64,000 nt of DNA from Octopus sinensis (GCF_006345805.1 NC_043014.1:47058001-47122000), one strand, 5' to 3'. Counted from the first letter of the stretch, positions 1-64,000 are shown. Notes: generated by a model not told the origin, from the sequence alone. Made by a program: numbers and translations.

Positions 1-296
1 CAACTGAATGCAGGTCGCTATGGTTACCACAAGATAAACTTAGTGATAAAACAAATCCTAGTCGGAGTAAATAACCCTTTAATTATGGAGCCAGTGGGCA
101 ACTATTGTCCCAGGGCAAAGGGAATTTAACTTGTTGGGTGGAGGCGATAGAAGCAGATGTTTCAAATGGGATGCCACTACAAGCAGTTATTTCCTCCATC
201 ACATACCCTTAATATTGTAGCAGAAGTGACAAATATCCTGAACAAGGCACTGAAATACTATAACCTTTTGTTAAGTTACATTTTCCAGCCTTTTAA

Positions 297-1013
297 CCCT
301 TTCATTACCAACCCCGCTGAAACCGACTCTCGCTCTGAGTACAAATGTCTTGTTTCCATAAGTTTTGAATTAAAATCTTCCACCAAACCTAAGTCACAAT
401 TTATGTTCCTAACACTAGCTGAATGATATCTAAGTTATTTTACTCAATTCTTTGTTATATTTAAAATTAATTGAAAAAAACACAGAGCATCTCAAAATAA
501 ATATAGTAATGAAAGGGTTAAAATATATAATAGAGAAATAATTCTTAACCCTTTTAATACCAACCCGGCTGAAACCGACTCTCGCTCTGAGTACAAATGT
601 CTTGTTTCCATAAGTTTTGAATTAAAATCTTCCACCAAACCTAAGTCACAATTTATGTTCCTAACACTAGCTGAATGATATCTAAGTTATTTTACTCAAT
701 TCTTTGTTACATCTAAAATAATTGAAAAAAACACAGAGCATCTCAAAATAAATATAGTAATGAAAGGGTTAAAATATATAATAGAGAAACAATTCTTAAC
801 CCTTTTAATACCAACCCAGCTGAAACCACCTCTGGCTCTGTAGTACAAATGTCTTGTTTTCATAAGTTTTGAATTAAAATCTTCCTCCAAATGTTAGTCA
901 CAATTTATGTTCCTAACACTAGCTGAATGATAACTAAGTTATTTTACTCAATTCTTTGTTATATTTAAAGTAATTGAAAGAAACACAGAGCATCTCAAAA
1001 TGAATGCAGTAAC
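297..1013. mobile_element. Three tandem copies of a TTAA-flanked piggyBac-like MITE (297-517, 549-768, 800-~1013); another copy at 45106-45315
   Basis: TTAA|CCCTTT...AAAGGG|TTAA ends; period 251-252 bp with a repeated spacer. Confidence 0.8.
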
Positions 1014-1169
1014 AAAATAAATACAGTAAGCCATTCTGAGGAGCTGAAACACTGACAAGAAAGTTTTGACTTAACATCCAAACTTAGAAAAATATCAGTA
1101 ATGTCCATGTGGGGTGTTTGGTTATTTCAGTACCTCAGGTACAATGTATAACTGAGGGAGTGTGTACAC

Positions 1170-1585
1170 TCTTTTACTCTTTTACTTGTTTCAGTCATTT
1201 GACTGCGGCCATGTTGGAGCACCGCCTTTAGTCGAGCAAATCGACCCCGGGACTTATTCTTTTGTAAACCCAGTACTTATTCTATCGGTCTCTTTTGCCG
1301 AACCGCTAAGTTACGGGGACGTAAACACACCAGCATCGGTTGTCAAGCAATGCTAGGGGGACAAACACAAACACACACACACATACACATACATATACAT
1401 ACATATATATATACATATATACGACGGGTTTCTTTTCAGTTTCCGTCTACCAAATCCACTCACAAGGCTTTGGTCAGCCCGAGTCAGCTATAGTAGAAGA
1501 CACTTGCCCAAGGTGCCACGCAGTGGGACTGAACCTGGAACCATGTGGTTGGTAAACAAGCTACTTACCACACAGCCACTCCTGC
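1170..1585 (-). mobile_element. tRNA-derived CORE-type SINE, family A. Other copies: 11447-11856(-), 28637-29015(+), 30780-31160(-), 31688-32075(-), 32582-32966(-), 33476-34055(-), 34362-34752(-), 35805-36000(+), 43235-43625(-), 62027-62410(+), 63668-63900(-), plus fragments
   Basis: Head GCAGGAGTGGCTGTGTGGTAAG...GGTTCAGTCCCAC (A/B-box-like); CORE-like CCTTGGGCAAGT; central (TA/CA)n; (GAGTAAAA)n tail. Resembles the described octopus OR-type SINEs. Confidence 0.88.
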
Positions 1586-1991
1586 ACCTATGTATGTATT
1601 TTGTTTATTTATTTACTGATTTCTTTTTCTGCCTGTTTTTACTCCTCTTTTTAACCATTTTCTTACTATTTACCTTAATAAATTATACTGTTTTTCACAA
1701 GACATATTTATTTATCGATTTATTATTATTATTACAGTATGTCTTCTCTATATGTTACTGATTTTCTTCTAAGTTTCTTGATAACATTCACTTTAAAATA
1801 TCGTCTTGTCGAGCAAGTCGATATTTTGGCCGACCCAAATCTCCCAAAATGTTTATAGATACCACAGGTAAGTAGAAGCAGTACTGTCAAATACGTGAGT
1901 TTTATCAATGGGCATTCTTTCGATATAACTCGATTTAAATCAAAACATTTCACTTGGGGTATTTCCATGGGTTGTGGAGTATAGATATAAC

Positions 1992-2391
1992 GGCAACCTT
2001 TCGTCTCTAGTAGACCTTTCCGTCGATTTCCGTAAAAATTTTTTTTTTTTTTTTACATATGGGCTTGCGGGAACTTTTGAAGTAATGAGAGCGAAAGAGA
2101 CTAAGAGAAAGCGATTGTATGACAAGGGAAATTCTTTTGAAGTTACCGTGCATGTGAAGCATTGATGTACATGTGTGTGTGTTTGATGGGGTGTGGGAGA
2201 CAGACAGTATGTTGTGTAAGTGAAGTGCTTCTGTTAGTGTGTGTGAAAGAAAGAGATAACTGAAAATTTTTACTCGGTGTATGTGTATATGTATGTATAT
2301 TACTTCAAAAGTTCCCGCAAGCCCATATGTAAAAAAAAAAAATTTTTTTACTGAAATCGACGGAAAGGTCTACTAGAGACGAAAGATCGCC
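1992..2391. mobile_element. Merlin-like MITE family M1, copy 1 (nested in an older foldback element at ~1905-2580)
   Basis: TIR GGC(A/G)A(C/T)CTTTCGTCTCTAGTAGACCTTTCCGTCG; exact 8-bp TSD GATATAAC (1984-1991 / 2392-2399). Confidence 0.82.
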
Positions 2392-3859
2392 GATATAACG
2401 AAATTATGCCAGCAAAGTAAGCCTTGCATATTTTGTTCTTACCTGTTTCATGTGTGTAGGTAAAATCTGCAAATTTCCAATCAGGAATCAGAATCGAACT
2501 GTCGTTTGCTTCCACGGAAATACCCGAAGTGAAATGTTTTGATTTTGTCGAGTAATATCGAAAGAATGCCTATCAATGGTACATCTAGGTAGACTTGGAG
2601 GATCTTTTCGGTTTGAACGGCAGTTTTTTCTAGCGGTGTCATATGAAATTGTCACCCATAATTAAGACCCTAGTATCAATCTATTGCATTTCAATCTGTT
2701 TTAGGGTTAGGGGTGGGGGGAAGGGTATCTTTTTTTTCTTCACAAATGTAAATAAACCCAATCTGTTTCTTAAACGAGGGACATATTCATACGGCACAGA
2801 ATGTTTTCACCTCAATAGACGTCATTGATTGGTTGAAATTGCAGAAATTGAAGAAATAAAACAACAAATATCTTACAAACTATAGAATTTTCTCAATAAA
2901 GCCAAGAGAAAAAGATGTTTTATAAACACATTCTACCAGTATACGAAGTTTAAAATTTTTTAGTTACCTACAAATTATGTTAAAAACTGCCGTTCAAACC
3001 GAAAAGATCCTAATTTTTCATATCAGTAATGTTCAGTTGATCCATATAAACATTAGATTACTTTCGTTGGTCGCTACCGAATATCCATCTAGATTTCTAA
3101 AGCTGGTATCAATAAATTCTAATTAGCTGGTGGTTATTTACAGGAACATAAAAACACAAAATATTTCGTGACTTGAAAAAAATAAACATCAACATTTTCT
3201 GTTGTGTCAGAAATACGAAAGAATGTAAACACAAATCAAAAGACCATATTAAACATTATTTCCTACACACACACGAAGAGAAAAAAAGATTACTTCATAT
3301 GTACTGAAATGTATAAATAGTTATTGAATAATAAAACGATGTATAATACCTGATATGTGTCAACATGATGCTTATAAAGGGTGCAACATGTAAAATTCTG
3401 CGGCATCGCAGGAAAGCAGCAGATCTGTAAAGAAATATGGCGATGGCGTTAGAAGAAGGGAGGTTATTCTAGCTTTAGCGTCAGTCAGTGTTACACCAGA
3501 GAAGTGATTCGAGAAGCAACTGAAGAGAAAGCTCTTGTTTATAATTATAAATATGAAGTGATGAAGTTATTTACGAAATTATTTGTGATTTGACTCAAAG
3601 AAATATTTTTCTACAATTAGAAAATGGCGGTAACAGAGAGGCAAGGGAGGTAATTCTGGACGTGTGTTTCTCACTTTGATGATTCTAGCAGACAACACAC
3701 AAATTTGGTATTCCCTGATGTTAAAAATCAATCGATTCTCAGTTTAAGCAGAAAAATAAATATACAGTGAAACTTTTTCTACAATTTTGAAGCTTTATAC
3801 GCCGTATATAATTAGATCGTTTCAAACGAATCTAATAAGGCGTTGCTATGCAACTCTAT

Positions 3860-3899
3860 AACTTAGAAAATGGCGCTGTGACAGCGTTGCAGGGCTAGT
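3860..3899 (+). mobile_element. Helitron-type 3' terminus (5' end not located; body probably ~3.0-3.9 kb)
   Basis: Hairpin CGCTGT-G-ACAGCG (3874-3886) 8 nt upstream of CTAG|T (3895-3899). Confidence 0.5.
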
Positions 3900-5301
3900 T
3901 AACAAGTTGGCAGGGTTTCTCAAATTGGACGAACACGCACACACATGCACAAGCATACATACATGTGTATCTGTGTATTCTAACTTCAGTATTATAGATT
4001 CATTTCAAACTGTCAAATAGACAGACAGATTGATAGATCATCATCATCATCTTTTAACGTCTGTTTTCCATGCTGGCAAGGGTTGGACAGTTTGACAGGA
4101 ACTGGCCAGACAGAGAGCTACACCAGGCTCCAATTGCTTGTTTTGACATGGATTCTATGGCTGGATGCCTTACCTAATGGCAAACTCTTTTCAACGTGTA
4201 CTGGGTGCATGGCACCAGAACAGACGCTTTTACATGGAACCAGAAGGAATGCAAAACCCAAGGATAAAGCTCCTTCGTCCAGCCAAATTGTTCAAATAAG
4301 CAGAGAAAAAACTATTCCTGTGAATTAATAAGCTGTATACTATATCAAACTGAGCCTACATCAACATCTTTAACATATCTCACAGCTCAAACCTTATACT
4401 AAATATTTTATCCAATCATTTCTCTCTAGAATGGCAACCTCTGCAAGGAATCACTTTTTCTTCAGACATTAAATTTACAGAAGTTGAAAAAAAAAAACAT
4501 CATCTACATTCACATTAACAGTTTGGGAAAGCCTGCCGATGTTCCCTGAACACAATTTTTGCTCTTGTTTGCACGAAATAATAGAACAAATAATTTCTAA
4601 CAAAGGCACAAAGCAAGAAATTTTATGGCAGGACACAATTAGCCAACTATATTGACCCATATTATCTCATATTTTATTGAGAAAATTCTGTAGTTTGTAA
4701 GATATTTGTTGTCTTTTTTCTTCAATTTCTGCAATTTCAACCAATCAATGACGTCTATTGAGATAAGAAAAAAACATTCTGTGCCGTATGAATATGTCCC
4801 TCGTTTAAGAAACAGATTGGGTTTATTTACATTTGTGAAGAAATCTAAATAAACCCAATCAAACCGAAAAGATCCGAATCTTGCAAACCAAATCCAAAAA
4901 ACGAATTATATATATATATATATATATTCAAAGCAATAAAGTTAAATTCTGGTCATAGAATGACTGATGCTGTTGCATCCACAAAAGCCACATCTTAATG
5001 GGCAGCTCATGAAACTCAAAACAAAAACAAATTTAATTCTTCGTTTGGTCAAAAGATCATCGGAGAATAAAAGTTTCGGCGTTGGTGAGGACGGGTTGTC
5101 TCCCCTAGACCAGCCAATTTGGAAAATAGGGTTCTATCTCCTGGCCTGCGGCTTTTGTGGATGCCAGACCATAGGTCACTCTAAGGCCAGACGTTAACTT
5201 TATTGCTTTAATACTTTACTGCTCTATACTTAAGAGTGTGTTACTTATTCGGATATACGTTATATTGCCAATATCTATCTATCTATATATATATATATAT
5301 A

Positions 5302-5459
5302 CTTTATTTAAAGCAGCAGAAAATTCAACAAAATCTGTTACTCTGAGTTTCTCGTTGCCGTTCATCAGACAGTTTTTGCTAGCAAAAACTGTCTGATGAA
5401 CGGCAACGAGAAACTCAGAGTAACAGATTTTGTTGAATTTTCTGCTGCTTTAAATAAAG
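5302..5459. repeat. Perfect 158-bp palindrome with zero spacer (inverted pseudo-LTRs)
   Basis: Centre AGTTTTTGCT|AGCAAAAACT at 5380/5381; the arms match base-for-base out to CTTTATTTA/TAAATAAAG. Confidence 0.95.
5383..5432 (+). ncRNA. Minimal type-I hammerhead-ribozyme-like motif (mirror copy on the minus strand at 5329-5378; partial third copy at 5905-5944)
   Basis: Stem I CAAAAACTGT/ACAGATTTTG; core CTGATGA (5393-5399); stem II CG-GCAA-CG (closed by A.A instead of G-C); GAAA (5410-5413); short stem III CTC-A-GAG; GUA cleavage triplet at 5420-5422. Confidence 0.6.
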
Positions 5460-5528
5460 CATATTACTCTACCACTGGTATTTGAGTACTCTTTTTTCCA
5501 CCTTGTTTCACATTTATGTGTTTACTCC

Positions 5529-5605
<77 letters not shown>

Positions 5606-5608
<3 letters not shown>

Positions 5609-5807
5609 TGGTTTTCAACCAAGGTTCCGCCAGTACAGTCCAGGGGTTCCACCAAGAAGTTACAAAACTGCTCAAATCGGCAGTAATTTTTAAGTCTCCT
5701 GTGCAGATATGTGTGCATAAAACTATTAAATTATTGCACAGGGGTTCCTCGAGCCAGTGGAATGTTTCCTTGGGGTTCCGCTCCAGCAAAAAGTTTGAAA
5801 AGCACTG
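5606..5807. mobile_element. hAT (Charlie-like) MITE
   Basis: TIRs CAGTGGTTTTCAA / TTGAAAAGCACTG, inserted in a TA/TCTA repeat. Confidence 0.7.
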
Positions 5808-5822
5808 ATCTATCTATCTATC

Positions 5823-5858
<36 letters not shown>

Positions 5859-6125
5859 ATAATATATATATATATACTTTATTTTAAGCAGCAGAAAATT
5901 CAACAAAATCTGTTACTCTGAGTTTCTCGTTGCCGTTCATCAGAATATTTATTGGCCTGCTCGCTTAGCCAGCGCGGTGGCGTCATTTGAAGGCTAAAAC
6001 AATGCGAAGCGCATTGTGACCAGCGATGTGTAGCAACATCTGATTGCCTGGTCGATCACGGTGTATATGTGTGTGTGTGTGTGTGAATATATAAATACAT
6101 ATATATATATGTGTGTGTGTGTGTG

Positions 6126-6160
<35 letters not shown>

Positions 6161-6200
6161 GTATATATATATATTTATATGTATATATATGTGTATATAT

Positions 6201-6256
<56 letters not shown>

Positions 6257-6288
6257 TATATTATATAATATATATATATATATATATA

Positions 6289-6590
6289 TGAATAAATGGA
6301 GTTTAACGCAGGTGTAATCAAATATTTTTACTTTCGACACATGTTTCGAAAATTCCACTGATACTATTCAAAAGAATAAATGGTATAAACAATGTGCAAT
6401 CTTCTCCCCAGGAAAGTGAAAAAAACGAAACTCGTCAATAAGACATTTTAGCAAAAAAAATTTTTTTTTTAAAAGAGAAGATTGCATTGTTTATTTATTC
6501 TTTTGAATAGTATCAGTGGAATTTTCGAAACATGTGTCGAAAGTAAAAATATTTGATTACACCTGCGTTGAATTCCTTTTATTTATTCAT
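6289..6590. repeat. Foldback/MITE-like element with ~95-bp inverted arms next to (TA)n
   Basis: AACGCAGGTGTAATCAAATATTTTTACTTTCGACACATGTTTCGAAAATTCCACTGATACTATTCAAAAGAATAAAT followed by its reverse complement. Confidence 0.85.
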
Positions 6591-6745
6591 ATATTATTCA
6601 AAATATTCAACGTAAACACGAAGTTTCTACCTTTATAAACAAGGAGTTACAACACATTTACTTGTGAGATTTTTGCTGCCCTGGTAACTATTTATTTATT
6701 TTTTCCGTGTTAATTGTTAACAAGGTAAAAATACACACATCTATT

Positions 6746-6792
<47 letters not shown>

Positions 6793-7080
6793 TCATCATC
6801 ATCATCATCATCGTTTAACGTCCGCTTTCCAGGCTAGCATGGGTTGGACGGTTCAACTGGGGTCTGGCAAGCTCGAAGGCTGCACCAGGCCAGTCAGATC
6901 TGGCAGTGTTTCTACAGCTGGATGCCCTTCCTAACGCCAACCACTCCGAGAGTGTAGTGGGTGATTTTATGTGCCTCCGACACAGGTGCCAGACGAGGCT
7001 GGCAGACGGCCACGCTCGGATGGTGTTTTTTATGTGCCACCGACACAGGTGCCAGACGAGGCTGATATATATATATATAT

Positions 7081-7285
7081 ATACCAAGTAAGGACTGAAC
7101 ACGAAAAGTGGACAGTCAACATGCTAGATATAGACGTCAAATCGCCATTCTCCACAAAAGATTATGTTCTCAAATCAAACTCAGCACATAATCTGAGAAC
7201 ATAATCTTTTGTGGAGAATGGCGATTTGACGTCTATATCTAGCATGTTGACTGTCCACTTTTCGTGTTCAGTCCTTAATTGGTAT
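7081..7285. repeat. Hairpin with 84-bp perfect arms (7089-7172 / 7194-7277) and a 21-nt loop, embedded in (TA)n
   Basis: Direct reverse-complement match of the arms. Confidence 0.92.
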
Positions 7286-7368
7286 ATATAAATATTTTAA
7301 TCTTCGGATTCTTTTTTTAATATGCTAGACCACTGGTTTTAATTGATAAATATTGATTTCTACCCTTA

Positions 7369-7457
<89 letters not shown>

Positions 7458-7563
7458 GTAGGTGCTGGCCTATATACAGAGTACTTACTATAATTTATTT
7501 ATCATGACAAACCAACTTAATATCATTATATATTTAAGTCACTTGCCACTTATATATATTTCG

Positions 7564-7627
7564 GGGGAAATCCGTAAAAAAACAAGCGACTAAGTTGCCA
7601 AGCGGTGTAACACAAAAGAAATCCCCC
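7564..7627. promoter_or_regulatory. Two NF-kappaB/Rel-like sites upstream of the caspase
   Basis: GGGGAAATCC (7564-7573) fits GGGRNWYYCC. AGAAATCCCC at ~7617-7626 reads GGGGATTTCT on the minus strand (9/10 match). They lie ~250-310 bp upstream of the ATG in non-repetitive sequence. Confidence 0.4.
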
Positions 7628-7874
7628 GGAATTACTATTATCGTTGTAATATACGCAATCGGTTAAGAGGAATGGTTTAGTAGCAAAGAAAAGATTTAGT
7701 CACGCTAAATTTGAATTCTACTGAGTGTGATAAAAAAAAATATCAAATATTCCCGTCAGGGACCATAAAGAATTGTCTGTATTCTTCCGTGAGGAGCCGT
7801 GAAGTGCGTGTTTAACGAATAAGTCACCTTCTATGAATCGAGTTTGACGTTAGAAAGAGAAAGAAACAACGACC

Positions 7875-9074
7875 ATGAATCATATTTATTTGGAAGCTCT
7901 GATAAAAAATCGAGTGTTTCTCGTACGCAATATCGAATATTCGACTTTGAGAGATTTTCTCATACAGGAGAACGTGTTCCCGATGAGTCAAATTGAAGTA
8001 GTTGATTCCAAACTTCACAGAACTGCCCAGATTAGGGAATTAATTGATATACTTCCTCGTCGCTCTGACAAACAATTCGTACTATTCTTACAGTGTCTCT
8101 CTTACTCCGAACAGAAACACATCGCCGATAATATAGCGAAATGTGTCTACAAACTTATAGAAGCAAATAAACCCAAATTGAGTATAAATGAATATAAACG
8201 TATTAATGAAAGTATATCTAATTTGACACTGACAGAAGCTCCGAGTTATCCAACTGAAAACGTTGATGAGAACCATTATGAAATCGCTTTTTCGCCCCAA
8301 GAGGAAACTCAGTCTGAGAGCAGTTTCCTATTCGAAGAGAACGAACCCAGTTATGAAAATGGCGAGGACAGTAATCCAACGGTCAGTTATTTGTCGTATT
8401 ATAAAATGTCATCGGAACCAAAGGGTTTGTTTTTCATCATAAACAACGATACGTTCAAAGATTGCTCTTTAAACCGCAATGGATCTAAAAAAGATGTGAG
8501 TGATTTGATGACTTTATTCTCGGATTTAAATTTCGTTCGCGACAAAAAAGAAAATCTAAATGCTATGGATATGAAACTTGCTTTATGGGGATTTTCCCAG
8601 ATGACATTATTAGGAAAAGCTGATTGTTGCGTTGTTGTTCTCCTCACACATGGCAAAAACATAAATCAACTTTTAGGAGTTGACGGAAATGTCGTTCATC
8701 TAGACGACCTACTTGCTTACTTCAATTCCGAAAACTGTCCTGCTTTGGTTGGCAAACCTAAGTTATTCATTATACAGGCATGTCGAGATGATATTAAAAC
8801 GCAATCTTATCACCAAGCTGCTATTCGCTCCGATGTAGTCATCGCTTATTCAACATCACCAGGACATGTTTCCCATCGGGACCCTCAAGAAGGCTCTGTA
8901 TTCATCCAAGAAATTGTCAGTGTGTTCAGTGAGTGTTCTAAGCACATGTCTATTACAGATATGTTGATAAAAGTTAGAGGAAATATAAAACAGAAATATC
9001 CCAATGTATCGCAATACCCAATAACCGAGTTTGCCTTAGAAAAGAGTTGGTATTTGAACCCGACTCTCCATTGA
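7875..9074 (+). CDS. Intronless CARD-containing initiator-type caspase (CARD + acidic linker + p20/p10), 399 aa
   Basis: N-terminal ~90 aa is CARD-like (LIKNRVFLVRNIE...DFLIQENVF...QIRELIDILPRR...FVLFLQCL). The p20 has YKMSSEPKGLFFIINN, RNGSKKD, VVVLLTHG (His259, 8649-8651) and GKPKLFIIQACR (Cys303, 8781-8783). The p10 has SDVVIAYST, SHR...GSVFIQ and QYP. Open frame, no stops. Confidence 0.93.
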   Translation: MNHIYLEALIKNRVFLVRNIEYSTLRDFLIQENVFPMSQIEVVDSKLHRTAQIRELIDILPRRSDKQFVLFLQCLSYSEQKHIADNIAKCVYKLIEANKPKLSINEYKRINESISNLTLTEAPSYPTENVDENHYEIAFSPQEETQSESSFLFEENEPSYENGEDSNPTVSYLSYYKMSSEPKGLFFIINNDTFKDCSLNRNGSKKDVSDLMTLFSDLNFVRDKKENLNAMDMKLALWGFSQMTLLGKADCCVVVLLTHGKNINQLLGVDGNVVHLDDLLAYFNSENCPALVGKPKLFIIQACRDDIKTQSYHQAAIRSDVVIAYSTSPGHVSHRDPQEGSVFIQEIVSVFSECSKHMSITDMLIKVRGNIKQKYPNVSQYPITEFALEKSWYLNPTLH

Positions 9075-9137
9075 GGTATCCCGTACCCGTAGTACACAGG
9101 TGAGACCTTCGACTGCTCCAGTCACCATTCTCGCAAG

Positions 9138-9205
<68 letters not shown>

Positions 9206-9878
9206 ATGTGTGTGTGGTTGTAAAATTGATGAACTGAATACAATTTTTTTTTCTTGGATAATCTATGAATACCCATATTTGTACAACACAAGTGCGCAAA
9301 AGTTTTTGGAAAATTCCAAAAGATATATTTTAATAAGAAAAACAAAATGCTGTTATTTGGTGTGCTGGAACCAGAACTCCATTATTTATTATTTACCTTT
9401 TTTTTCTTTAATTTGTAAACCGAAATATAATAATTATACAGGCTAAGAATGTCTAATATATTTGGTTATGGTATGAATACGGTGTAACTGACGGCTAGTG
9501 AGTGGCACCAGTTCTTGTAAGTAACTTTATCCCAACTTTCATGCCAGGCAGACAAGTATTATTTACATTTTTCACGTCTTGTTGGATTCTACGAAATGAA
9601 GATCAGTTGTACAGTCCTGGTTGGCTGTTCTTGGATAGGTGCACCACCAATTAATGACTTAACAGGTTGCCTTGCAACACATAATTAATCATCATCACCA
9701 ATATGTCGGATTCCGATTTTACCACATACACACATTTTCAATTTCTTTTACTCACAATGACACACAGACACCCTTTTTCTTTTTATCGCAATATTGAAAA
9801 AAAAAATGGAGGTTGTGATATCCTAAACTTTCAGTTTTTAAAGTCCATTGTCCACTTTCATTTTCCACTTAATTTTTC

Positions 9879-10283
9879 GGCGATCTTTCGTCTCTAGTAG
9901 ACCTTTCCGTCGATTTCCATAAAAAAAAATTTTTTTTTTTATATATGGGCTTGCGGGAACTTTTGAAGTAATATACATACATATACACATACGCCGAGTA
10001 AAAAATTTCAGTTATCTCTCTCTGTCTCTTCACACACACTAACAGAAGCACTTCATTTACACAACATACTGTCTGTCTCCCACACCACATCAAACACACA
10101 CACACATGTACATCAATGCTTCACATGCACGGTAACTTCAAAAGAACTTCCCTCGTCATACAATCGCTTTCTCTTAGTCTCTTTCGCTCTCATTACTTCA
10201 AAAGTTCCCGCAAGCCCATATGTAAAAAAAAAAATTTTATTACGGAAATCGACGGAAAGGTCTACTAGAGACGAAAGATTGCC
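9879..10283. mobile_element. Merlin-like MITE family M1, copy 2 (opposite orientation)
   Basis: Same TIRs; exact 8-bp TSD AATTTTTC (9871-9878 / 10284-10291). Confidence 0.82.
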
Positions 10284-11652
10284 AATTTTTCTATTGTTAA
10301 CAGGGATTGGTTTATTTTTCTGTTCTGTTCGATTCTTTTTTTTTGTTGTTTTTGTTTTATATACTACACCTCTGTTCAATGACACATCAATAATGCATCA
10401 ATACTTGTAGTGTAAGTATTCCAATTGAATTTGATCAATGAAACAGCCTGCTTATGAAATTAATGTGCGAGTGGCTGAGCACTACAGATATGAGCACATA
10501 TAATATAGATCTCCAGGAGATTCAGTATGACTCAGATTGGGACTCAGGTTGACCCTTTGAATTACAGGTGAAACTCAGTTTTGCCAGCTGAGTAGACTGG
10601 AGCAACATGAAATGAAGTACCTTGCTCAATCCTGACCAGTGGCAGCTCGTAGATAAAATTAGTAAAGCTTACTGCTTCAGAAATTTTTTAGCCATATTTT
10701 TTAATATTGTGTAAAAGGAAACAAACATATAAAAAGAATATTTATACATAAACTTGATTGGTTCGCATTTTAGCCACTGCTGGGTAGTGTGTTTAATTGC
10801 TTTACTGAATACTGCTGCGAACTCACCCTTATTTTTCAAAAATCCCTCCTAAATCACAAAAGAAGGTGGGAAAATCTGCCCTATTTTTCAAATCCTGGCA
10901 GCGACAATGTAGCTGGAAGCAGGATAATAAACTAAGTCTACACTTTATCATGTTCAAGAATATAAACACGCTTTTGAACACAACACACACAATCATAAAG
11001 AAACACAACCTTTCACCAGCACATCGGGGTCGGCACTGCATGAACCAGTGTGCTCCCTCTTCCTAGCGTGCAGCTTCCTATCTTGGATATGCGAGCATAT
11101 GCACACGTGGTGTTTTCAGACACCACATTGCTAGAACTGCGAAAGGCACAGTTTATACAAGGATTTTTGTATTTTTTTTTTCATAAACTAGGGGTTGGCT
11201 ACTGGCATTGAGGGTTATATAATGTACAAGTATAAAAATAGAATTAGGGGGTTCTGCAGTTCCTGTACATGAGTTGCCGCTGATCCTCACCTTACACCCT
11301 TATCACTGAGCCACACACTCTATAACTAACACATCTTTCAGTTACTGACCTGCAAATGCACAAGCTGGGTCTTTAAAATCTCTGATCTTGAAATACTTCC
11401 TTAAATCAAGAATAAGGAGTATTTATAGCCTTTTCTCCCTTCATTTACTTACTCTTTACTCTTTTACTTGTTTCAGTCATTTGACTGCGGCCATGCTGGA
11501 GCACTGCCTCTAGTTAGGCAAATCGACCCCCGGGACTTATTCTTTGTAAACCCAGTACTTATTCTATCGGTCTCTTTTGCCGAACCGCTAAGTGACAGGG
11601 ACGTAAACACACCAGCATCGGTTGTCAAGCAATGCTAGGGAGACAAACACAG

Positions 11653-11688
<36 letters not shown>

Positions 11689-11949
11689 ATACATATATGC
11701 GACAGGCTTCTTTCAGTTTCCGTCTACCAAATCCACTCACAAGGCGTTGGTCGGCCCGGGGCTATAGCAGAAGACACTTGTCCAAGATGCCACGTAGTGG
11801 GACTGAACCCGGAACCATGTGGTTGGTAAGCAAGCTACTTACCACACAGCCACTCTTGTGCCCATTGTTGAAAAAAAATGTTGAACTCTATATTATATAT
11901 TTTTTAATGTAACAAATATTTTGTATATGACTGATATCGGTCACCTTAA

Positions 11950-12843
11950 CCCTTTAGCATTTAAACCAACCATATCCGGTCCAAATTTGCTACCCATTTT
12001 ATGTTTTGGCCAACCAGATCCTGCCTATCACACTTACCCTTCATTGCCGTTATAAAATATACAATCACCCCATCAAACTTTCAAAGCTATGATTCATCAT
12101 CATTGTTCAACCATGGTCGAGACAATGGAATTTACCATGCTACGCCAGACTTCACGGTCCATCATGGCATTACGGAGGTCCTGTTGCTGGATGCCTGTAT
12201 CCCTGGAGATTACATCAGGGTAGGAGAGTGTGCGCCCTCTGGTATTGCGAGTAGATGGCTTCCAGAGGAGAAGAGTAGAAATTACCTCTTTTTCAGCTCT
12301 ACAACGATGTCCAGCAAACTGAACTCTCCTACCTTTCACAAGAGATGACACAGGTGGTAGTTTCCCCATATATTTGCATTTTGTATGTAATGTATGATTA
12401 ATTAAAAACAATGGCACCTGTGTCGGTGGCACATAAAAAACACCATCCGAGCGTGGCCGTCTGCCAGCCTCGTCTGGTACTTGTGTCGGTGGCACATAAA
12501 AAAACACCATCCGAGCGTGGCCGTCTGCCAGCCTCGTCTGGTACTTGTGTCGGTGGCACATAAAAAAACACCATCCGAGCGTGGCCGTCTGCCAGCCTCG
12601 TCTGGCACCTGTGTCGGTGGCACATAAAATCACCCACTACACTCTCGGAGTGGTTGGCATTAAGAAGGGCATCCAGCTGTAGAAACACTGCCAGATCTGA
12701 CTGGCCTGGTGCAGCTCCTGGCTCCCCAGACCCCGGTCGAACCGTCCAACCCGTGCTAGCGCGGAAAACAGACGTTAAACGATGATGATGATGAATGAAT
12801 GGAAAAGCATTACATTTGACAGAATAATTTGAATGCTAAAGGG
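11950..12843. mobile_element. piggyBac-like MITE (second family; related copy 42234-42453) hosting a nested RTE fragment and a family-B retroposon
   Basis: TTAA|CCCTTTAGCATT...AATGCTAAAGGG|TTAA termini. Confidence 0.72.
12088..12369 (-). mobile_element. 3' fragment of an RTE-clade LINE
   Basis: RRVQFAGH...RGR...DTG...AMMDREVWR, the typical RTE C-terminus, followed by a GAT-repeat tail. Confidence 0.8.
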
Positions 12844-13050
12844 TTAAACAATTATTTCATTTCTTTTGTTAATAACAGAATCTATTGTACATTGATATAT
12901 GATCTTAAGCTATATTATATGATGTTTGTTATGGAACAAAAATATTACTGACAGCAACTTTTAGAATTTGAATATCAAACGTCTAAAGGAGGTGAATTTT
13001 TATATAATATACTCTGAAAACCATTTTCTTGTTCTGTTATTCTTATCTAT

Positions 13051-13431
13051 GGAGGCGCAATGGCCCAGTGGTTAGGGCAGCGGACTCGCGGTCATAGGAT
13101 CGCGGTTTCGATTCCCAGACCGGGCGTTGTGAGTGTTTATTGAGCGAAAACACCTAAGCTCCACGAGGCTCCGGCAGGGTATGGTGGTGATCCCTGCTGT
13201 ACTCTTTCACCACAACTTTCTCTCACTCTTACTTCCTGTTTCTGTTGTACCTGTATTTCAAAGGGCCGGCCTTGTCACTCTCTGTGTCACGCTGAATATC
13301 CCCGAGAACTACGTTAAGGGTACACGTGTCTGTGGAGTGCTCAGCCACTTACACGTTAATTTCACGAGCAGGCTATTCCGTTGATTCGGATCAACTGGAA
13401 CCCTCGTCGTCGTAACCGATGGAGTGCTTCC
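13051..13431 (+). mobile_element. tRNA-derived SINE, family D (young full-length copy; second at 41264-41640; older copies ~32219-32540 and ~33114-33435)
   Basis: tRNA-like head GGAGGCGCAATGGCCCAGTGGTTAGGGCAGCGGAC...GGTTTCGATTCC; TSDs GTTATTCTTATCTA (14 bp) and AGGTATATTAG (11 bp). Confidence 0.85.
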
Positions 13432-13487
13432 TAGTTATTCTTATCTACATCAAGAATTATTGTTATAACTTTAAAAGGCGGCGAGCT

Positions 13488-14060
13488 GGCAGAAACGTTA
13501 GCACGCCGGGCGAAATACGTAGCCGTATTTCGTCTGCTGTTATGTTCTGGGTTCAAATTCCGCCGAGGTCAACTTTGTCTTTCATCCTTTCGGGGTCGAT
13601 AAATTACGTACCAGTTACGCACTGGGGTCAATGTAATCAACTTAATCCGTTTGTCTGTCCTTGTTTGTCCCCTCTGTGTTTATCCCCTTGTGAGTAGTAA
13701 AGAAATAGTCATTTCGTCTGCCGCTACGTTCTGAGTTCAAATTCCACCGAGGTCGACTTTGCCTTTCATCCTTTCGGGGTCGATAAATTACGTACCAGTT
13801 ACGCACTGGGGTCAATGTAATCGACTTAATCCGTTTGTCCCCTCTGCATTTAGCCCCTTGTGGGTAGTAAAAAAATAGGTATTTTGCCCGTTGCTATGTT
13901 CTGAGTTCAAATTCCACCGAGGTCGACTTTGCCTTTCATCCTTTCGGGGTCGATAAATTAAGTACCAGTTACACACTGGGGTCGATGTAATTGACTTAAT
14001 CCGTTTGTCTGTCCTTGTTTGTCCTCTCTGTGTTTAGCCCCTTGTGGGGAGTAAAGAAAG
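13488..14060 (+). mobile_element. Meta-domain tRNA-SINE, family C, here as a head-to-tail trimer. Other copies: 36269-36485, 37385-37600, 38920-39400, 48705-48935(-), 50990-51360(-), 51650-51880(-), 61455-61690(-)
   Basis: GGCGAGCTGGCAGAAACGTTAG...GAGTTCAAATTCC head; Meta-SINE core CCTTTCATCCTTTCGGGGTCGATAAATTAAGTACC. Confidence 0.85.
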
Positions 14061-16069
14061 ACCAGAGTTATTGCTATAACTTTAATTCACACTATCACAT
14101 CGCATATTTTTTCCCTTTTACTTGTTTCAATCATTAGACCGTGGCCATGCTGGGGTACTGCCTTGAAGAAGTTTTAGTCAAATGTATCAAGCCCAGTACT
14201 TATGTTTTTTGCTGAACCGCTAAATTACGTAGATGTAAACACATCAGCACCAGTTGTCAAATGGGGGTGGACAGACACAAAGACACATGCAGGTATATAT
14301 ATGTGTGCTTGAGGAGACCACCCTGTGCTTGGGGAGACCTATTGAGTCAAGTACATCAACATCATAAAATCAAATGGAAATTGTAGTTGTGATACCTGTG
14401 CCGGTGGCATGTAAAATGCACCATCCGAACGTGGCTGATGCCAGCGCCGCCATGACTGGCTTCTGTGCCGGTGGCCCGTAAAAAGTGCCAACCTCGCCTG
14501 GCACGTAAAAAGTACCCACTACACTCACGGAGTGGTTGGCATTAGGAAGGGCATCCAGCTGTAGAACCACTGCCAAATCAGACTAGTCTGGTGCAGCCTC
14601 TTGGCTTCCCAGACCCCGGTCGAACTGTCAAACCCATGCTAGCATGGAGAACGGACGTTAAACGATGATGATATATATATATATATATATATCAGTGGCA
14701 ACTCCAGCATTCGGGCTGTTTGGGCTTAGCCCAAGTATAAATTTAGTAAACTGAAACATGTATTTGCAAGCTGATTTAATCTCTGTCAACACTGACTTTA
14801 AGTATGTAAGTGCAGCCAATAACTCAGGTTCCTTTTATTGAGCTTGATCGCAGTTCATTTCTTTTCGTTCAGTGTCTGGCAGTCGTCTTAGAGGTGCCCT
14901 GTGTTAAAAAGAATCATTCGTAGCAGACATTCTCTCGGCATCATTCACACGTGCCTAACTCGGGCTCAGAAGTTACAGCCCAAGTTATCTATCATCATCA
15001 TCATCATCATCATTTAGCGTCTGTTCTCCATGCTAGCATGGGTTGGACGGTTCAACTGGGGTCTGTGAAGCTGGAAGGCTTCATCAGGCCCAGTCAGATC
15101 TGGCAGTGTTTCTACGGCTGGATGCCCTTCCTAACGCCAACCACTCCGTGAGTGTAGTGGGTGCTTTTTACGTGCCACCTGCACAGGTGCCAAAAAATTA
15201 AAAAGTAATTCGAATTCAATGTTTTCTTGAAACAATAAATTTCTATAGAGATTAAGATTTAAATTCCAATCTATGAAAAGCTTCTATCCTACAATATTCT
15301 TAAACGAGCAAAAAATTATCCAGCAACTCTGGCTAATACGAATAAGCCTGGTAGGTGTAAAAGACTAACTGGTATCTCTTGTCAAGAGTACAGGCAACAG
15401 TTAGATTGCTGATGTTTGTTGTGCACTCTGCTGTCATTATTTGATTGCTGTTCTTCTGTGCATTTGTGCATAAAGATCAGTTGTATTTTGCAGGGTTGCT
15501 TTATTTTAACCCCTAACTTAGAAATGGAGAAAGACAAAGTGCTAGATATAAAAAATAAGCCATTTGGAGTTAGAAATATTGCAGAAAAACATGAAATTCT
15601 TCAAGCAGGCATGTGTCTTAGGCAAAATCTGTGCTGAGACAGAGTAACGCTGATGACCTGGAGTTTCCTCTGATATATATATATATTTAATTCCAAGAAA
15701 GAGGTTGTGAATCCAACCAACTAAGGGATAATCTCTATCCAATATACTGCCGGTAGAATACCCAATTATTAATACACAAATGTTTTTTCATTGCATGGCA
15801 ATTACACTACTGAATATAATAAATGGGTGAGGGTAAAAAGTTGTTTTTTTTTTTTAAATAAATAAATAGACATAAAATAATGTCTAAAAGTTGATAAATA
15901 CTACCTCTTGATCCCCTCCATTTTCTTATATATATATCTATAGAGAGAGAGAGAGATGCAGCATGGAATTTTGTCAGTGAACAGGTCATGGTCTCAAAGC
16001 GACGAAAATATTTTGGCAAATTAAATTTAAATGTTGAAGTGAATCTAACGATTTTTGTGTGTTTCTTAA

Positions 16070-16585
<516 letters not shown>

Positions 16586-16589
16586 TCGT

Positions 16590-17462
16590 ATCAATATCAA
16601 AATTTGTTACAACCCGGCAGGACAAGTGAGACCACAACCCATGGCCTCTACCTGGGATGTAGCCAGTCCACTTATGCATACCTTTCCTTCTTGGGACACA
16701 AAACTCTACTTGTGAAGACTTGTTGAGGCAAGTGAGAATCAGAATCGAAATCGAAATCAATGGAAATTGCAACTGTGATACCAGTGCTGGTGGCACGTAA
16801 AACTCACCAGCCCCATCTGGCACCTGTGCCGGTGGCACGTAAAAAGCATCATCCGACCGTAGCTGTTTGCCAGCCCCGTCTGGCACCTGTGCCCGGTGGC
16901 ACGTAAAAAGCATCATCCGACCGTAGCTGTTTGCTAGCCCCGTCTGGTACCTGTGCCCGGTGGCACGTAAAAAGCATCATCCGACCGTAGCTGTTTGCCA
17001 GCCCCGTCTGGCACCTGTGCCGGTGGCACGTAAAAAGCATCATCCGACCGTAGCTGTTTGCCAGCCCCGTCTGGCACCTGTGCCCGGTGGCACGTAAAAA
17101 GCATCATCCGACCGTAGCTGTTTGCCAGCCCCGTCTGGCACCTGTGCCCGGTGGCACGTAAAAAGCATCATCCGACCGTAGCTGTTTGCTAGCCCCGTCT
17201 GGCACCTGTGCCCGGTGGCACGTAAAAAGCATCATCCGACCGTAGCTGTTTGCCAGCCCCGTCTGGCACCTGTGCCCGGTGGCACGTAAAAAGCACCCAC
17301 TACACTCACACAGTGGTTGGCGTTAGGAAGGGCATCCAGCCGTAGAAACATTGCCAGATCAGACTGGGCCAGGAGCAGCCTTCTGGCTTCCCAGACCCCA
17401 GTTGAACCGTCCAACCCATGCTTGCATGGAAAGCGGACGCTAAATGATGATGATGATGATGA
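16590..17462 (+). mobile_element. (GAT)n-tailed non-autonomous retroposon, family B, with an internal 63-64-bp VNTR. Other copies: 6790-7065, 12400-12795, 14310-14670, 14995-15190, 17465-17910, 18330-18595, 19071-19366, 27830-28005, 33685-33830, 42705-42890, 48095-48340
   Basis: Conserved CACTCGGAGTGGTTGGCGTTAGGAAGGGCATCCAGC...CCAACCCATGCTAGCATGGAAAGCGGACGTTAAACGATGATG 3' end. Confidence 0.85.
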
Positions 17463-18699
17463 TCATTCGTTTAGCGTCCGCTTTCCATGCTAGCATGGGT
17501 TGGACGGTTCAACTGGGGTCTGGAAAGCCAGAAGGCTGCTCCTGGCCCAGTCTGATCTGGCAATGTTTCTACGGCTGGATGCTCTTCCTAACGCCAACCA
17601 TTCCGTTAGTGTAGTGGGTGCTTTTTATGTGCCACCAGCACAGGTGCCATTCAAGGCTGGCAAACGGCCATGATCAGATGGTGCTTTTTACGTGCCACTG
17701 GCACGAGGCCAGTCGGGGCGGCGCTGGCAACGGCCATGTTCGGATGGTTCTCTTACGTGCCACCGGCACTGGTATCACAGCTGTAATTTCCATTGATGTT
17801 GATCGATTTCGATTCTCACTTGCCTCAACAGGTCTTCACAAGTAGAGTTTTGTGTCCCAAGAAGGAAAGGTATGCATAAGTGTACTTGCTACATCCCATG
17901 TAGAGGCCACACACACACATGATGGACTTCTTTCAGTTTCCGTCTTCCAAATCCACTCACAGGGCTTTAATCAGCTCAAGGCTATAATAGATGACACTTG
18001 TCCAAGGTGCCATACAGTGGGACTGAACCTCAAACCATGTAGCAGGGAAGCAAGCTTCTTACTACCCTCGCCAGTATTCATCCCAAGTTGGAATACAACC
18101 TATTTCCTAACATAAGGCCTATACATGTTTATAAGACAAACCCACATTTAACTATGAAATATATTAATATAGACAATATGCTAATGAAAAATGTATATCA
18201 GTTGTTTTCCTGAAGACTGGAAATGAAAAACAAAAGCTAAACAAACCATTAATACAAGTGGTCTAGGAGTATGAAACCATTTGCCCTAAAACATAATCAA
18301 CCTCAGTGCTTTAGCCATTTCAAAAGACATGCATCGCCTGGCCCCCGTGCCAGTGGCACGTAAAAAGCACCATCCGATCGTGGCCGTTTACCAGCCTCGT
18401 CTGGCACCTGTGCCGGTGACATGTAAAAAACACCCACTACACTCACGGAGTGGTTGGCGTTAGGAAGGGCATCCAGTTGTAGAAACATTGCCAGATCAGA
18501 CTGGGCCTGGTGCAGCCTCTTGGCTTCCCAGATCCCAGTGAAACCGTCCAACCCATGCTAGCATGGAAAACAGATGTTAAACGATGATGATGATGTCTCC
18601 ATCACTCGATATCATTAATTCTTTTGTTACCATATTTCTGTCAACATTACTCTAGACCCAACACACCTAAAACTCCAAATGAACACACAAAATACATAG

Positions 18700-19460
18700 A
18701 CCCCAAAATAATAAACCTATCTAAAAGAGAACATATCGAAAATGAAATGTCCCTGCAACTAAAAGGCCTCAAATTTACACCCATACCCATTCACAATCTC
18801 ATAGAACTAAAATCTGATATAGACAACTTTAGCCTTATGGAATTCTTTGAAAATAAGGAAACAGAAGAAAAAATCCCATTTCACCCCTTACAAGGGAAGT
18901 AACAAACAGACACATACATAGAGGCAATCTCCAAATTCCCTCTCAACACACATAAATGCAAACAGAACCTCCACAGAGGAGAAAAACAAGCCTTACAAAA
19001 ACTAAAAAATAACAAGTTGATCATTATAAAAGAAGTTGACCTAGGTGGGGCAATAGTAATTATGGATAGAGAACCATCCGGACATGACCGTTGCCAGTGC
19101 CGCCCCGACTGGCCTCGTGCCGGTGGCACGTAAAAAGCACCATCCAATTGTGGCCGTTTGCCAACCTCATCTGGCACCTGTGCCAGTGGCACGTAAAAAG
19201 CACCCACTACACTCACAGAGTGGTTGGCGTTAGGAAGGGCATCCAGCCGTAGAAACACTGCCAGATCAAACTGGGCCTGGTGCAGCCTTCTGGCTTCCCA
19301 GACCCCAGTTGAACTGTCCAACCCATGCTAGCATGGAAAGCGGACGCTAAACGAAGATGATGATGGTGATAAAGACTACTACAAAGAAAAGATACTGGAG
19401 TTGCTTAACAACCAGACATACTATAAAGAGGAATCAACACCACCGGAGAAAGTAACATTA
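18700..19460 (+). mobile_element. Penelope-like element RT N-terminal fragment, interrupted by a family-B retroposon at ~19071-19366
   Basis: KIINLSK...LKGLKFTP.P..N..ELKSDI; then EKQALQKLKNNK.IIIKE.D.GGAIVIMD; after the insertion, DKDYYKEKILELLN..TYYK. Confidence 0.8.
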
Positions 19461-19721
19461 AAAAAAGATTGGAACATTAGGCAATGAATACTAGAACTCC
19501 TTTACAGACAAGGAGAAAGGCTATGCAACTCAAGAACCAATCTATGTATGTCTGCCTATCTGTCTGCCTAGAAATTTGTAAAGAATATACGAAACTGGTT
19601 ATTTCTCCAAAAACAATATTTTATAATATTTTCCTAACATGACGATTTTAATATATTTTTAACCATATAATACAAACGTTTGGTAGTTTTTAATTCTATT
19701 TTGTTATATATATATATGATA

Positions 19722-20009
19722 CTAGCAGTATCGCTCGGGTTTGTAAGGGAAATAACCATATAAGCATTTTTAGAGAGTTACTTCCCTTATATAAACCGAG
19801 CAGAAAATCATTAAAAATTATGGTAATTTTTTTTTTTAATCGTAGACTCAACGTAGACGCGCGCTAATACCCAGAAGGGCTCGTTATGAATCATGACTAT
19901 AAGATACCCGCTTTTGGTTAAACTGCACCGCAAAATGTGGGAGTAGTTAGGAATCTAAATCGGAGGAGACAGACTCTCACACACACAACTTCAGTTTTAT
20001 ATATAAAGA
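19722..20009 (-). mobile_element. Non-autonomous Helitron
   Basis: Minus strand reads A|TCTTTATATATAAAA...CCCGAGCGATACTGCTAG|T: canonical TC/CTAG ends at an AT target with no TSD. Confidence 0.8.
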
Positions 20010-20432
20010 TTAATGGAAAAGGAAAGTAGAGCCACGGAAGGACGAGCATTTCAGGTCATTTAGAATACTTAATTAAAGGTAAATGGAAAAGTAGAAGTAA
20101 CTAATTTCTTACAGCTGTTTCTGGGATATCCCAGATGATGGGATGACATCTCCATACACTGGGTATTCCGACATCGGAGACAATGTATGGATGCAAAAAA
20201 GTTCCAGATTGAGAATTCTCTCTCTGGAATTTTCCTGCATACATACTTTGTCTCTGATGTCGGAATACTCAGTGTATGGAGATGTTGAACCATCACCTGG
20301 GATATCCCAGAAACAGCTGTAAGACATTAGTTACTTGTACTTCTCCATGTTTGATTCACCTTACTTTAATTAAATATTCTAAATGACCTGAGATACTCGT
20401 CCTTCCTTGGCTTTGTTTTCCTTTTCCATTTA
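20010..20432. repeat. Older imperfect foldback element (~200-bp arms)
   Basis: e.g. CTTACAGCTGTTTCTGGGATATCCCAG vs CTGGGATATCCCAGAAACAGCTGTAAG; arms diverged throughout. Confidence 0.8.
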
Positions 20433-20778
20433 TACCTCCTGGCTCGGAAGCCTGTTACGGATCCCTAGCTCCAGCCCCAACGGACGACTAATTATAGCAA
20501 TTTACGCTGCCTACCTATTGGTTTAGATCAACAGTGAACTAAAACCTCATAGTCCTCAAATGTATATGTGTGTGTGTGTGCGTATATATGTGTGTGTATA
20601 TATACATACATACATATATATGTTGTACTGTGTGGGTAAGATAAACAAAAAATGTACTCCATATGCTACGTGGGCACAACCTGTGAATTGCGTGAAGGGA
20701 CTAGACGTGTTAAAAAAATGCTAGCTCATAAATTTATATACTGTGTTTCTTAAATTGTCTGTGTGTAGTATATATCTA

Positions 20779-21026
20779 TATACAAAGTGTCCGGAAATCT
20801 CCGGCAATTTCGGCGATTTCTGCAATCTCCGGCAATTTCCGACGATCTTCGGTAATCTCCGGCGATTTCGGCAATCTCTGGTAATCTCCGGTAATTTCGG
20901 CAAACTCCGGCGATTTCGGTAATTTCCGGTAATTTCGGCAATCTCCGGCGATTTCAGCAATTTCCGGTAATCTTCGGCAATTTCCGGTAATCTCCGGCGA
21001 TTTGGGGGCAATGTCCGGCGATCTCA
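20779..21026. repeat. CpG-rich 9/10-bp minisatellite CGG(C/T)(A/G)AT(C/T)T(C)
   Basis: About 25 degenerate units (ccggcaattt / cggcgattt / ccggtaatct); the LPEI/AEI ORFs over it are artefacts. Confidence 0.9.
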
Positions 21027-23089
21027 GTCTATACTTCGTTTTCTTAGAATAGAGTACGACGAATAACATAGTTCTGGGCTCCCTGAACATAGGGAAAAGA
21101 TAGAATACTTTATCGTACAGACCTACTCGATCAGAGCTGATAGGAGGTAAACAACAGCAGCAACCGGCCATTATATTGTAGATAACTTAAATAATTTATT
21201 CCACTGGCTTAAACTGTTCAAAAATCTAGGGAGGGGGGCAAAATGAGTAATTTCTGATCTCTCGTTATTTTCTCTCTGCCAGTTCGAAATCATTACATTA
21301 GGAGCAAAAACTGGTCAGTCAGCGTAGTTGTTGAAATTGAGAGAATCTGAAATATAGGTGACAGGGTCTTCTTTTTTCTTACTTCCAAGAAATTTTTCCT
21401 TTACTTTTTAATCTGATTGGGATCTTTTCGGTTTGAACGGCAGTTTTTTTCTAGCGGAGTCATATAAAATTGTCACCCATAATTATGACCCTAGTATCGA
21501 TCTATTGCATTTCAATCTGTTATAGGGTTAGGGGTGGGGGAAGGGTATCTTTTTTTTTTTCAGAAATGTAAATAAACCCAATCTGTTTCTTAAACGAGGG
21601 ACATTCATACGGCACAGAATGTTTTTTTTACCTCAATGGACATCAGTGATTGGTTGAAATTGCAGAAATTGAAGAAAAAAACAAATATCTTACAAACTAT
21701 AGAATTTTCTTAATAAAGCCAAGAGAAAAAAATGTTTCATAAACACATTCTACCAGTATACAAAGTTTAAAAGTGTTTAGTTATGTGGAAATTATTTTAA
21801 AAAACTGCCGGTCAATAGAGGTTGTTAATAAAACATCTGGATAATTTTTAGTGCTTAACAATCAATATTCATTTCTCAGTTGGATTCCAAGTCAGTTTTT
21901 ACCCAAACTAATATCTAATTTGATAATTTTCAAGTTTCAAAATTAAATAAATAAGTAAATGAATAAATGGGGTAAAATGAGTAATGACTAATTTAAAAAA
22001 TTTCTTCTTCTTAATTGCATAGTGTGTAAATATATCACGAACAGGACACTCCAGTTGATCGTGAAGAAATTATAGAGAATATTTTATGTTGAATTTGTTT
22101 TATGAAGTTAATTTCATATCATGTGCCATTTTTCCATGATATTATTTCAACTGACCTAGATTTTTTAATTAACTTTTTTTTAATTTCGGATGTGTTGGGG
22201 TGAATATTGATGTGTATGAGTCTGTTTTCGAGAGAATTGAAGCAGCAAATATACTCTATCTCAAATTCAAAAATGCAGTAAAAAAAAAAAAGAAACCCAT
22301 TGTGCCCCACTCGATTATTCCCGTCGAGTTTTTGACAAGAAAAAGTTATTCGATTCAGTAAGTCAAGTAATCCAAGTTAAATATTTACATTCCCATAACT
22401 GTTGATCGTTATTTTAATTAAGCTGCTTCTTCCCAGTTTATACTTATCATTAAGAAAGCAACTAAATAACGAACACACACTAATAATCTATCGTTTAGCG
22501 TATCGAGTAAACAAAGTTTCTCTTTGTTCAATCGGAGGCGACATTTTTTTCAGCCTTATCTACGGATGGCCAAAAGGAAAACCTTTTTTTTTTTAATATT
22601 TTTTGTAACTTAAATATGCAACAAATCTGATTTTGAAATAGTTTGTAGAATAAAATTTATGGAAATACAAAAAGATTGCGTTGTTTTTATTTCTTCCAGT
22701 GAACGATATTCGTAAATTCGTTTTCTTTCGGTAATTCTGTTGCTTCTTTGTATAAAATAATATTTATGGTCTCTCATAGTTATTAATGCTAGCTTTGTAA
22801 TACTTTATAGGACAAATAGCAAAAACGACAAATAATTGATATCGTTATTTCTAAGAGAATCACAGTCATGAATGTTGAGGGGAAGGTCTAATCGGTTGAA
22901 TAGATCCGCAGTACTTAACAGGTACTTTTAATTACCAACCCTCTCTCACTCCTCTTCTAAAAGGTAAAGGTAACCTTAACGGGATTTGAACTCACGACGT
23001 TGAGAGTCGTTAACTAAATCTAAAACGATATTTTGTTTACGGTATTTTAAAAGTTTTGCCTCTCGATTGTCGTGTATTTATAATTGTCC

Positions 23090-23482
23090 GGCAATCTTTC
23101 GTCTCTAGTAGACCTTTCCGTCGATTTCCGTAAAAATTTTTTTTTTTTTTCACATATGGGCTTGCGGGAACTTTTGAAGTAATGAGAGCGAAAGAGACTA
23201 AGAGAAAGCGATTGTATGACGAGGGAAGTTCTTTTGAAGTTACCGTGCATGTGAAGCATTGATGTACATGTGTGTGTGTGTTTGATGGGGTGTGGGAGAC
23301 AGACAGTATGTTGTGTAAGTGAAGTGCTTCTGTTAGTGTGTGTGTGAAGAGACAGAGAGAGAGTAATGTGTCTCTTTCGCTCTCGTTACTTCAAAAGTTC
23401 CCGCAAGCCCATATGTAAAAGAAAAAAAAAAAATTTTTTTACGGAAATCGACGGAAAGGTCTATTAGAGACGAAAGATCGCC
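23090..23482. mobile_element. Merlin-like MITE family M1, copy 3, ~370 bp upstream of the TPM gene ATG
   Basis: Same TIRs and internal sequence; flanked by a 12/13-matching direct repeat TTTATAATTGT(C/T)C. Confidence 0.8.
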
Positions 23483-23852
23483 TTTATAATTGTTCTAATG
23501 TCATAATAAAACCGAGCGGGGGGAAAAAAAAAAAAAAAGTTAGTTGTAAAAAGTTTTCTCGTTATAAACGAGAGATGAAGGTGGGCGAAGGAAGTAATTG
23601 CAGAGAGGAAACACCATGTATGGCAACATGTGTTTAGTTGTTGCCTGACTAGTTGTGCTGGCTCACTCACTGCTGGACCAGAAACCACATATACACACTC
23701 TCTCTCTCCTCTATTTATTTCTCCCACACACAGAAAACAATAACACTCCTTACAGCCTACATTTTTCTCTCTCTAAACAATAAACTAGACATTTTCGTAT
23801 CTCCTCTACCTTGGATTTGTGTTTGTAACCTTGTGACAGAAGGAAAAGAGCC

Positions 23853-24599
23853 ATGCCACACTCCACGATGCTGCTGGCCCATCTCGGAATCTACCTGATC
23901 CTGCTTCCTACATTCTTATACGCAGACATCCCAGTTTGGCGAGCGGACAACTACCCTCACCCGAGAAATCAATATGTCTTGTGTAAACAAAACAAACCAG
24001 AATGGTTGTGTGATCCGGACGGTCTTTTGGACAACAACGCAAAGGACATTCTTAATTTGGTGCTGGAAGAAATGAACGTTAAGTATACGTTGTGCCCTTG
24101 CAGTGCCTGGGAGTGTGAGAGCAACTCTGGTGGCTACTATACTTCGGTTATTCTGGCCAAGAAGATCGAGACGGGCACCAACACCAGCCAAGCTGCGCTT
24201 CTGAATAATGCCATTGGTTTCGTGTCTGAGCTCGACAAACGTTGGTCGTTCAAAGAAGAGCGATGCGAAGAAGGAATCATCTTGTTCTATTCCCGGGACG
24301 ACAACACTTTACTGACCTACAGTGGTAAAACGGCACGCAAGGTCCTTACCCCGGAACTGATCCGTGAAATTACCGAAAAGGCGGGCCAACATTTCCTCCC
24401 CGATGAGAATATTTCTGTGGGTTTGCTGAAAATGGTCGGAGACTATCGTCAGGTGTTGAATAACCATTATGTACCACAATCGAAACACCTTGGAGGTGAA
24501 GAATTAATTGGTTCTACCATCAGACCTCTGCCTTACATCTTTCTCCACCTGTTCTTACTCGTCCTTTCTGTTACCCTCTTCTCCTTCCTCGGTAACTAA
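23853..24599 (+). CDS. TPM (DUF477)-domain protein, MOLO-1 (modulator of levamisole receptor-1)-like; signal peptide and probable GPI-anchor signal
   Basis: Hydrophobic N-terminus (MLLAHLGIYLILLPTFLYA); W..DNYPHP...C...WLCDPDGLL motif typical of metazoan MOLO-1-like TPM proteins; conserved-looking CEEGIILFYSRDD and TG..AR..LT segments; hydrophobic C-terminus ending at the stop with no cytoplasmic tail; AATAAA at ~24884. Confidence 0.8.
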   Translation: MPHSTMLLAHLGIYLILLPTFLYADIPVWRADNYPHPRNQYVLCKQNKPEWLCDPDGLLDNNAKDILNLVLEEMNVKYTLCPCSAWECESNSGGYYTSVILAKKIETGTNTSQAALLNNAIGFVSELDKRWSFKEERCEEGIILFYSRDDNTLLTYSGKTARKVLTPELIREITEKAGQHFLPDENISVGLLKMVGDYRQVLNNHYVPQSKHLGGEELIGSTIRPLPYIFLHLFLLVLSVTLFSFLGN

Positions 24600-25730
24600 G
24601 AAAACCCTTCCAGCCATGCCAGTCTCTTCTCTGCTTTTTTTTTTTCTCTCTCTCTCTGCAAAGTTGTTCATCTTTTAACAACAACAAAAAAACGGCTCCA
24701 ACCATTCTATATAGACACACACAAAATCGGTTTCGCTAATAACGATGATAAGGATTTTTTCTTACACAGACTCCAGATTTTGAGGTCGAGGAAATGTCTC
24801 CATTGAGGTAAACCAAACGGTAACGGGTTCGATCCCCCATCAGAATCTCACAACTGCGCCAACAACCACCACCAAGTGTCAATAATAAATGCCACTCACA
24901 CTTCAGTGCCTTCTCTGTTCGAAGTAACATTTCATTGTGGAGAGCAATACTGTTAATCAATAATAGCCAGAACCTGTATCGATTAATTATCGAACCACTG
25001 GTTTTTTGGTTTAATTTTTTCTCTTTTCTTTCGTTTGGAATTAACTCTTCCTTACTACTTGAGACAATTTCAAAAACACACATGTATATTATATATGCTC
25101 ACATATATACCAATGGAAATATATACACACCAGTGGATATATATATACATACATATATATATATATATTAGTGGAAATGTATAACAACCGTCTGAAAAGT
25201 ATGGAAGACAAGAAAGACCACCAAAATACAATCCTCCAAGACAGTTGGGATTTCAGCAAGAATTCAACCAACGTTTCTAGTATTTATTTGTTAAAACTTA
25301 TTTTTTGATAATTTTCTATTTTATATCTTCGAAATATTGAGATTTCCACATTCTTGGATTGTTATCACTTTCAGTAATCTTCATATTTAATACTAATTAT
25401 AACAGTTAAAAGTCAAAGAGATTTTGTTAAGATAAGTTTGTTTTTTTTTTAGTATTTTTGTTTCAAATTTTTAATTGTTTTCCTCTTTTAATTTGTTTTT
25501 TAAGTGACAGGACTTTAAATTTTAGAAATAATGTATCATTTGTTTTTTGCTTTTTTTTTTCCGAATTATCACATCAATTTTTTTTTTAAAGATAAAATTG
25601 CAATAAATCAAATTAGAAGAAAGTTTTCACATTGTTTGCTGAGGTGACTGACATATATTTTTGTTATACTAGGAAAAAGTACATCGATATATATATGAGT
25701 TTGTGTGTGTGTGTATATATATATATATAT

Positions 25731-25767
<37 letters not shown>

Positions 25768-25873
25768 TCAAGTTTTATCTATCCATATATGTGTATATAT
25801 AAATATATATATATTATTTATCTATTCATATGTGTGTGTGTGTATATATATATATATTATTTATCTATTCATA

Positions 25874-25914
<41 letters not shown>

Positions 25915-25945
25915 TATATATATATATTATTTATCTATCCATATA

Positions 25946-25978
<33 letters not shown>

Positions 25979-26677
25979 AATGTTATCACCAGCCACAAAT
26001 GCTTGTGGCAGATTCGAACTCGTAAGCAAGCCCTTCACGGTGTGAATGAGTTCGAATCTGCCACGGGCATATTTGAGCTGGTAATAATATTGCATTTTTA
26101 CACATCACTGCTTAGCACTCCCACCCCGTAATAAATACACATGAATGTATATGTATAGATCTACATGTACATCTGTGTGTGTGATTGTGTGATTATGTGA
26201 TGTGCATCGTTTTTATTTATACGTAATTAATTCCGAAAAAAAAAACAAATTTATTTGGAAATGGAAATTAAAACCTGAAGAATCGAATTTTATAAAAGAA
26301 GAAAACGACCCACGTCTAAGTTAAATAATAAATATTTAAATCAAAAAAGAAAGTTTAAATTTGCCTCAAAATATTTGACTTTATATATAAACCTCCGTTT
26401 AAAAAAAAAAAAGTCGTTTTATATTTCCATTAGCAATTAGCAGGAAGTTTGTTTATAAATGAGCCAGGCATCTGTTGGTTGATGGAAATTCTATTGATGC
26501 CTCATCTTTTTGAGTTCTTCCTTCGTGAGTCACCAAGCTCTACCTTTTAATTCCAGCCCCACCCTCTCTCTCTTCTCACAAGTTTTGGTGGGGAAATGTG
26601 TGAATGCCACCAAATCATTCACACATTCTTGATATAGAATAGAATTCGGTTAATATATTAACCTAGAATTCTTAATT

Positions 26678-26716
<39 letters not shown>

Positions 26717-26819
26717 CTGTTCATTATCAGAAATTAAGGTGTGTTGATCGATGTACCTTCCTTCCGCCCATGCTAAACGAGAGAGGACGTTACCATTACT
26801 TCTGTAAAAAAAATACTTC

Positions 26820-27180
26820 CTCTTCTAGTGCACTAGTCTCTACGTGGTCGTTCGGTCTGCTAGAAAGCGCAGCTAAGTCACTTTCAAATTACACCCTGTT
26901 GGAATAATATAGTTTTGGGGTTGACTATCCCTACGAGATGATCACGGTTGGAATATCTTTCATCATAGTTTAGATAGATTAAAGTTGGCTCGAAGTTGGC
27001 TCCTCTAGTGCACTAGTCTCTACGTGGTCGTTCGGTCTGCTAGAAAGCGCAGCTAAATCACTTTCAAATAACACCCTGTTGGAATAATATAGTTTTGGGG
27101 TTGACTATCCCTACGAGATGATCACGGTTGGAATATCTTTCAGCATAGTTCTGCTAGATTGCAGTTGGGTCGAAGTTAAA
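26820..27180 (+). repeat. Recent ~180-bp tandem duplication
   Basis: CTAGTGCACTAGTCTCTACGTGGTCG...GGAATATCTTTCA occurs twice back-to-back with only a few substitutions. Confidence 0.9.
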
Positions 27181-28055
27181 CAACTTTACTATGTGGGAGT
27201 GAGGATCGGGTGAGATGATATTTTTTGTAAAAATGTTATTTTGACCAACGTCAATTTAAAGAACTTGCGCCTCCCGACAACGGGTGGTCTTATGGAATTA
27301 TTGAGGTGGCCACGATTCTACTATATTGTGGGACACAAGTAATCTAATTGAGCGTATGAACACCACATCTCAGCCATTACAATACATGCCTGTTGCTGCT
27401 ATTAGGAAATCAATAAATGGAAACTTAAACCTGCTTTTGATTTTACTGTTGGCAAGGCATGAACATCATTGATTCACGTCCCCTCCTATAAATCTGTTCA
27501 GAGTTCAACAGAGTTTTGGTGCTAACGAAACATTTTTTTACCTGTGACCAATATTAATTCTTCCTTGACCCTTTTTTTGGAGAGGCATGATGGTCACAAG
27601 TTTATCGATCTGATGTGCTTTGTGTAAGAAATCAAAAATATTGTTGTTGTTATTAAAATATTTGACAAATATTTTTCTACCCATTTTTATATTTTTGTCC
27701 TTTTTTTTTTCTCCAGTTTATTTCTAAACCAAACCAATTCTTGTGAACATCAATCGTCCTGTCTTTGATTTCACATTCTCGTGTGACGCTTGCCAGTAAC
27801 CCCCCCCCCATCTCTCTCTCTCTCCCCTCTGTGCCTGTGGCACACAAAAAGCATCCACTACTCTCTCGGAGTGGTTGGCATTAGGAAGGGCATCCAGCTG
27901 TAGAAACATTGCCAGATCAGACTGGGGCCTGGTGCAGCTGCTGGTTCTCCAGACCTCAGTCAAATCGTCCAACCCATGCCAGCATAGAAAACAGACGTTA
28001 AATGAGATGTATATATATATATATGTGTGTGTATATATATATATATATATATACA

Positions 28056-28202
28056 CGTATTTCAAAATAGAAAATTACTCTTTAACAGGTAATTTTACAT
28101 GCTAGAAATTTGCTATAAAATTGTGGTTTTTTGGCCATGTTGGCTGCTATTTCTAGCATGTAAAATTACCTATTAAAGAGTAATTTTCTATTTTGAAATA
28201 CG
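28056..28202. repeat. Hairpin with ~54-bp arms (1 mismatch) and ~40-nt loop, next to (TA)n
   Basis: CGTATTTCAAAATAGAAAATTACTCTTTAA...GCTAGAAAT and its reverse complement. Confidence 0.88.
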
Positions 28203-28282
28203 AATATGTTGTCTATTGACCTTTTATACATGCTCGTTATAAATATGACCACTGGTGGTGATATTTATAACGAGTATTTGCC

Positions 28283-28327
<45 letters not shown>

Positions 28328-31300
28328 CTTAGGTGCCTATGGGCTCATGACCAAATATAGACACCTTCTCACCCCGCTTGACCCAGTGGATGTGATAACT
28401 GGAAGACGAGGAGGCTGCACTGGACTGGTGCTCATTTCTAACTGATGAGCGTGAAACACTGTGATGAAGCCTCTTGCTCAAGGATACAGTGAACTGGAAC
28501 TAAACTCACAACCTAATATTGAGGAGCTATAAAGGCTTAAATTACCGGACCATCATCCTTTTTATGTCTGCTTTCTCGTGCTGGTATGAGTTAGACAAGA
28601 CTTATTAAGGTACTGTATTTTCTGGCGAACAAGTCAACAGGAGTGGCTGTGTGGTAAGTAGCTTGCTAACCAACCACATGGTTCCGGGTTCAGTCCCACT
28701 GCGTGGCATCTTGGGCAAGTGTCTTCTGCTATAGCCCCGGGCCGACCAATGCCTTCTGAGTGGATTTGGTAGACAGAAACTGAAAGAAGCCTGTCGCATA
28801 TATGTATATATGTGTGTCTGTGTTTGTCCCCCTAGCATTGCTTGACAACCGATGCTGGTGTGTTTACGTCCCCGTCACTTAGCAGTTCGGCAAAAGAGAC
28901 TGATAGAATAAGTACTGGGCTTACAAAGAATAAGTCCCGGGGTCGATTTGCTCGACTAAAGGCAGTGCTCCAGCATGGCCGCAGTCAAATGACTGAAACA
29001 AGTAAAAGAGTAAAGAGTATGATATATAGTGTAAACATGTAGTGTAAACATTGAAACATTGTCACTATCTTTCCAAATCCTGTTGCATTTCACATGGAAG
29101 GGTCCTCCAAAGTCGTTTTGGTGTATTAGTCAACCTACCTTTTTTTTTCACTGTAAATTTTGATCCGAAAAATTCAACTTTTGTGCTGGAAAATATCATG
29201 CCTTTCTACAGCTGAATGCCTTTCTGTCAGCAGTCTTTGTTCTTCAAGTACAATGTTTTTATTCCTCTGGTGATGACAGGGATGGTGGTGCTTATAGGTT
29301 GAAACTGATGTAATAATCACTGAAATGCCAGTTTTTTTTTGTGTACTGGTGAATGTAAATAATTTCTTTTATTCTTTTACTTGTTTCAGTCATTTGACTG
29401 CAGGTATGTTGGGACACTGCCTTGAAAGGTTTTTAGTCAGAAAAACTGACCCCTAGACTTATTTTTTTAAGCCTAGTACTTATTCTCTATCAGTCTCTTT
29501 TGCTGAACAACTAAATTATGGGGTGATCAAGTCGTGGGAGGGGACAAACACAGACACAAAGACACGTGCACACACACATATATATACACATACACACAAC
29601 TGGCTTCTTTCAGTTTCCTGCAACCAAATCCACTCACAAGGTTTTGGTCAACCTGAGGCTATAGAAGAAGACTCTTGCCCATGGTACCACGGAGCAGAAC
29701 TGAACTCAGAGCCATGCGGTTGGGAAGCAAGCTTCTTGCCACACAGTCACTGATTTTATTCAAATGGTGTTAATAACGATACGTAGAAGCTATATCACAC
29801 ACACACACACATGTATAATGATTTGAAATTTTGGATTCTGAAACAGCAATTTTAAGGGAAGGGGTAAGTCGATTACAACAACCCCAGTATACAACTGGTA
29901 CTTATTTTATTAACCCTGAAAGGATAAAAAGTAAAGACAACCTCAACAGAATTTGAACTTGGAACAATTCTGCTAGCTTGCTACCTTATGTTGTAATATA
30001 ATAATAGCCAATATAAAAGTTGGTTGGTTGGTTGATTTCTCCAGTCACACTTTGCATCATATAGATTGGGGAATAGAGAGAGAGAGAGAGTAAAAGAAAG
30101 ATACTGAATTAAAAGGTACAGAATGAGTGCACATAGTAAGCTTGGTGACTGGAAATGAGTAAAAGAATACTCAACACACACACATTCAGTAAAAGAGAAA
30201 GAATCAGAGATAGAAACATTGGAGGAAGAGAGGGAGTAAATTATAGTTATGAGAGGAGTTTACAAATGAGAAATGTTTTATTTAATTCTATTTTAAAAGT
30301 AATAAATATCTTTTCTTTTGAAAATTAGTATTTTTTTCATCATTTTGTATAAGCACCAAGAAATTTGTTGAAAGTTAAATTACAATTATTGTATGACTGC
30401 CATATTTCCTGATGTTACCCATAGTGGCAAAAGTATACTTCCAAAATTACACAACATATAACTGGTAACACGCTAGTATGTATATCATCATCATTATCAT
30501 TTAACATCCGTTTTTCCGTGCTGGCATGAGTTGGACAATTTGACAGGAGCTGGCAAGCCAGAAGACTACACCTCGTTTCACCATCTCTTTTGGTATGGTT
30601 TCTACAGCGGGATGCCCTTCCTAATGACAACCACCTTAGAGTTGACAGTGCTTTTTACGTAGCACCATCACTGGTGAGGTCTGTTTTGGCATGGTTTTTT
30701 TATGGCTGGATGCTCTTCCTAATGCAAACCACTTTACACACACACATATCTAATGTAACATATATATTCTCTTTTATCTCTTTTACTTGTTTCAGTCATT
30801 TGACTGCGGCCATGTTGGAGCACCGCCTTTAGTCAAGCAAATCGACCCCAGGACTTATTCTTTGTAAGCCTAGTACTTATCCTATCGGTCTCTTTTGCCG
30901 AACCGCTAAGTAACGGGGACGTAAACACACCAGCATCGGTTGTCAAGCAATGTTGGGGAGACAAACACACACACACACATATTACATATACATATATATA
31001 TATATATATGACGAGCTTCTTTCAGTTTCTAACAAATCCACTCAGAAGGCTTTGGTCGGCCCGAGGCTATAGTAGAAGATACTTGCCCAAGGTGCCACGC
31101 AGTGGGACTGAACCTGGAACTGTGTGGTTGGTAAGCAAGCTACTTACCACACAGCCACTCCTTACTACATGTATACATATATATCCATTGCCAACCTGGA
31201 AAACAAACATTAAATGTGATGATATATAAAAGGCACAAGCACTTTTGACACAGGCATATACGCATAATGAACTTTTAGTTTCCGCCTACCAAATTTGCTC

Positions 31301-31651
31301 ACAATGTTTCCCTTGGCCCAAAGCTATAATAAAATACATTTGCCCAAAGTGCTGCACAATGCAATTGAACCCGGAACCACATGGTTAGGAATTGAGCTAT
31401 GCATACACCTACATACATGATGATGATCTTTTGTATTATGTACTTACATAGACGGATGACAAAATGAAAGGAAATCAGCTGCCAAACCATTAAAATTAGT
31501 GAACGAAATTTTATCTTGAAAAGTTTATATAAATGTTTATCTTTCATAGAAATCACGCCCATTTGTTATGTTTGTGACAATGGCTCTTTTCTCTGGAGCA
31601 TTTGTGCATTGAATTCTAACACCAGGTTATTAGTATTGCTATGTCTAAGCT

Positions 31652-31688
<37 letters not shown>

Positions 31689-31840
31689 TCTTTTACTTGT
31701 TTCAGTCATTTGACTGCGGCCATGCTGGAGCACTGCCTTTAGTCGAGCAAATCGACCCCGGGACTTATTCTTTGGAAGCCTAGTACTTATTCTATTGGTC
31801 TCTTTTACTGAATCGCTAAGTTACGGGAACGTAAACACAC

Positions 31841-32075
31841 CAGCATCAGTTGTCAAGCGATGTTGGGGGAGACAAACACTGACACACAAACATATACACA
31901 CACATACATATATACGACGGGCTTCTTTCAGATTCCGTCTACCAAATCCACTCACAAGGCTTTGGTCGGCCCGAGGCTGTAGTTGAAGACACTTGCCCAA
32001 GATGCCACACAGTGGGACTGAACCCGGAACCATGTGGTTGGTAAGCAAGCTACTTACCACACATCCACTCCTGCG

Positions 32076-32111
<36 letters not shown>

Positions 32112-32965
32112 TATTTTATCTAGTTTCAGCTCACGAGCTGTGGCCATGCTGGGGCACAACCATATAGGTTTATCTTTTACTTTTTTTCAGACATTTGACT
32201 CTGGGCCATGCTGGAGCAAGGCAAATGGCCAAGTGGTTAGGGTATTCGACTCATGATGTAATGTCATGAGTTCAAAAACTGGTGTTGCATTGTGTCCTTG
32301 AACAAAGTGCTTTATTTCACGTTGGTTCAGTCCACTCAGCTGGTAAAAATTATTGTACCTGTAATTCACAAGGAGCCAGCCTTGTGTCACATTCTGTGCC
32401 ACACTGAGTCTCCCTGAAAACTAGATTAAGGATGCACACGTCTGTGCAGTGCTCAGCCACTTGCAGGTTAATTTCACAAGCAGGCTGTTCCGTTGATCGG
32501 ATCAACTGGAATCTTTGTTGTCATAACCGATGGGGTGCCTGGGATTTTATATTATTGCATACTCTTTTCTTTTCTTTTAATCTTTTACTTGTTTCAGTCA
32601 TTTGACTGCGGCCATGCTGGAGCACCGCCTTTAGTCGAGCAAATCGACCCCGGGACTTATTCTTTGTTAGCCCAGTACTTATTCTATCGGTCACTTTTGC
32701 CGAACCGCTAAGTGACGGGGACGTAAACACCAGCATCAGTTGTCAAGCGATGTTGGGGGAGACAAACACTGACACACAAACATATACACACACATACATA
32801 TATACGACGGGCTTCTTTCAGATTCCGTCTACCAAATCCACTCACAAGGCTTTGGTCGGCCCGAGGCTGTAGTTGAAGACACTTGCCCAAGATGCCACAC
32901 AGTGGGACTGAACCCGGAACCATGTGGTTGGTAAGCAAGCTACTTACCACACATCCACTCCTGCG

Positions 32966-33007
<42 letters not shown>

Positions 33008-33640
33008 ATTTTATCTAGTTTCAGCTCACGAGCTGTGGCCATGCTGGGGCACAACCATATAGGTTTATCTTTTACTTTTTTTCAGACATTTGACTCTGGG
33101 CCATGCTGGAGCAAGGCAAATGGCCAAGTGGTTAGGGTATTCGACTCATGATGTAATGTCATGAGTTCAAAAACTGGTGTTGCATTGTGTCCTTGAACAA
33201 AGTGCTTTATTTCACGTTGGTTCAGTCCACTCAGCTGGTAAAAATTATTGTACCTGTAATTCACAAGGAGCCAGCCTTGTGTCACATTCTGTGCCACACT
33301 GAGTCTCCCTGAAAACTAGATTAAGGATGCACACGTCTGTGCAGTGCTCAGCCACTTGCAGGTTAATTTCACAAGCAGGCTGTTCCGTTGATCGGATCAA
33401 CTGGAATCTTTGTTGTCATAACCGATGGGGTGCCTGGGATTTTATATTATTGCATACTCTTTTCTTTTCTTTTAATCTTTTACTTGTTTCAGTCATTTGA
33501 CTGCGGCCATGCTGGAGCACCGCCTTTAGTCGAGCAAATCGACCCCGGGACTTATTCTTTGTTAGCCCAGTACTTATTCTATCGGTCACTTTTGCCGAAC
33601 CGCTAAGTGACGGGGACGTAAACACCAGCATCAGTTGTCA
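31841..33640 (+). repeat. ~895-bp near-identical tandem duplication with breakpoints inside family-A SINEs
   Basis: 31841-~32740 recurs at ~32730-33640, differing visibly only in (TA)n length. Confidence 0.93.
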
Positions 33641-34794
33641 AGCAATGCTAGGGGGACAAACACAGACACACAAACACACACACATCATCATCATCATCAT
33701 CATCGTTTAGCATCCGCTTTCCATGATGGCATGGGTTGGACGGTTCAACTGGGGTTTGGGAAGCCAGAAGGCTGCACCAGGCCCAGTCTAATCTGGCAAT
33801 GTTTCTATGGCTGGATGCCCTTCCTAATGCCATATATATATATATATATGTATGTATCATCATCATCATCATATATATATATATACATATATATACATAT
33901 ATATGACAGACTTCTTTCAGTTTACCAAATCCACTCACAAGGCATTGGTCGGCCTGGGGCTATAGCAGAAGACACTTGCCCAAGATGCCACGCATTGGAA
34001 CTGAACCCGGAATCATGTGGTTGGTTAGCAAGCTACTTACCACACAGCCACTCCTGCTTAATTTTATTTGTTTACACCAAGTTATGTAGATTTACGGCAA
34101 AGCAATAGCAGTGGTAGTGGTCAGTCCAGTGTCAGCTTTAATTATTCATGCTTTGCATAAATATTGTATTTAGGATCAGGGATTTAAGAAAGACCTGACT
34201 GCTATTTCTTGCAGACTGAATGACTATACAGCTTCTCCCTGCTTCCTCATAGTATGGTACAAGTTGGCTAAATGTCATATTTGAAATTAGTGTACTGTTA
34301 TTTGTATAGGTTTGAAGGGTTAACATAGAGGTTGGCCTTTGGTGTGTCTGTGACTCCATTCTCTCTTTTACTTGTTTCAGTCATTTGACTGCGGCCATGC
34401 CGGAGCACCACCTTTAGTCGAGCAAATCAACCCCGGGACTTATTCTTTGTAAGCCCAGTACTTATTCTATCGGTCTCTTTTTGCCGAACCGCTAAGTGAC
34501 AGGGACATAAACACATCAGCATCGGTTGTCAAGCAATGCTAGGGGGACAAACACAGACACACAAATATACACACACATACATATATATATACGATGGGCT
34601 TCTTTCAGTTTCCATCTACCAAATCCACTTACAAGGCTTTGATTGGCCTGAGGCTATTGTAGAAGACACTTGCCCAAGGTGCCACGCAGTGGGACTGAAC
34701 CCGGAACCATGTGGTTGGTAAGCAAGCTACTTACCACACAGCCACTCCTGCGCCCATTGTGTGTAAATATTTCACTTCACAGCCATTTGTGCTA

Positions 34795-35700
34795 ATCATC
34801 ATCATTATCGTTTAACATCCACTTTCTATGCTGGCATGGGTTGGACGATTTGACTGAGGACATTACATTACACGTCCAGCGGAGCATACTGGCTTCATTC
34901 CTTGCAAGCTTACACATGTCCTCAGCAGTCACGGCCCATGTTTCACTGCCATGTCGCATGGCTGTTCGTACACATGCGTCATACAGTCTACCTTTTACTC
35001 TGAGCGAGAGGCCCTTTGTCACCAGCAGAGGTAGGAGCTCTCTGAACTTTGCCCAGGCTATTCTTATTCTAGCAGCTACATTTTCAGAGTACCCACCCCC
35101 GCTACTGACTTGGTCACCTAGGTAACAGAAGCTATCAACTACTTCTAGTTTTTCTCCCTGGAATGTGGCAGAAGTTGTTCTCTGCACATTTTCAGTGTTT
35201 ATTTCTCCTGAGCATCTGCCACATACAAAACTATCTTCCCAATTAGCCTTCCTTTGAGATTGCTGCACCTCTTGTGTCCATAGCTTACACTGGGTACATC
35301 TTATAGAGTTTCTACCTTCGCTTTTTCTACAGATCGAACAGGGCCATCTAACTGAAGGTATTTGTGGTTTGTCTGCCTTCCTACTTATTAGGACTTTGGT
35401 TTTAGCTAGGTTGACTCTAAGGTCCTTCGATTCTAATCCTTGCTTCCACACCTGAAACTTCTCCTCTAGTTCTGATAGTATCTCGGCAATTAGAGTAAGG
35501 TCATCAGCATAGAGGAGCTCCCAGGGGCATCCTGTCATTAATTCCTCTGTTATTGCCTGGAGGACTATGATAAATAGGAGGGGCCTGAGGACTGAACCTT
35601 GGTGGACTCCTACCTTTACCTCAAATTCTTCACTGTACTTGTTGCCAACCCTCACCTTACTGACAGCGTCCCTGTACATGGCTTGCACAGCTCTCACTAA
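34795..35700 (-). mobile_element. RTE-clade LINE fragment (RT C-terminal half + Cys-rich insert), internally deleted and joined to a (GAT)n-tailed 3' end
   Basis: GVHQGSVL.PLLF, LLYADD, NLAKTKV, CSIC...CTQC...CGRC, FCYLGD, RI..AWAKF, YGSETW-like RHGSETW; the last ~60 nt match the 3' end of retroposon family B. Confidence 0.92.
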
Positions 35701-36703
35701 TGTTTTTAAGAAAAGCGTGAATGACATTAATTCTATTTATTGCCTTTACGAATACACCCTAACATATCTTCTCTAATAAAATTTTGAATTTATCTCTGTG
35801 AGGCACAAGTGTGGCTGTGTGGTAAGAAGTTTCCTTCCCAACCACATGATTCCAGGTTCAGTTCTACTTTGTGGCACCTTGAGCAAGTGTCTTCTAGTAT
35901 AACACCAGGTCAACCAAAGCCTTGTGAGTGGATTTGGCAGGCAGAAACTGAAAGAAGCCCATTGTATGTATATATATATATGTGTGTGTGTGTATGTGTG
36001 CATGCGTGTTACTGTCTCATTGCCTAGATTTCACGTGATGGTTGTGACTGAATGTCACTATCATATAAGTGGTGCCCTTCATTTCCAATCTTCTGTGAAA
36101 ACATGTCTCTGGTCATGGGGAATTTTACCTTATTTGGAAACAGGTGAGGGTTGGTGTCAGGGAGAGCATCCAGCTATAGAAAATCTGCCTCAATAAATTT
36201 CATCTAATCCATGCAAGTATAGAAAGTTCAACATTAAATGATGATGATGATGATATTAAATGATAGGGTGGCGAGCTGGCAGAACTGTTAGCATGCCGGG
36301 TGAAATGCGTAGCCGTATTTCGTCTGCCATTACGTTCTGAGTTCAAATTCCGCCGAGGTCGACTTTGCCTTTCATCCTTTCGGGGTCGATAAATTAAGTA
36401 CCAGTTACGCACTGGGGTCGATGTAATCAACTTAATCCATTTATCACTCCTTGTTTGTCCCCTTGTGGGTAGTAAAGAAATAGATCTAAAGGAATTTTTA
36501 TTTGTGATATACCAGGAAGATGGCACCATCCGCATAGTAGTGATGTTAAATTGACTCCCAACCTCAGGTACCATGACATCTATTGTGTTGTCTCTTGCCC
36601 CACAACATTCCTTATATGATTAATTTCAGGGTTGTCTCCTATGTCTTTTTTTTTTTACGGTTGTTCTCATCATTGGAAATATAACTCTAACTTAAAATTT
36701 CTA

Positions 36704-37113
36704 GGATCTTTTCGGTTTGAACGGCAGTGTTTAACATAATTTCTAGGTAACTAAAAAGTTTTAAACTTCGTATACTGGTAGAATGTGTTTATAAAACATC
36801 TTTTTCTCTTGGCTTTATTGAGAAAATTCTATAGTTTGTAAGATATTTGTCATTTTTTTTTCTTCAATTTCTGCAATTTCAACCAATCACTGACGTCTAT
36901 TGAGTTAAAAAGCATTCTGTGCCGTATGAATTGAATATGTCCCTCGTTTAAGAAACAGATTGGGTTTATTTACATCTGTGAAGAAAAAAAGATACCCTAA
37001 CCCTAACCCTAAAATAGATTGAAATGCAATAGATCGATACTAGGGTCATAATTATGGGTGACAATTTCATATGACACCACTAGAAAAAACTGCCGTTCAA
37101 ACTGAAAAGATCC
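36704..37113. mobile_element. Merlin-like MITE family M2 (other copies 2600-3010, 21420-21813; partials ~4660-4875, ~53090-53290)
   Basis: TIR GGATCTTTTCGGTTTGAACGGCAG; exact 8-bp TSD AATTTCTA (36696-36703 / 37114-37121). Confidence 0.8.
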
Positions 37114-37239
37114 AATTTCTAAGTTTATTACCTCAAATATTTAATTAACCATCTTACTGTTACTTAATTCAACTTCACTTTATGTGACTTACAAGAAACG
37201 GATTTATGATTGAGTGATAGAAATGGCAGCCTTTTGTAA

Positions 37240-37995
37240 AGACTTGAACTGGTATATGGTGAATAATATATGGTGAACAATATATGGTGAACAATATATG
37301 GTGAACTGCTACATCTCACATATAGTGAACTGGTATATGATGAATAGTGCATCTGGTATGTGATAAGCAGGTACATTTGGTATAGGGCGGCGAGTGGTAG
37401 AAACGTTAGCATGCCGGGCGAAATGCGTAGCCGTATTTCGTCTGCCGTTATGTTCTGAGTTCAAATTCCGCCGAGGTCGACTTTGCCTTTCATCCTTTCG
37501 GGGTCAATAAATTAAGTACCAGTTACGCACTGGGTTCGATGCAATCGACTTAATCCGTTTGTCTTCTCTGTGTTTAGCCCCTTGTGGGTTGTAAAGAAAT
37601 AGGTACATTTGGTATACAGTAAACATACATCTGATATAAGGTGAACAGGTACATCTGGTATGATAAAATGGTACATTTAGTATATGGTAAACACATCTAG
37701 TGTATGGTGAACTGGTACATGGCAAACATACATCTGATATATGGTGAACAGGTACATCTGGTATATGGTAAACAGATGCAACTGGTATATAGTCAACAGA
37801 AACATTTTGTATGTAGTGAGCTGGTACATCTGACGTGTGATAAAATGGTACATTTGGTATATGGTAAACACATCTAGTGTATGGTGAACTGGTACATGGC
37901 AAACATACATCTGATATATGGTGAACAAGTACATCTTGTATATGGTGAACTGGTGCATCTGGTATTTGGTGAACAGAAACATCTGGTTTATAGTG
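37240..37995. repeat. Degenerate ~20-24-bp minisatellite (GGTACATCTGGTATATGGTGAAC) with a higher-order ~180-bp repeat, interrupted by SINE C
   Basis: SINE C at 37385-37600 is flanked by a 16-bp TSD AGGTACATTTGGTATA. Confidence 0.85.
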
Positions 37996-38452
37996 AAGTG
38001 TTACATAACTAGTTTAATATTTGATACTATAGAGTGAAATGATGTGTACAAATATGTTGTTCACTATTCCTGAACGATTAAAGTACAGTTTATTTGTGGC
38101 TAATGCAGATGTCTGTAGTTAAAAGTTGAGTCTCGTAATCTGTGTCACGTAGTTACCATAATTATAGAACAGGAACCTGTTTCCCACATTTGAAATTCTT
38201 AAAATGTACAAAACCAGTCCAATCCTGTTTTCCGTTCATCTCGCTCTTCCACATCTGACATTTTCTATGAAAGGACGAACTGACTAAATTCCATATTAAC
38301 ACATCAACAACAATAATCACACACACACACACACATACACACTCAGCAACATGTTTTTTTTAGCTACTTCCCCCCTCACACTTTATCTTTATTCTAGCCC
38401 AGGCTGCTTATGTTAACACAGATTCAAAACACTTGCAGATATAAGCTACTTG

Positions 38453-38532
<80 letters not shown>

Positions 38533-39599
38533 CCATACAAGCCTTTGTGTATGTATTTATATACACATACACACACGTACAAGCATACCCACTCATTCTT
38601 CTCTATGAACTCTTTCATTGATGCCTGTGTCAGCTATTTAAAACATTTCCTTCCTTTCAAAATGATGGAAATAATTTTTTAAATATTTTATTGTTTCGCT
38701 CATATTCTCTCTTTCCGCTCCAACGAGTTTCTGGAATTGACACAAAATTTTTACTGAATTTACTTTTAAACAATCCAAACATGTGATTCCAACATCAGAT
38801 AAAACATCTTTTTTTTTAGTACAATTATTTCATTTATTTAGCATTTTTGTCAGAGGATGAACTGGTATGTGTATGGGGGCAGGGTCTCTGTAATTGGCTG
38901 GGGGAAGTTATCCCAAGACCAGCGAGCTGGCAGAAACGTTAGCACGCCAGGCGAAATGCTTAGCGGTATTTCGTCTGCTGTTACGTTCTGAGTTCAAATT
39001 CCGCCGAAGTTGACTTCGCCTTTCATCCTTTCAGGGTCAATAAATTGAGTACCTATTTCTTTACTACCCACAAGGGGCTAAACACAGAGAGGACAGACAA
39101 AGGGATTAAGTCGATTACATCGACCCTAGTGCGTAACTGGTACTCAATTTATCGACCCCGAAAGGATAAAAGGCAAAGTCGACCTTGGCGGAATTTGAAC
39201 TCAGAACGTAACGGCAGACAAAATACAGCTACGCATTTCGCCCGGCGTGCTAACGTTTCTGCCAGCTTGCCGCCTTAAATTGAGTACCAGTTACACACTG
39301 CGGGAGGGGAGGTCGATGTAATCAACTTAATCCCTTTGTCTGTCCTTGTTTGTCCCTTCTATGTTTAGCTCCTTCTGGGCAATAAAGAAACAAGAAATAA
39401 GACCAGAGACTAACCTGAATGTTTGCAACAGAGCAGGTTCTACTAAAGCAGTGGTCCCCAACCATTTTTTTACTTATGAACTCCTTTGGTTCCTATTTTA
39501 CTCTGCTGCGGGGCTACTCAAAACGGTGGTCTGCAGAGTGATGCCAGTCTGCGAACCATCAGCTGCCAGTACGCGGCGAGTTTCCAGAAAAGAAAGAAA

Positions 39600-40007
39600 C
39601 ATTATAAAATGTGATTTTGGAATACCTACCTCACGACTTGTTTGCCACACTGATTTTCTTGGACTTTGGTGATTTGTTTCCAGCACTCCTTCTTGCTTTG
39701 TTGGGGTTGTCAATGTTTGTGGTCTTCTGGAATGCTTCTCATGGACATTCTGAACAGTTTCATCGACTTCAAACTCATCTCTCATTTGAGTGATGGTAAG
39801 TTGCGTTGGTGGATCTATTTGAAACTCCCTCCTAAACTGTCTTTGCACTTCAACTGCGTTTTCCCACTTCCAGAAGCATTTTAGAATGAATTTCCTTTGT
39901 TCAAAGCTTAGTCTGACTGCCATCATTAATTCCAGTGGGTTTCATCTGGAAAGTAAAAACATCTATTAAGTTACCAGCTGCTAAATTGTGTATACATTTT
40001 TTTTTGG

Positions 40008-40016
<9 letters not shown>
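39600..40016 (-). mobile_element. 5' end of a Tc1/mariner-superfamily element (DUF4817 HTH, rosa/DD41D-like)
   Basis: M.LSFEQRKFILKC.W...N.VEVQRQFRREF..DPPT..TI...RD.FE...TV.NV...SP.KS...SRE.GIPKS. The terminus next to (TA)n resembles the rosa TIR (AGGTATCCAAAAAAAAATGTATACACA). Confidence 0.78.
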
Positions 40017-40046
<30 letters not shown>

Positions 40047-40351
40047 CAAAATGGGACAAGAACGCAAAACAACCAGACAGGTAGGTAATACAAAAAGGGA
40101 CAACAAAACATCCAGATAGACTATACGAAGAAAACAAGGATGGGTCATTCGAAGTCCTCTATCCTCGGTCAAGAACCAGATTATCCTCGCAATTTCAGCT
40201 GATTATTCATGAGATTGCTCCAATCTGGCCAGCCCCAAGGAAAAACTAAGCTAAGAGCATTAGATTCCTTAGAAGAAAGCAGCGAATGTATACAAAAACA
40301 AGGACGGAAAAAACGGACAAAGTTACACAAATATAAATACAATATATATAT

Positions 40352-40722
40352 ATTGTTATATTTCGGAATGGTCATTTTGCCAGTTTAGCCAATAAAAACA
40401 CACGCACTATATATTTGGTGTTATTTTGCTTCAGTGTTATTTATTTTTTACATTAATCTTAATCTTATTTCGGCCAGAGTTCTTTCGTCACACTCCTGTG
40501 ACCGCATCAGCTGACGGTTAGTAAGGAGAGACACAAATAAGTAAGAAGAAAACAAAGGACTACTGATGCGGTCACAGGAGTGTGACGAAAGAACTCAGGC
40601 CGAAATAAGATTAAGATTAATGTAAAAAATAAATAACACTGAAGCAAAGTAACACCAAATATATAGTGCGTGTGTTTTTATTGGCTAAACTGGTAAAATG
40701 ACCATTCCGAAATATAACAATA
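40352..40722. repeat. Inverted pseudo-LTR pair (~155-bp arms) carrying a hammerhead-like motif; single arm repeated at ~53466-53665
   Basis: Arms are reverse complements; CTGATGC-G-GTCAC(AGGAGT)GTGAC-GAAA-GAAC-TC at 40563-40596. Confidence 0.8.
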
Positions 40723-43700
40723 TCTGTTTCAACACACGACTTCACATAAAAAATCTTGCACAACAAATATTTAAATATATATACATATATATATATATAT
40801 ATACATACATACATGTGTCTGTGTTTGTCCCCTACCACCACTTGACAACCAGTGTTGGTGTGTTTATGTCCCTATAGTGGTTCAGTAAAAAGAGACCGCC
40901 CGATGGAATAAGTACCAGGTTTTTAAAAAATAAAGTACTGAGATCAATTCCTTCAACTAAAATTTCTTCAAGGCAGTGCCCCAGAATGGCCACAGTCTAA
41001 TGACTGACACAAGTAACGATACACTTACATATACGAACGTATATACATACATATATATGCACGTATGCACATGACCAGTTTAAATTGTCCGCCTTAAAAC
41101 TCCTCATGCAATATGGTCAGAATAACACCGCAGTGAATATAATGATGAAATAAATATATAAATTTATATGAATAAGGATAAGATCGTTATTTAAACTACC
41201 AATCTTATCAGATGGCCTGCATGGGAATAAAAACCTTTATATATGTAATAGGTATATTAGAGTGGAGGCGCAATGGCCCAGTGGTTAGGGCAGCGGACTC
41301 ACGGTCATAGGATCGCGGTTTCGATTCCCAGACCGGGCGTTGTGAGTGTTTATTGAGCGAAAACACCTAAAACTCCACGAGGCTCCGGTAGGGATGGTGG
41401 TGATCCCTGCTGTACTCTTTCACCACAACTTTCTCTCTTACTTCCTGTTTCTGTTGTACCTGTATTTCAAAGGGCCGGCCTTGTCACTCTCTGTGTCACG
41501 CTGAATATCCCCGAGAACTACGTTAAGGGTACACGTGTCTGTGGAGTGCTCAGCCACTTACACGTTAATTTCACGAGCAGGCTGTTCCGTTGATTCGGAT
41601 CAACCGGAACCCTCGTCGTCGTAACCGACGGAGTGCTTCCAGGTATATTAGTGGAAGCTGAAAGTGGAATGGTGTCTCCAGGTAATATGGGCACTGATCA
41701 TAGCGTGTAAACTTTAGTAGATCTGTCCAACCCATTCTAGCTCTGGAATGGTGGTGGCAGTTGTGGTAAGCTTGGTGAAGAGTCTCTTGGAAATGTAGAT
41801 GTAGTGAACAATACCAATAAAATTTAACATACCATTGTCTTTTTGTTATTTTTTCTGTACCACCAGAAGATAGGTCTCTTGTAGCTTTTGTGGTACAATG
41901 TTTCAGAATGGTTAAACTTCATGTTTTCATCCATAAATTTTGCAAAGTACAGCTTTGAGTTTAAATGTCATTCATAAAGAGAAAAGTAGAAATTTTCAGT
42001 TACAACATTCATAAAAACAAGATTGAGTTAAATATGTTGCAAAAGAAATTGTGTTTTGGATATGTTCTGTGTTTTTAGACTAAAGTTGTTGTGGGTCACA
42101 CAAACAGTGTGATCATAAAATGATAAGATAAAAAAAAAAGAAAGAAGAAACCAATATCTGTGACTGGCTAACTGGTGGAATTGAGATACAGCAAAACAAT
42201 GTCTCATTCAGCTGAATTATGTGTTATGTTTAACCCTTTAGTGTTCAGATTATTCTATTAAATGTAATGCTTATCTATTTACATTGTTTTGAATTTATTC
42301 TGTATCATCTTGTAGCCTTGAGATTTTGATGATGTGATTGTTTATGTTTAAAATGATATTTTGAGGTAAGTATAAAAAGCCAAACCTGGCTAGTTTGAAC
42401 ATAAAGCAAGTAGAATATTTTGGCTGAATATAGGCAGTTTGAAAGCTAAAGGGTTAAGACTTACTGAAACGTGTTGATTCAACTGGTCTGATATTTTAGC
42501 TGAGAATATAAAACTACCAATACCACTGGCCTGCTAATGTAGCTAAAGACCACAACTAATACCGCTGGTCTATTACTGTGGCTAAGTTCACCCTGTATAG
42601 CCAATGCAGGCTTGGGCGGTGCCACTGTTTTGTAGGTCCTGTAAACAAATGAGAAACTATACAATTCAAACTTCATCTGCTTGTGAGAGTTTTTTACAAA
42701 ACAATGTGCCGGTGGCACGTAAAAAGCACCATCCGACTGTGGCCATTGCCAGCTTCATCTGGTCTCCGTGCTGTAGAAACACTGCCAGATCAGACTGGGC
42801 CTGGTGCAGCCTTCTGGCTTCCCAGACCCCAGTTGAACCGTCCAACCCATGCTAGCATGGACAGCGGATGTTATACAATAATGATGATGATAAATTACTA
42901 AAAAGCTGTGGTCAAGCTGTTACATAGATACTCCTTTGAGAATACATTTATCATAATTATAATAATATTTTTATCGTAACTTTTAATTTTTTTGATAAAA
43001 ATAAATGAGTATCATATGTGTTTTCTTTTTTCATAACTGTATATCTACTTTTGCACCACCCTGTATATATCTATATATATATATGTCAGGGAGAAAAACT
43101 AGAAGTTTGGCAAAAGAGACCGATAGAATAAGTACCAGGCTTACAAAGAATAAGCCCTGGGGTTGATTTGCTCGACTAAATGCAGTACTCCAGCATGGCC
43201 GCAGTCAAATGACTGAACCAAGTAAAAGATTATATACTCTATTACTTGTTTCAATCATTTGACTGAGGCCATGCTGGAGCACCGCCTTTAGTCGAGCAAA
43301 TCGACCCCGGGACTTATTCTTTGTAAGCCCAGTACTTATTCTATCAGTCTCTTTTGCCGAACCACTAAGTTACGGGGACGTAAACACACCAGCATCGGTT
43401 GTCAAGCAATGCTAGGGGGACAAACACAGACACACAAACATACACGCACACACATATATATATATATACATATATATGACGGACTTCTTTCAGTTTCCGT
43501 CTACCAAATCCACTCACAAGGCATTGGTCGGCCCGGGGCTATAGCAGAAGACACTTGCCCAAGGTGACACACAGTGGGACTGAACCCGGAACAATGTGGT
43601 TGGTAAACAAGCTACTTACCACACAATATATATACATGTATAAAGAGAGAGAGAGAATAGGAGGAAAAGATGCAATGCTGCTAATTATGTATATAATAAA

Positions 43701-44566
43701 TATGCTTCAGAGAAAATCCCCAGAGGAGTTTTCTGTGAACTATAAACACAGTCTCACATATGTAAGTAACTCAACCATATTATTGTGCCTGTATACACAC
43801 ACACACAGTGTATATACATATGCACACACATACACAAAGATGCCATCTGCTATCTACACACACTGCAAGTCAATCTCTGATTTTGGCACCGTTCCATACT
43901 CTCAGTTCTTCCACTGAGTCAAACAACAGGATTCCAGTTGGGAGTGTCCTATTATTCATAGTCTTTGGTTGATAACCAATTGATGGAGTTCTGACTTTCT
44001 TTCTCGGTCTTTCCCATATATACCCACACAAACATAGATGCTCACATTTACATATGCACATGTACATACATACATTTACATATACATGTGTACATACACT
44101 TACATATAGACGTACTTACATGTATGCATGCATACATACGTACATAGATGCACACATTTACAAATGTACATACATACATTTACATATACATATGTACATA
44201 CACTCATACATGCATACATACATACATATATACACTTACATATAGACATGCATGCATGCACACATACACACACACATACATACATACACTTACATATAGA
44301 CGTACTTACATGCATGCATACATACATGCACACATTTACATATACACATGTACATACATACATTTACATATACATATGTATATTCATGCATACATATATG
44401 CATACAAACATGCATACATACATACATACGCTTACATATAGACATGTATATACATACATACACACACACATACATGTACAGAAATGCTGTTATTCGGTCG
44501 TCAAGTATGAAATTTGAAGAAAAGAAAAAACAGTATGCTAATGTTTTATAAATACAAGGAATAGTT

Positions 44567-45098
44567 TTATTCATCAAAATATGCACCCGTATTGTCAATA
44601 CACTTTTGCCATTTCAGCAGAAGCTTGTCCAGCCCCAAACTGTAAAAGCCTGGCAATCTAGAGTCAGTAAAATCTTGGAAGGCCTGTTTTACAGCATCAT
44701 CAGAATTAAATTTTTTCCATATCAAAAAGTTATCCAAAGTCTGGAAGAAGAGGTAATCAGTGGAGCCAAGATCAGGTGAGTATGGTGGATGATGGAGAAC
44801 TTCCAACTCCAACTCCTGTAGTTTCAGCAATGTCACTTTTGCGATGTGTGATGTGTGGTCTGGTGTTGTTTTGCAATAGAATAGGAGTGGATCTGTTGAC
44901 TAATCTAGGCTGTTTTTTTGTAAGTCTCTGCATCATTTGGTCCAGTTGGCTGCAGTATACTTTGGCTGTGATTGATGAACCAGGTTTAATGAAATCATAA
45001 TGGATCACACCTGTGCCAGTCCACCAAACACACACCATCAGCTTCTTTTGATGAATTTTGCATTTTGGACTGTGTTTTGGTGGTTCATCTTTGTCCAC
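44567..45098 (-). mobile_element. Mariner (DD34D) transposase catalytic-domain remnant, frameshifted, 5' end cut by a piggyBac-like MITE
   Basis: KLMVCVWW...GVIHY..I.PG.SIT...YC.QL, ILLQNN.RPH, then HPPYSPDL..DY..F..L.NFL...KW..CI...GAYF. Confidence 0.92.
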
Positions 45099-46780
45099 TC
45101 ATTAACCCTTTTAATACCAAACCGGCTCTGGATCTGAGTACAAATGTCTTGTTTTCATAAGTTTTGAATTAAAATCTTCCACCAAACCTTAGTCACAATT
45201 TATGTTCCTAACACTGGCTGAATGATAACTAAGTTATTTTACTAAATTCTTTGTTGCAATCAAAGTAATTGAAAGAAACACAGAGCATCTCAACAGAAAT
45301 ACAGTAACGAAAGGGTTAATATCTAATTTTTACCCCATATATAAACTTCTTGCAACACTAGTGCCTGATTAGTCACTGTTTCCTATATAACAGCAGAAGC
45401 AAATTTTGGTCAGCATGCAGTGATAGTGGGGTATCTGCTGCTGATGAAGTGAGAATGCACTGAAATCACATGATCTGGCAGTTCTATCACTTGGTGGAGA
45501 CTTTCTGTTTTTCAACCATAAATGTTCATACGAGATGTTCTCTCAAGATGACTACCACAGTATTATGGCTTTCTTACAATACATCTATGCTAGGTAGGAC
45601 ACAAAAACTGATATATCTATATGTGTATATATATGTATGCATTAGCGTAGCTGGGTGGGGTGGGGGTAGTGGCTGCTCTTTTGGGTCTGCTGCAAGCAAT
45701 ATGTGTTTTTGTTGGATCCAGGGGTAGGAAACAGGGGACCCCACCAGATGGCACACACACACTCCAGCTACACTAGTGTATGTGTGTGTGTGCTGCATAT
45801 GTATGTGTGTATGTATATATATATATATATATAGTTAATCCAAACAAGAAAGCACAAAAAAACACAACAACGCGAGGACGTGGAACAAATATAGTATTAT
45901 TGGACGCTCAGGAAAGAAGGAGGGTTTAACGTTTCGAGCGGAGCTCTTTGTCGGAAACATAGGAAAAGGAAAGATCCAGAGAAGGGAAGACAGGAAAAAA
46001 AATCGCCAACGGTACACATGTTTAAAGTAAGTATGATTCAGAGATCCATACAGGAAATTAGTAAGCTTCAAGCATTTATATGGTTTGGCTATATCTAGCA
46101 TATAGGCTGTCCACTTTTAGTGGTTAGTCCTCTAAATTTTGTATGTAATAGAATTTTTAATCTTCAGATTTTTTTAAAATATGCTAAGCCACTGGTTTTA
46201 ATTGATTAATATCAATTTCTACCCTTATTTAATTATATATACATATATATAATTCATGTTTATTATTAACAAATTGGTAATCTTTACAGCCATTTCCATT
46301 AGTGCCTAATAGGTAAATTACGGATTTATGCATTAAATTTGCATTAGTTTGTCATGAGCATGTCTGCTGGCAGGAATTGATAGGTCGGTATGTAACATCT
46401 TAAAGTATTTTTTTTTCTCTGAAGAAATTAAGCTCATAAAATATAAATGCAAATTTAATGCATAAAACTGTAATTTGTGTGTTGGGCACTAATGGATATA
46501 GCTGTAAGAAGTGAAGATTACCAATTTGTTGATAGTAGATAATTATTAACTTTGAGCTCACTATTTTCTGACCATCAATTAACTGAACATGAATTATATG
46601 CTTCATATATACCTACTGATTTAAGGGAATTTCATTTCCCAAAAATACTAAGCATAGAACCAGTATTTCCTTAGATGTAACCACCCCTTAATGAGGTTAA
46701 CATATCCTCTATGCAAATTTTATATATAAATAGCCACTATACCTTTTTTCTATTTTCTCTCCCTGTTTATTTCTGTGTTC

Positions 46781-46816
46781 CTTTCTGTCGAAGAGCGTAG
46801 GCTCGAAACGTAAAAA
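46781..46816 (+). ncRNA. Penelope-type minimal hammerhead-like motif (variant core)
   Basis: cTTT-CTGTCGA-A-GAGC(GTAG)GCTC-GAAA-CG-TA-AAA. Stem III is the ACGT palindrome, so a dimer would be needed. The core has U in place of the conserved A6. Confidence 0.45.
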
Positions 46817-47079
46817 TCTTTCTCACTTACCAAGCATTAAACTAATACATCTGTTTGCTGTTTACACACCCGTCTTCATCTTTTGTTTTTCTTTTTTGTA
46901 AATTTTCACTATTTATATATATATATATATATTATATTAAATTAGAGACAAAACCACTATTAGGCAAATCAAACAATGAAAGACTTAAGCCAATACATAT
47001 GATTATTTATATTATTTAAATATGTAACAAAATTATTAAAAAATATAATTAATATCCCACTACGATCGTTTCCTGCCTG

Positions 47080-47127
<48 letters not shown>

Positions 47128-47489
47128 ATATATATATAATGTACTGTTCTATAATGGTATGGTCAGCAAAAATGGTACTCCATCTGGTGAGAGATAAATA
47201 TTATTTAATAGACACAATGCATGTTTTTTTTATGTGCTACTAATAGTTTCTTGTGCTGAGAACATGCCAAATAAGGAATTATAACATGTAACATCTCCTC
47301 AGGCACCAACCACATGTGTGTGTGTGTTTAAACTATAATACTAAATTAAGACAAATTCCAATGGTACCAAATTCTATGGCATCTAGTAAGTCTAATAAGT
47401 AAAAAAATATGAGACAGTTTAATAATATTGTGATAGTATAAAATTAACATTTTAGTATGACAAAAACTACATTTAAAAGTTTTACCACT

Positions 47490-47800
47490 TAACTATACCA
47501 TTAACTACACCATTAATTATTATCACCTAACGCCATCATTAACTATTATCACCAAACTACATCATTAACTATTATCTTAAACTACACCATTAACTATTAC
47601 CATTTAACTTCACCATTAACTATACTATTAACTATTATCACTTAACTACACTGTTAACTATTATCTCTCAACTATACCTATTAACTATTATCTTTAATTA
47701 GACCATCAACTATTACCACTAACTACACCATTAACTGTCACCACTTAATTATACCCATTAACTATTAACATTTATCTACACCATTAACTATCACAACCAG
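47490..47800. repeat. Degenerate AACTACACCATTAACTATTATC minisatellite
   Basis: Repeating ttaacta/ctacacca units. Confidence 0.8.
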
Positions 47801-50540
47801 CATAGAGAAAACCATAGCCAGATATTGATTAAAACATTGAACAGGGAAGAACAATGGGCTGTTATTTTCGTTTGGCAGATTTCACTCAGAAAACATTAGG
47901 TTAGGAATTGTATTAAAGCCAATGATAAACTGTAATTTCATTGTTTATTTTCTTTATGTAAAAAGTAGAGATTCGACTCTTTTACTATTAGTCATTTATA
48001 CTCTTTTATTATTAGTCAATTGGTTAAATATCCAACTAACTGATTGTTTAATTTGCTTTGTTTTTGTTTGTCAAAACTCATTGCTACTTGCAACCATTCG
48101 AGCGTGATCGTTACCAGCATCGCCTTACTGGCACCTGTGCCGGTGGCATGTGTAAAAGATTCGAGCATGGTCGTTGCCAGTACCGCCTGACTGGCCCCAT
48201 GCTGGTGGCACGTTAAAGCACCCACTACACTCTCGGAGTGGTTGGCTGGCGTTAGGAAGGGCATCGAGCTGTAGAAACTCTGCCAGATCAAGATTGAAGC
48301 CTGGTGCAGCCATCTGGTTCGCCAGCCCTCAGTCAAATCTTCCTATAGTAGAAGACACTTGCCCAAGGTGCCACACAGTGGGACTGAACCCAGAACCATG
48401 TGGTCCATAAGCAAGCTACTTACCACACAGCTACTCCTATGCCTAACAATGTGCATTTTTGCAAATCTTTCATGTAAACAATTGCAATTTAATATTTGGT
48501 GGTTTTTTGGCTTTGAATTCTATATTTAACCAGTGTTCTCAGACCAAATGAAATTACTGTTGTATTATTGTACCAGTAAGATTCATGGAAATCTATTTTC
48601 TCTAATTTGGTAAATAGGAACCTTATATGCAACCCAACTTTATAAAGAAAACCTTTGAAATTTCGATCTATTTTCGTCCCTCCAGGTTTGATAAAATAAA
48701 ATACCTATTTCTTTACTACCCACAAGGGGCTAAACACAGAGAAGACAAACAAGGACAGACAAACGGATTAAGTCGATTATATCAACCCCAGTGTGTAACT
48801 AGTACTTATTTAATCGACCCCGAAAGGATGAAAGGCAAAGTCGACCTCGGCGGAATTTGAACTCAGAATGTAGCGGCAGATGAAATACCGCGAAGCATTT
48901 CACCCGGCATGCTAACGATTCTGCCAGCTCGCCACCTTGATAAAATAAAATACCAGCCAAGTTATGATGTCAATCTAGCTGAACCTCTCCCAAATCTGAG
49001 GTGTTGTGCCATATTAGAAATAAACTATTTAGTAAAATTTTTTAAAAATACATTGGCTAAAATACAGCTCCCACTCCATTTCTGATATCATGATTATATA
49101 ATTTCATTATAAATTATTATAACAATATATTACCAGCAAAACTGAGAGGGCACCACTTGTAGTACCGTGGGAGTTTGTGGACATAACAGGAACACTAAAT
49201 TCTTCTGCAGGGATATGTTGTTATTTTAGCACTTACAGTTAGATACTTTCTCAACAATTTTTTGCCATCTGTTCTATGCTTTCGTCACTATTTATAAACA
49301 CGGTATTACACTGTTTTAACCTATAAAATAATAATCCCATTTGCCATATTTTTAATGTTCTGTTCACACTGTTTCAGTACTTTTGATAAACAACAGCTAA
49401 AACCCAGTTTTATATGAGCCAAAAGATGAGCCTCTACATGGCCACTCACCTTACTAGAAATAGCAGCCAAATCTCCCTCCTTTCACATCTTATCATTTTC
49501 AAAGAGAGACAGACTACTTTGGATAATGTATTCCTAGATATCCCGAACCAAGTTGGTCCAGGTTGGAACACTTTTTGTCCTAGATCAGCTGAGTCAGGGA
49601 CAATCTAGGGATACTTTAAATCTCCCTCAATATACTTCTGGTATCTTTGATATATGGCCCACCAGATAACAAAGAAGTAACCTGCATATGCTTGACATGC
49701 TTAATATAATAGCCAATCTCCTTCAAAAGACTCTCTCCTCGTTTTAGAAAAACAGTCCCCACACTCAAGATGAGAGGACTACGGATGGAAATATTAAAGG
49801 TCAACTCAAATAGAATTAGTTAGCACAAGTTAATATAACCACAATCAGTCAACGTCCTAGGCTCCACTTCATACCAAAATGGCTACTTTACTGCACAGAT
49901 GTCTTATCTTTACTTGTAACAGTTCTGCACAAAATGTTAATTCTTGTACAACAGACATATTTATTGATAATAAAATTATGTTTTTATTTCCTCTGCAGTA
50001 TTTTTATTTGATTCCATCAGACCAGCCAACCAGCCAACCATTCAACTGAAACAGAATTTCCATCAATTCTAAGCCATATTTCTCCCGAGATCATATAATG
50101 AGAATCAAAAATGACTTATCTGGCAGCCATGTTTATCTAAAGAGTAGAATTATTGCTCTAATTGTTCCCTAATGGAATGTCTTGCTTTGGAATGGTGCCA
50201 CTTCGAAGATAACATATTTTTATTCAATTATCCATTTCCTCTACATTGCAAAGATGATATTGACTCGGGCAGATGTTGTGACATAGTGAGGAGAGCGCTG
50301 TACACTAGAATTATCGTTGTGAGTTCAAACTCATCTGATATTACTTTGTCCATTCCCTTACGTTATTGTTGTTGTTGTTGTTGTGGTAGTGGTGGTGGTG
50401 GTGGTGGTGGTGGTAGTTGTTGTGTAGTTCTATTGATATATATATGAGTTCTGGGTCAGCCAATCAAATCCTTGTAAAAAAAAAAAATAGCTACAGTTGC
50501 AACATGCTGGATAATCCATGTTCTAGTGGTGTGTGTGTGG

Positions 50541-50582
<42 letters not shown>

Positions 50583-50725
50583 TGAAAGTGGGGCCCATAC
50601 TTCACACCTTTTAGTATTGTTGACTACCACTGCTGTCACCACTACTGCTGCCACCACCGCTACAACCACCACTGCTGCTACTTCCACTGTGAGCACCACC
50701 ACTACTGCAACTGCTGCTGCTGCTG

Positions 50726-50765
<40 letters not shown>

Positions 50766-50825
50766 CACCACCACCACTACTACTACTACTTCCACTACTA
50801 CTCATAATAATAATAATAATTCTTA

Positions 50826-50985
50826 AACATTCACTAATACAACACCAAGTACAAAACCAAATATATGGCACCCTAGGCATAATACCAACATGAACTTCCA
50901 ACTTGTTGTTTCTTGAGGCCTCTGGGTGAGACTTGGAGCCAACTCGTACAAATGTAAAGCAAAAGTCAAACATAGAATAATAATT
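50826..50985 (+). mobile_element. Shorter 5'-truncated copy of the same R4/Dong 3' UTR, also in (TAA)n
   Basis: Matches 52110-52260 (cattcact..tacaacacc...gagacttggagccaac...gcaaaagtcaaacatagaataat); TAA repeats on both sides. Confidence 0.75.
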
Positions 50986-51880
50986 ATAATAATCCTTTCT
51001 TCCGTAGGCATAAGGCTTGAAATTTTGGGAGAGGGGTTAAGTCAATTACATCGACTCCAGTACTCAACTGGTACTCAATTTATCGACTTCAAAAGCATGA
51101 AAGGCAAAGTCAACCTCGGCAGAAATATCATAATAATAAAGGTGATAATATTGATTTCAAATCCTGGAACTAGGCCATCGATTGTGGGGGAGTGGGGAGG
51201 TCGAAGACATTGACCCGAATACTTACTGAGACCTATTTTATTGACCTCGGAAGGCTGAAAGACAAAATTGACCTCCATGGAATTTGAACTCAGAACATAA
51301 AGACCGATGAAATCTCACTAAGCATTTTGTGCAACATGCTAATGACTCTGCCAGATTGCTGCTTTAATAATAGTCTTAATATTGACAACTTCGAATTTAG
51401 ACACAAGGCCAGCAATTTTAGGAGAAAGTAAGTCAATTATATCAACCCCCAGTGTTTGACTGGTTTTTATTTTATTATTTACCCATGGAAAGCAGACGTT
51501 AAATGATGATGAAATGATAATGAGACTTAAAAAATAAAATGCAAATCTGACCTCTGTGAAATTTGAACTCAGAACCTAAAGACAGATGAAATGCTGCTAA
51601 GCATTTTGCCCAGCGTGCTAATGATTCTGCCAGCTCACTGCCTTAATAATGATAGTAATAATAATCCTTTTGAATATCGGCACAAGGCCTGAAATTTGGA
51701 GGAAGGGGGTTAGTTGATTACATTGACTCCAGTACTTAACTGTTGCTTATTTCATTGACTCCGAAAGGATGAAAGCCAAACTCGACCTTGTTGGAATTTG
51801 AACTTAGAACATGAAGACAGACAAAATATTGCTAAACATTTCACCCAGTGTGCTAACGATTCTGCCAGCATGCCACCTTA

Positions 51881-51931
<51 letters not shown>

Positions 51932-52260
51932 GGTGCCCTGGGAATGATAGCGAAAGGGCCTGATTGCTACCTAACTCAGATACCAGGAAACCCAAAAATG
52001 GCAGAAATTCAAAAGATAGTGCTCATGGGAACTGCTCATATCCTACGCAAAATACTTTCTATGTAATCTCAGGGTTTAAAACAAACGTAATTTTTTTTTT
52101 GCAGGGGGGACATTCACTAGTACAACACCAAAAAAAAAACCAAGTATATGGCACACTAGGCATAACAACAACATGAACTTCCAACCTGTTGTCTCTTGAG
52201 GTCTCTGGGTGAGACTTGGAGCCAACTTGTACAAATATAAAGCAAAAGTCAAACATAGAA
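51932..52260 (+). mobile_element. 3' end of an R4/Dong-clade (RLE) non-LTR retrotransposon inserted in (TAA)n
   Basis: 51932-52066 encodes GALGMIAKG...IPG...EIQKIVLMGTAHILRKIL*, the characteristic R4/Dong C-terminus. The 3' UTR ends in (TAA)n and both flanks are TAA repeats. Confidence 0.82.
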
Positions 52261-53801
52261 TAATAATGATAATAATAATAATGGTAATAAATGCCCTGAT
52301 GCAGTACCAGGCAGTGGTTCTCGTGGCTTCTGATCTTAACTGATTGGAAGTGTTATAACGTACATTCTTTTGTCTTGATATAAAAAATGGGCTACAGCAA
52401 ATATTCTGCTCAAGATTTGATTGTCAGTTGTTTGACCTTAACCAGTTGATTATGTCCCTTAGTGACTGACAATATGTGCATCTCTGATCATGAGCAGTAG
52501 TGGGGGAGCATCATTACCATGTGTTGAGAGGAATTCTTTGGGGTTTGAATAATTCACTTCTGGAAACACGGGTGTTTTATTCAGCATCCTTAAACAACCC
52601 TTATTCAGGGACCTTTTGAGTGGGATGGGTTATTCAACCAGAAGAAAATTCTAACTGGGCCCCACCTGTAAGGTCATGCGCTGTTTATCTTGATATGAGA
52701 TCACCATGTCACACACATATGGTTGTGTGCCTAGTGTACCCTTATCAGACAAGTAGTCATGATGGGTATACTGGGCTTCGTATATTTGTACCCCAGTATC
52801 ACTTTGATGGCATATACTTCTCTCTCACTCAATAATAATAATAATAGGGATCCAGAAGACAGCATAGTTGGGTACAGCTCACATTCTAAGGAGAGTATTG
52901 TCTCTTTGAGAAGGCACTACTTGAAACCTTTGGTGACTTGTTATTGCCTGCTTTCAAGTAAAGAACAACTTCAAATAGAACAGCGAGAATCAAAATAATA
53001 ATAATAGTAATACTACTACCACCACCACCACCACTACTGATGATGATGATGAGGAGGAGGAGGATAATAAATGCTTTGATGCAGTACCCGGCAATAGACG
53101 TCATTGATTGGTTGAAATTGCCGAAATGCAAGAAATTAAACAACAAATAGCTTACAAACTACAGGATTTTCTCAATAAAGCCAAGTGAAAAAGATGTTTT
53201 ATGTAACACATTCTACCAGTATATGAAGTTTAAAAGTGTTTAGTTACATAGAAATTATTTTAAAAATCTGCCGGTCAAAGTGAAAAGATCCATACAGTCT
53301 TATGTAGTATGTATGTACATATAATGTGTGTGTGCGTGTATATATATTTGAATATATAATCGTCTCTCTATCTAGCTCTTTCTCCCTGCAACTCACTCTA
53401 TCTTTGTAACAATATCTGTTTGGCTGCTTCACAGGACACAATTTTTACCGTAATAGCAGTTATGTATTTGTTATATTTCGGAATGGTCATTTTGCCAGTT
53501 TAGCCAATAAAAACACACGCACTATATATTTGGTGTTATTTTTCTTCAGTGTTATTTATTTTTTACATTAATCTTAATCTTATTTCGGCCAGAGTTCTTT
53601 CGTCACACTCCTGTGACCGCATCAGTGGTCCTTTGTTTTCTTCTTTCTTATTTATGTATTCCTCTAAAAAACTCACTGCATATGCTTCATCTCAGATCAT
53701 TGTTCTCACCACCACCACCACCACCACCACCACCACCACCACTACTACTCCTATCATCATCATCGCTAAGAACAACAGCAATCCAGCTTATAAGCTGTGC
53801 C

Positions 53802-54972
53802 GGATCTTTTCTTTTTGAAAGCCAGATTTTTCTAGTTAACTAAATAATTTGAAACTTCGTATACTGGTAGAATGTGTCAAAAGAAAACAATAATTTCAAC
53901 TAGTTTTTTTAACAAAAATGTATTTTATAAGTTTAAACGTAGTTTAAATCTGCGAATTTTAACCAATCGTATTGTCTGTTTTCATTTGAAATTATTAGCT
54001 GCATAGTGTTACTGTGACGTAGACAGCTATTTTGTGAGTGGGTAAGCAGTAAGCAAACAGCTGTGGTAGATGTGGTTATCATGGCAGTGGTGGTGGTGGT
54101 GGTGGCAGTGGATGATGATGATAATGATGATGATAGTAGTAGTAGCATTGATTATGTTAGGATGTCTCATGCTGGTATTGATCTTGGGGTTGTGGTTGCA
54201 GAAGATGGTTGTGGTGGTGGCATTGGAGGTTGTAGTAATGGTTGTAGTGGTGGTTGTGAAGATGATTCTGATATTGATAGTCTTTGCATTGAGGTGGTGG
54301 CAGAGTCAGAGTAAATAATAAGAGCCCAGTTAACACAAGATTCTTAAATTTCGGAGATCATAAGATAGAGAGCAAGAAGTTAAAAGTTCCAATACTGGCC
54401 CAATTCCTACACCCCAGATTCTTCAACTATTTTATAAGAAAGAGGTTAATGGCAGGATAGGGATTCAGCTTAAAAATAAATTGTATAACAAAAAATACAT
54501 AAATAAATTACTGCTCCAACGATATAATTTTAGTATGTGTGTATGTATGTGTGTGTGTAAGCAATACAAACAATGGAAAATAATTTAAACACTCATTTTA
54601 TATATACTAAGACTTTCAAAAAGAATTTAACTATTTAGGATCTGCACAAATTTTATATATACTCCACGAAGTTTGAAAGTGTTTAGTTACGATAAGCGGG
54701 TGTTTACATTTTATGTTTACGTTAATTACGTCACAAGATAGCTGTTTACGTCACAGTAACAATATTTTGAGAAGCAGTAAATAATATGAGGCCGAAAGAA
54801 AGAATATCATTGGTTAAAATTCGAATTTTTAAACAACGTTAAACTTAGAAATGACAATTCCGTTTTCATTTTGGTTTACAATTATGTTTTCTTTTGACAC
54901 ATTCTACCAGTATACGAAGTTTCAAATTGTTTAGTTAACTAGGAAAATCTAGCTTTCAAAAAGAAAAGATCC
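53802..54972. mobile_element. Long-TIR Merlin-like element related to M2, carrying microsatellite-rich internal DNA
   Basis: Roughly 200-bp imperfect TIRs beginning GGATCTTTT; 8-bp TSD GCTGTGCC / GCTGTGTC. Confidence 0.7.
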
Positions 54973-57239
54973 GCTGTGTCTCTTCTCAGTAGTCGCTTGA
55001 AACCAAGCAATACTTTATTTCTATTTTAATTCGATTCATAACTAGGATACATCCCTGATGAGCTAAAATAAAATCGAATCATGTCCACAGTTGTCCCCCT
55101 TGCCTACAGAGATCAGATTTTCCCCCCTGGTGTGAAAAAATTTCTGTGAAGTTAAAAATTAATTTCTCGAAATCATCACTTCTATTCTTTGAGTGTTGAT
55201 ATTTATTAGCTGACCTCAGGAGTTTTTTTTTTTTTTCTAGTTGAAAGGAAATTTCCAATTCTTCGAGAATTTTGTGTTCGTCACTGAGTAGAACGCCACC
55301 TACATCTTAAATTAGCGAAATTGAATCCATTACTGTACATGAGTTATTTCCCTTAGATCACTTATTGTAATTATGCATGACGTCACAGGCTACCTCCCCT
55401 CGTTCATTCTCTACTCTTTTAGTCGTTTACTTCTCTCTCTTTCGCTTTCGCTTTCTCTTTCTCTTTCGCAAGCGCGAGAGCGTCGTTGTAGTCGCTCGAC
55501 CGGCTAGAAATAGCAGCTAATTCTCCCTCAAACCACACGTCATCTTTTTTTCTTCTTTGATACATTAAATTTAATGAAGATACTAATATACAAATAGATG
55601 TTTTTATGGCTGCTAGATCGTAAAAGCTTGTTCAGAGATGAATCGGAACTGAACCACAATATCAACAAAGCAAACTGACCGCTCTCACATCACCCCTTTC
55701 ACACACATCTTCTTCTCTGTCTCTATCGTTCTCTCTCTACCTCTCTGTCTCAAACATTCACCCCCTTCCTTCGTATTATATCTATCAATCTACTTCTCAT
55801 TCATTACTTTCACTTTTACACTATCTCTCCATCTCTCTCCTCCTCTCTCGCATTCTCTCTCTTTCACTCCTCTCTCTGCCTCTTTCTCTCTCACACACAC
55901 CTATTACAGTAAACTCTCTTCCCTTTTAACGTTATATCTTCCCTTCTGTGTGATACACATTTTTCTCTCACGATATTTCTAACGCTTTCTCTGTGTCTCT
56001 TCTCATATCGCAACCGTCAAGAAAGCGTGTGCGCGCATGCACGAACGCACATGCGCGCACGCATCCACCAACCAACACTGGTTGCTCTCTCCCTCTCCTT
56101 TTCTCTCACCTCCTTCACTACTTGCTCTCTCATTCACAATATTTACACTCTTCCTCTCTCTCTCTCTCTCTCTCTGCTTGTTCTCCTTATCTCCTTTCAA
56201 TCTTTGCTCTCCCTCTCTGCTTCTCTCAATGCTTACTCTCCCTCTCTCCTTCTTTCCTCTCTCTCCCATGCTTTCTTTCTTTCTTTCTTACCCTCTCTCC
56301 CTCTTTCTGGTCTCCTTCTCTCTCAATGCTTGCTCTCCTCTCTGACAGTATTTACATCCTCTAGCTCTCCGTTTTTCTCACTACTTGCTCTCCCTCCCTC
56401 TCTCTCATAGCCTTTGCTCTTTCCCTCTCTCTCTCTCTTTCTCCTTGCTTGCTCTCCCTCTCACCCTCACACACATACTACTTGCTCTCTACTATCTCTC
56501 TTAACACCAATCTTTCATATTTAATTAAAACCATGTAGAATCGGTGCGTCATGCTATCTTAGCTTCAACAGAACAAGTCTGTTGTCCGTCATTGGAAAAG
56601 GAGAGAGAGAGAGAGTCACATACGCAGGGTCATCCGTAGGAGCTGTATCCATCCATCGACTTTAACAGAAACGAAGACACTGACCACTTAGAGTGTGGTG
56701 GACACAAAGGTTGGCCCAGCTTCCCTTTATATTTTTTGGAATTCTGTGAGGAACGAAGAGGAAAGGAGAGAAAGGAAAAGAGACAGAGAGAGAGAGAGAA
56801 AGAGAAAGAGAGAGAGAGGGTTCAATTCTTATTTGATGTTTCATGTTGAGGCGACGGCGGCGGCGGCGGTGGTGGTGGTGTCAGTGGTGTTTAGGTTCAG
56901 GTCAGCTCTAAATCAAAGATCTTTCGTTAGTGACCGACCACCCTGTCTGTCTGTCTGTCTGTAGACCAGGGGGACTTCAATGTCTAAACGCACCCTTTAT
57001 TTAAGACGAGGCGGGGTTGCAATTTTAGGGAAATTTGGTTGTATTTTTGTAAGCAAGTTCAACGACCGAAATACAGGCTCTGACGCTAACATTGTATGAT
57101 GTGGTGTTGGTGGTGGTTGTGGTGGTGGTGACGATGGTGCTGGTGGCGATGGTGCTGGTGGTGAAGATCGTGGTGATGGTGATGGGGATGATGATGATGA
57201 TGATGATAAGGATGATGATATTCTCAAATATCTAAAGTG

Positions 57240-58950
<1,711 letters not shown>

Positions 58951-59303
58951 CCCATGGCTTTTTTATGTTCTTATGATTCTCTGCCCCAAAGAAAGAACCA
59001 CTGTTACTATCGCCAATTCCGTCCAGGGACCAGTATTAGTGGTTACAACCCAATGACAGGACCTTGGAAATAAAATTCAGGATTTTGTAAAACGATTGCC
59101 CTTTATCTTTGGTCCCCGCATCCTTAAAACTATGGTTTCACCTACTAGAAATAGTGGCCAAAACACCTTCCAGTCACACTACTGTCCTAAACAAAGGGTA
59201 AGACCCCAGTTATAGATATACGAGATGGTCATAGCTGGTATGTCAAAGGTTCCCTCTCGATCGGGGCTGCCCAAAGGTTAATCACCGTTGATGCTCTGTC
59301 TCT

Positions 59304-59630
59304 CTATCCGCTCAGTGGAAGTCGACTCTCGGTCACTCGTTGGATCAGTGTCCTCCAGTCAGTTCTATCCTGGGCCGCTTCCTTCAGATTGGCCATGTCC
59401 ATTCCGGTATTACTCCTGGTGGTGTCAAGCCAGCGGGTTCTTGGTCGGCCTCTTCCTCTCTTGCCACTGACCATTCCGAGCATGATGTCCTTCTCCAGGG
59501 ATTTTCTCCGCATAATATGACCGAAATATGCCAATCTATGCTTGGTGATCCTAGCTTCTAGCGACATTTTCGGCCTTATCTGCTTAAGAACTTCTCCATT
59601 GGCGAGCCTCGCTGTCCATGGAATCCGCAT
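59304..59630 (-). mobile_element. 3' fragment of a BovB-like RTE LINE
   Basis: RIPWTAR..N.EVL...SLE..I.K.RL.YFGHIMRR.SLEKDIMLG.V.GKRGRGRPR.RWLD...DR..WR...VT.SR closely follows the Bov-B ORF C-terminus. Confidence 0.88.
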
Positions 59631-60466
59631 ATACACATTGATGCATATACACATAATTGATGCATATACACCGTTGATGTATATACACATAAACATATAC
59701 TTTGTTACCCAACAGACAGATATGTTACAATACGCAACACATATACACTCACAGACACGCAACAACACAAATATACAAACACAGATATATACAAGCAAGA
59801 GAGCGGGGAGAGATAGAGAGGTGGAGAAAGAAAGAGGGAACGAGTGAGAGCAGAGAGAGAGAGAGAAGGAAACGAAAGAAACAGAGAAAACGAGAGGGTT
59901 TAAAAAAAAGCGAATGAAACAGAGAGAGATGGATTAAGAGTGCCTGCGTGTCTCGCTAGTTCCTGTTTTCTTTAAACTACGAAATGGAATAATGAAAGTT
60001 GTTGCATTCATGCTTTTTTCGAAGCTATTAACGACACGACTGCAGTATTTGGGCAATCATTAAGGTACAAGGCGACGAACACAAACAGGGTTTATTGAAA
60101 TGTGATTTTGTATCAATCATTCTAGCTCACACATTGGCGATGACTGACTTGGATATTCCAATCTAAGGTACAATCTAAGCAATTACTCTTTTATAAACCT
60201 TCAGCTAACCCGTTATCTCCTGTTCCGTTGTTGTATGTCGTATATCAAGGTAGTTGGGTGTGTTATAACAACAAAAATATTTATTCTTATGGTCAGTATG
60301 AGTGTGTGTGTGTGATAATGTGTATGTGCGATGTTTTTATGTGTATGTCTGATATATTTATATCTATGTGTATGTATGTTGTGATGTAATTATATGTATG
60401 TGTATGTGTGTTATGTGATGTATCTGTGTGCATCTGTACTTTTTATTATTCAACTGGCTGCCTCTG

Positions 60467-60544
<78 letters not shown>

Positions 60545-60688
60545 GATCGATCGATCGATCGACCGACCAGTTTGTCTATCTACGTATGTATGTATGTATG
60601 TATGTATATCTATCTATTTATCTATCGATCGATCAGACTGTCTATCTACGTATGTATGTATGTATATCTATCTATCTATCTATCTATT

Positions 60689-60745
<57 letters not shown>

Positions 60746-60754
60746 ATATATATA

Positions 60755-60813
<59 letters not shown>

Positions 60814-61689
60814 ATATATATGTCTCTTATTCTACCTACCTAATATATCTACTTGCCTATCTGTCTCTCTAGCTAGCTAGCTATCTTCCTGTCTGCCTAT
60901 CTACCTACCTATCCATCTCTCCCCTACTCTCTCTAACATCTAGCTACAGCTCTCTCCTTTTTCTCCCTCCCCCCACACACTCTCATCAATGACGTTGATA
61001 CGAGTGATGTCTAGTTTCTATAATAATGAAATTATTGTATACAGTGCTCAGGTGCACCACAACTTGTCAAAAGTGCATATAAAGTATATTCTGTATGTTT
61101 ACACCTAAAGACAAAACATGGGTAGGAAAAGATTTCTTAAGAGATTAAAGAGCTGAAGTAGAATCAGGTAAAGTGTTTAGTGCAGGAGACCTACCTGGAA
61201 AATAAGAAACCACAGTGAGGTGTGTGAGTGGAGGTAGGGTAATATTCTTAATGAAATAGTTTTCTAAATTTGATGAAGGGCCTTGCCTAAATCATCATGT
61301 CTCTCCTTTTCCTCACAGCAAAGAAATATCTAAAAACACCTATCAATCTGCCTCATGATCCCAGCAGACAAATTGGAAAAGGCATTTCCTTGGAGAATGG
61401 CAAGGGAGATGTGCTGGAACAGCCCCTCTGGCTCACAGGGCTTGAAATTGTGGATAACCTATTTCTTTACTACTCACAAGGGGCTAAACACAGAGGGGAC
61501 AAACAAGGACAGACAAACAGATTAAGTCGATTACTTCGACACCAGTGCGTAACTGGTACTTAATTTATCGACCCCCGAAAAGATGAAAGGCAAAGTCAAC
61601 CTCGGCGGAATTTGAACTCAGAACGTAACGGCAGACGAAATACGGCTATGCATTTCGCCCGGCGTGGTAACGTTTCTGCCAGCTCGCCA

Positions 61690-61975
61690 ACCATCCCTGC
61701 CCTGATAGCAGGGAGCAAGGATGTGGTCCAGGTGCTGAGAACATTGGTGGCCTCCACTGCCACAGGCTTGTCTACAAACCAGTGAGAGAGCGGCCAGCGC
61801 TTTGACAGTTTGTCCTTCTGGGCTGGTTTCTGAACCCACTATGTTGACACTGGAAAAGGTGTCACAGCATGTGGCATCCCGTATGAGGGGTCTATCGCTA
61901 TAGGACAGGAAAACTGTCATACCGTCAGTCTAGTCTCAAGTTGGTAAGGGAAGCCCGCGACGTCCAGGCCATGCT
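61690..61975 (-). mobile_element. Degenerate CRE-like (RLE endonuclease) non-LTR retrotransposon fragment
   Basis: Across frameshifts: GLDVAGFPYQLE / DGMTVF...RPLIRDATCCDTF / KPVAVEATNVL, resembling the PDG...WDATC.DT...P.AVET RLE domain of CRE-type elements. Confidence 0.55.
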
Positions 61976-64000
61976 TTATCATCTCAGAATTTATCTTGTC
62001 TTGTTTATTTATTTATTTACATATCGCAGGAGTTGCTGTGTGGTAAGTAGCTTGCTTACCAACCACATCGTTCCGGGTTCAGTCCCACTGCGTGGCATCT
62101 TGGGCAAGTGTCTTCTACTATAGTCTCAGGCCAACCAAAGCCTTGTGAGTGGATTTGGTAGACGGAAACTGAAAGAAGCCCGTCGTGTATATGTATATAT
62201 ATGTGTGTTTGTGTGTCTGTGTTTGTCCCTTTTCCAACATTGCTTGACAACCGATGCTGGTGTGTTTATGTTCCCGTAACTTAGCAGTTTGGCAAAAGAG
62301 ACTGATAGAATAAGTCCTAGACTTACAAAGAATAAGTCCTGGGGTCGATTTGCTCAACTAAAGGTGGTGCTCCAGCAAGGCCACAGTCAAATGACTGAAA
62401 CAAGTAAATAAATAAAACATCCTTCTAGGTCTCCTTAGAATAATAGATACTTTTATATTCTCTTCTTCTAAGAAGTAGAAGAGTCAACAGAGGGATATAA
62501 CATGGAAGTGGGTAAGTGGCAGTAGAGTACTGATGGATGGTCGTTGGGGTAGGGCTGGCTGTCTTTCAGATGCAGTCTAAAATATTCCTAGCAAAGGATT
62601 GTCCTTGCCACACACACACACACTGACACACATACCACCATCACATGTCATTGATATCACAATTCATGTTTGTGAAAAAACATCAGGTTTTCTTCAATAT
62701 CTTACAACAATGAATCCTAAACCAAGCCCATTCAGTAATTTGAAAATAGAACACATCTTAAATGTTTGTGTGACAGCTGCTGTCCTGTTTATTGTGTATG
62801 AACAGCATTGCTGTATGGTAGTGTTTGTGTGTCAGCTATAGAGGGACCAGGAAGTGTCTGCTATTCTAGAGAAAAGGGATACTTACTCTCCTTGCTGTGT
62901 ACAGATAAAGATGGTTGAATGAATAAGATAGTGGGCTATTAGTCCATAGGTTGTGAGTTCAAATCTATTGGTCACAAGCAGAACTTGTTATTCAAGTTTC
63001 CTTTGTCAAGAATAGATCACCTGGGAATGTTTACTGTGATATGGCATATTATTATGAAATGCTCTGTTCTTTCATAATGAAATGCTTTATCATTATGAAA
63101 TGACAGGGCATTTCATAAATGCTCAATCATTTTCATAAATGCTCAATCATTTTCATAAATGATAAAGCATTTACGAAGCACCTTCACTAGTCAGTTAAGG
63201 TGAGACAGTTTAACGTGACAACTTGCTGGGGCTACCGCTGGAGCCTAGCAGAAGGTATTTAAAGGGAAAAATTTTGACAAGTCAGTCAGTCACCGGCTGA
63301 CACTCGCTGACGATACATCGAAGAGGCCAGGGAATAGAAGAAAGAAGAAGAAAGAAGACATGCACCCAACACCAGAGCTGAAGACACCTCCAAAAGAGGG
63401 GGCCCCACCACGTCAAAACGGTAGGGGAGTAGGGCCCGAAACCGGACATGGTTCCTCCTGATGATGACTTGAGCTAACTGGATCTTATAAAGGAGCTGTT
63501 GTGGTAGCAGACCACGAAAAACGGTTGTAATTCCTGGTGGGAGATTTGTGTCTCATTTTCTGCATTTAAATTTTTCTTGTCCCCATATTTCTAACAAGAA
63601 TATACTCCGTATTTTGTGGTTTATTTCCCAATACAGGAATTATGGGATGTTTAGTGAAATAACTTTCTCTTTTACTCTTTTCACTCTTTTACTTGTTTCA
63701 GTCATTTGACTGCAGCCATGCTGGAGCACCGCCTTTAGTCGAGCAAATCGACCCCAGCTCTTATTCTTTGTAAGCCTAGTACTTATTCAATCGGTCTTTT
63801 TTGCCGAACTGCTAAGTTACGGGGACGTAAACACACCAGCATTGGTTGTCAAGCGATGTTGGGGGGAAAAACACAGACACACAAACATATACACACACAT
63901 ACATATATATATATATATATGTATGTAAAAGTAAAAAATATACAAACTGGGACAAGAACGTGAAACATTTAGAAGACGACACAAAAAAACACGGACGGGA

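What the first reader, a model, noticed from the sequence alone, without database searches (positions are those of the whole stretch)
8775..8850. Caspase with a QACRD active site and an abnormally short linker lacking a cleavable Asp: possible single-chain, dimerisation-only caspase
Seen: catalytic His259/Cys303 and the Asp-binding S1 residues (R of LNRNGS, Q of QAC, R of SHR) are intact. The pentapeptide is QACRD rather than QACxG. Only 16 residues (RDDIKTQSYHQAAIRS) separate Cys from the first p10 strand, versus 28 in human caspase-3, and the only Asps in that stretch sit 2-3 residues after the catalytic Cys. Established: classical caspases mature by cleavage at linker Asps, while MALT1 paracaspase works uncleaved. 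Inference: this enzyme may act as an uncleaved, CARD-scaffold-activated protease, or be a regulatory decoy. This would be an atypical caspase subtype.
Basis: partly seen in the sequence, partly recalled or inferred. Interest (0 to 1): 0.72.

Follow-up and report, generated by a model that had tools for sequence, protein, structure and literature searches.

The report
Octopus CARD-caspase with a very short linker
This is a real, conserved octopus cell-death protease (a CARD-caspase) whose loop joining its two halves has shrunk to 16 residues and has no normal cut site, so it probably works as one uncut chain; that would be an unusual variant of a well-known enzyme family, but nobody has tested it at the bench.

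Summary
Window 7875..9074 (+), from Octopus sinensis chromosome CM016876.1, is one uninterrupted 399-aa ORF with a CARD and a caspase domain. The catalytic and Asp-binding residues R201, H259, Q301, C303 and R335 are intact. The pentapeptide is QACRD. Exactly 16 residues lie between Cys303 and Asp320, against 28 in caspase-3, 52 in caspase-9 and a median of 42 in 139 other caspases.

The feature is not an assembly error or a missing exon. O. vulgaris, O. bimaculoides, a third octopod and Argonauta all carry the same single-exon gene with the same 16-residue linker. dN/dS is about 0.36 (0.2 against Argonauta). The sister clade has 41-52-residue linkers, so the deletion arose on the octopod stem.

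Two corrections apply:
- QACRD is not special. 13 of 149 unrelated caspases lack the fifth-position Gly, and an oyster QACRS caspase is active.
- Linker position +7 is Glu in the other three Octopus-type sequences and Asp in Argonauta, and Gln only in O. sinensis. A non-canonical cut there, like DRONC's TQTE, is not excluded.

My best reading, at moderate confidence, is a CARD-recruited single-chain protease. A locked regulator is the main rival. It is a new variant of a known kind.

The parts
7875..9074 (+). Complete single-exon CDS (399 aa plus stop) of the CARD-caspase. RefSeq/GenBank orthologues are named 'caspase-2' or 'caspase-3-like'.
   Evidence: ORF list. Exact protein found on O. sinensis CM016876.1. 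Orthologues at 98%, 82%, 74% and 50% identity.
7893..8135 (+). CARD prodomain, residues 7-87
   Evidence: Pfam PF00619, E 4.2e-10. Weak best PDB sequence matches to the CARDs of caspase-9, NOD1, RAIDD and Apaf-1, E 0.02-0.3. AF2 models it as a helical bundle with pLDDT 83-91.
8136..8396 (+). Acidic, disordered CARD-to-p20 spacer (about residues 88-174). Contains ENVD134 and NGED167.
   Evidence: AF2 pLDDT below 50 for residues 119-172. Fastest-evolving long segment, dN/dS 0.4-0.8.
8430..9044 (+). Caspase (Peptidase_C14) domain, residues 186-390
   Evidence: Pfam PF00656, E 1.3e-47. PDB sequence hits to caspase-9, -2, CED-3, -7 and -3. AF2 model matches caspase-7 and caspase-9 structures at target-normalised TM 0.8-0.89.
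8475..8477 (+). R201, the S1 Arg (caspase-1 Arg179 equivalent)
   Evidence: Aligned to 'RTGS' of caspase-9. Invariant in 16 sequences.
8649..8651 (+). Catalytic His259 (THG)
   Evidence: Aligned to 'SHG' of caspase-9. Invariant.
8775..8789 (+). Active-site pentapeptide QACRD (Q301, catalytic C303, D305 in place of Gly)
   Evidence: Sequence and codons. C303 and R304 are invariant.
8784..8831 (+). Intersubunit linker R304-S319, 16 residues (RDDIKTQSYHQAAIRS)
   Evidence: Length identical in 5 octopod taxa while the sequence changes. AF2 pLDDT below 50 for residues 308-317. Falls in the extreme low tail of 148 caspases.
8802..8804 (+). Codon CAA = Q310, linker position +7. It is GAA (Glu) in three other Octopus-type sequences and GAT (Asp) in Argonauta.
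   Evidence: Codon alignment.
8832..8879 (+). Start of the p10 part: D320-VVIAYSTSPGHVSH-R335 (first p10 strand, S1 Ser333 and Arg335)
   Evidence: Aligned to 'SDIFVSYSTFPGFVSWR' of caspase-9. S333 and R335 are invariant. AF2 strand at 321-325.

Best explanation
**What it is.** The locus is the Octopus sinensis copy of an octopod-specific, single-exon gene for a CARD-prodomain caspase. It belongs to the molluscan 'caspase-2-like' lineage.

**What happened.** On the stem of the octopods the intersubunit linker was cut down from about 41-52 residues to exactly 16. That removed the segment (…MRL(M/E)S(L/F)DLSS…) that the long-linker sister clade keeps. What remains is the part next to the catalytic Cys and the part entering the first p10 strand.

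**How it most likely works (inferred).**
- The enzyme is still a working Asp-specific protease.
- It is recruited through its CARD to an oligomeric platform and switched on by proximity or dimerisation.
- It stays a single polypeptide instead of separating into p20 and p10.
- By analogy with caspase-9, it would then lack the cleavage-dependent release 'timer' and the IAP-binding new N-terminus that linker cleavage creates.

**Shown:** gene, domains, residues, linker length, conservation and selection.
**Inferred:** activity, dimerisation and the absence of processing.
For: - **Real gene.** It is a CARD plus caspase with a complete catalytic dyad and S1 triad.
- **Catalytic residues held.** R201, H259, G260, C303, S333 and R335 are invariant in 16 aligned relatives. 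They persist although Octopus and Argonauta are only about 50% identical.
- **Purifying selection.** dN/dS is 0.36 among Octopus species (Fisher P 1e-7 to 3e-4) and about 0.2 against Argonauta. It is 0.19 in the CARD and 0.16-0.41 in the p10 part.
- **Length is constrained, sequence is not.** The linker is fixed at 16 residues in five taxa while its sequence changes freely.
- **Derived state.** The octopod clade has 100% bootstrap support. It is sister to the long-linker clade at 99%.
- **No hidden exon.** The CDS is single-exon everywhere in the clade.
- **Fold.** AF2 gives a normal caspase fold with the linker as a short unstructured crossover.
- **Precedents.** MALT1 works with a 20-residue uncut connection. 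Procaspase-9 needs no linker cleavage (PMC5123071). Single-chain caspase-3 V266E is active (PMC2805924). A non-Gly fifth position is compatible with activity (QACRS oyster caspase, PMC11543851).
Against: - No biochemical or expression data exist for this protein.
- In effector caspases an intact short linker blocks the active site. The active conformation uses contacts between the linkers of the two monomers, Asp169 to Val189' (PMC2805924). A 16-residue linker may be too short to make them.
- An acidic residue followed by Ser or Thr is conserved at +7 in the other four octopod sequences. It could be a cut site.
- dN/dS of 0.36 is fairly relaxed for a core apoptotic protease.
- The CARD partner is unknown.
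Confidence: 0.45

Rival explanations
1. The enzyme is still processed, at a non-canonical site seven residues after the catalytic Cys. The candidate sites are ITPD|T in Argonauta and IKTE|S, ISKE|S and SQQE|S in other Octopus-type sequences. That would be a two-chain caspase with very short L2 and L2' loops. The Gln at this position in the O. sinensis reference would be a very recent loss, a polymorphism or a base error.
For: - Position +7 is D/E/E/E/Q and position +8 is T/S/S/S/S, in a linker that otherwise diverges freely.
- DRONC, also a CARD initiator, autoprocesses between its subunits after Glu352 in TQTE (PMC300883, PMC3252740).
- Other short-linker caspases keep an Asp, for example P0129 (18 residues, MELTD|T) and P0073 (15 residues, DYTD|Q).
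Against: - In 98 of 139 other caspases the first Asp at or beyond +4 lies at +4 to +8, with a median of +6.
- That is the position of caspase-3 Asp169, a structural loop-bundle residue and not the cut site (PMC2805924). The conserved acid may be that residue.
- To my recollection the shortest known L2 left after cleavage is about 12 residues.
- O. sinensis carries Gln with the rest of the gene intact.
Confidence: 0.22
2. The short uncleavable linker locks the protein in a zymogen-like, inactive or barely active state. It then acts mainly through its CARD as a regulator. It would compete for, or scaffold, an activation platform, in the way a catalytically inactive procaspase-9 acts as a dominant negative.
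For: - Uncleaved short linkers hold procaspase-3 and -7 inactive by occupying the dimer interface (PMC2805924).
- Catalytically inactive procaspase-9 is an effective dominant-negative (PMC5123071).
- The CARD is the most constrained part of the protein, dN/dS 0.11-0.21.
- Overall dN/dS is relaxed at 0.36.
Against: - All catalytic and S1 residues are retained in every octopod sequence since the deletion. Known caspase-like decoys such as cFLIP have lost them (my own knowledge).
- The p20 and p10 parts are also under purifying selection.
Confidence: 0.25
3. The feature is an artefact: an assembly or annotation error, a decaying retrocopy, or a private defect of one genome.
For: - The CDS is intronless, while the bivalve and gastropod relatives span 9-10 kb. 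That fits a retrocopy origin.
- TA microsatellites and repeats flank the gene.
Against: - The same ORF with the same linker length occurs in four independent genome assemblies plus Logan read-assembly contigs from several sequencing runs.
- There are no stops or frameshifts.
- dN is significantly below dS.
- Intronless structure is shared by the long-linker sister clade, so it long predates the deletion.
Confidence: 0.03

Closest known systems
Caspase-9 / caspase-2 / CED-3 class of CARD initiator caspases
   Same: - CARD followed by a caspase domain.
- Best PDB sequence matches are caspase-9 (1.8e-28), caspase-2 and CED-3.
- The end of the linker, 'IRSD', resembles caspase-9 'TPSD' and caspase-2 'TRSD'.
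- Procaspase-9 is active without linker cleavage (PMC5123071).
   Different: - The linker is 16 residues against 52 in caspase-9, with no Asp site.
- The pentapeptide is QACRD rather than QACGG or QACRG.
- Outside the linker the domain is about as long as caspase-3 or -7: the caspase-3 alignment is 12 residues shorter overall, which equals the linker difference.
Drosophila DRONC
   Same: It is a CARD initiator with an atypical active-site pentapeptide. It autoprocesses in the linker after Glu (TQTE352) rather than Asp (PMC300883, PMC3252740). This is a possible model for the Glu at +7 in other Octopus species.
   Different: DRONC has a long linker, with its cut site far from the catalytic Cys (my recollection). 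The octopus site would lie only 7 residues after the Cys, and in O. sinensis it is Gln.
MALT1 paracaspase
   Same: It has a caspase fold and is active as an uncut chain. It has a comparably short connection: 20 residues between the catalytic Cys and the 'NIVFGYAT' strand (sequence checked against PDB chains). It is activated by recruitment and dimerisation (established knowledge).
   Different: This protein is not a paracaspase. It keeps the Asp-binding Arg/Gln/Arg S1 residues and has a CARD, not the death domain and Ig domains of MALT1.
Molluscan caspases with variant linkers and pentapeptides (oyster CgCaspase-3/6/7 with QACRS; Euprymna scolopes EsCasp2_2X with QACRS)
   Same: - Molluscan caspase families vary in linker length and in the fifth pentapeptide residue.
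- The oyster QACRS enzyme is DEVDase-active (PMC11543851).
- Pentapeptide variants in squid initiators are tabulated in PMC9389742, which also used O. sinensis caspases.
   Different: The published variation is toward long linkers of 63-286 aa that inhibit cleavage activation. The octopod case is the opposite extreme. I found no description of it.
Procaspase-3 V266E (engineered single-chain active caspase)
   Same: It shows that an uncut caspase with a 28-residue linker can be active once the linker leaves the dimer interface, and that it then largely escapes XIAP (PMC2805924).
   Different: It is engineered, not natural. Its linker is 12 residues longer and was modelled as just long enough to form the loop bundle.

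Membership tests
Caspases (MEROPS C14A, Pfam PF00656) | Caspase fold with a His-Cys catalytic dyad in the (S/T)HG and QACxG contexts | tested here: met
   - Pfam E 1.3e-47.
- THG259 and QAC303 align to the caspase-9 dyad.
- The AF2 model matches caspase-7 and -9 structures at TM 0.8-0.89.
- The fifth pentapeptide residue is Asp rather than Gly. This deviation also occurs in 13 of 149 unrelated caspases.
Caspases (MEROPS C14A, Pfam PF00656) | Asp-specific S1 pocket: Arg179, Gln283 and Arg341 in caspase-1 numbering | tested here: met
   R201, Q301 and R335 align to these positions. R201 and R335 are invariant across 16 relatives. Specificity itself was not assayed.
Caspases (MEROPS C14A, Pfam PF00656) | Maturation by cleavage at Asp in the intersubunit linker into large and small subunits | tested here: not met
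   The 16-residue linker has Asp only at +2 and +3. Whether any cleavage occurs can only be settled experimentally. This feature is typical of the family, not strictly defining: procaspase-9 is active uncut (PMC5123071).
CARD initiator caspases (caspase-2/-9, CED-3, DRONC) | N-terminal CARD prodomain | tested here: met
   Pfam CARD E 4.2e-10 at residues 7-87. AF2 gives a helical bundle.
CARD initiator caspases (caspase-2/-9, CED-3, DRONC) | Recruitment to a defined adaptor platform (Apaf-1/CED-4/Dark or RAIDD-PIDD) and activation by induced proximity | not testable with these tools
   CARD matches to caspase-9, NOD1, RAIDD and Apaf-1 CARDs are all marginal, E 0.02-0.3, and do not discriminate.
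CARD initiator caspases (caspase-2/-9, CED-3, DRONC) | Phylogenetic placement with caspase-2/9-type sequences | tested here: inconclusive
   - The nearest named relatives are bivalve 'Caspase-2', amphioxus 'caspase-9-like', Ciona 'caspase-2-like' and nematode caspases.
- Other annotators call the relatives caspase-3-, -6- or -7-like.
- Bit scores to caspase-9, -2, -7 and -3 differ little, 103 to 83.
Paracaspases (MALT1-type) | Arg-specific acidic S1 pocket and a death-domain plus Ig-domain architecture | tested here: not met
   The S1 residues are the caspase Arg/Gln/Arg. The only prodomain found is a CARD. The resemblance is limited to the short uncut linker.
Catalytically dead caspase-like decoys (cFLIP-type) | Loss of the catalytic Cys and/or His | tested here: not met
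   H259 and C303 are present and invariant in all orthologues.

The most novel reading that the evidence does not exclude
Octopods have evolved a true caspase, Asp-specific and CARD-recruited, that is obligatorily single-chain. Its 16-residue linker makes the classical p20/p10 loop-bundle rearrangement impossible. The active site would then be organised by a paracaspase-like dimerisation mechanism without any cleavage. That would be a natural counterpart of the engineered uncleavable caspases. It would presumably be insensitive to IAP binding at a cleaved small-subunit N-terminus and would lack the apoptosome 'timer'.
Probability: 0.3. Interest if true: 0.65.

Novelty: new variant of a known kind. 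Interest (0 to 1): 0.42.

Why it matters
Whether cleavage of the intersubunit linker is needed for caspase activity has been argued case by case with engineered uncleavable mutants. A natural, conserved caspase whose linker is too short and too Asp-poor for normal processing would be an evolutionary experiment on that question.

There is a built-in control. The sister clade keeps a 41-52-residue linker in an otherwise orthologous, equally intronless gene. Nature also supplies point variants at linker position +7: Asp in Argonauta, Glu in O. vulgaris and Gln in O. sinensis.

It would also show how cephalopods wire their intrinsic or stress cell-death pathway, which is almost uncharacterised. 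If the protein turns out to be cut at +7 or to be a locked regulator, it remains a useful but modest addition to the known diversity of molluscan caspases.

Tried and rejected
- **Literature for QACRD, QACRN or QTCRN.** There were no relevant hits. The only QACRD and QACRN matches are in an unrelated synthetic-biology paper.
- **Supplementary tables of PMC11543851.** These would list octopus linker lengths, but they are not held.
- **Logan contig of P0003 (L005) as a transcript.** It is collinear with the genome for 270 nt upstream and about 790 nt downstream, carries a dispersed repeat and has no poly(A). It looks genomic, so it gives no expression evidence.
- **Assigning the CARD to an adaptor by sequence.** All matches were marginal.
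- **Profile-based homologue search to deepen the alignment.** It added only three sequences, so the AF2 alignment stayed shallow at 16 sequences. The linker conformation is low-confidence and should not be interpreted.
- **Tandem paralogues in the window.** None were found (tblastn).
- **A missing exon supplying the linker.** Rejected.
- **QACRD as a mark of a special subtype.** Rejected.
- **Enterobacter proteins in the 90% cluster of the O. vulgaris orthologue.** The cluster lists 48-51-aa Enterobacter 'hypothetical proteins'. Their sequences bear no resemblance to the caspase, so this is a clustering artefact and not horizontal transfer.
- **Taxon of the long-linker sister sequences (P0005-8, P0013).** 'Decapodiform cephalopod' is my inference from tree position and the shared intronless structure.

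Full report
**1. What is at the coordinates**

The window comes from Octopus sinensis assembly GCA_006345805.1, chromosome CM016876.1, near 47.06 Mb. The exact protein is found there.

Window 7875..9074 (+) is one uninterrupted 399-aa ORF. Pfam finds a CARD at residues 7-87 (E 4e-10) and a Peptidase_C14 caspase domain at 186-390 (E 1e-47). The best solved-structure sequence matches are:
- caspase-9 (1.8e-28)
- a caspase-2 construct
- CED-3
- caspase-7
- caspase-3

Those alignments place R201, H259, Q301, C303 and R335 on the S1 Arg, the catalytic His, the S1 Gln, the catalytic Cys and the S1 Arg.

The finding's interval 8775..8850 encodes QACRDDIKTQSYHQAAIRSDVVIAY. The pentapeptide is QACRD. 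The linker from R304 to S319 is 16 residues, and its only Asps are D305 and D306.

I checked it on a PDB chain. Caspase-9 has 52, because query residue 317 aligns to both chain position 161 and chain position 197.

An AlphaFold2 model from a 16-sequence alignment has mean pLDDT 77. The caspase core is at about 90, and the linker (308-317) and the CARD-to-p20 spacer (119-172) are below 50. The model matches caspase-7 and caspase-9 crystal structures at target-normalised TM 0.8-0.89. So the fold is ordinary, but the model says nothing reliable about the linker path.

**2. Is it more than chance or error?**

I scored every protein in a 1.84-billion-protein representative library. For the 158 proteins in hand I measured the distance between the catalytic Cys and the first p10 strand with two local-alignment anchors.

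| Measure, 139 caspases outside this clade | Value |
|---|---|
| Median linker | 42 residues |
| 5th percentile | 22 residues |
| Linkers of 20 residues or fewer | 5 |

Only two are shorter than 16:
- the degenerate second domain of a tandem caspase (P0075, DACRE, 11 residues)
- a 228-aa CARD-less caspase from an unidentified eukaryote (P0073, QACRD, 15 residues)

Only the Octopus-type sequences (P0001-P0003) and P0075 lack any Asp beyond +3.

Absence of Asp is partly a by-product of shortness. At the 9.7% Asp content of other linkers, P(no Asp in 13 residues) is about 0.27. The genuine anomaly is therefore the length.

QACRD itself is not remarkable:
- 13 of 149 unrelated caspases have a non-Gly fifth residue, including QACRD with long linkers in P0031 and P0071.
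- The squid Euprymna has QACRS and QACQP initiators (PMC9389742).
- An oyster QACRS caspase cleaves Ac-DEVD-pNA (PMC11543851).

**3. Conservation and history**

| Orthologue | Identity to window | Pentapeptide and start of linker |
|---|---|---|
| O. vulgaris | 98% | QACRDDIKTES |
| O. bimaculoides | 82% | QACRDEISKES |
| Unnamed Logan sequence P0003 | 74% | QACRDESQQES |
| Argonauta hians | 50% | QACRSNITPDT |

All four have exactly 16 linker residues.

The next relatives are P0005-P0008 and P0013, at about 32-41% identity and with no taxon name given. They have QACRN, QTCRN or QACRS and linkers of 41-52 residues, which contain a conserved …MRL(M/E)S(L/F)DLSS… segment.

In a neighbour-joining tree of the caspase domain:
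- the short-linker octopod clade has 100% bootstrap support;
- it joins the long-linker clade at 99%.

The deletion is therefore a derived character of the octopod stem. It has been retained since the Octopus-Argonauta split.

All these genes have a single coding exon. The closest named non-cephalopod relatives are Pinctada 'Caspase-2' and a Haliotis CARD-caspase, and they span 9.7 and 8.9 kb. This suggests an old retroposition or intron loss in the cephalopod lineage, which is my inference. It also rules out a hidden exon supplying the linker.

Nei-Gojobori estimates:

| Comparison or region | dN/dS |
|---|---|
| Among Octopus species | 0.36 (0.53 for O. bimaculoides vs P0003); dN < dS, Fisher P 1e-7 to 3e-4 |
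| Against Argonauta | about 0.2 |
| CARD | 0.11-0.21 |
| p10 part | 0.16-0.41 |
| Linker | above 1, on very few sites |

Linker length is constrained but its sequence is not. R201, H259, G260, C303, S333 and R335 are invariant in 16 relatives.

**4.

At linker position +7 the O. sinensis reference has CAA (Gln310). O. vulgaris, O. bimaculoides and P0003 have GAA (Glu), and Argonauta has GAT (Asp, in ITPD|T). The next residue is always Ser or Thr. Two readings are possible.

(a) It is a residual or non-canonical processing site. The CARD-caspase DRONC autoprocesses between its subunits after Glu352 in TQTE (PMC300883, PMC3252740).

(b) It is the counterpart of caspase-3 Asp169, at +6. That residue is not the cut site but the centre of the loop-bundle hydrogen bonds that stabilise the active site (PMC2805924). 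In support, 98 of 139 other caspases have their first Asp beyond +3 at +4 to +8, with a median of +6.

Either way, 'no cleavable acidic residue' is strictly true only for O. sinensis.

**5. How it most likely works**

Established background:
- Initiator procaspases gain activity on dimerisation, and cleavage mainly stabilises them.
- Procaspase-9 needs no linker cleavage. Its cleavage instead starts a release 'timer' and creates the XIAP-binding end (PMC5123071, PMC2805924).
- In procaspase-3 and -7 the intact linker sits in the dimer interface and blocks loop L3. An uncut caspase-3 can nevertheless be active if the linker is expelled, and its 28-residue linker was modelled as just long enough to form the loop bundle (PMC2805924).
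- MALT1 works uncut with 20 residues between the Cys and the equivalent strand (sequence verified).

By position along the linker (no residue alignment was made), the octopod linker looks like a caspase-3 linker lacking roughly residues 170-183. That segment holds the cut site and the first half of L2'.

My preferred reading, at confidence about 0.45, has three parts:
- The protein is a catalytically competent, CARD-recruited protease.
- It is activated by proximity or dimerisation.
- It stays one chain.

The retention of every catalytic and S1 residue under purifying selection is the main argument against a pure decoy.

| Rival | Confidence |
|---|---|
| Locked zymogen acting through its CARD as a regulator | about 0.25 |
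| Cleavage at +7 | about 0.22 |
| Artefact or pseudogene | about 0.03 |

None of these can be separated without bench work.

**6. Comparison with known families**

The protein is a member of the caspase family by fold, dyad and S1 pocket. It has the CARD-initiator architecture.
- It is not a paracaspase. It has the wrong S1 chemistry and the wrong prodomain, and shares only the short uncut connection.
- It is not a cFLIP-type dead homologue.
- Its assignment to caspase-2 versus caspase-9 versus a CARD-bearing caspase-3-like group is unresolved. Database names for the orthologues disagree (caspase-2, caspase-2-like, caspase-3-like), and the CARD matches are marginal.

**7. Novelty and verdict**

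The gene is already present as a predicted protein in public databases. Variation in molluscan caspase linkers and pentapeptides has been published, but in the direction of long linkers (PMC11543851). I found no description of this ultrashort, Asp-poor linker.

I rate it a new variant of a known kind. It is of moderate interest (0.42) and offers a clean natural comparison set for experiments.

Noticed in passing
window 8802..8804: O. sinensis has CAA (Gln310) where O. vulgaris, O. bimaculoides and P0003 have GAA (Glu) and Argonauta has GAT (Asp). This is a single G-to-C difference at the only conserved acidic position of the linker. It could be a fixed change, a polymorphism or a base error.
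   Followed up: partly
window 23853..24599 (+): A 248-aa single-exon ORF with an N-terminal hydrophobic leader and a C-terminal hydrophobic tail. It matches Pfam MOLO1 (modulator of levamisole receptor-1, E 2e-23) and weakly matches the TPM domain. It is probably a real neighbouring gene.
   Followed up: partly
window 34792..35727 (-), 39498..39926 (-), 12100..12633 (-), 59304..59798 (-): Transposon remnants. There is a reverse-transcriptase fragment (RVT_1, E 6e-12) and a DUF4817 helix-turn-helix ORF (E 4.5e-10). Two further ORFs resemble retroelement tails but have no Pfam match.
   Followed up: partly
window, for example 1520..1578, 11796..11852, 28644..28702, 31099..31157, 34686..34744, 62035..62091: A short dispersed, SINE-like repeat is present in many copies on both strands. 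It is shared with the O. bimaculoides, Argonauta and P0003 loci. A second repeat of about 400 bp occurs at about 1989..2393, 9879..10287 and 23090..23485.
   Followed up: no
window 5531..7457 and 9140..9207: Long (TA)n microsatellites flank the caspase gene on both sides, including one immediately after the stop codon.
   Followed up: no
L008:4001-4687 (ENA ERZ18545484, contig ptg000206l): P0073 is a 228-aa CARD-less caspase with QACRD and a 15-residue linker (RDYTDQALTGLECES), from an unidentified eukaryotic assembly. It lies next to a second Peptidase_C14 ORF and an ApoL-domain ORF. It branches just outside the cephalopod clade in the NJ tree. It may be an independent or related case of linker shortening.
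   Followed up: partly
L009 (Pinctada imbricata) and L010 (Haliotis cracherodii) versus the window, L002, L003, L004 and L007: The bivalve and gastropod CARD-caspase relatives span about 9-10 kb with introns. Every member of the cephalopod clade, short-linker or long-linker, has an intronless CDS. This suggests an old retroposition or wholesale intron loss.
   Followed up: partly
protein cluster of P0001 (database, not the window): The 90%-identity cluster of the O. vulgaris orthologue also lists four 48-51-aa Enterobacter 'hypothetical proteins' whose sequences are unrelated to the caspase. This is a clustering artefact and not evidence of transfer or contamination.
   Followed up: yes
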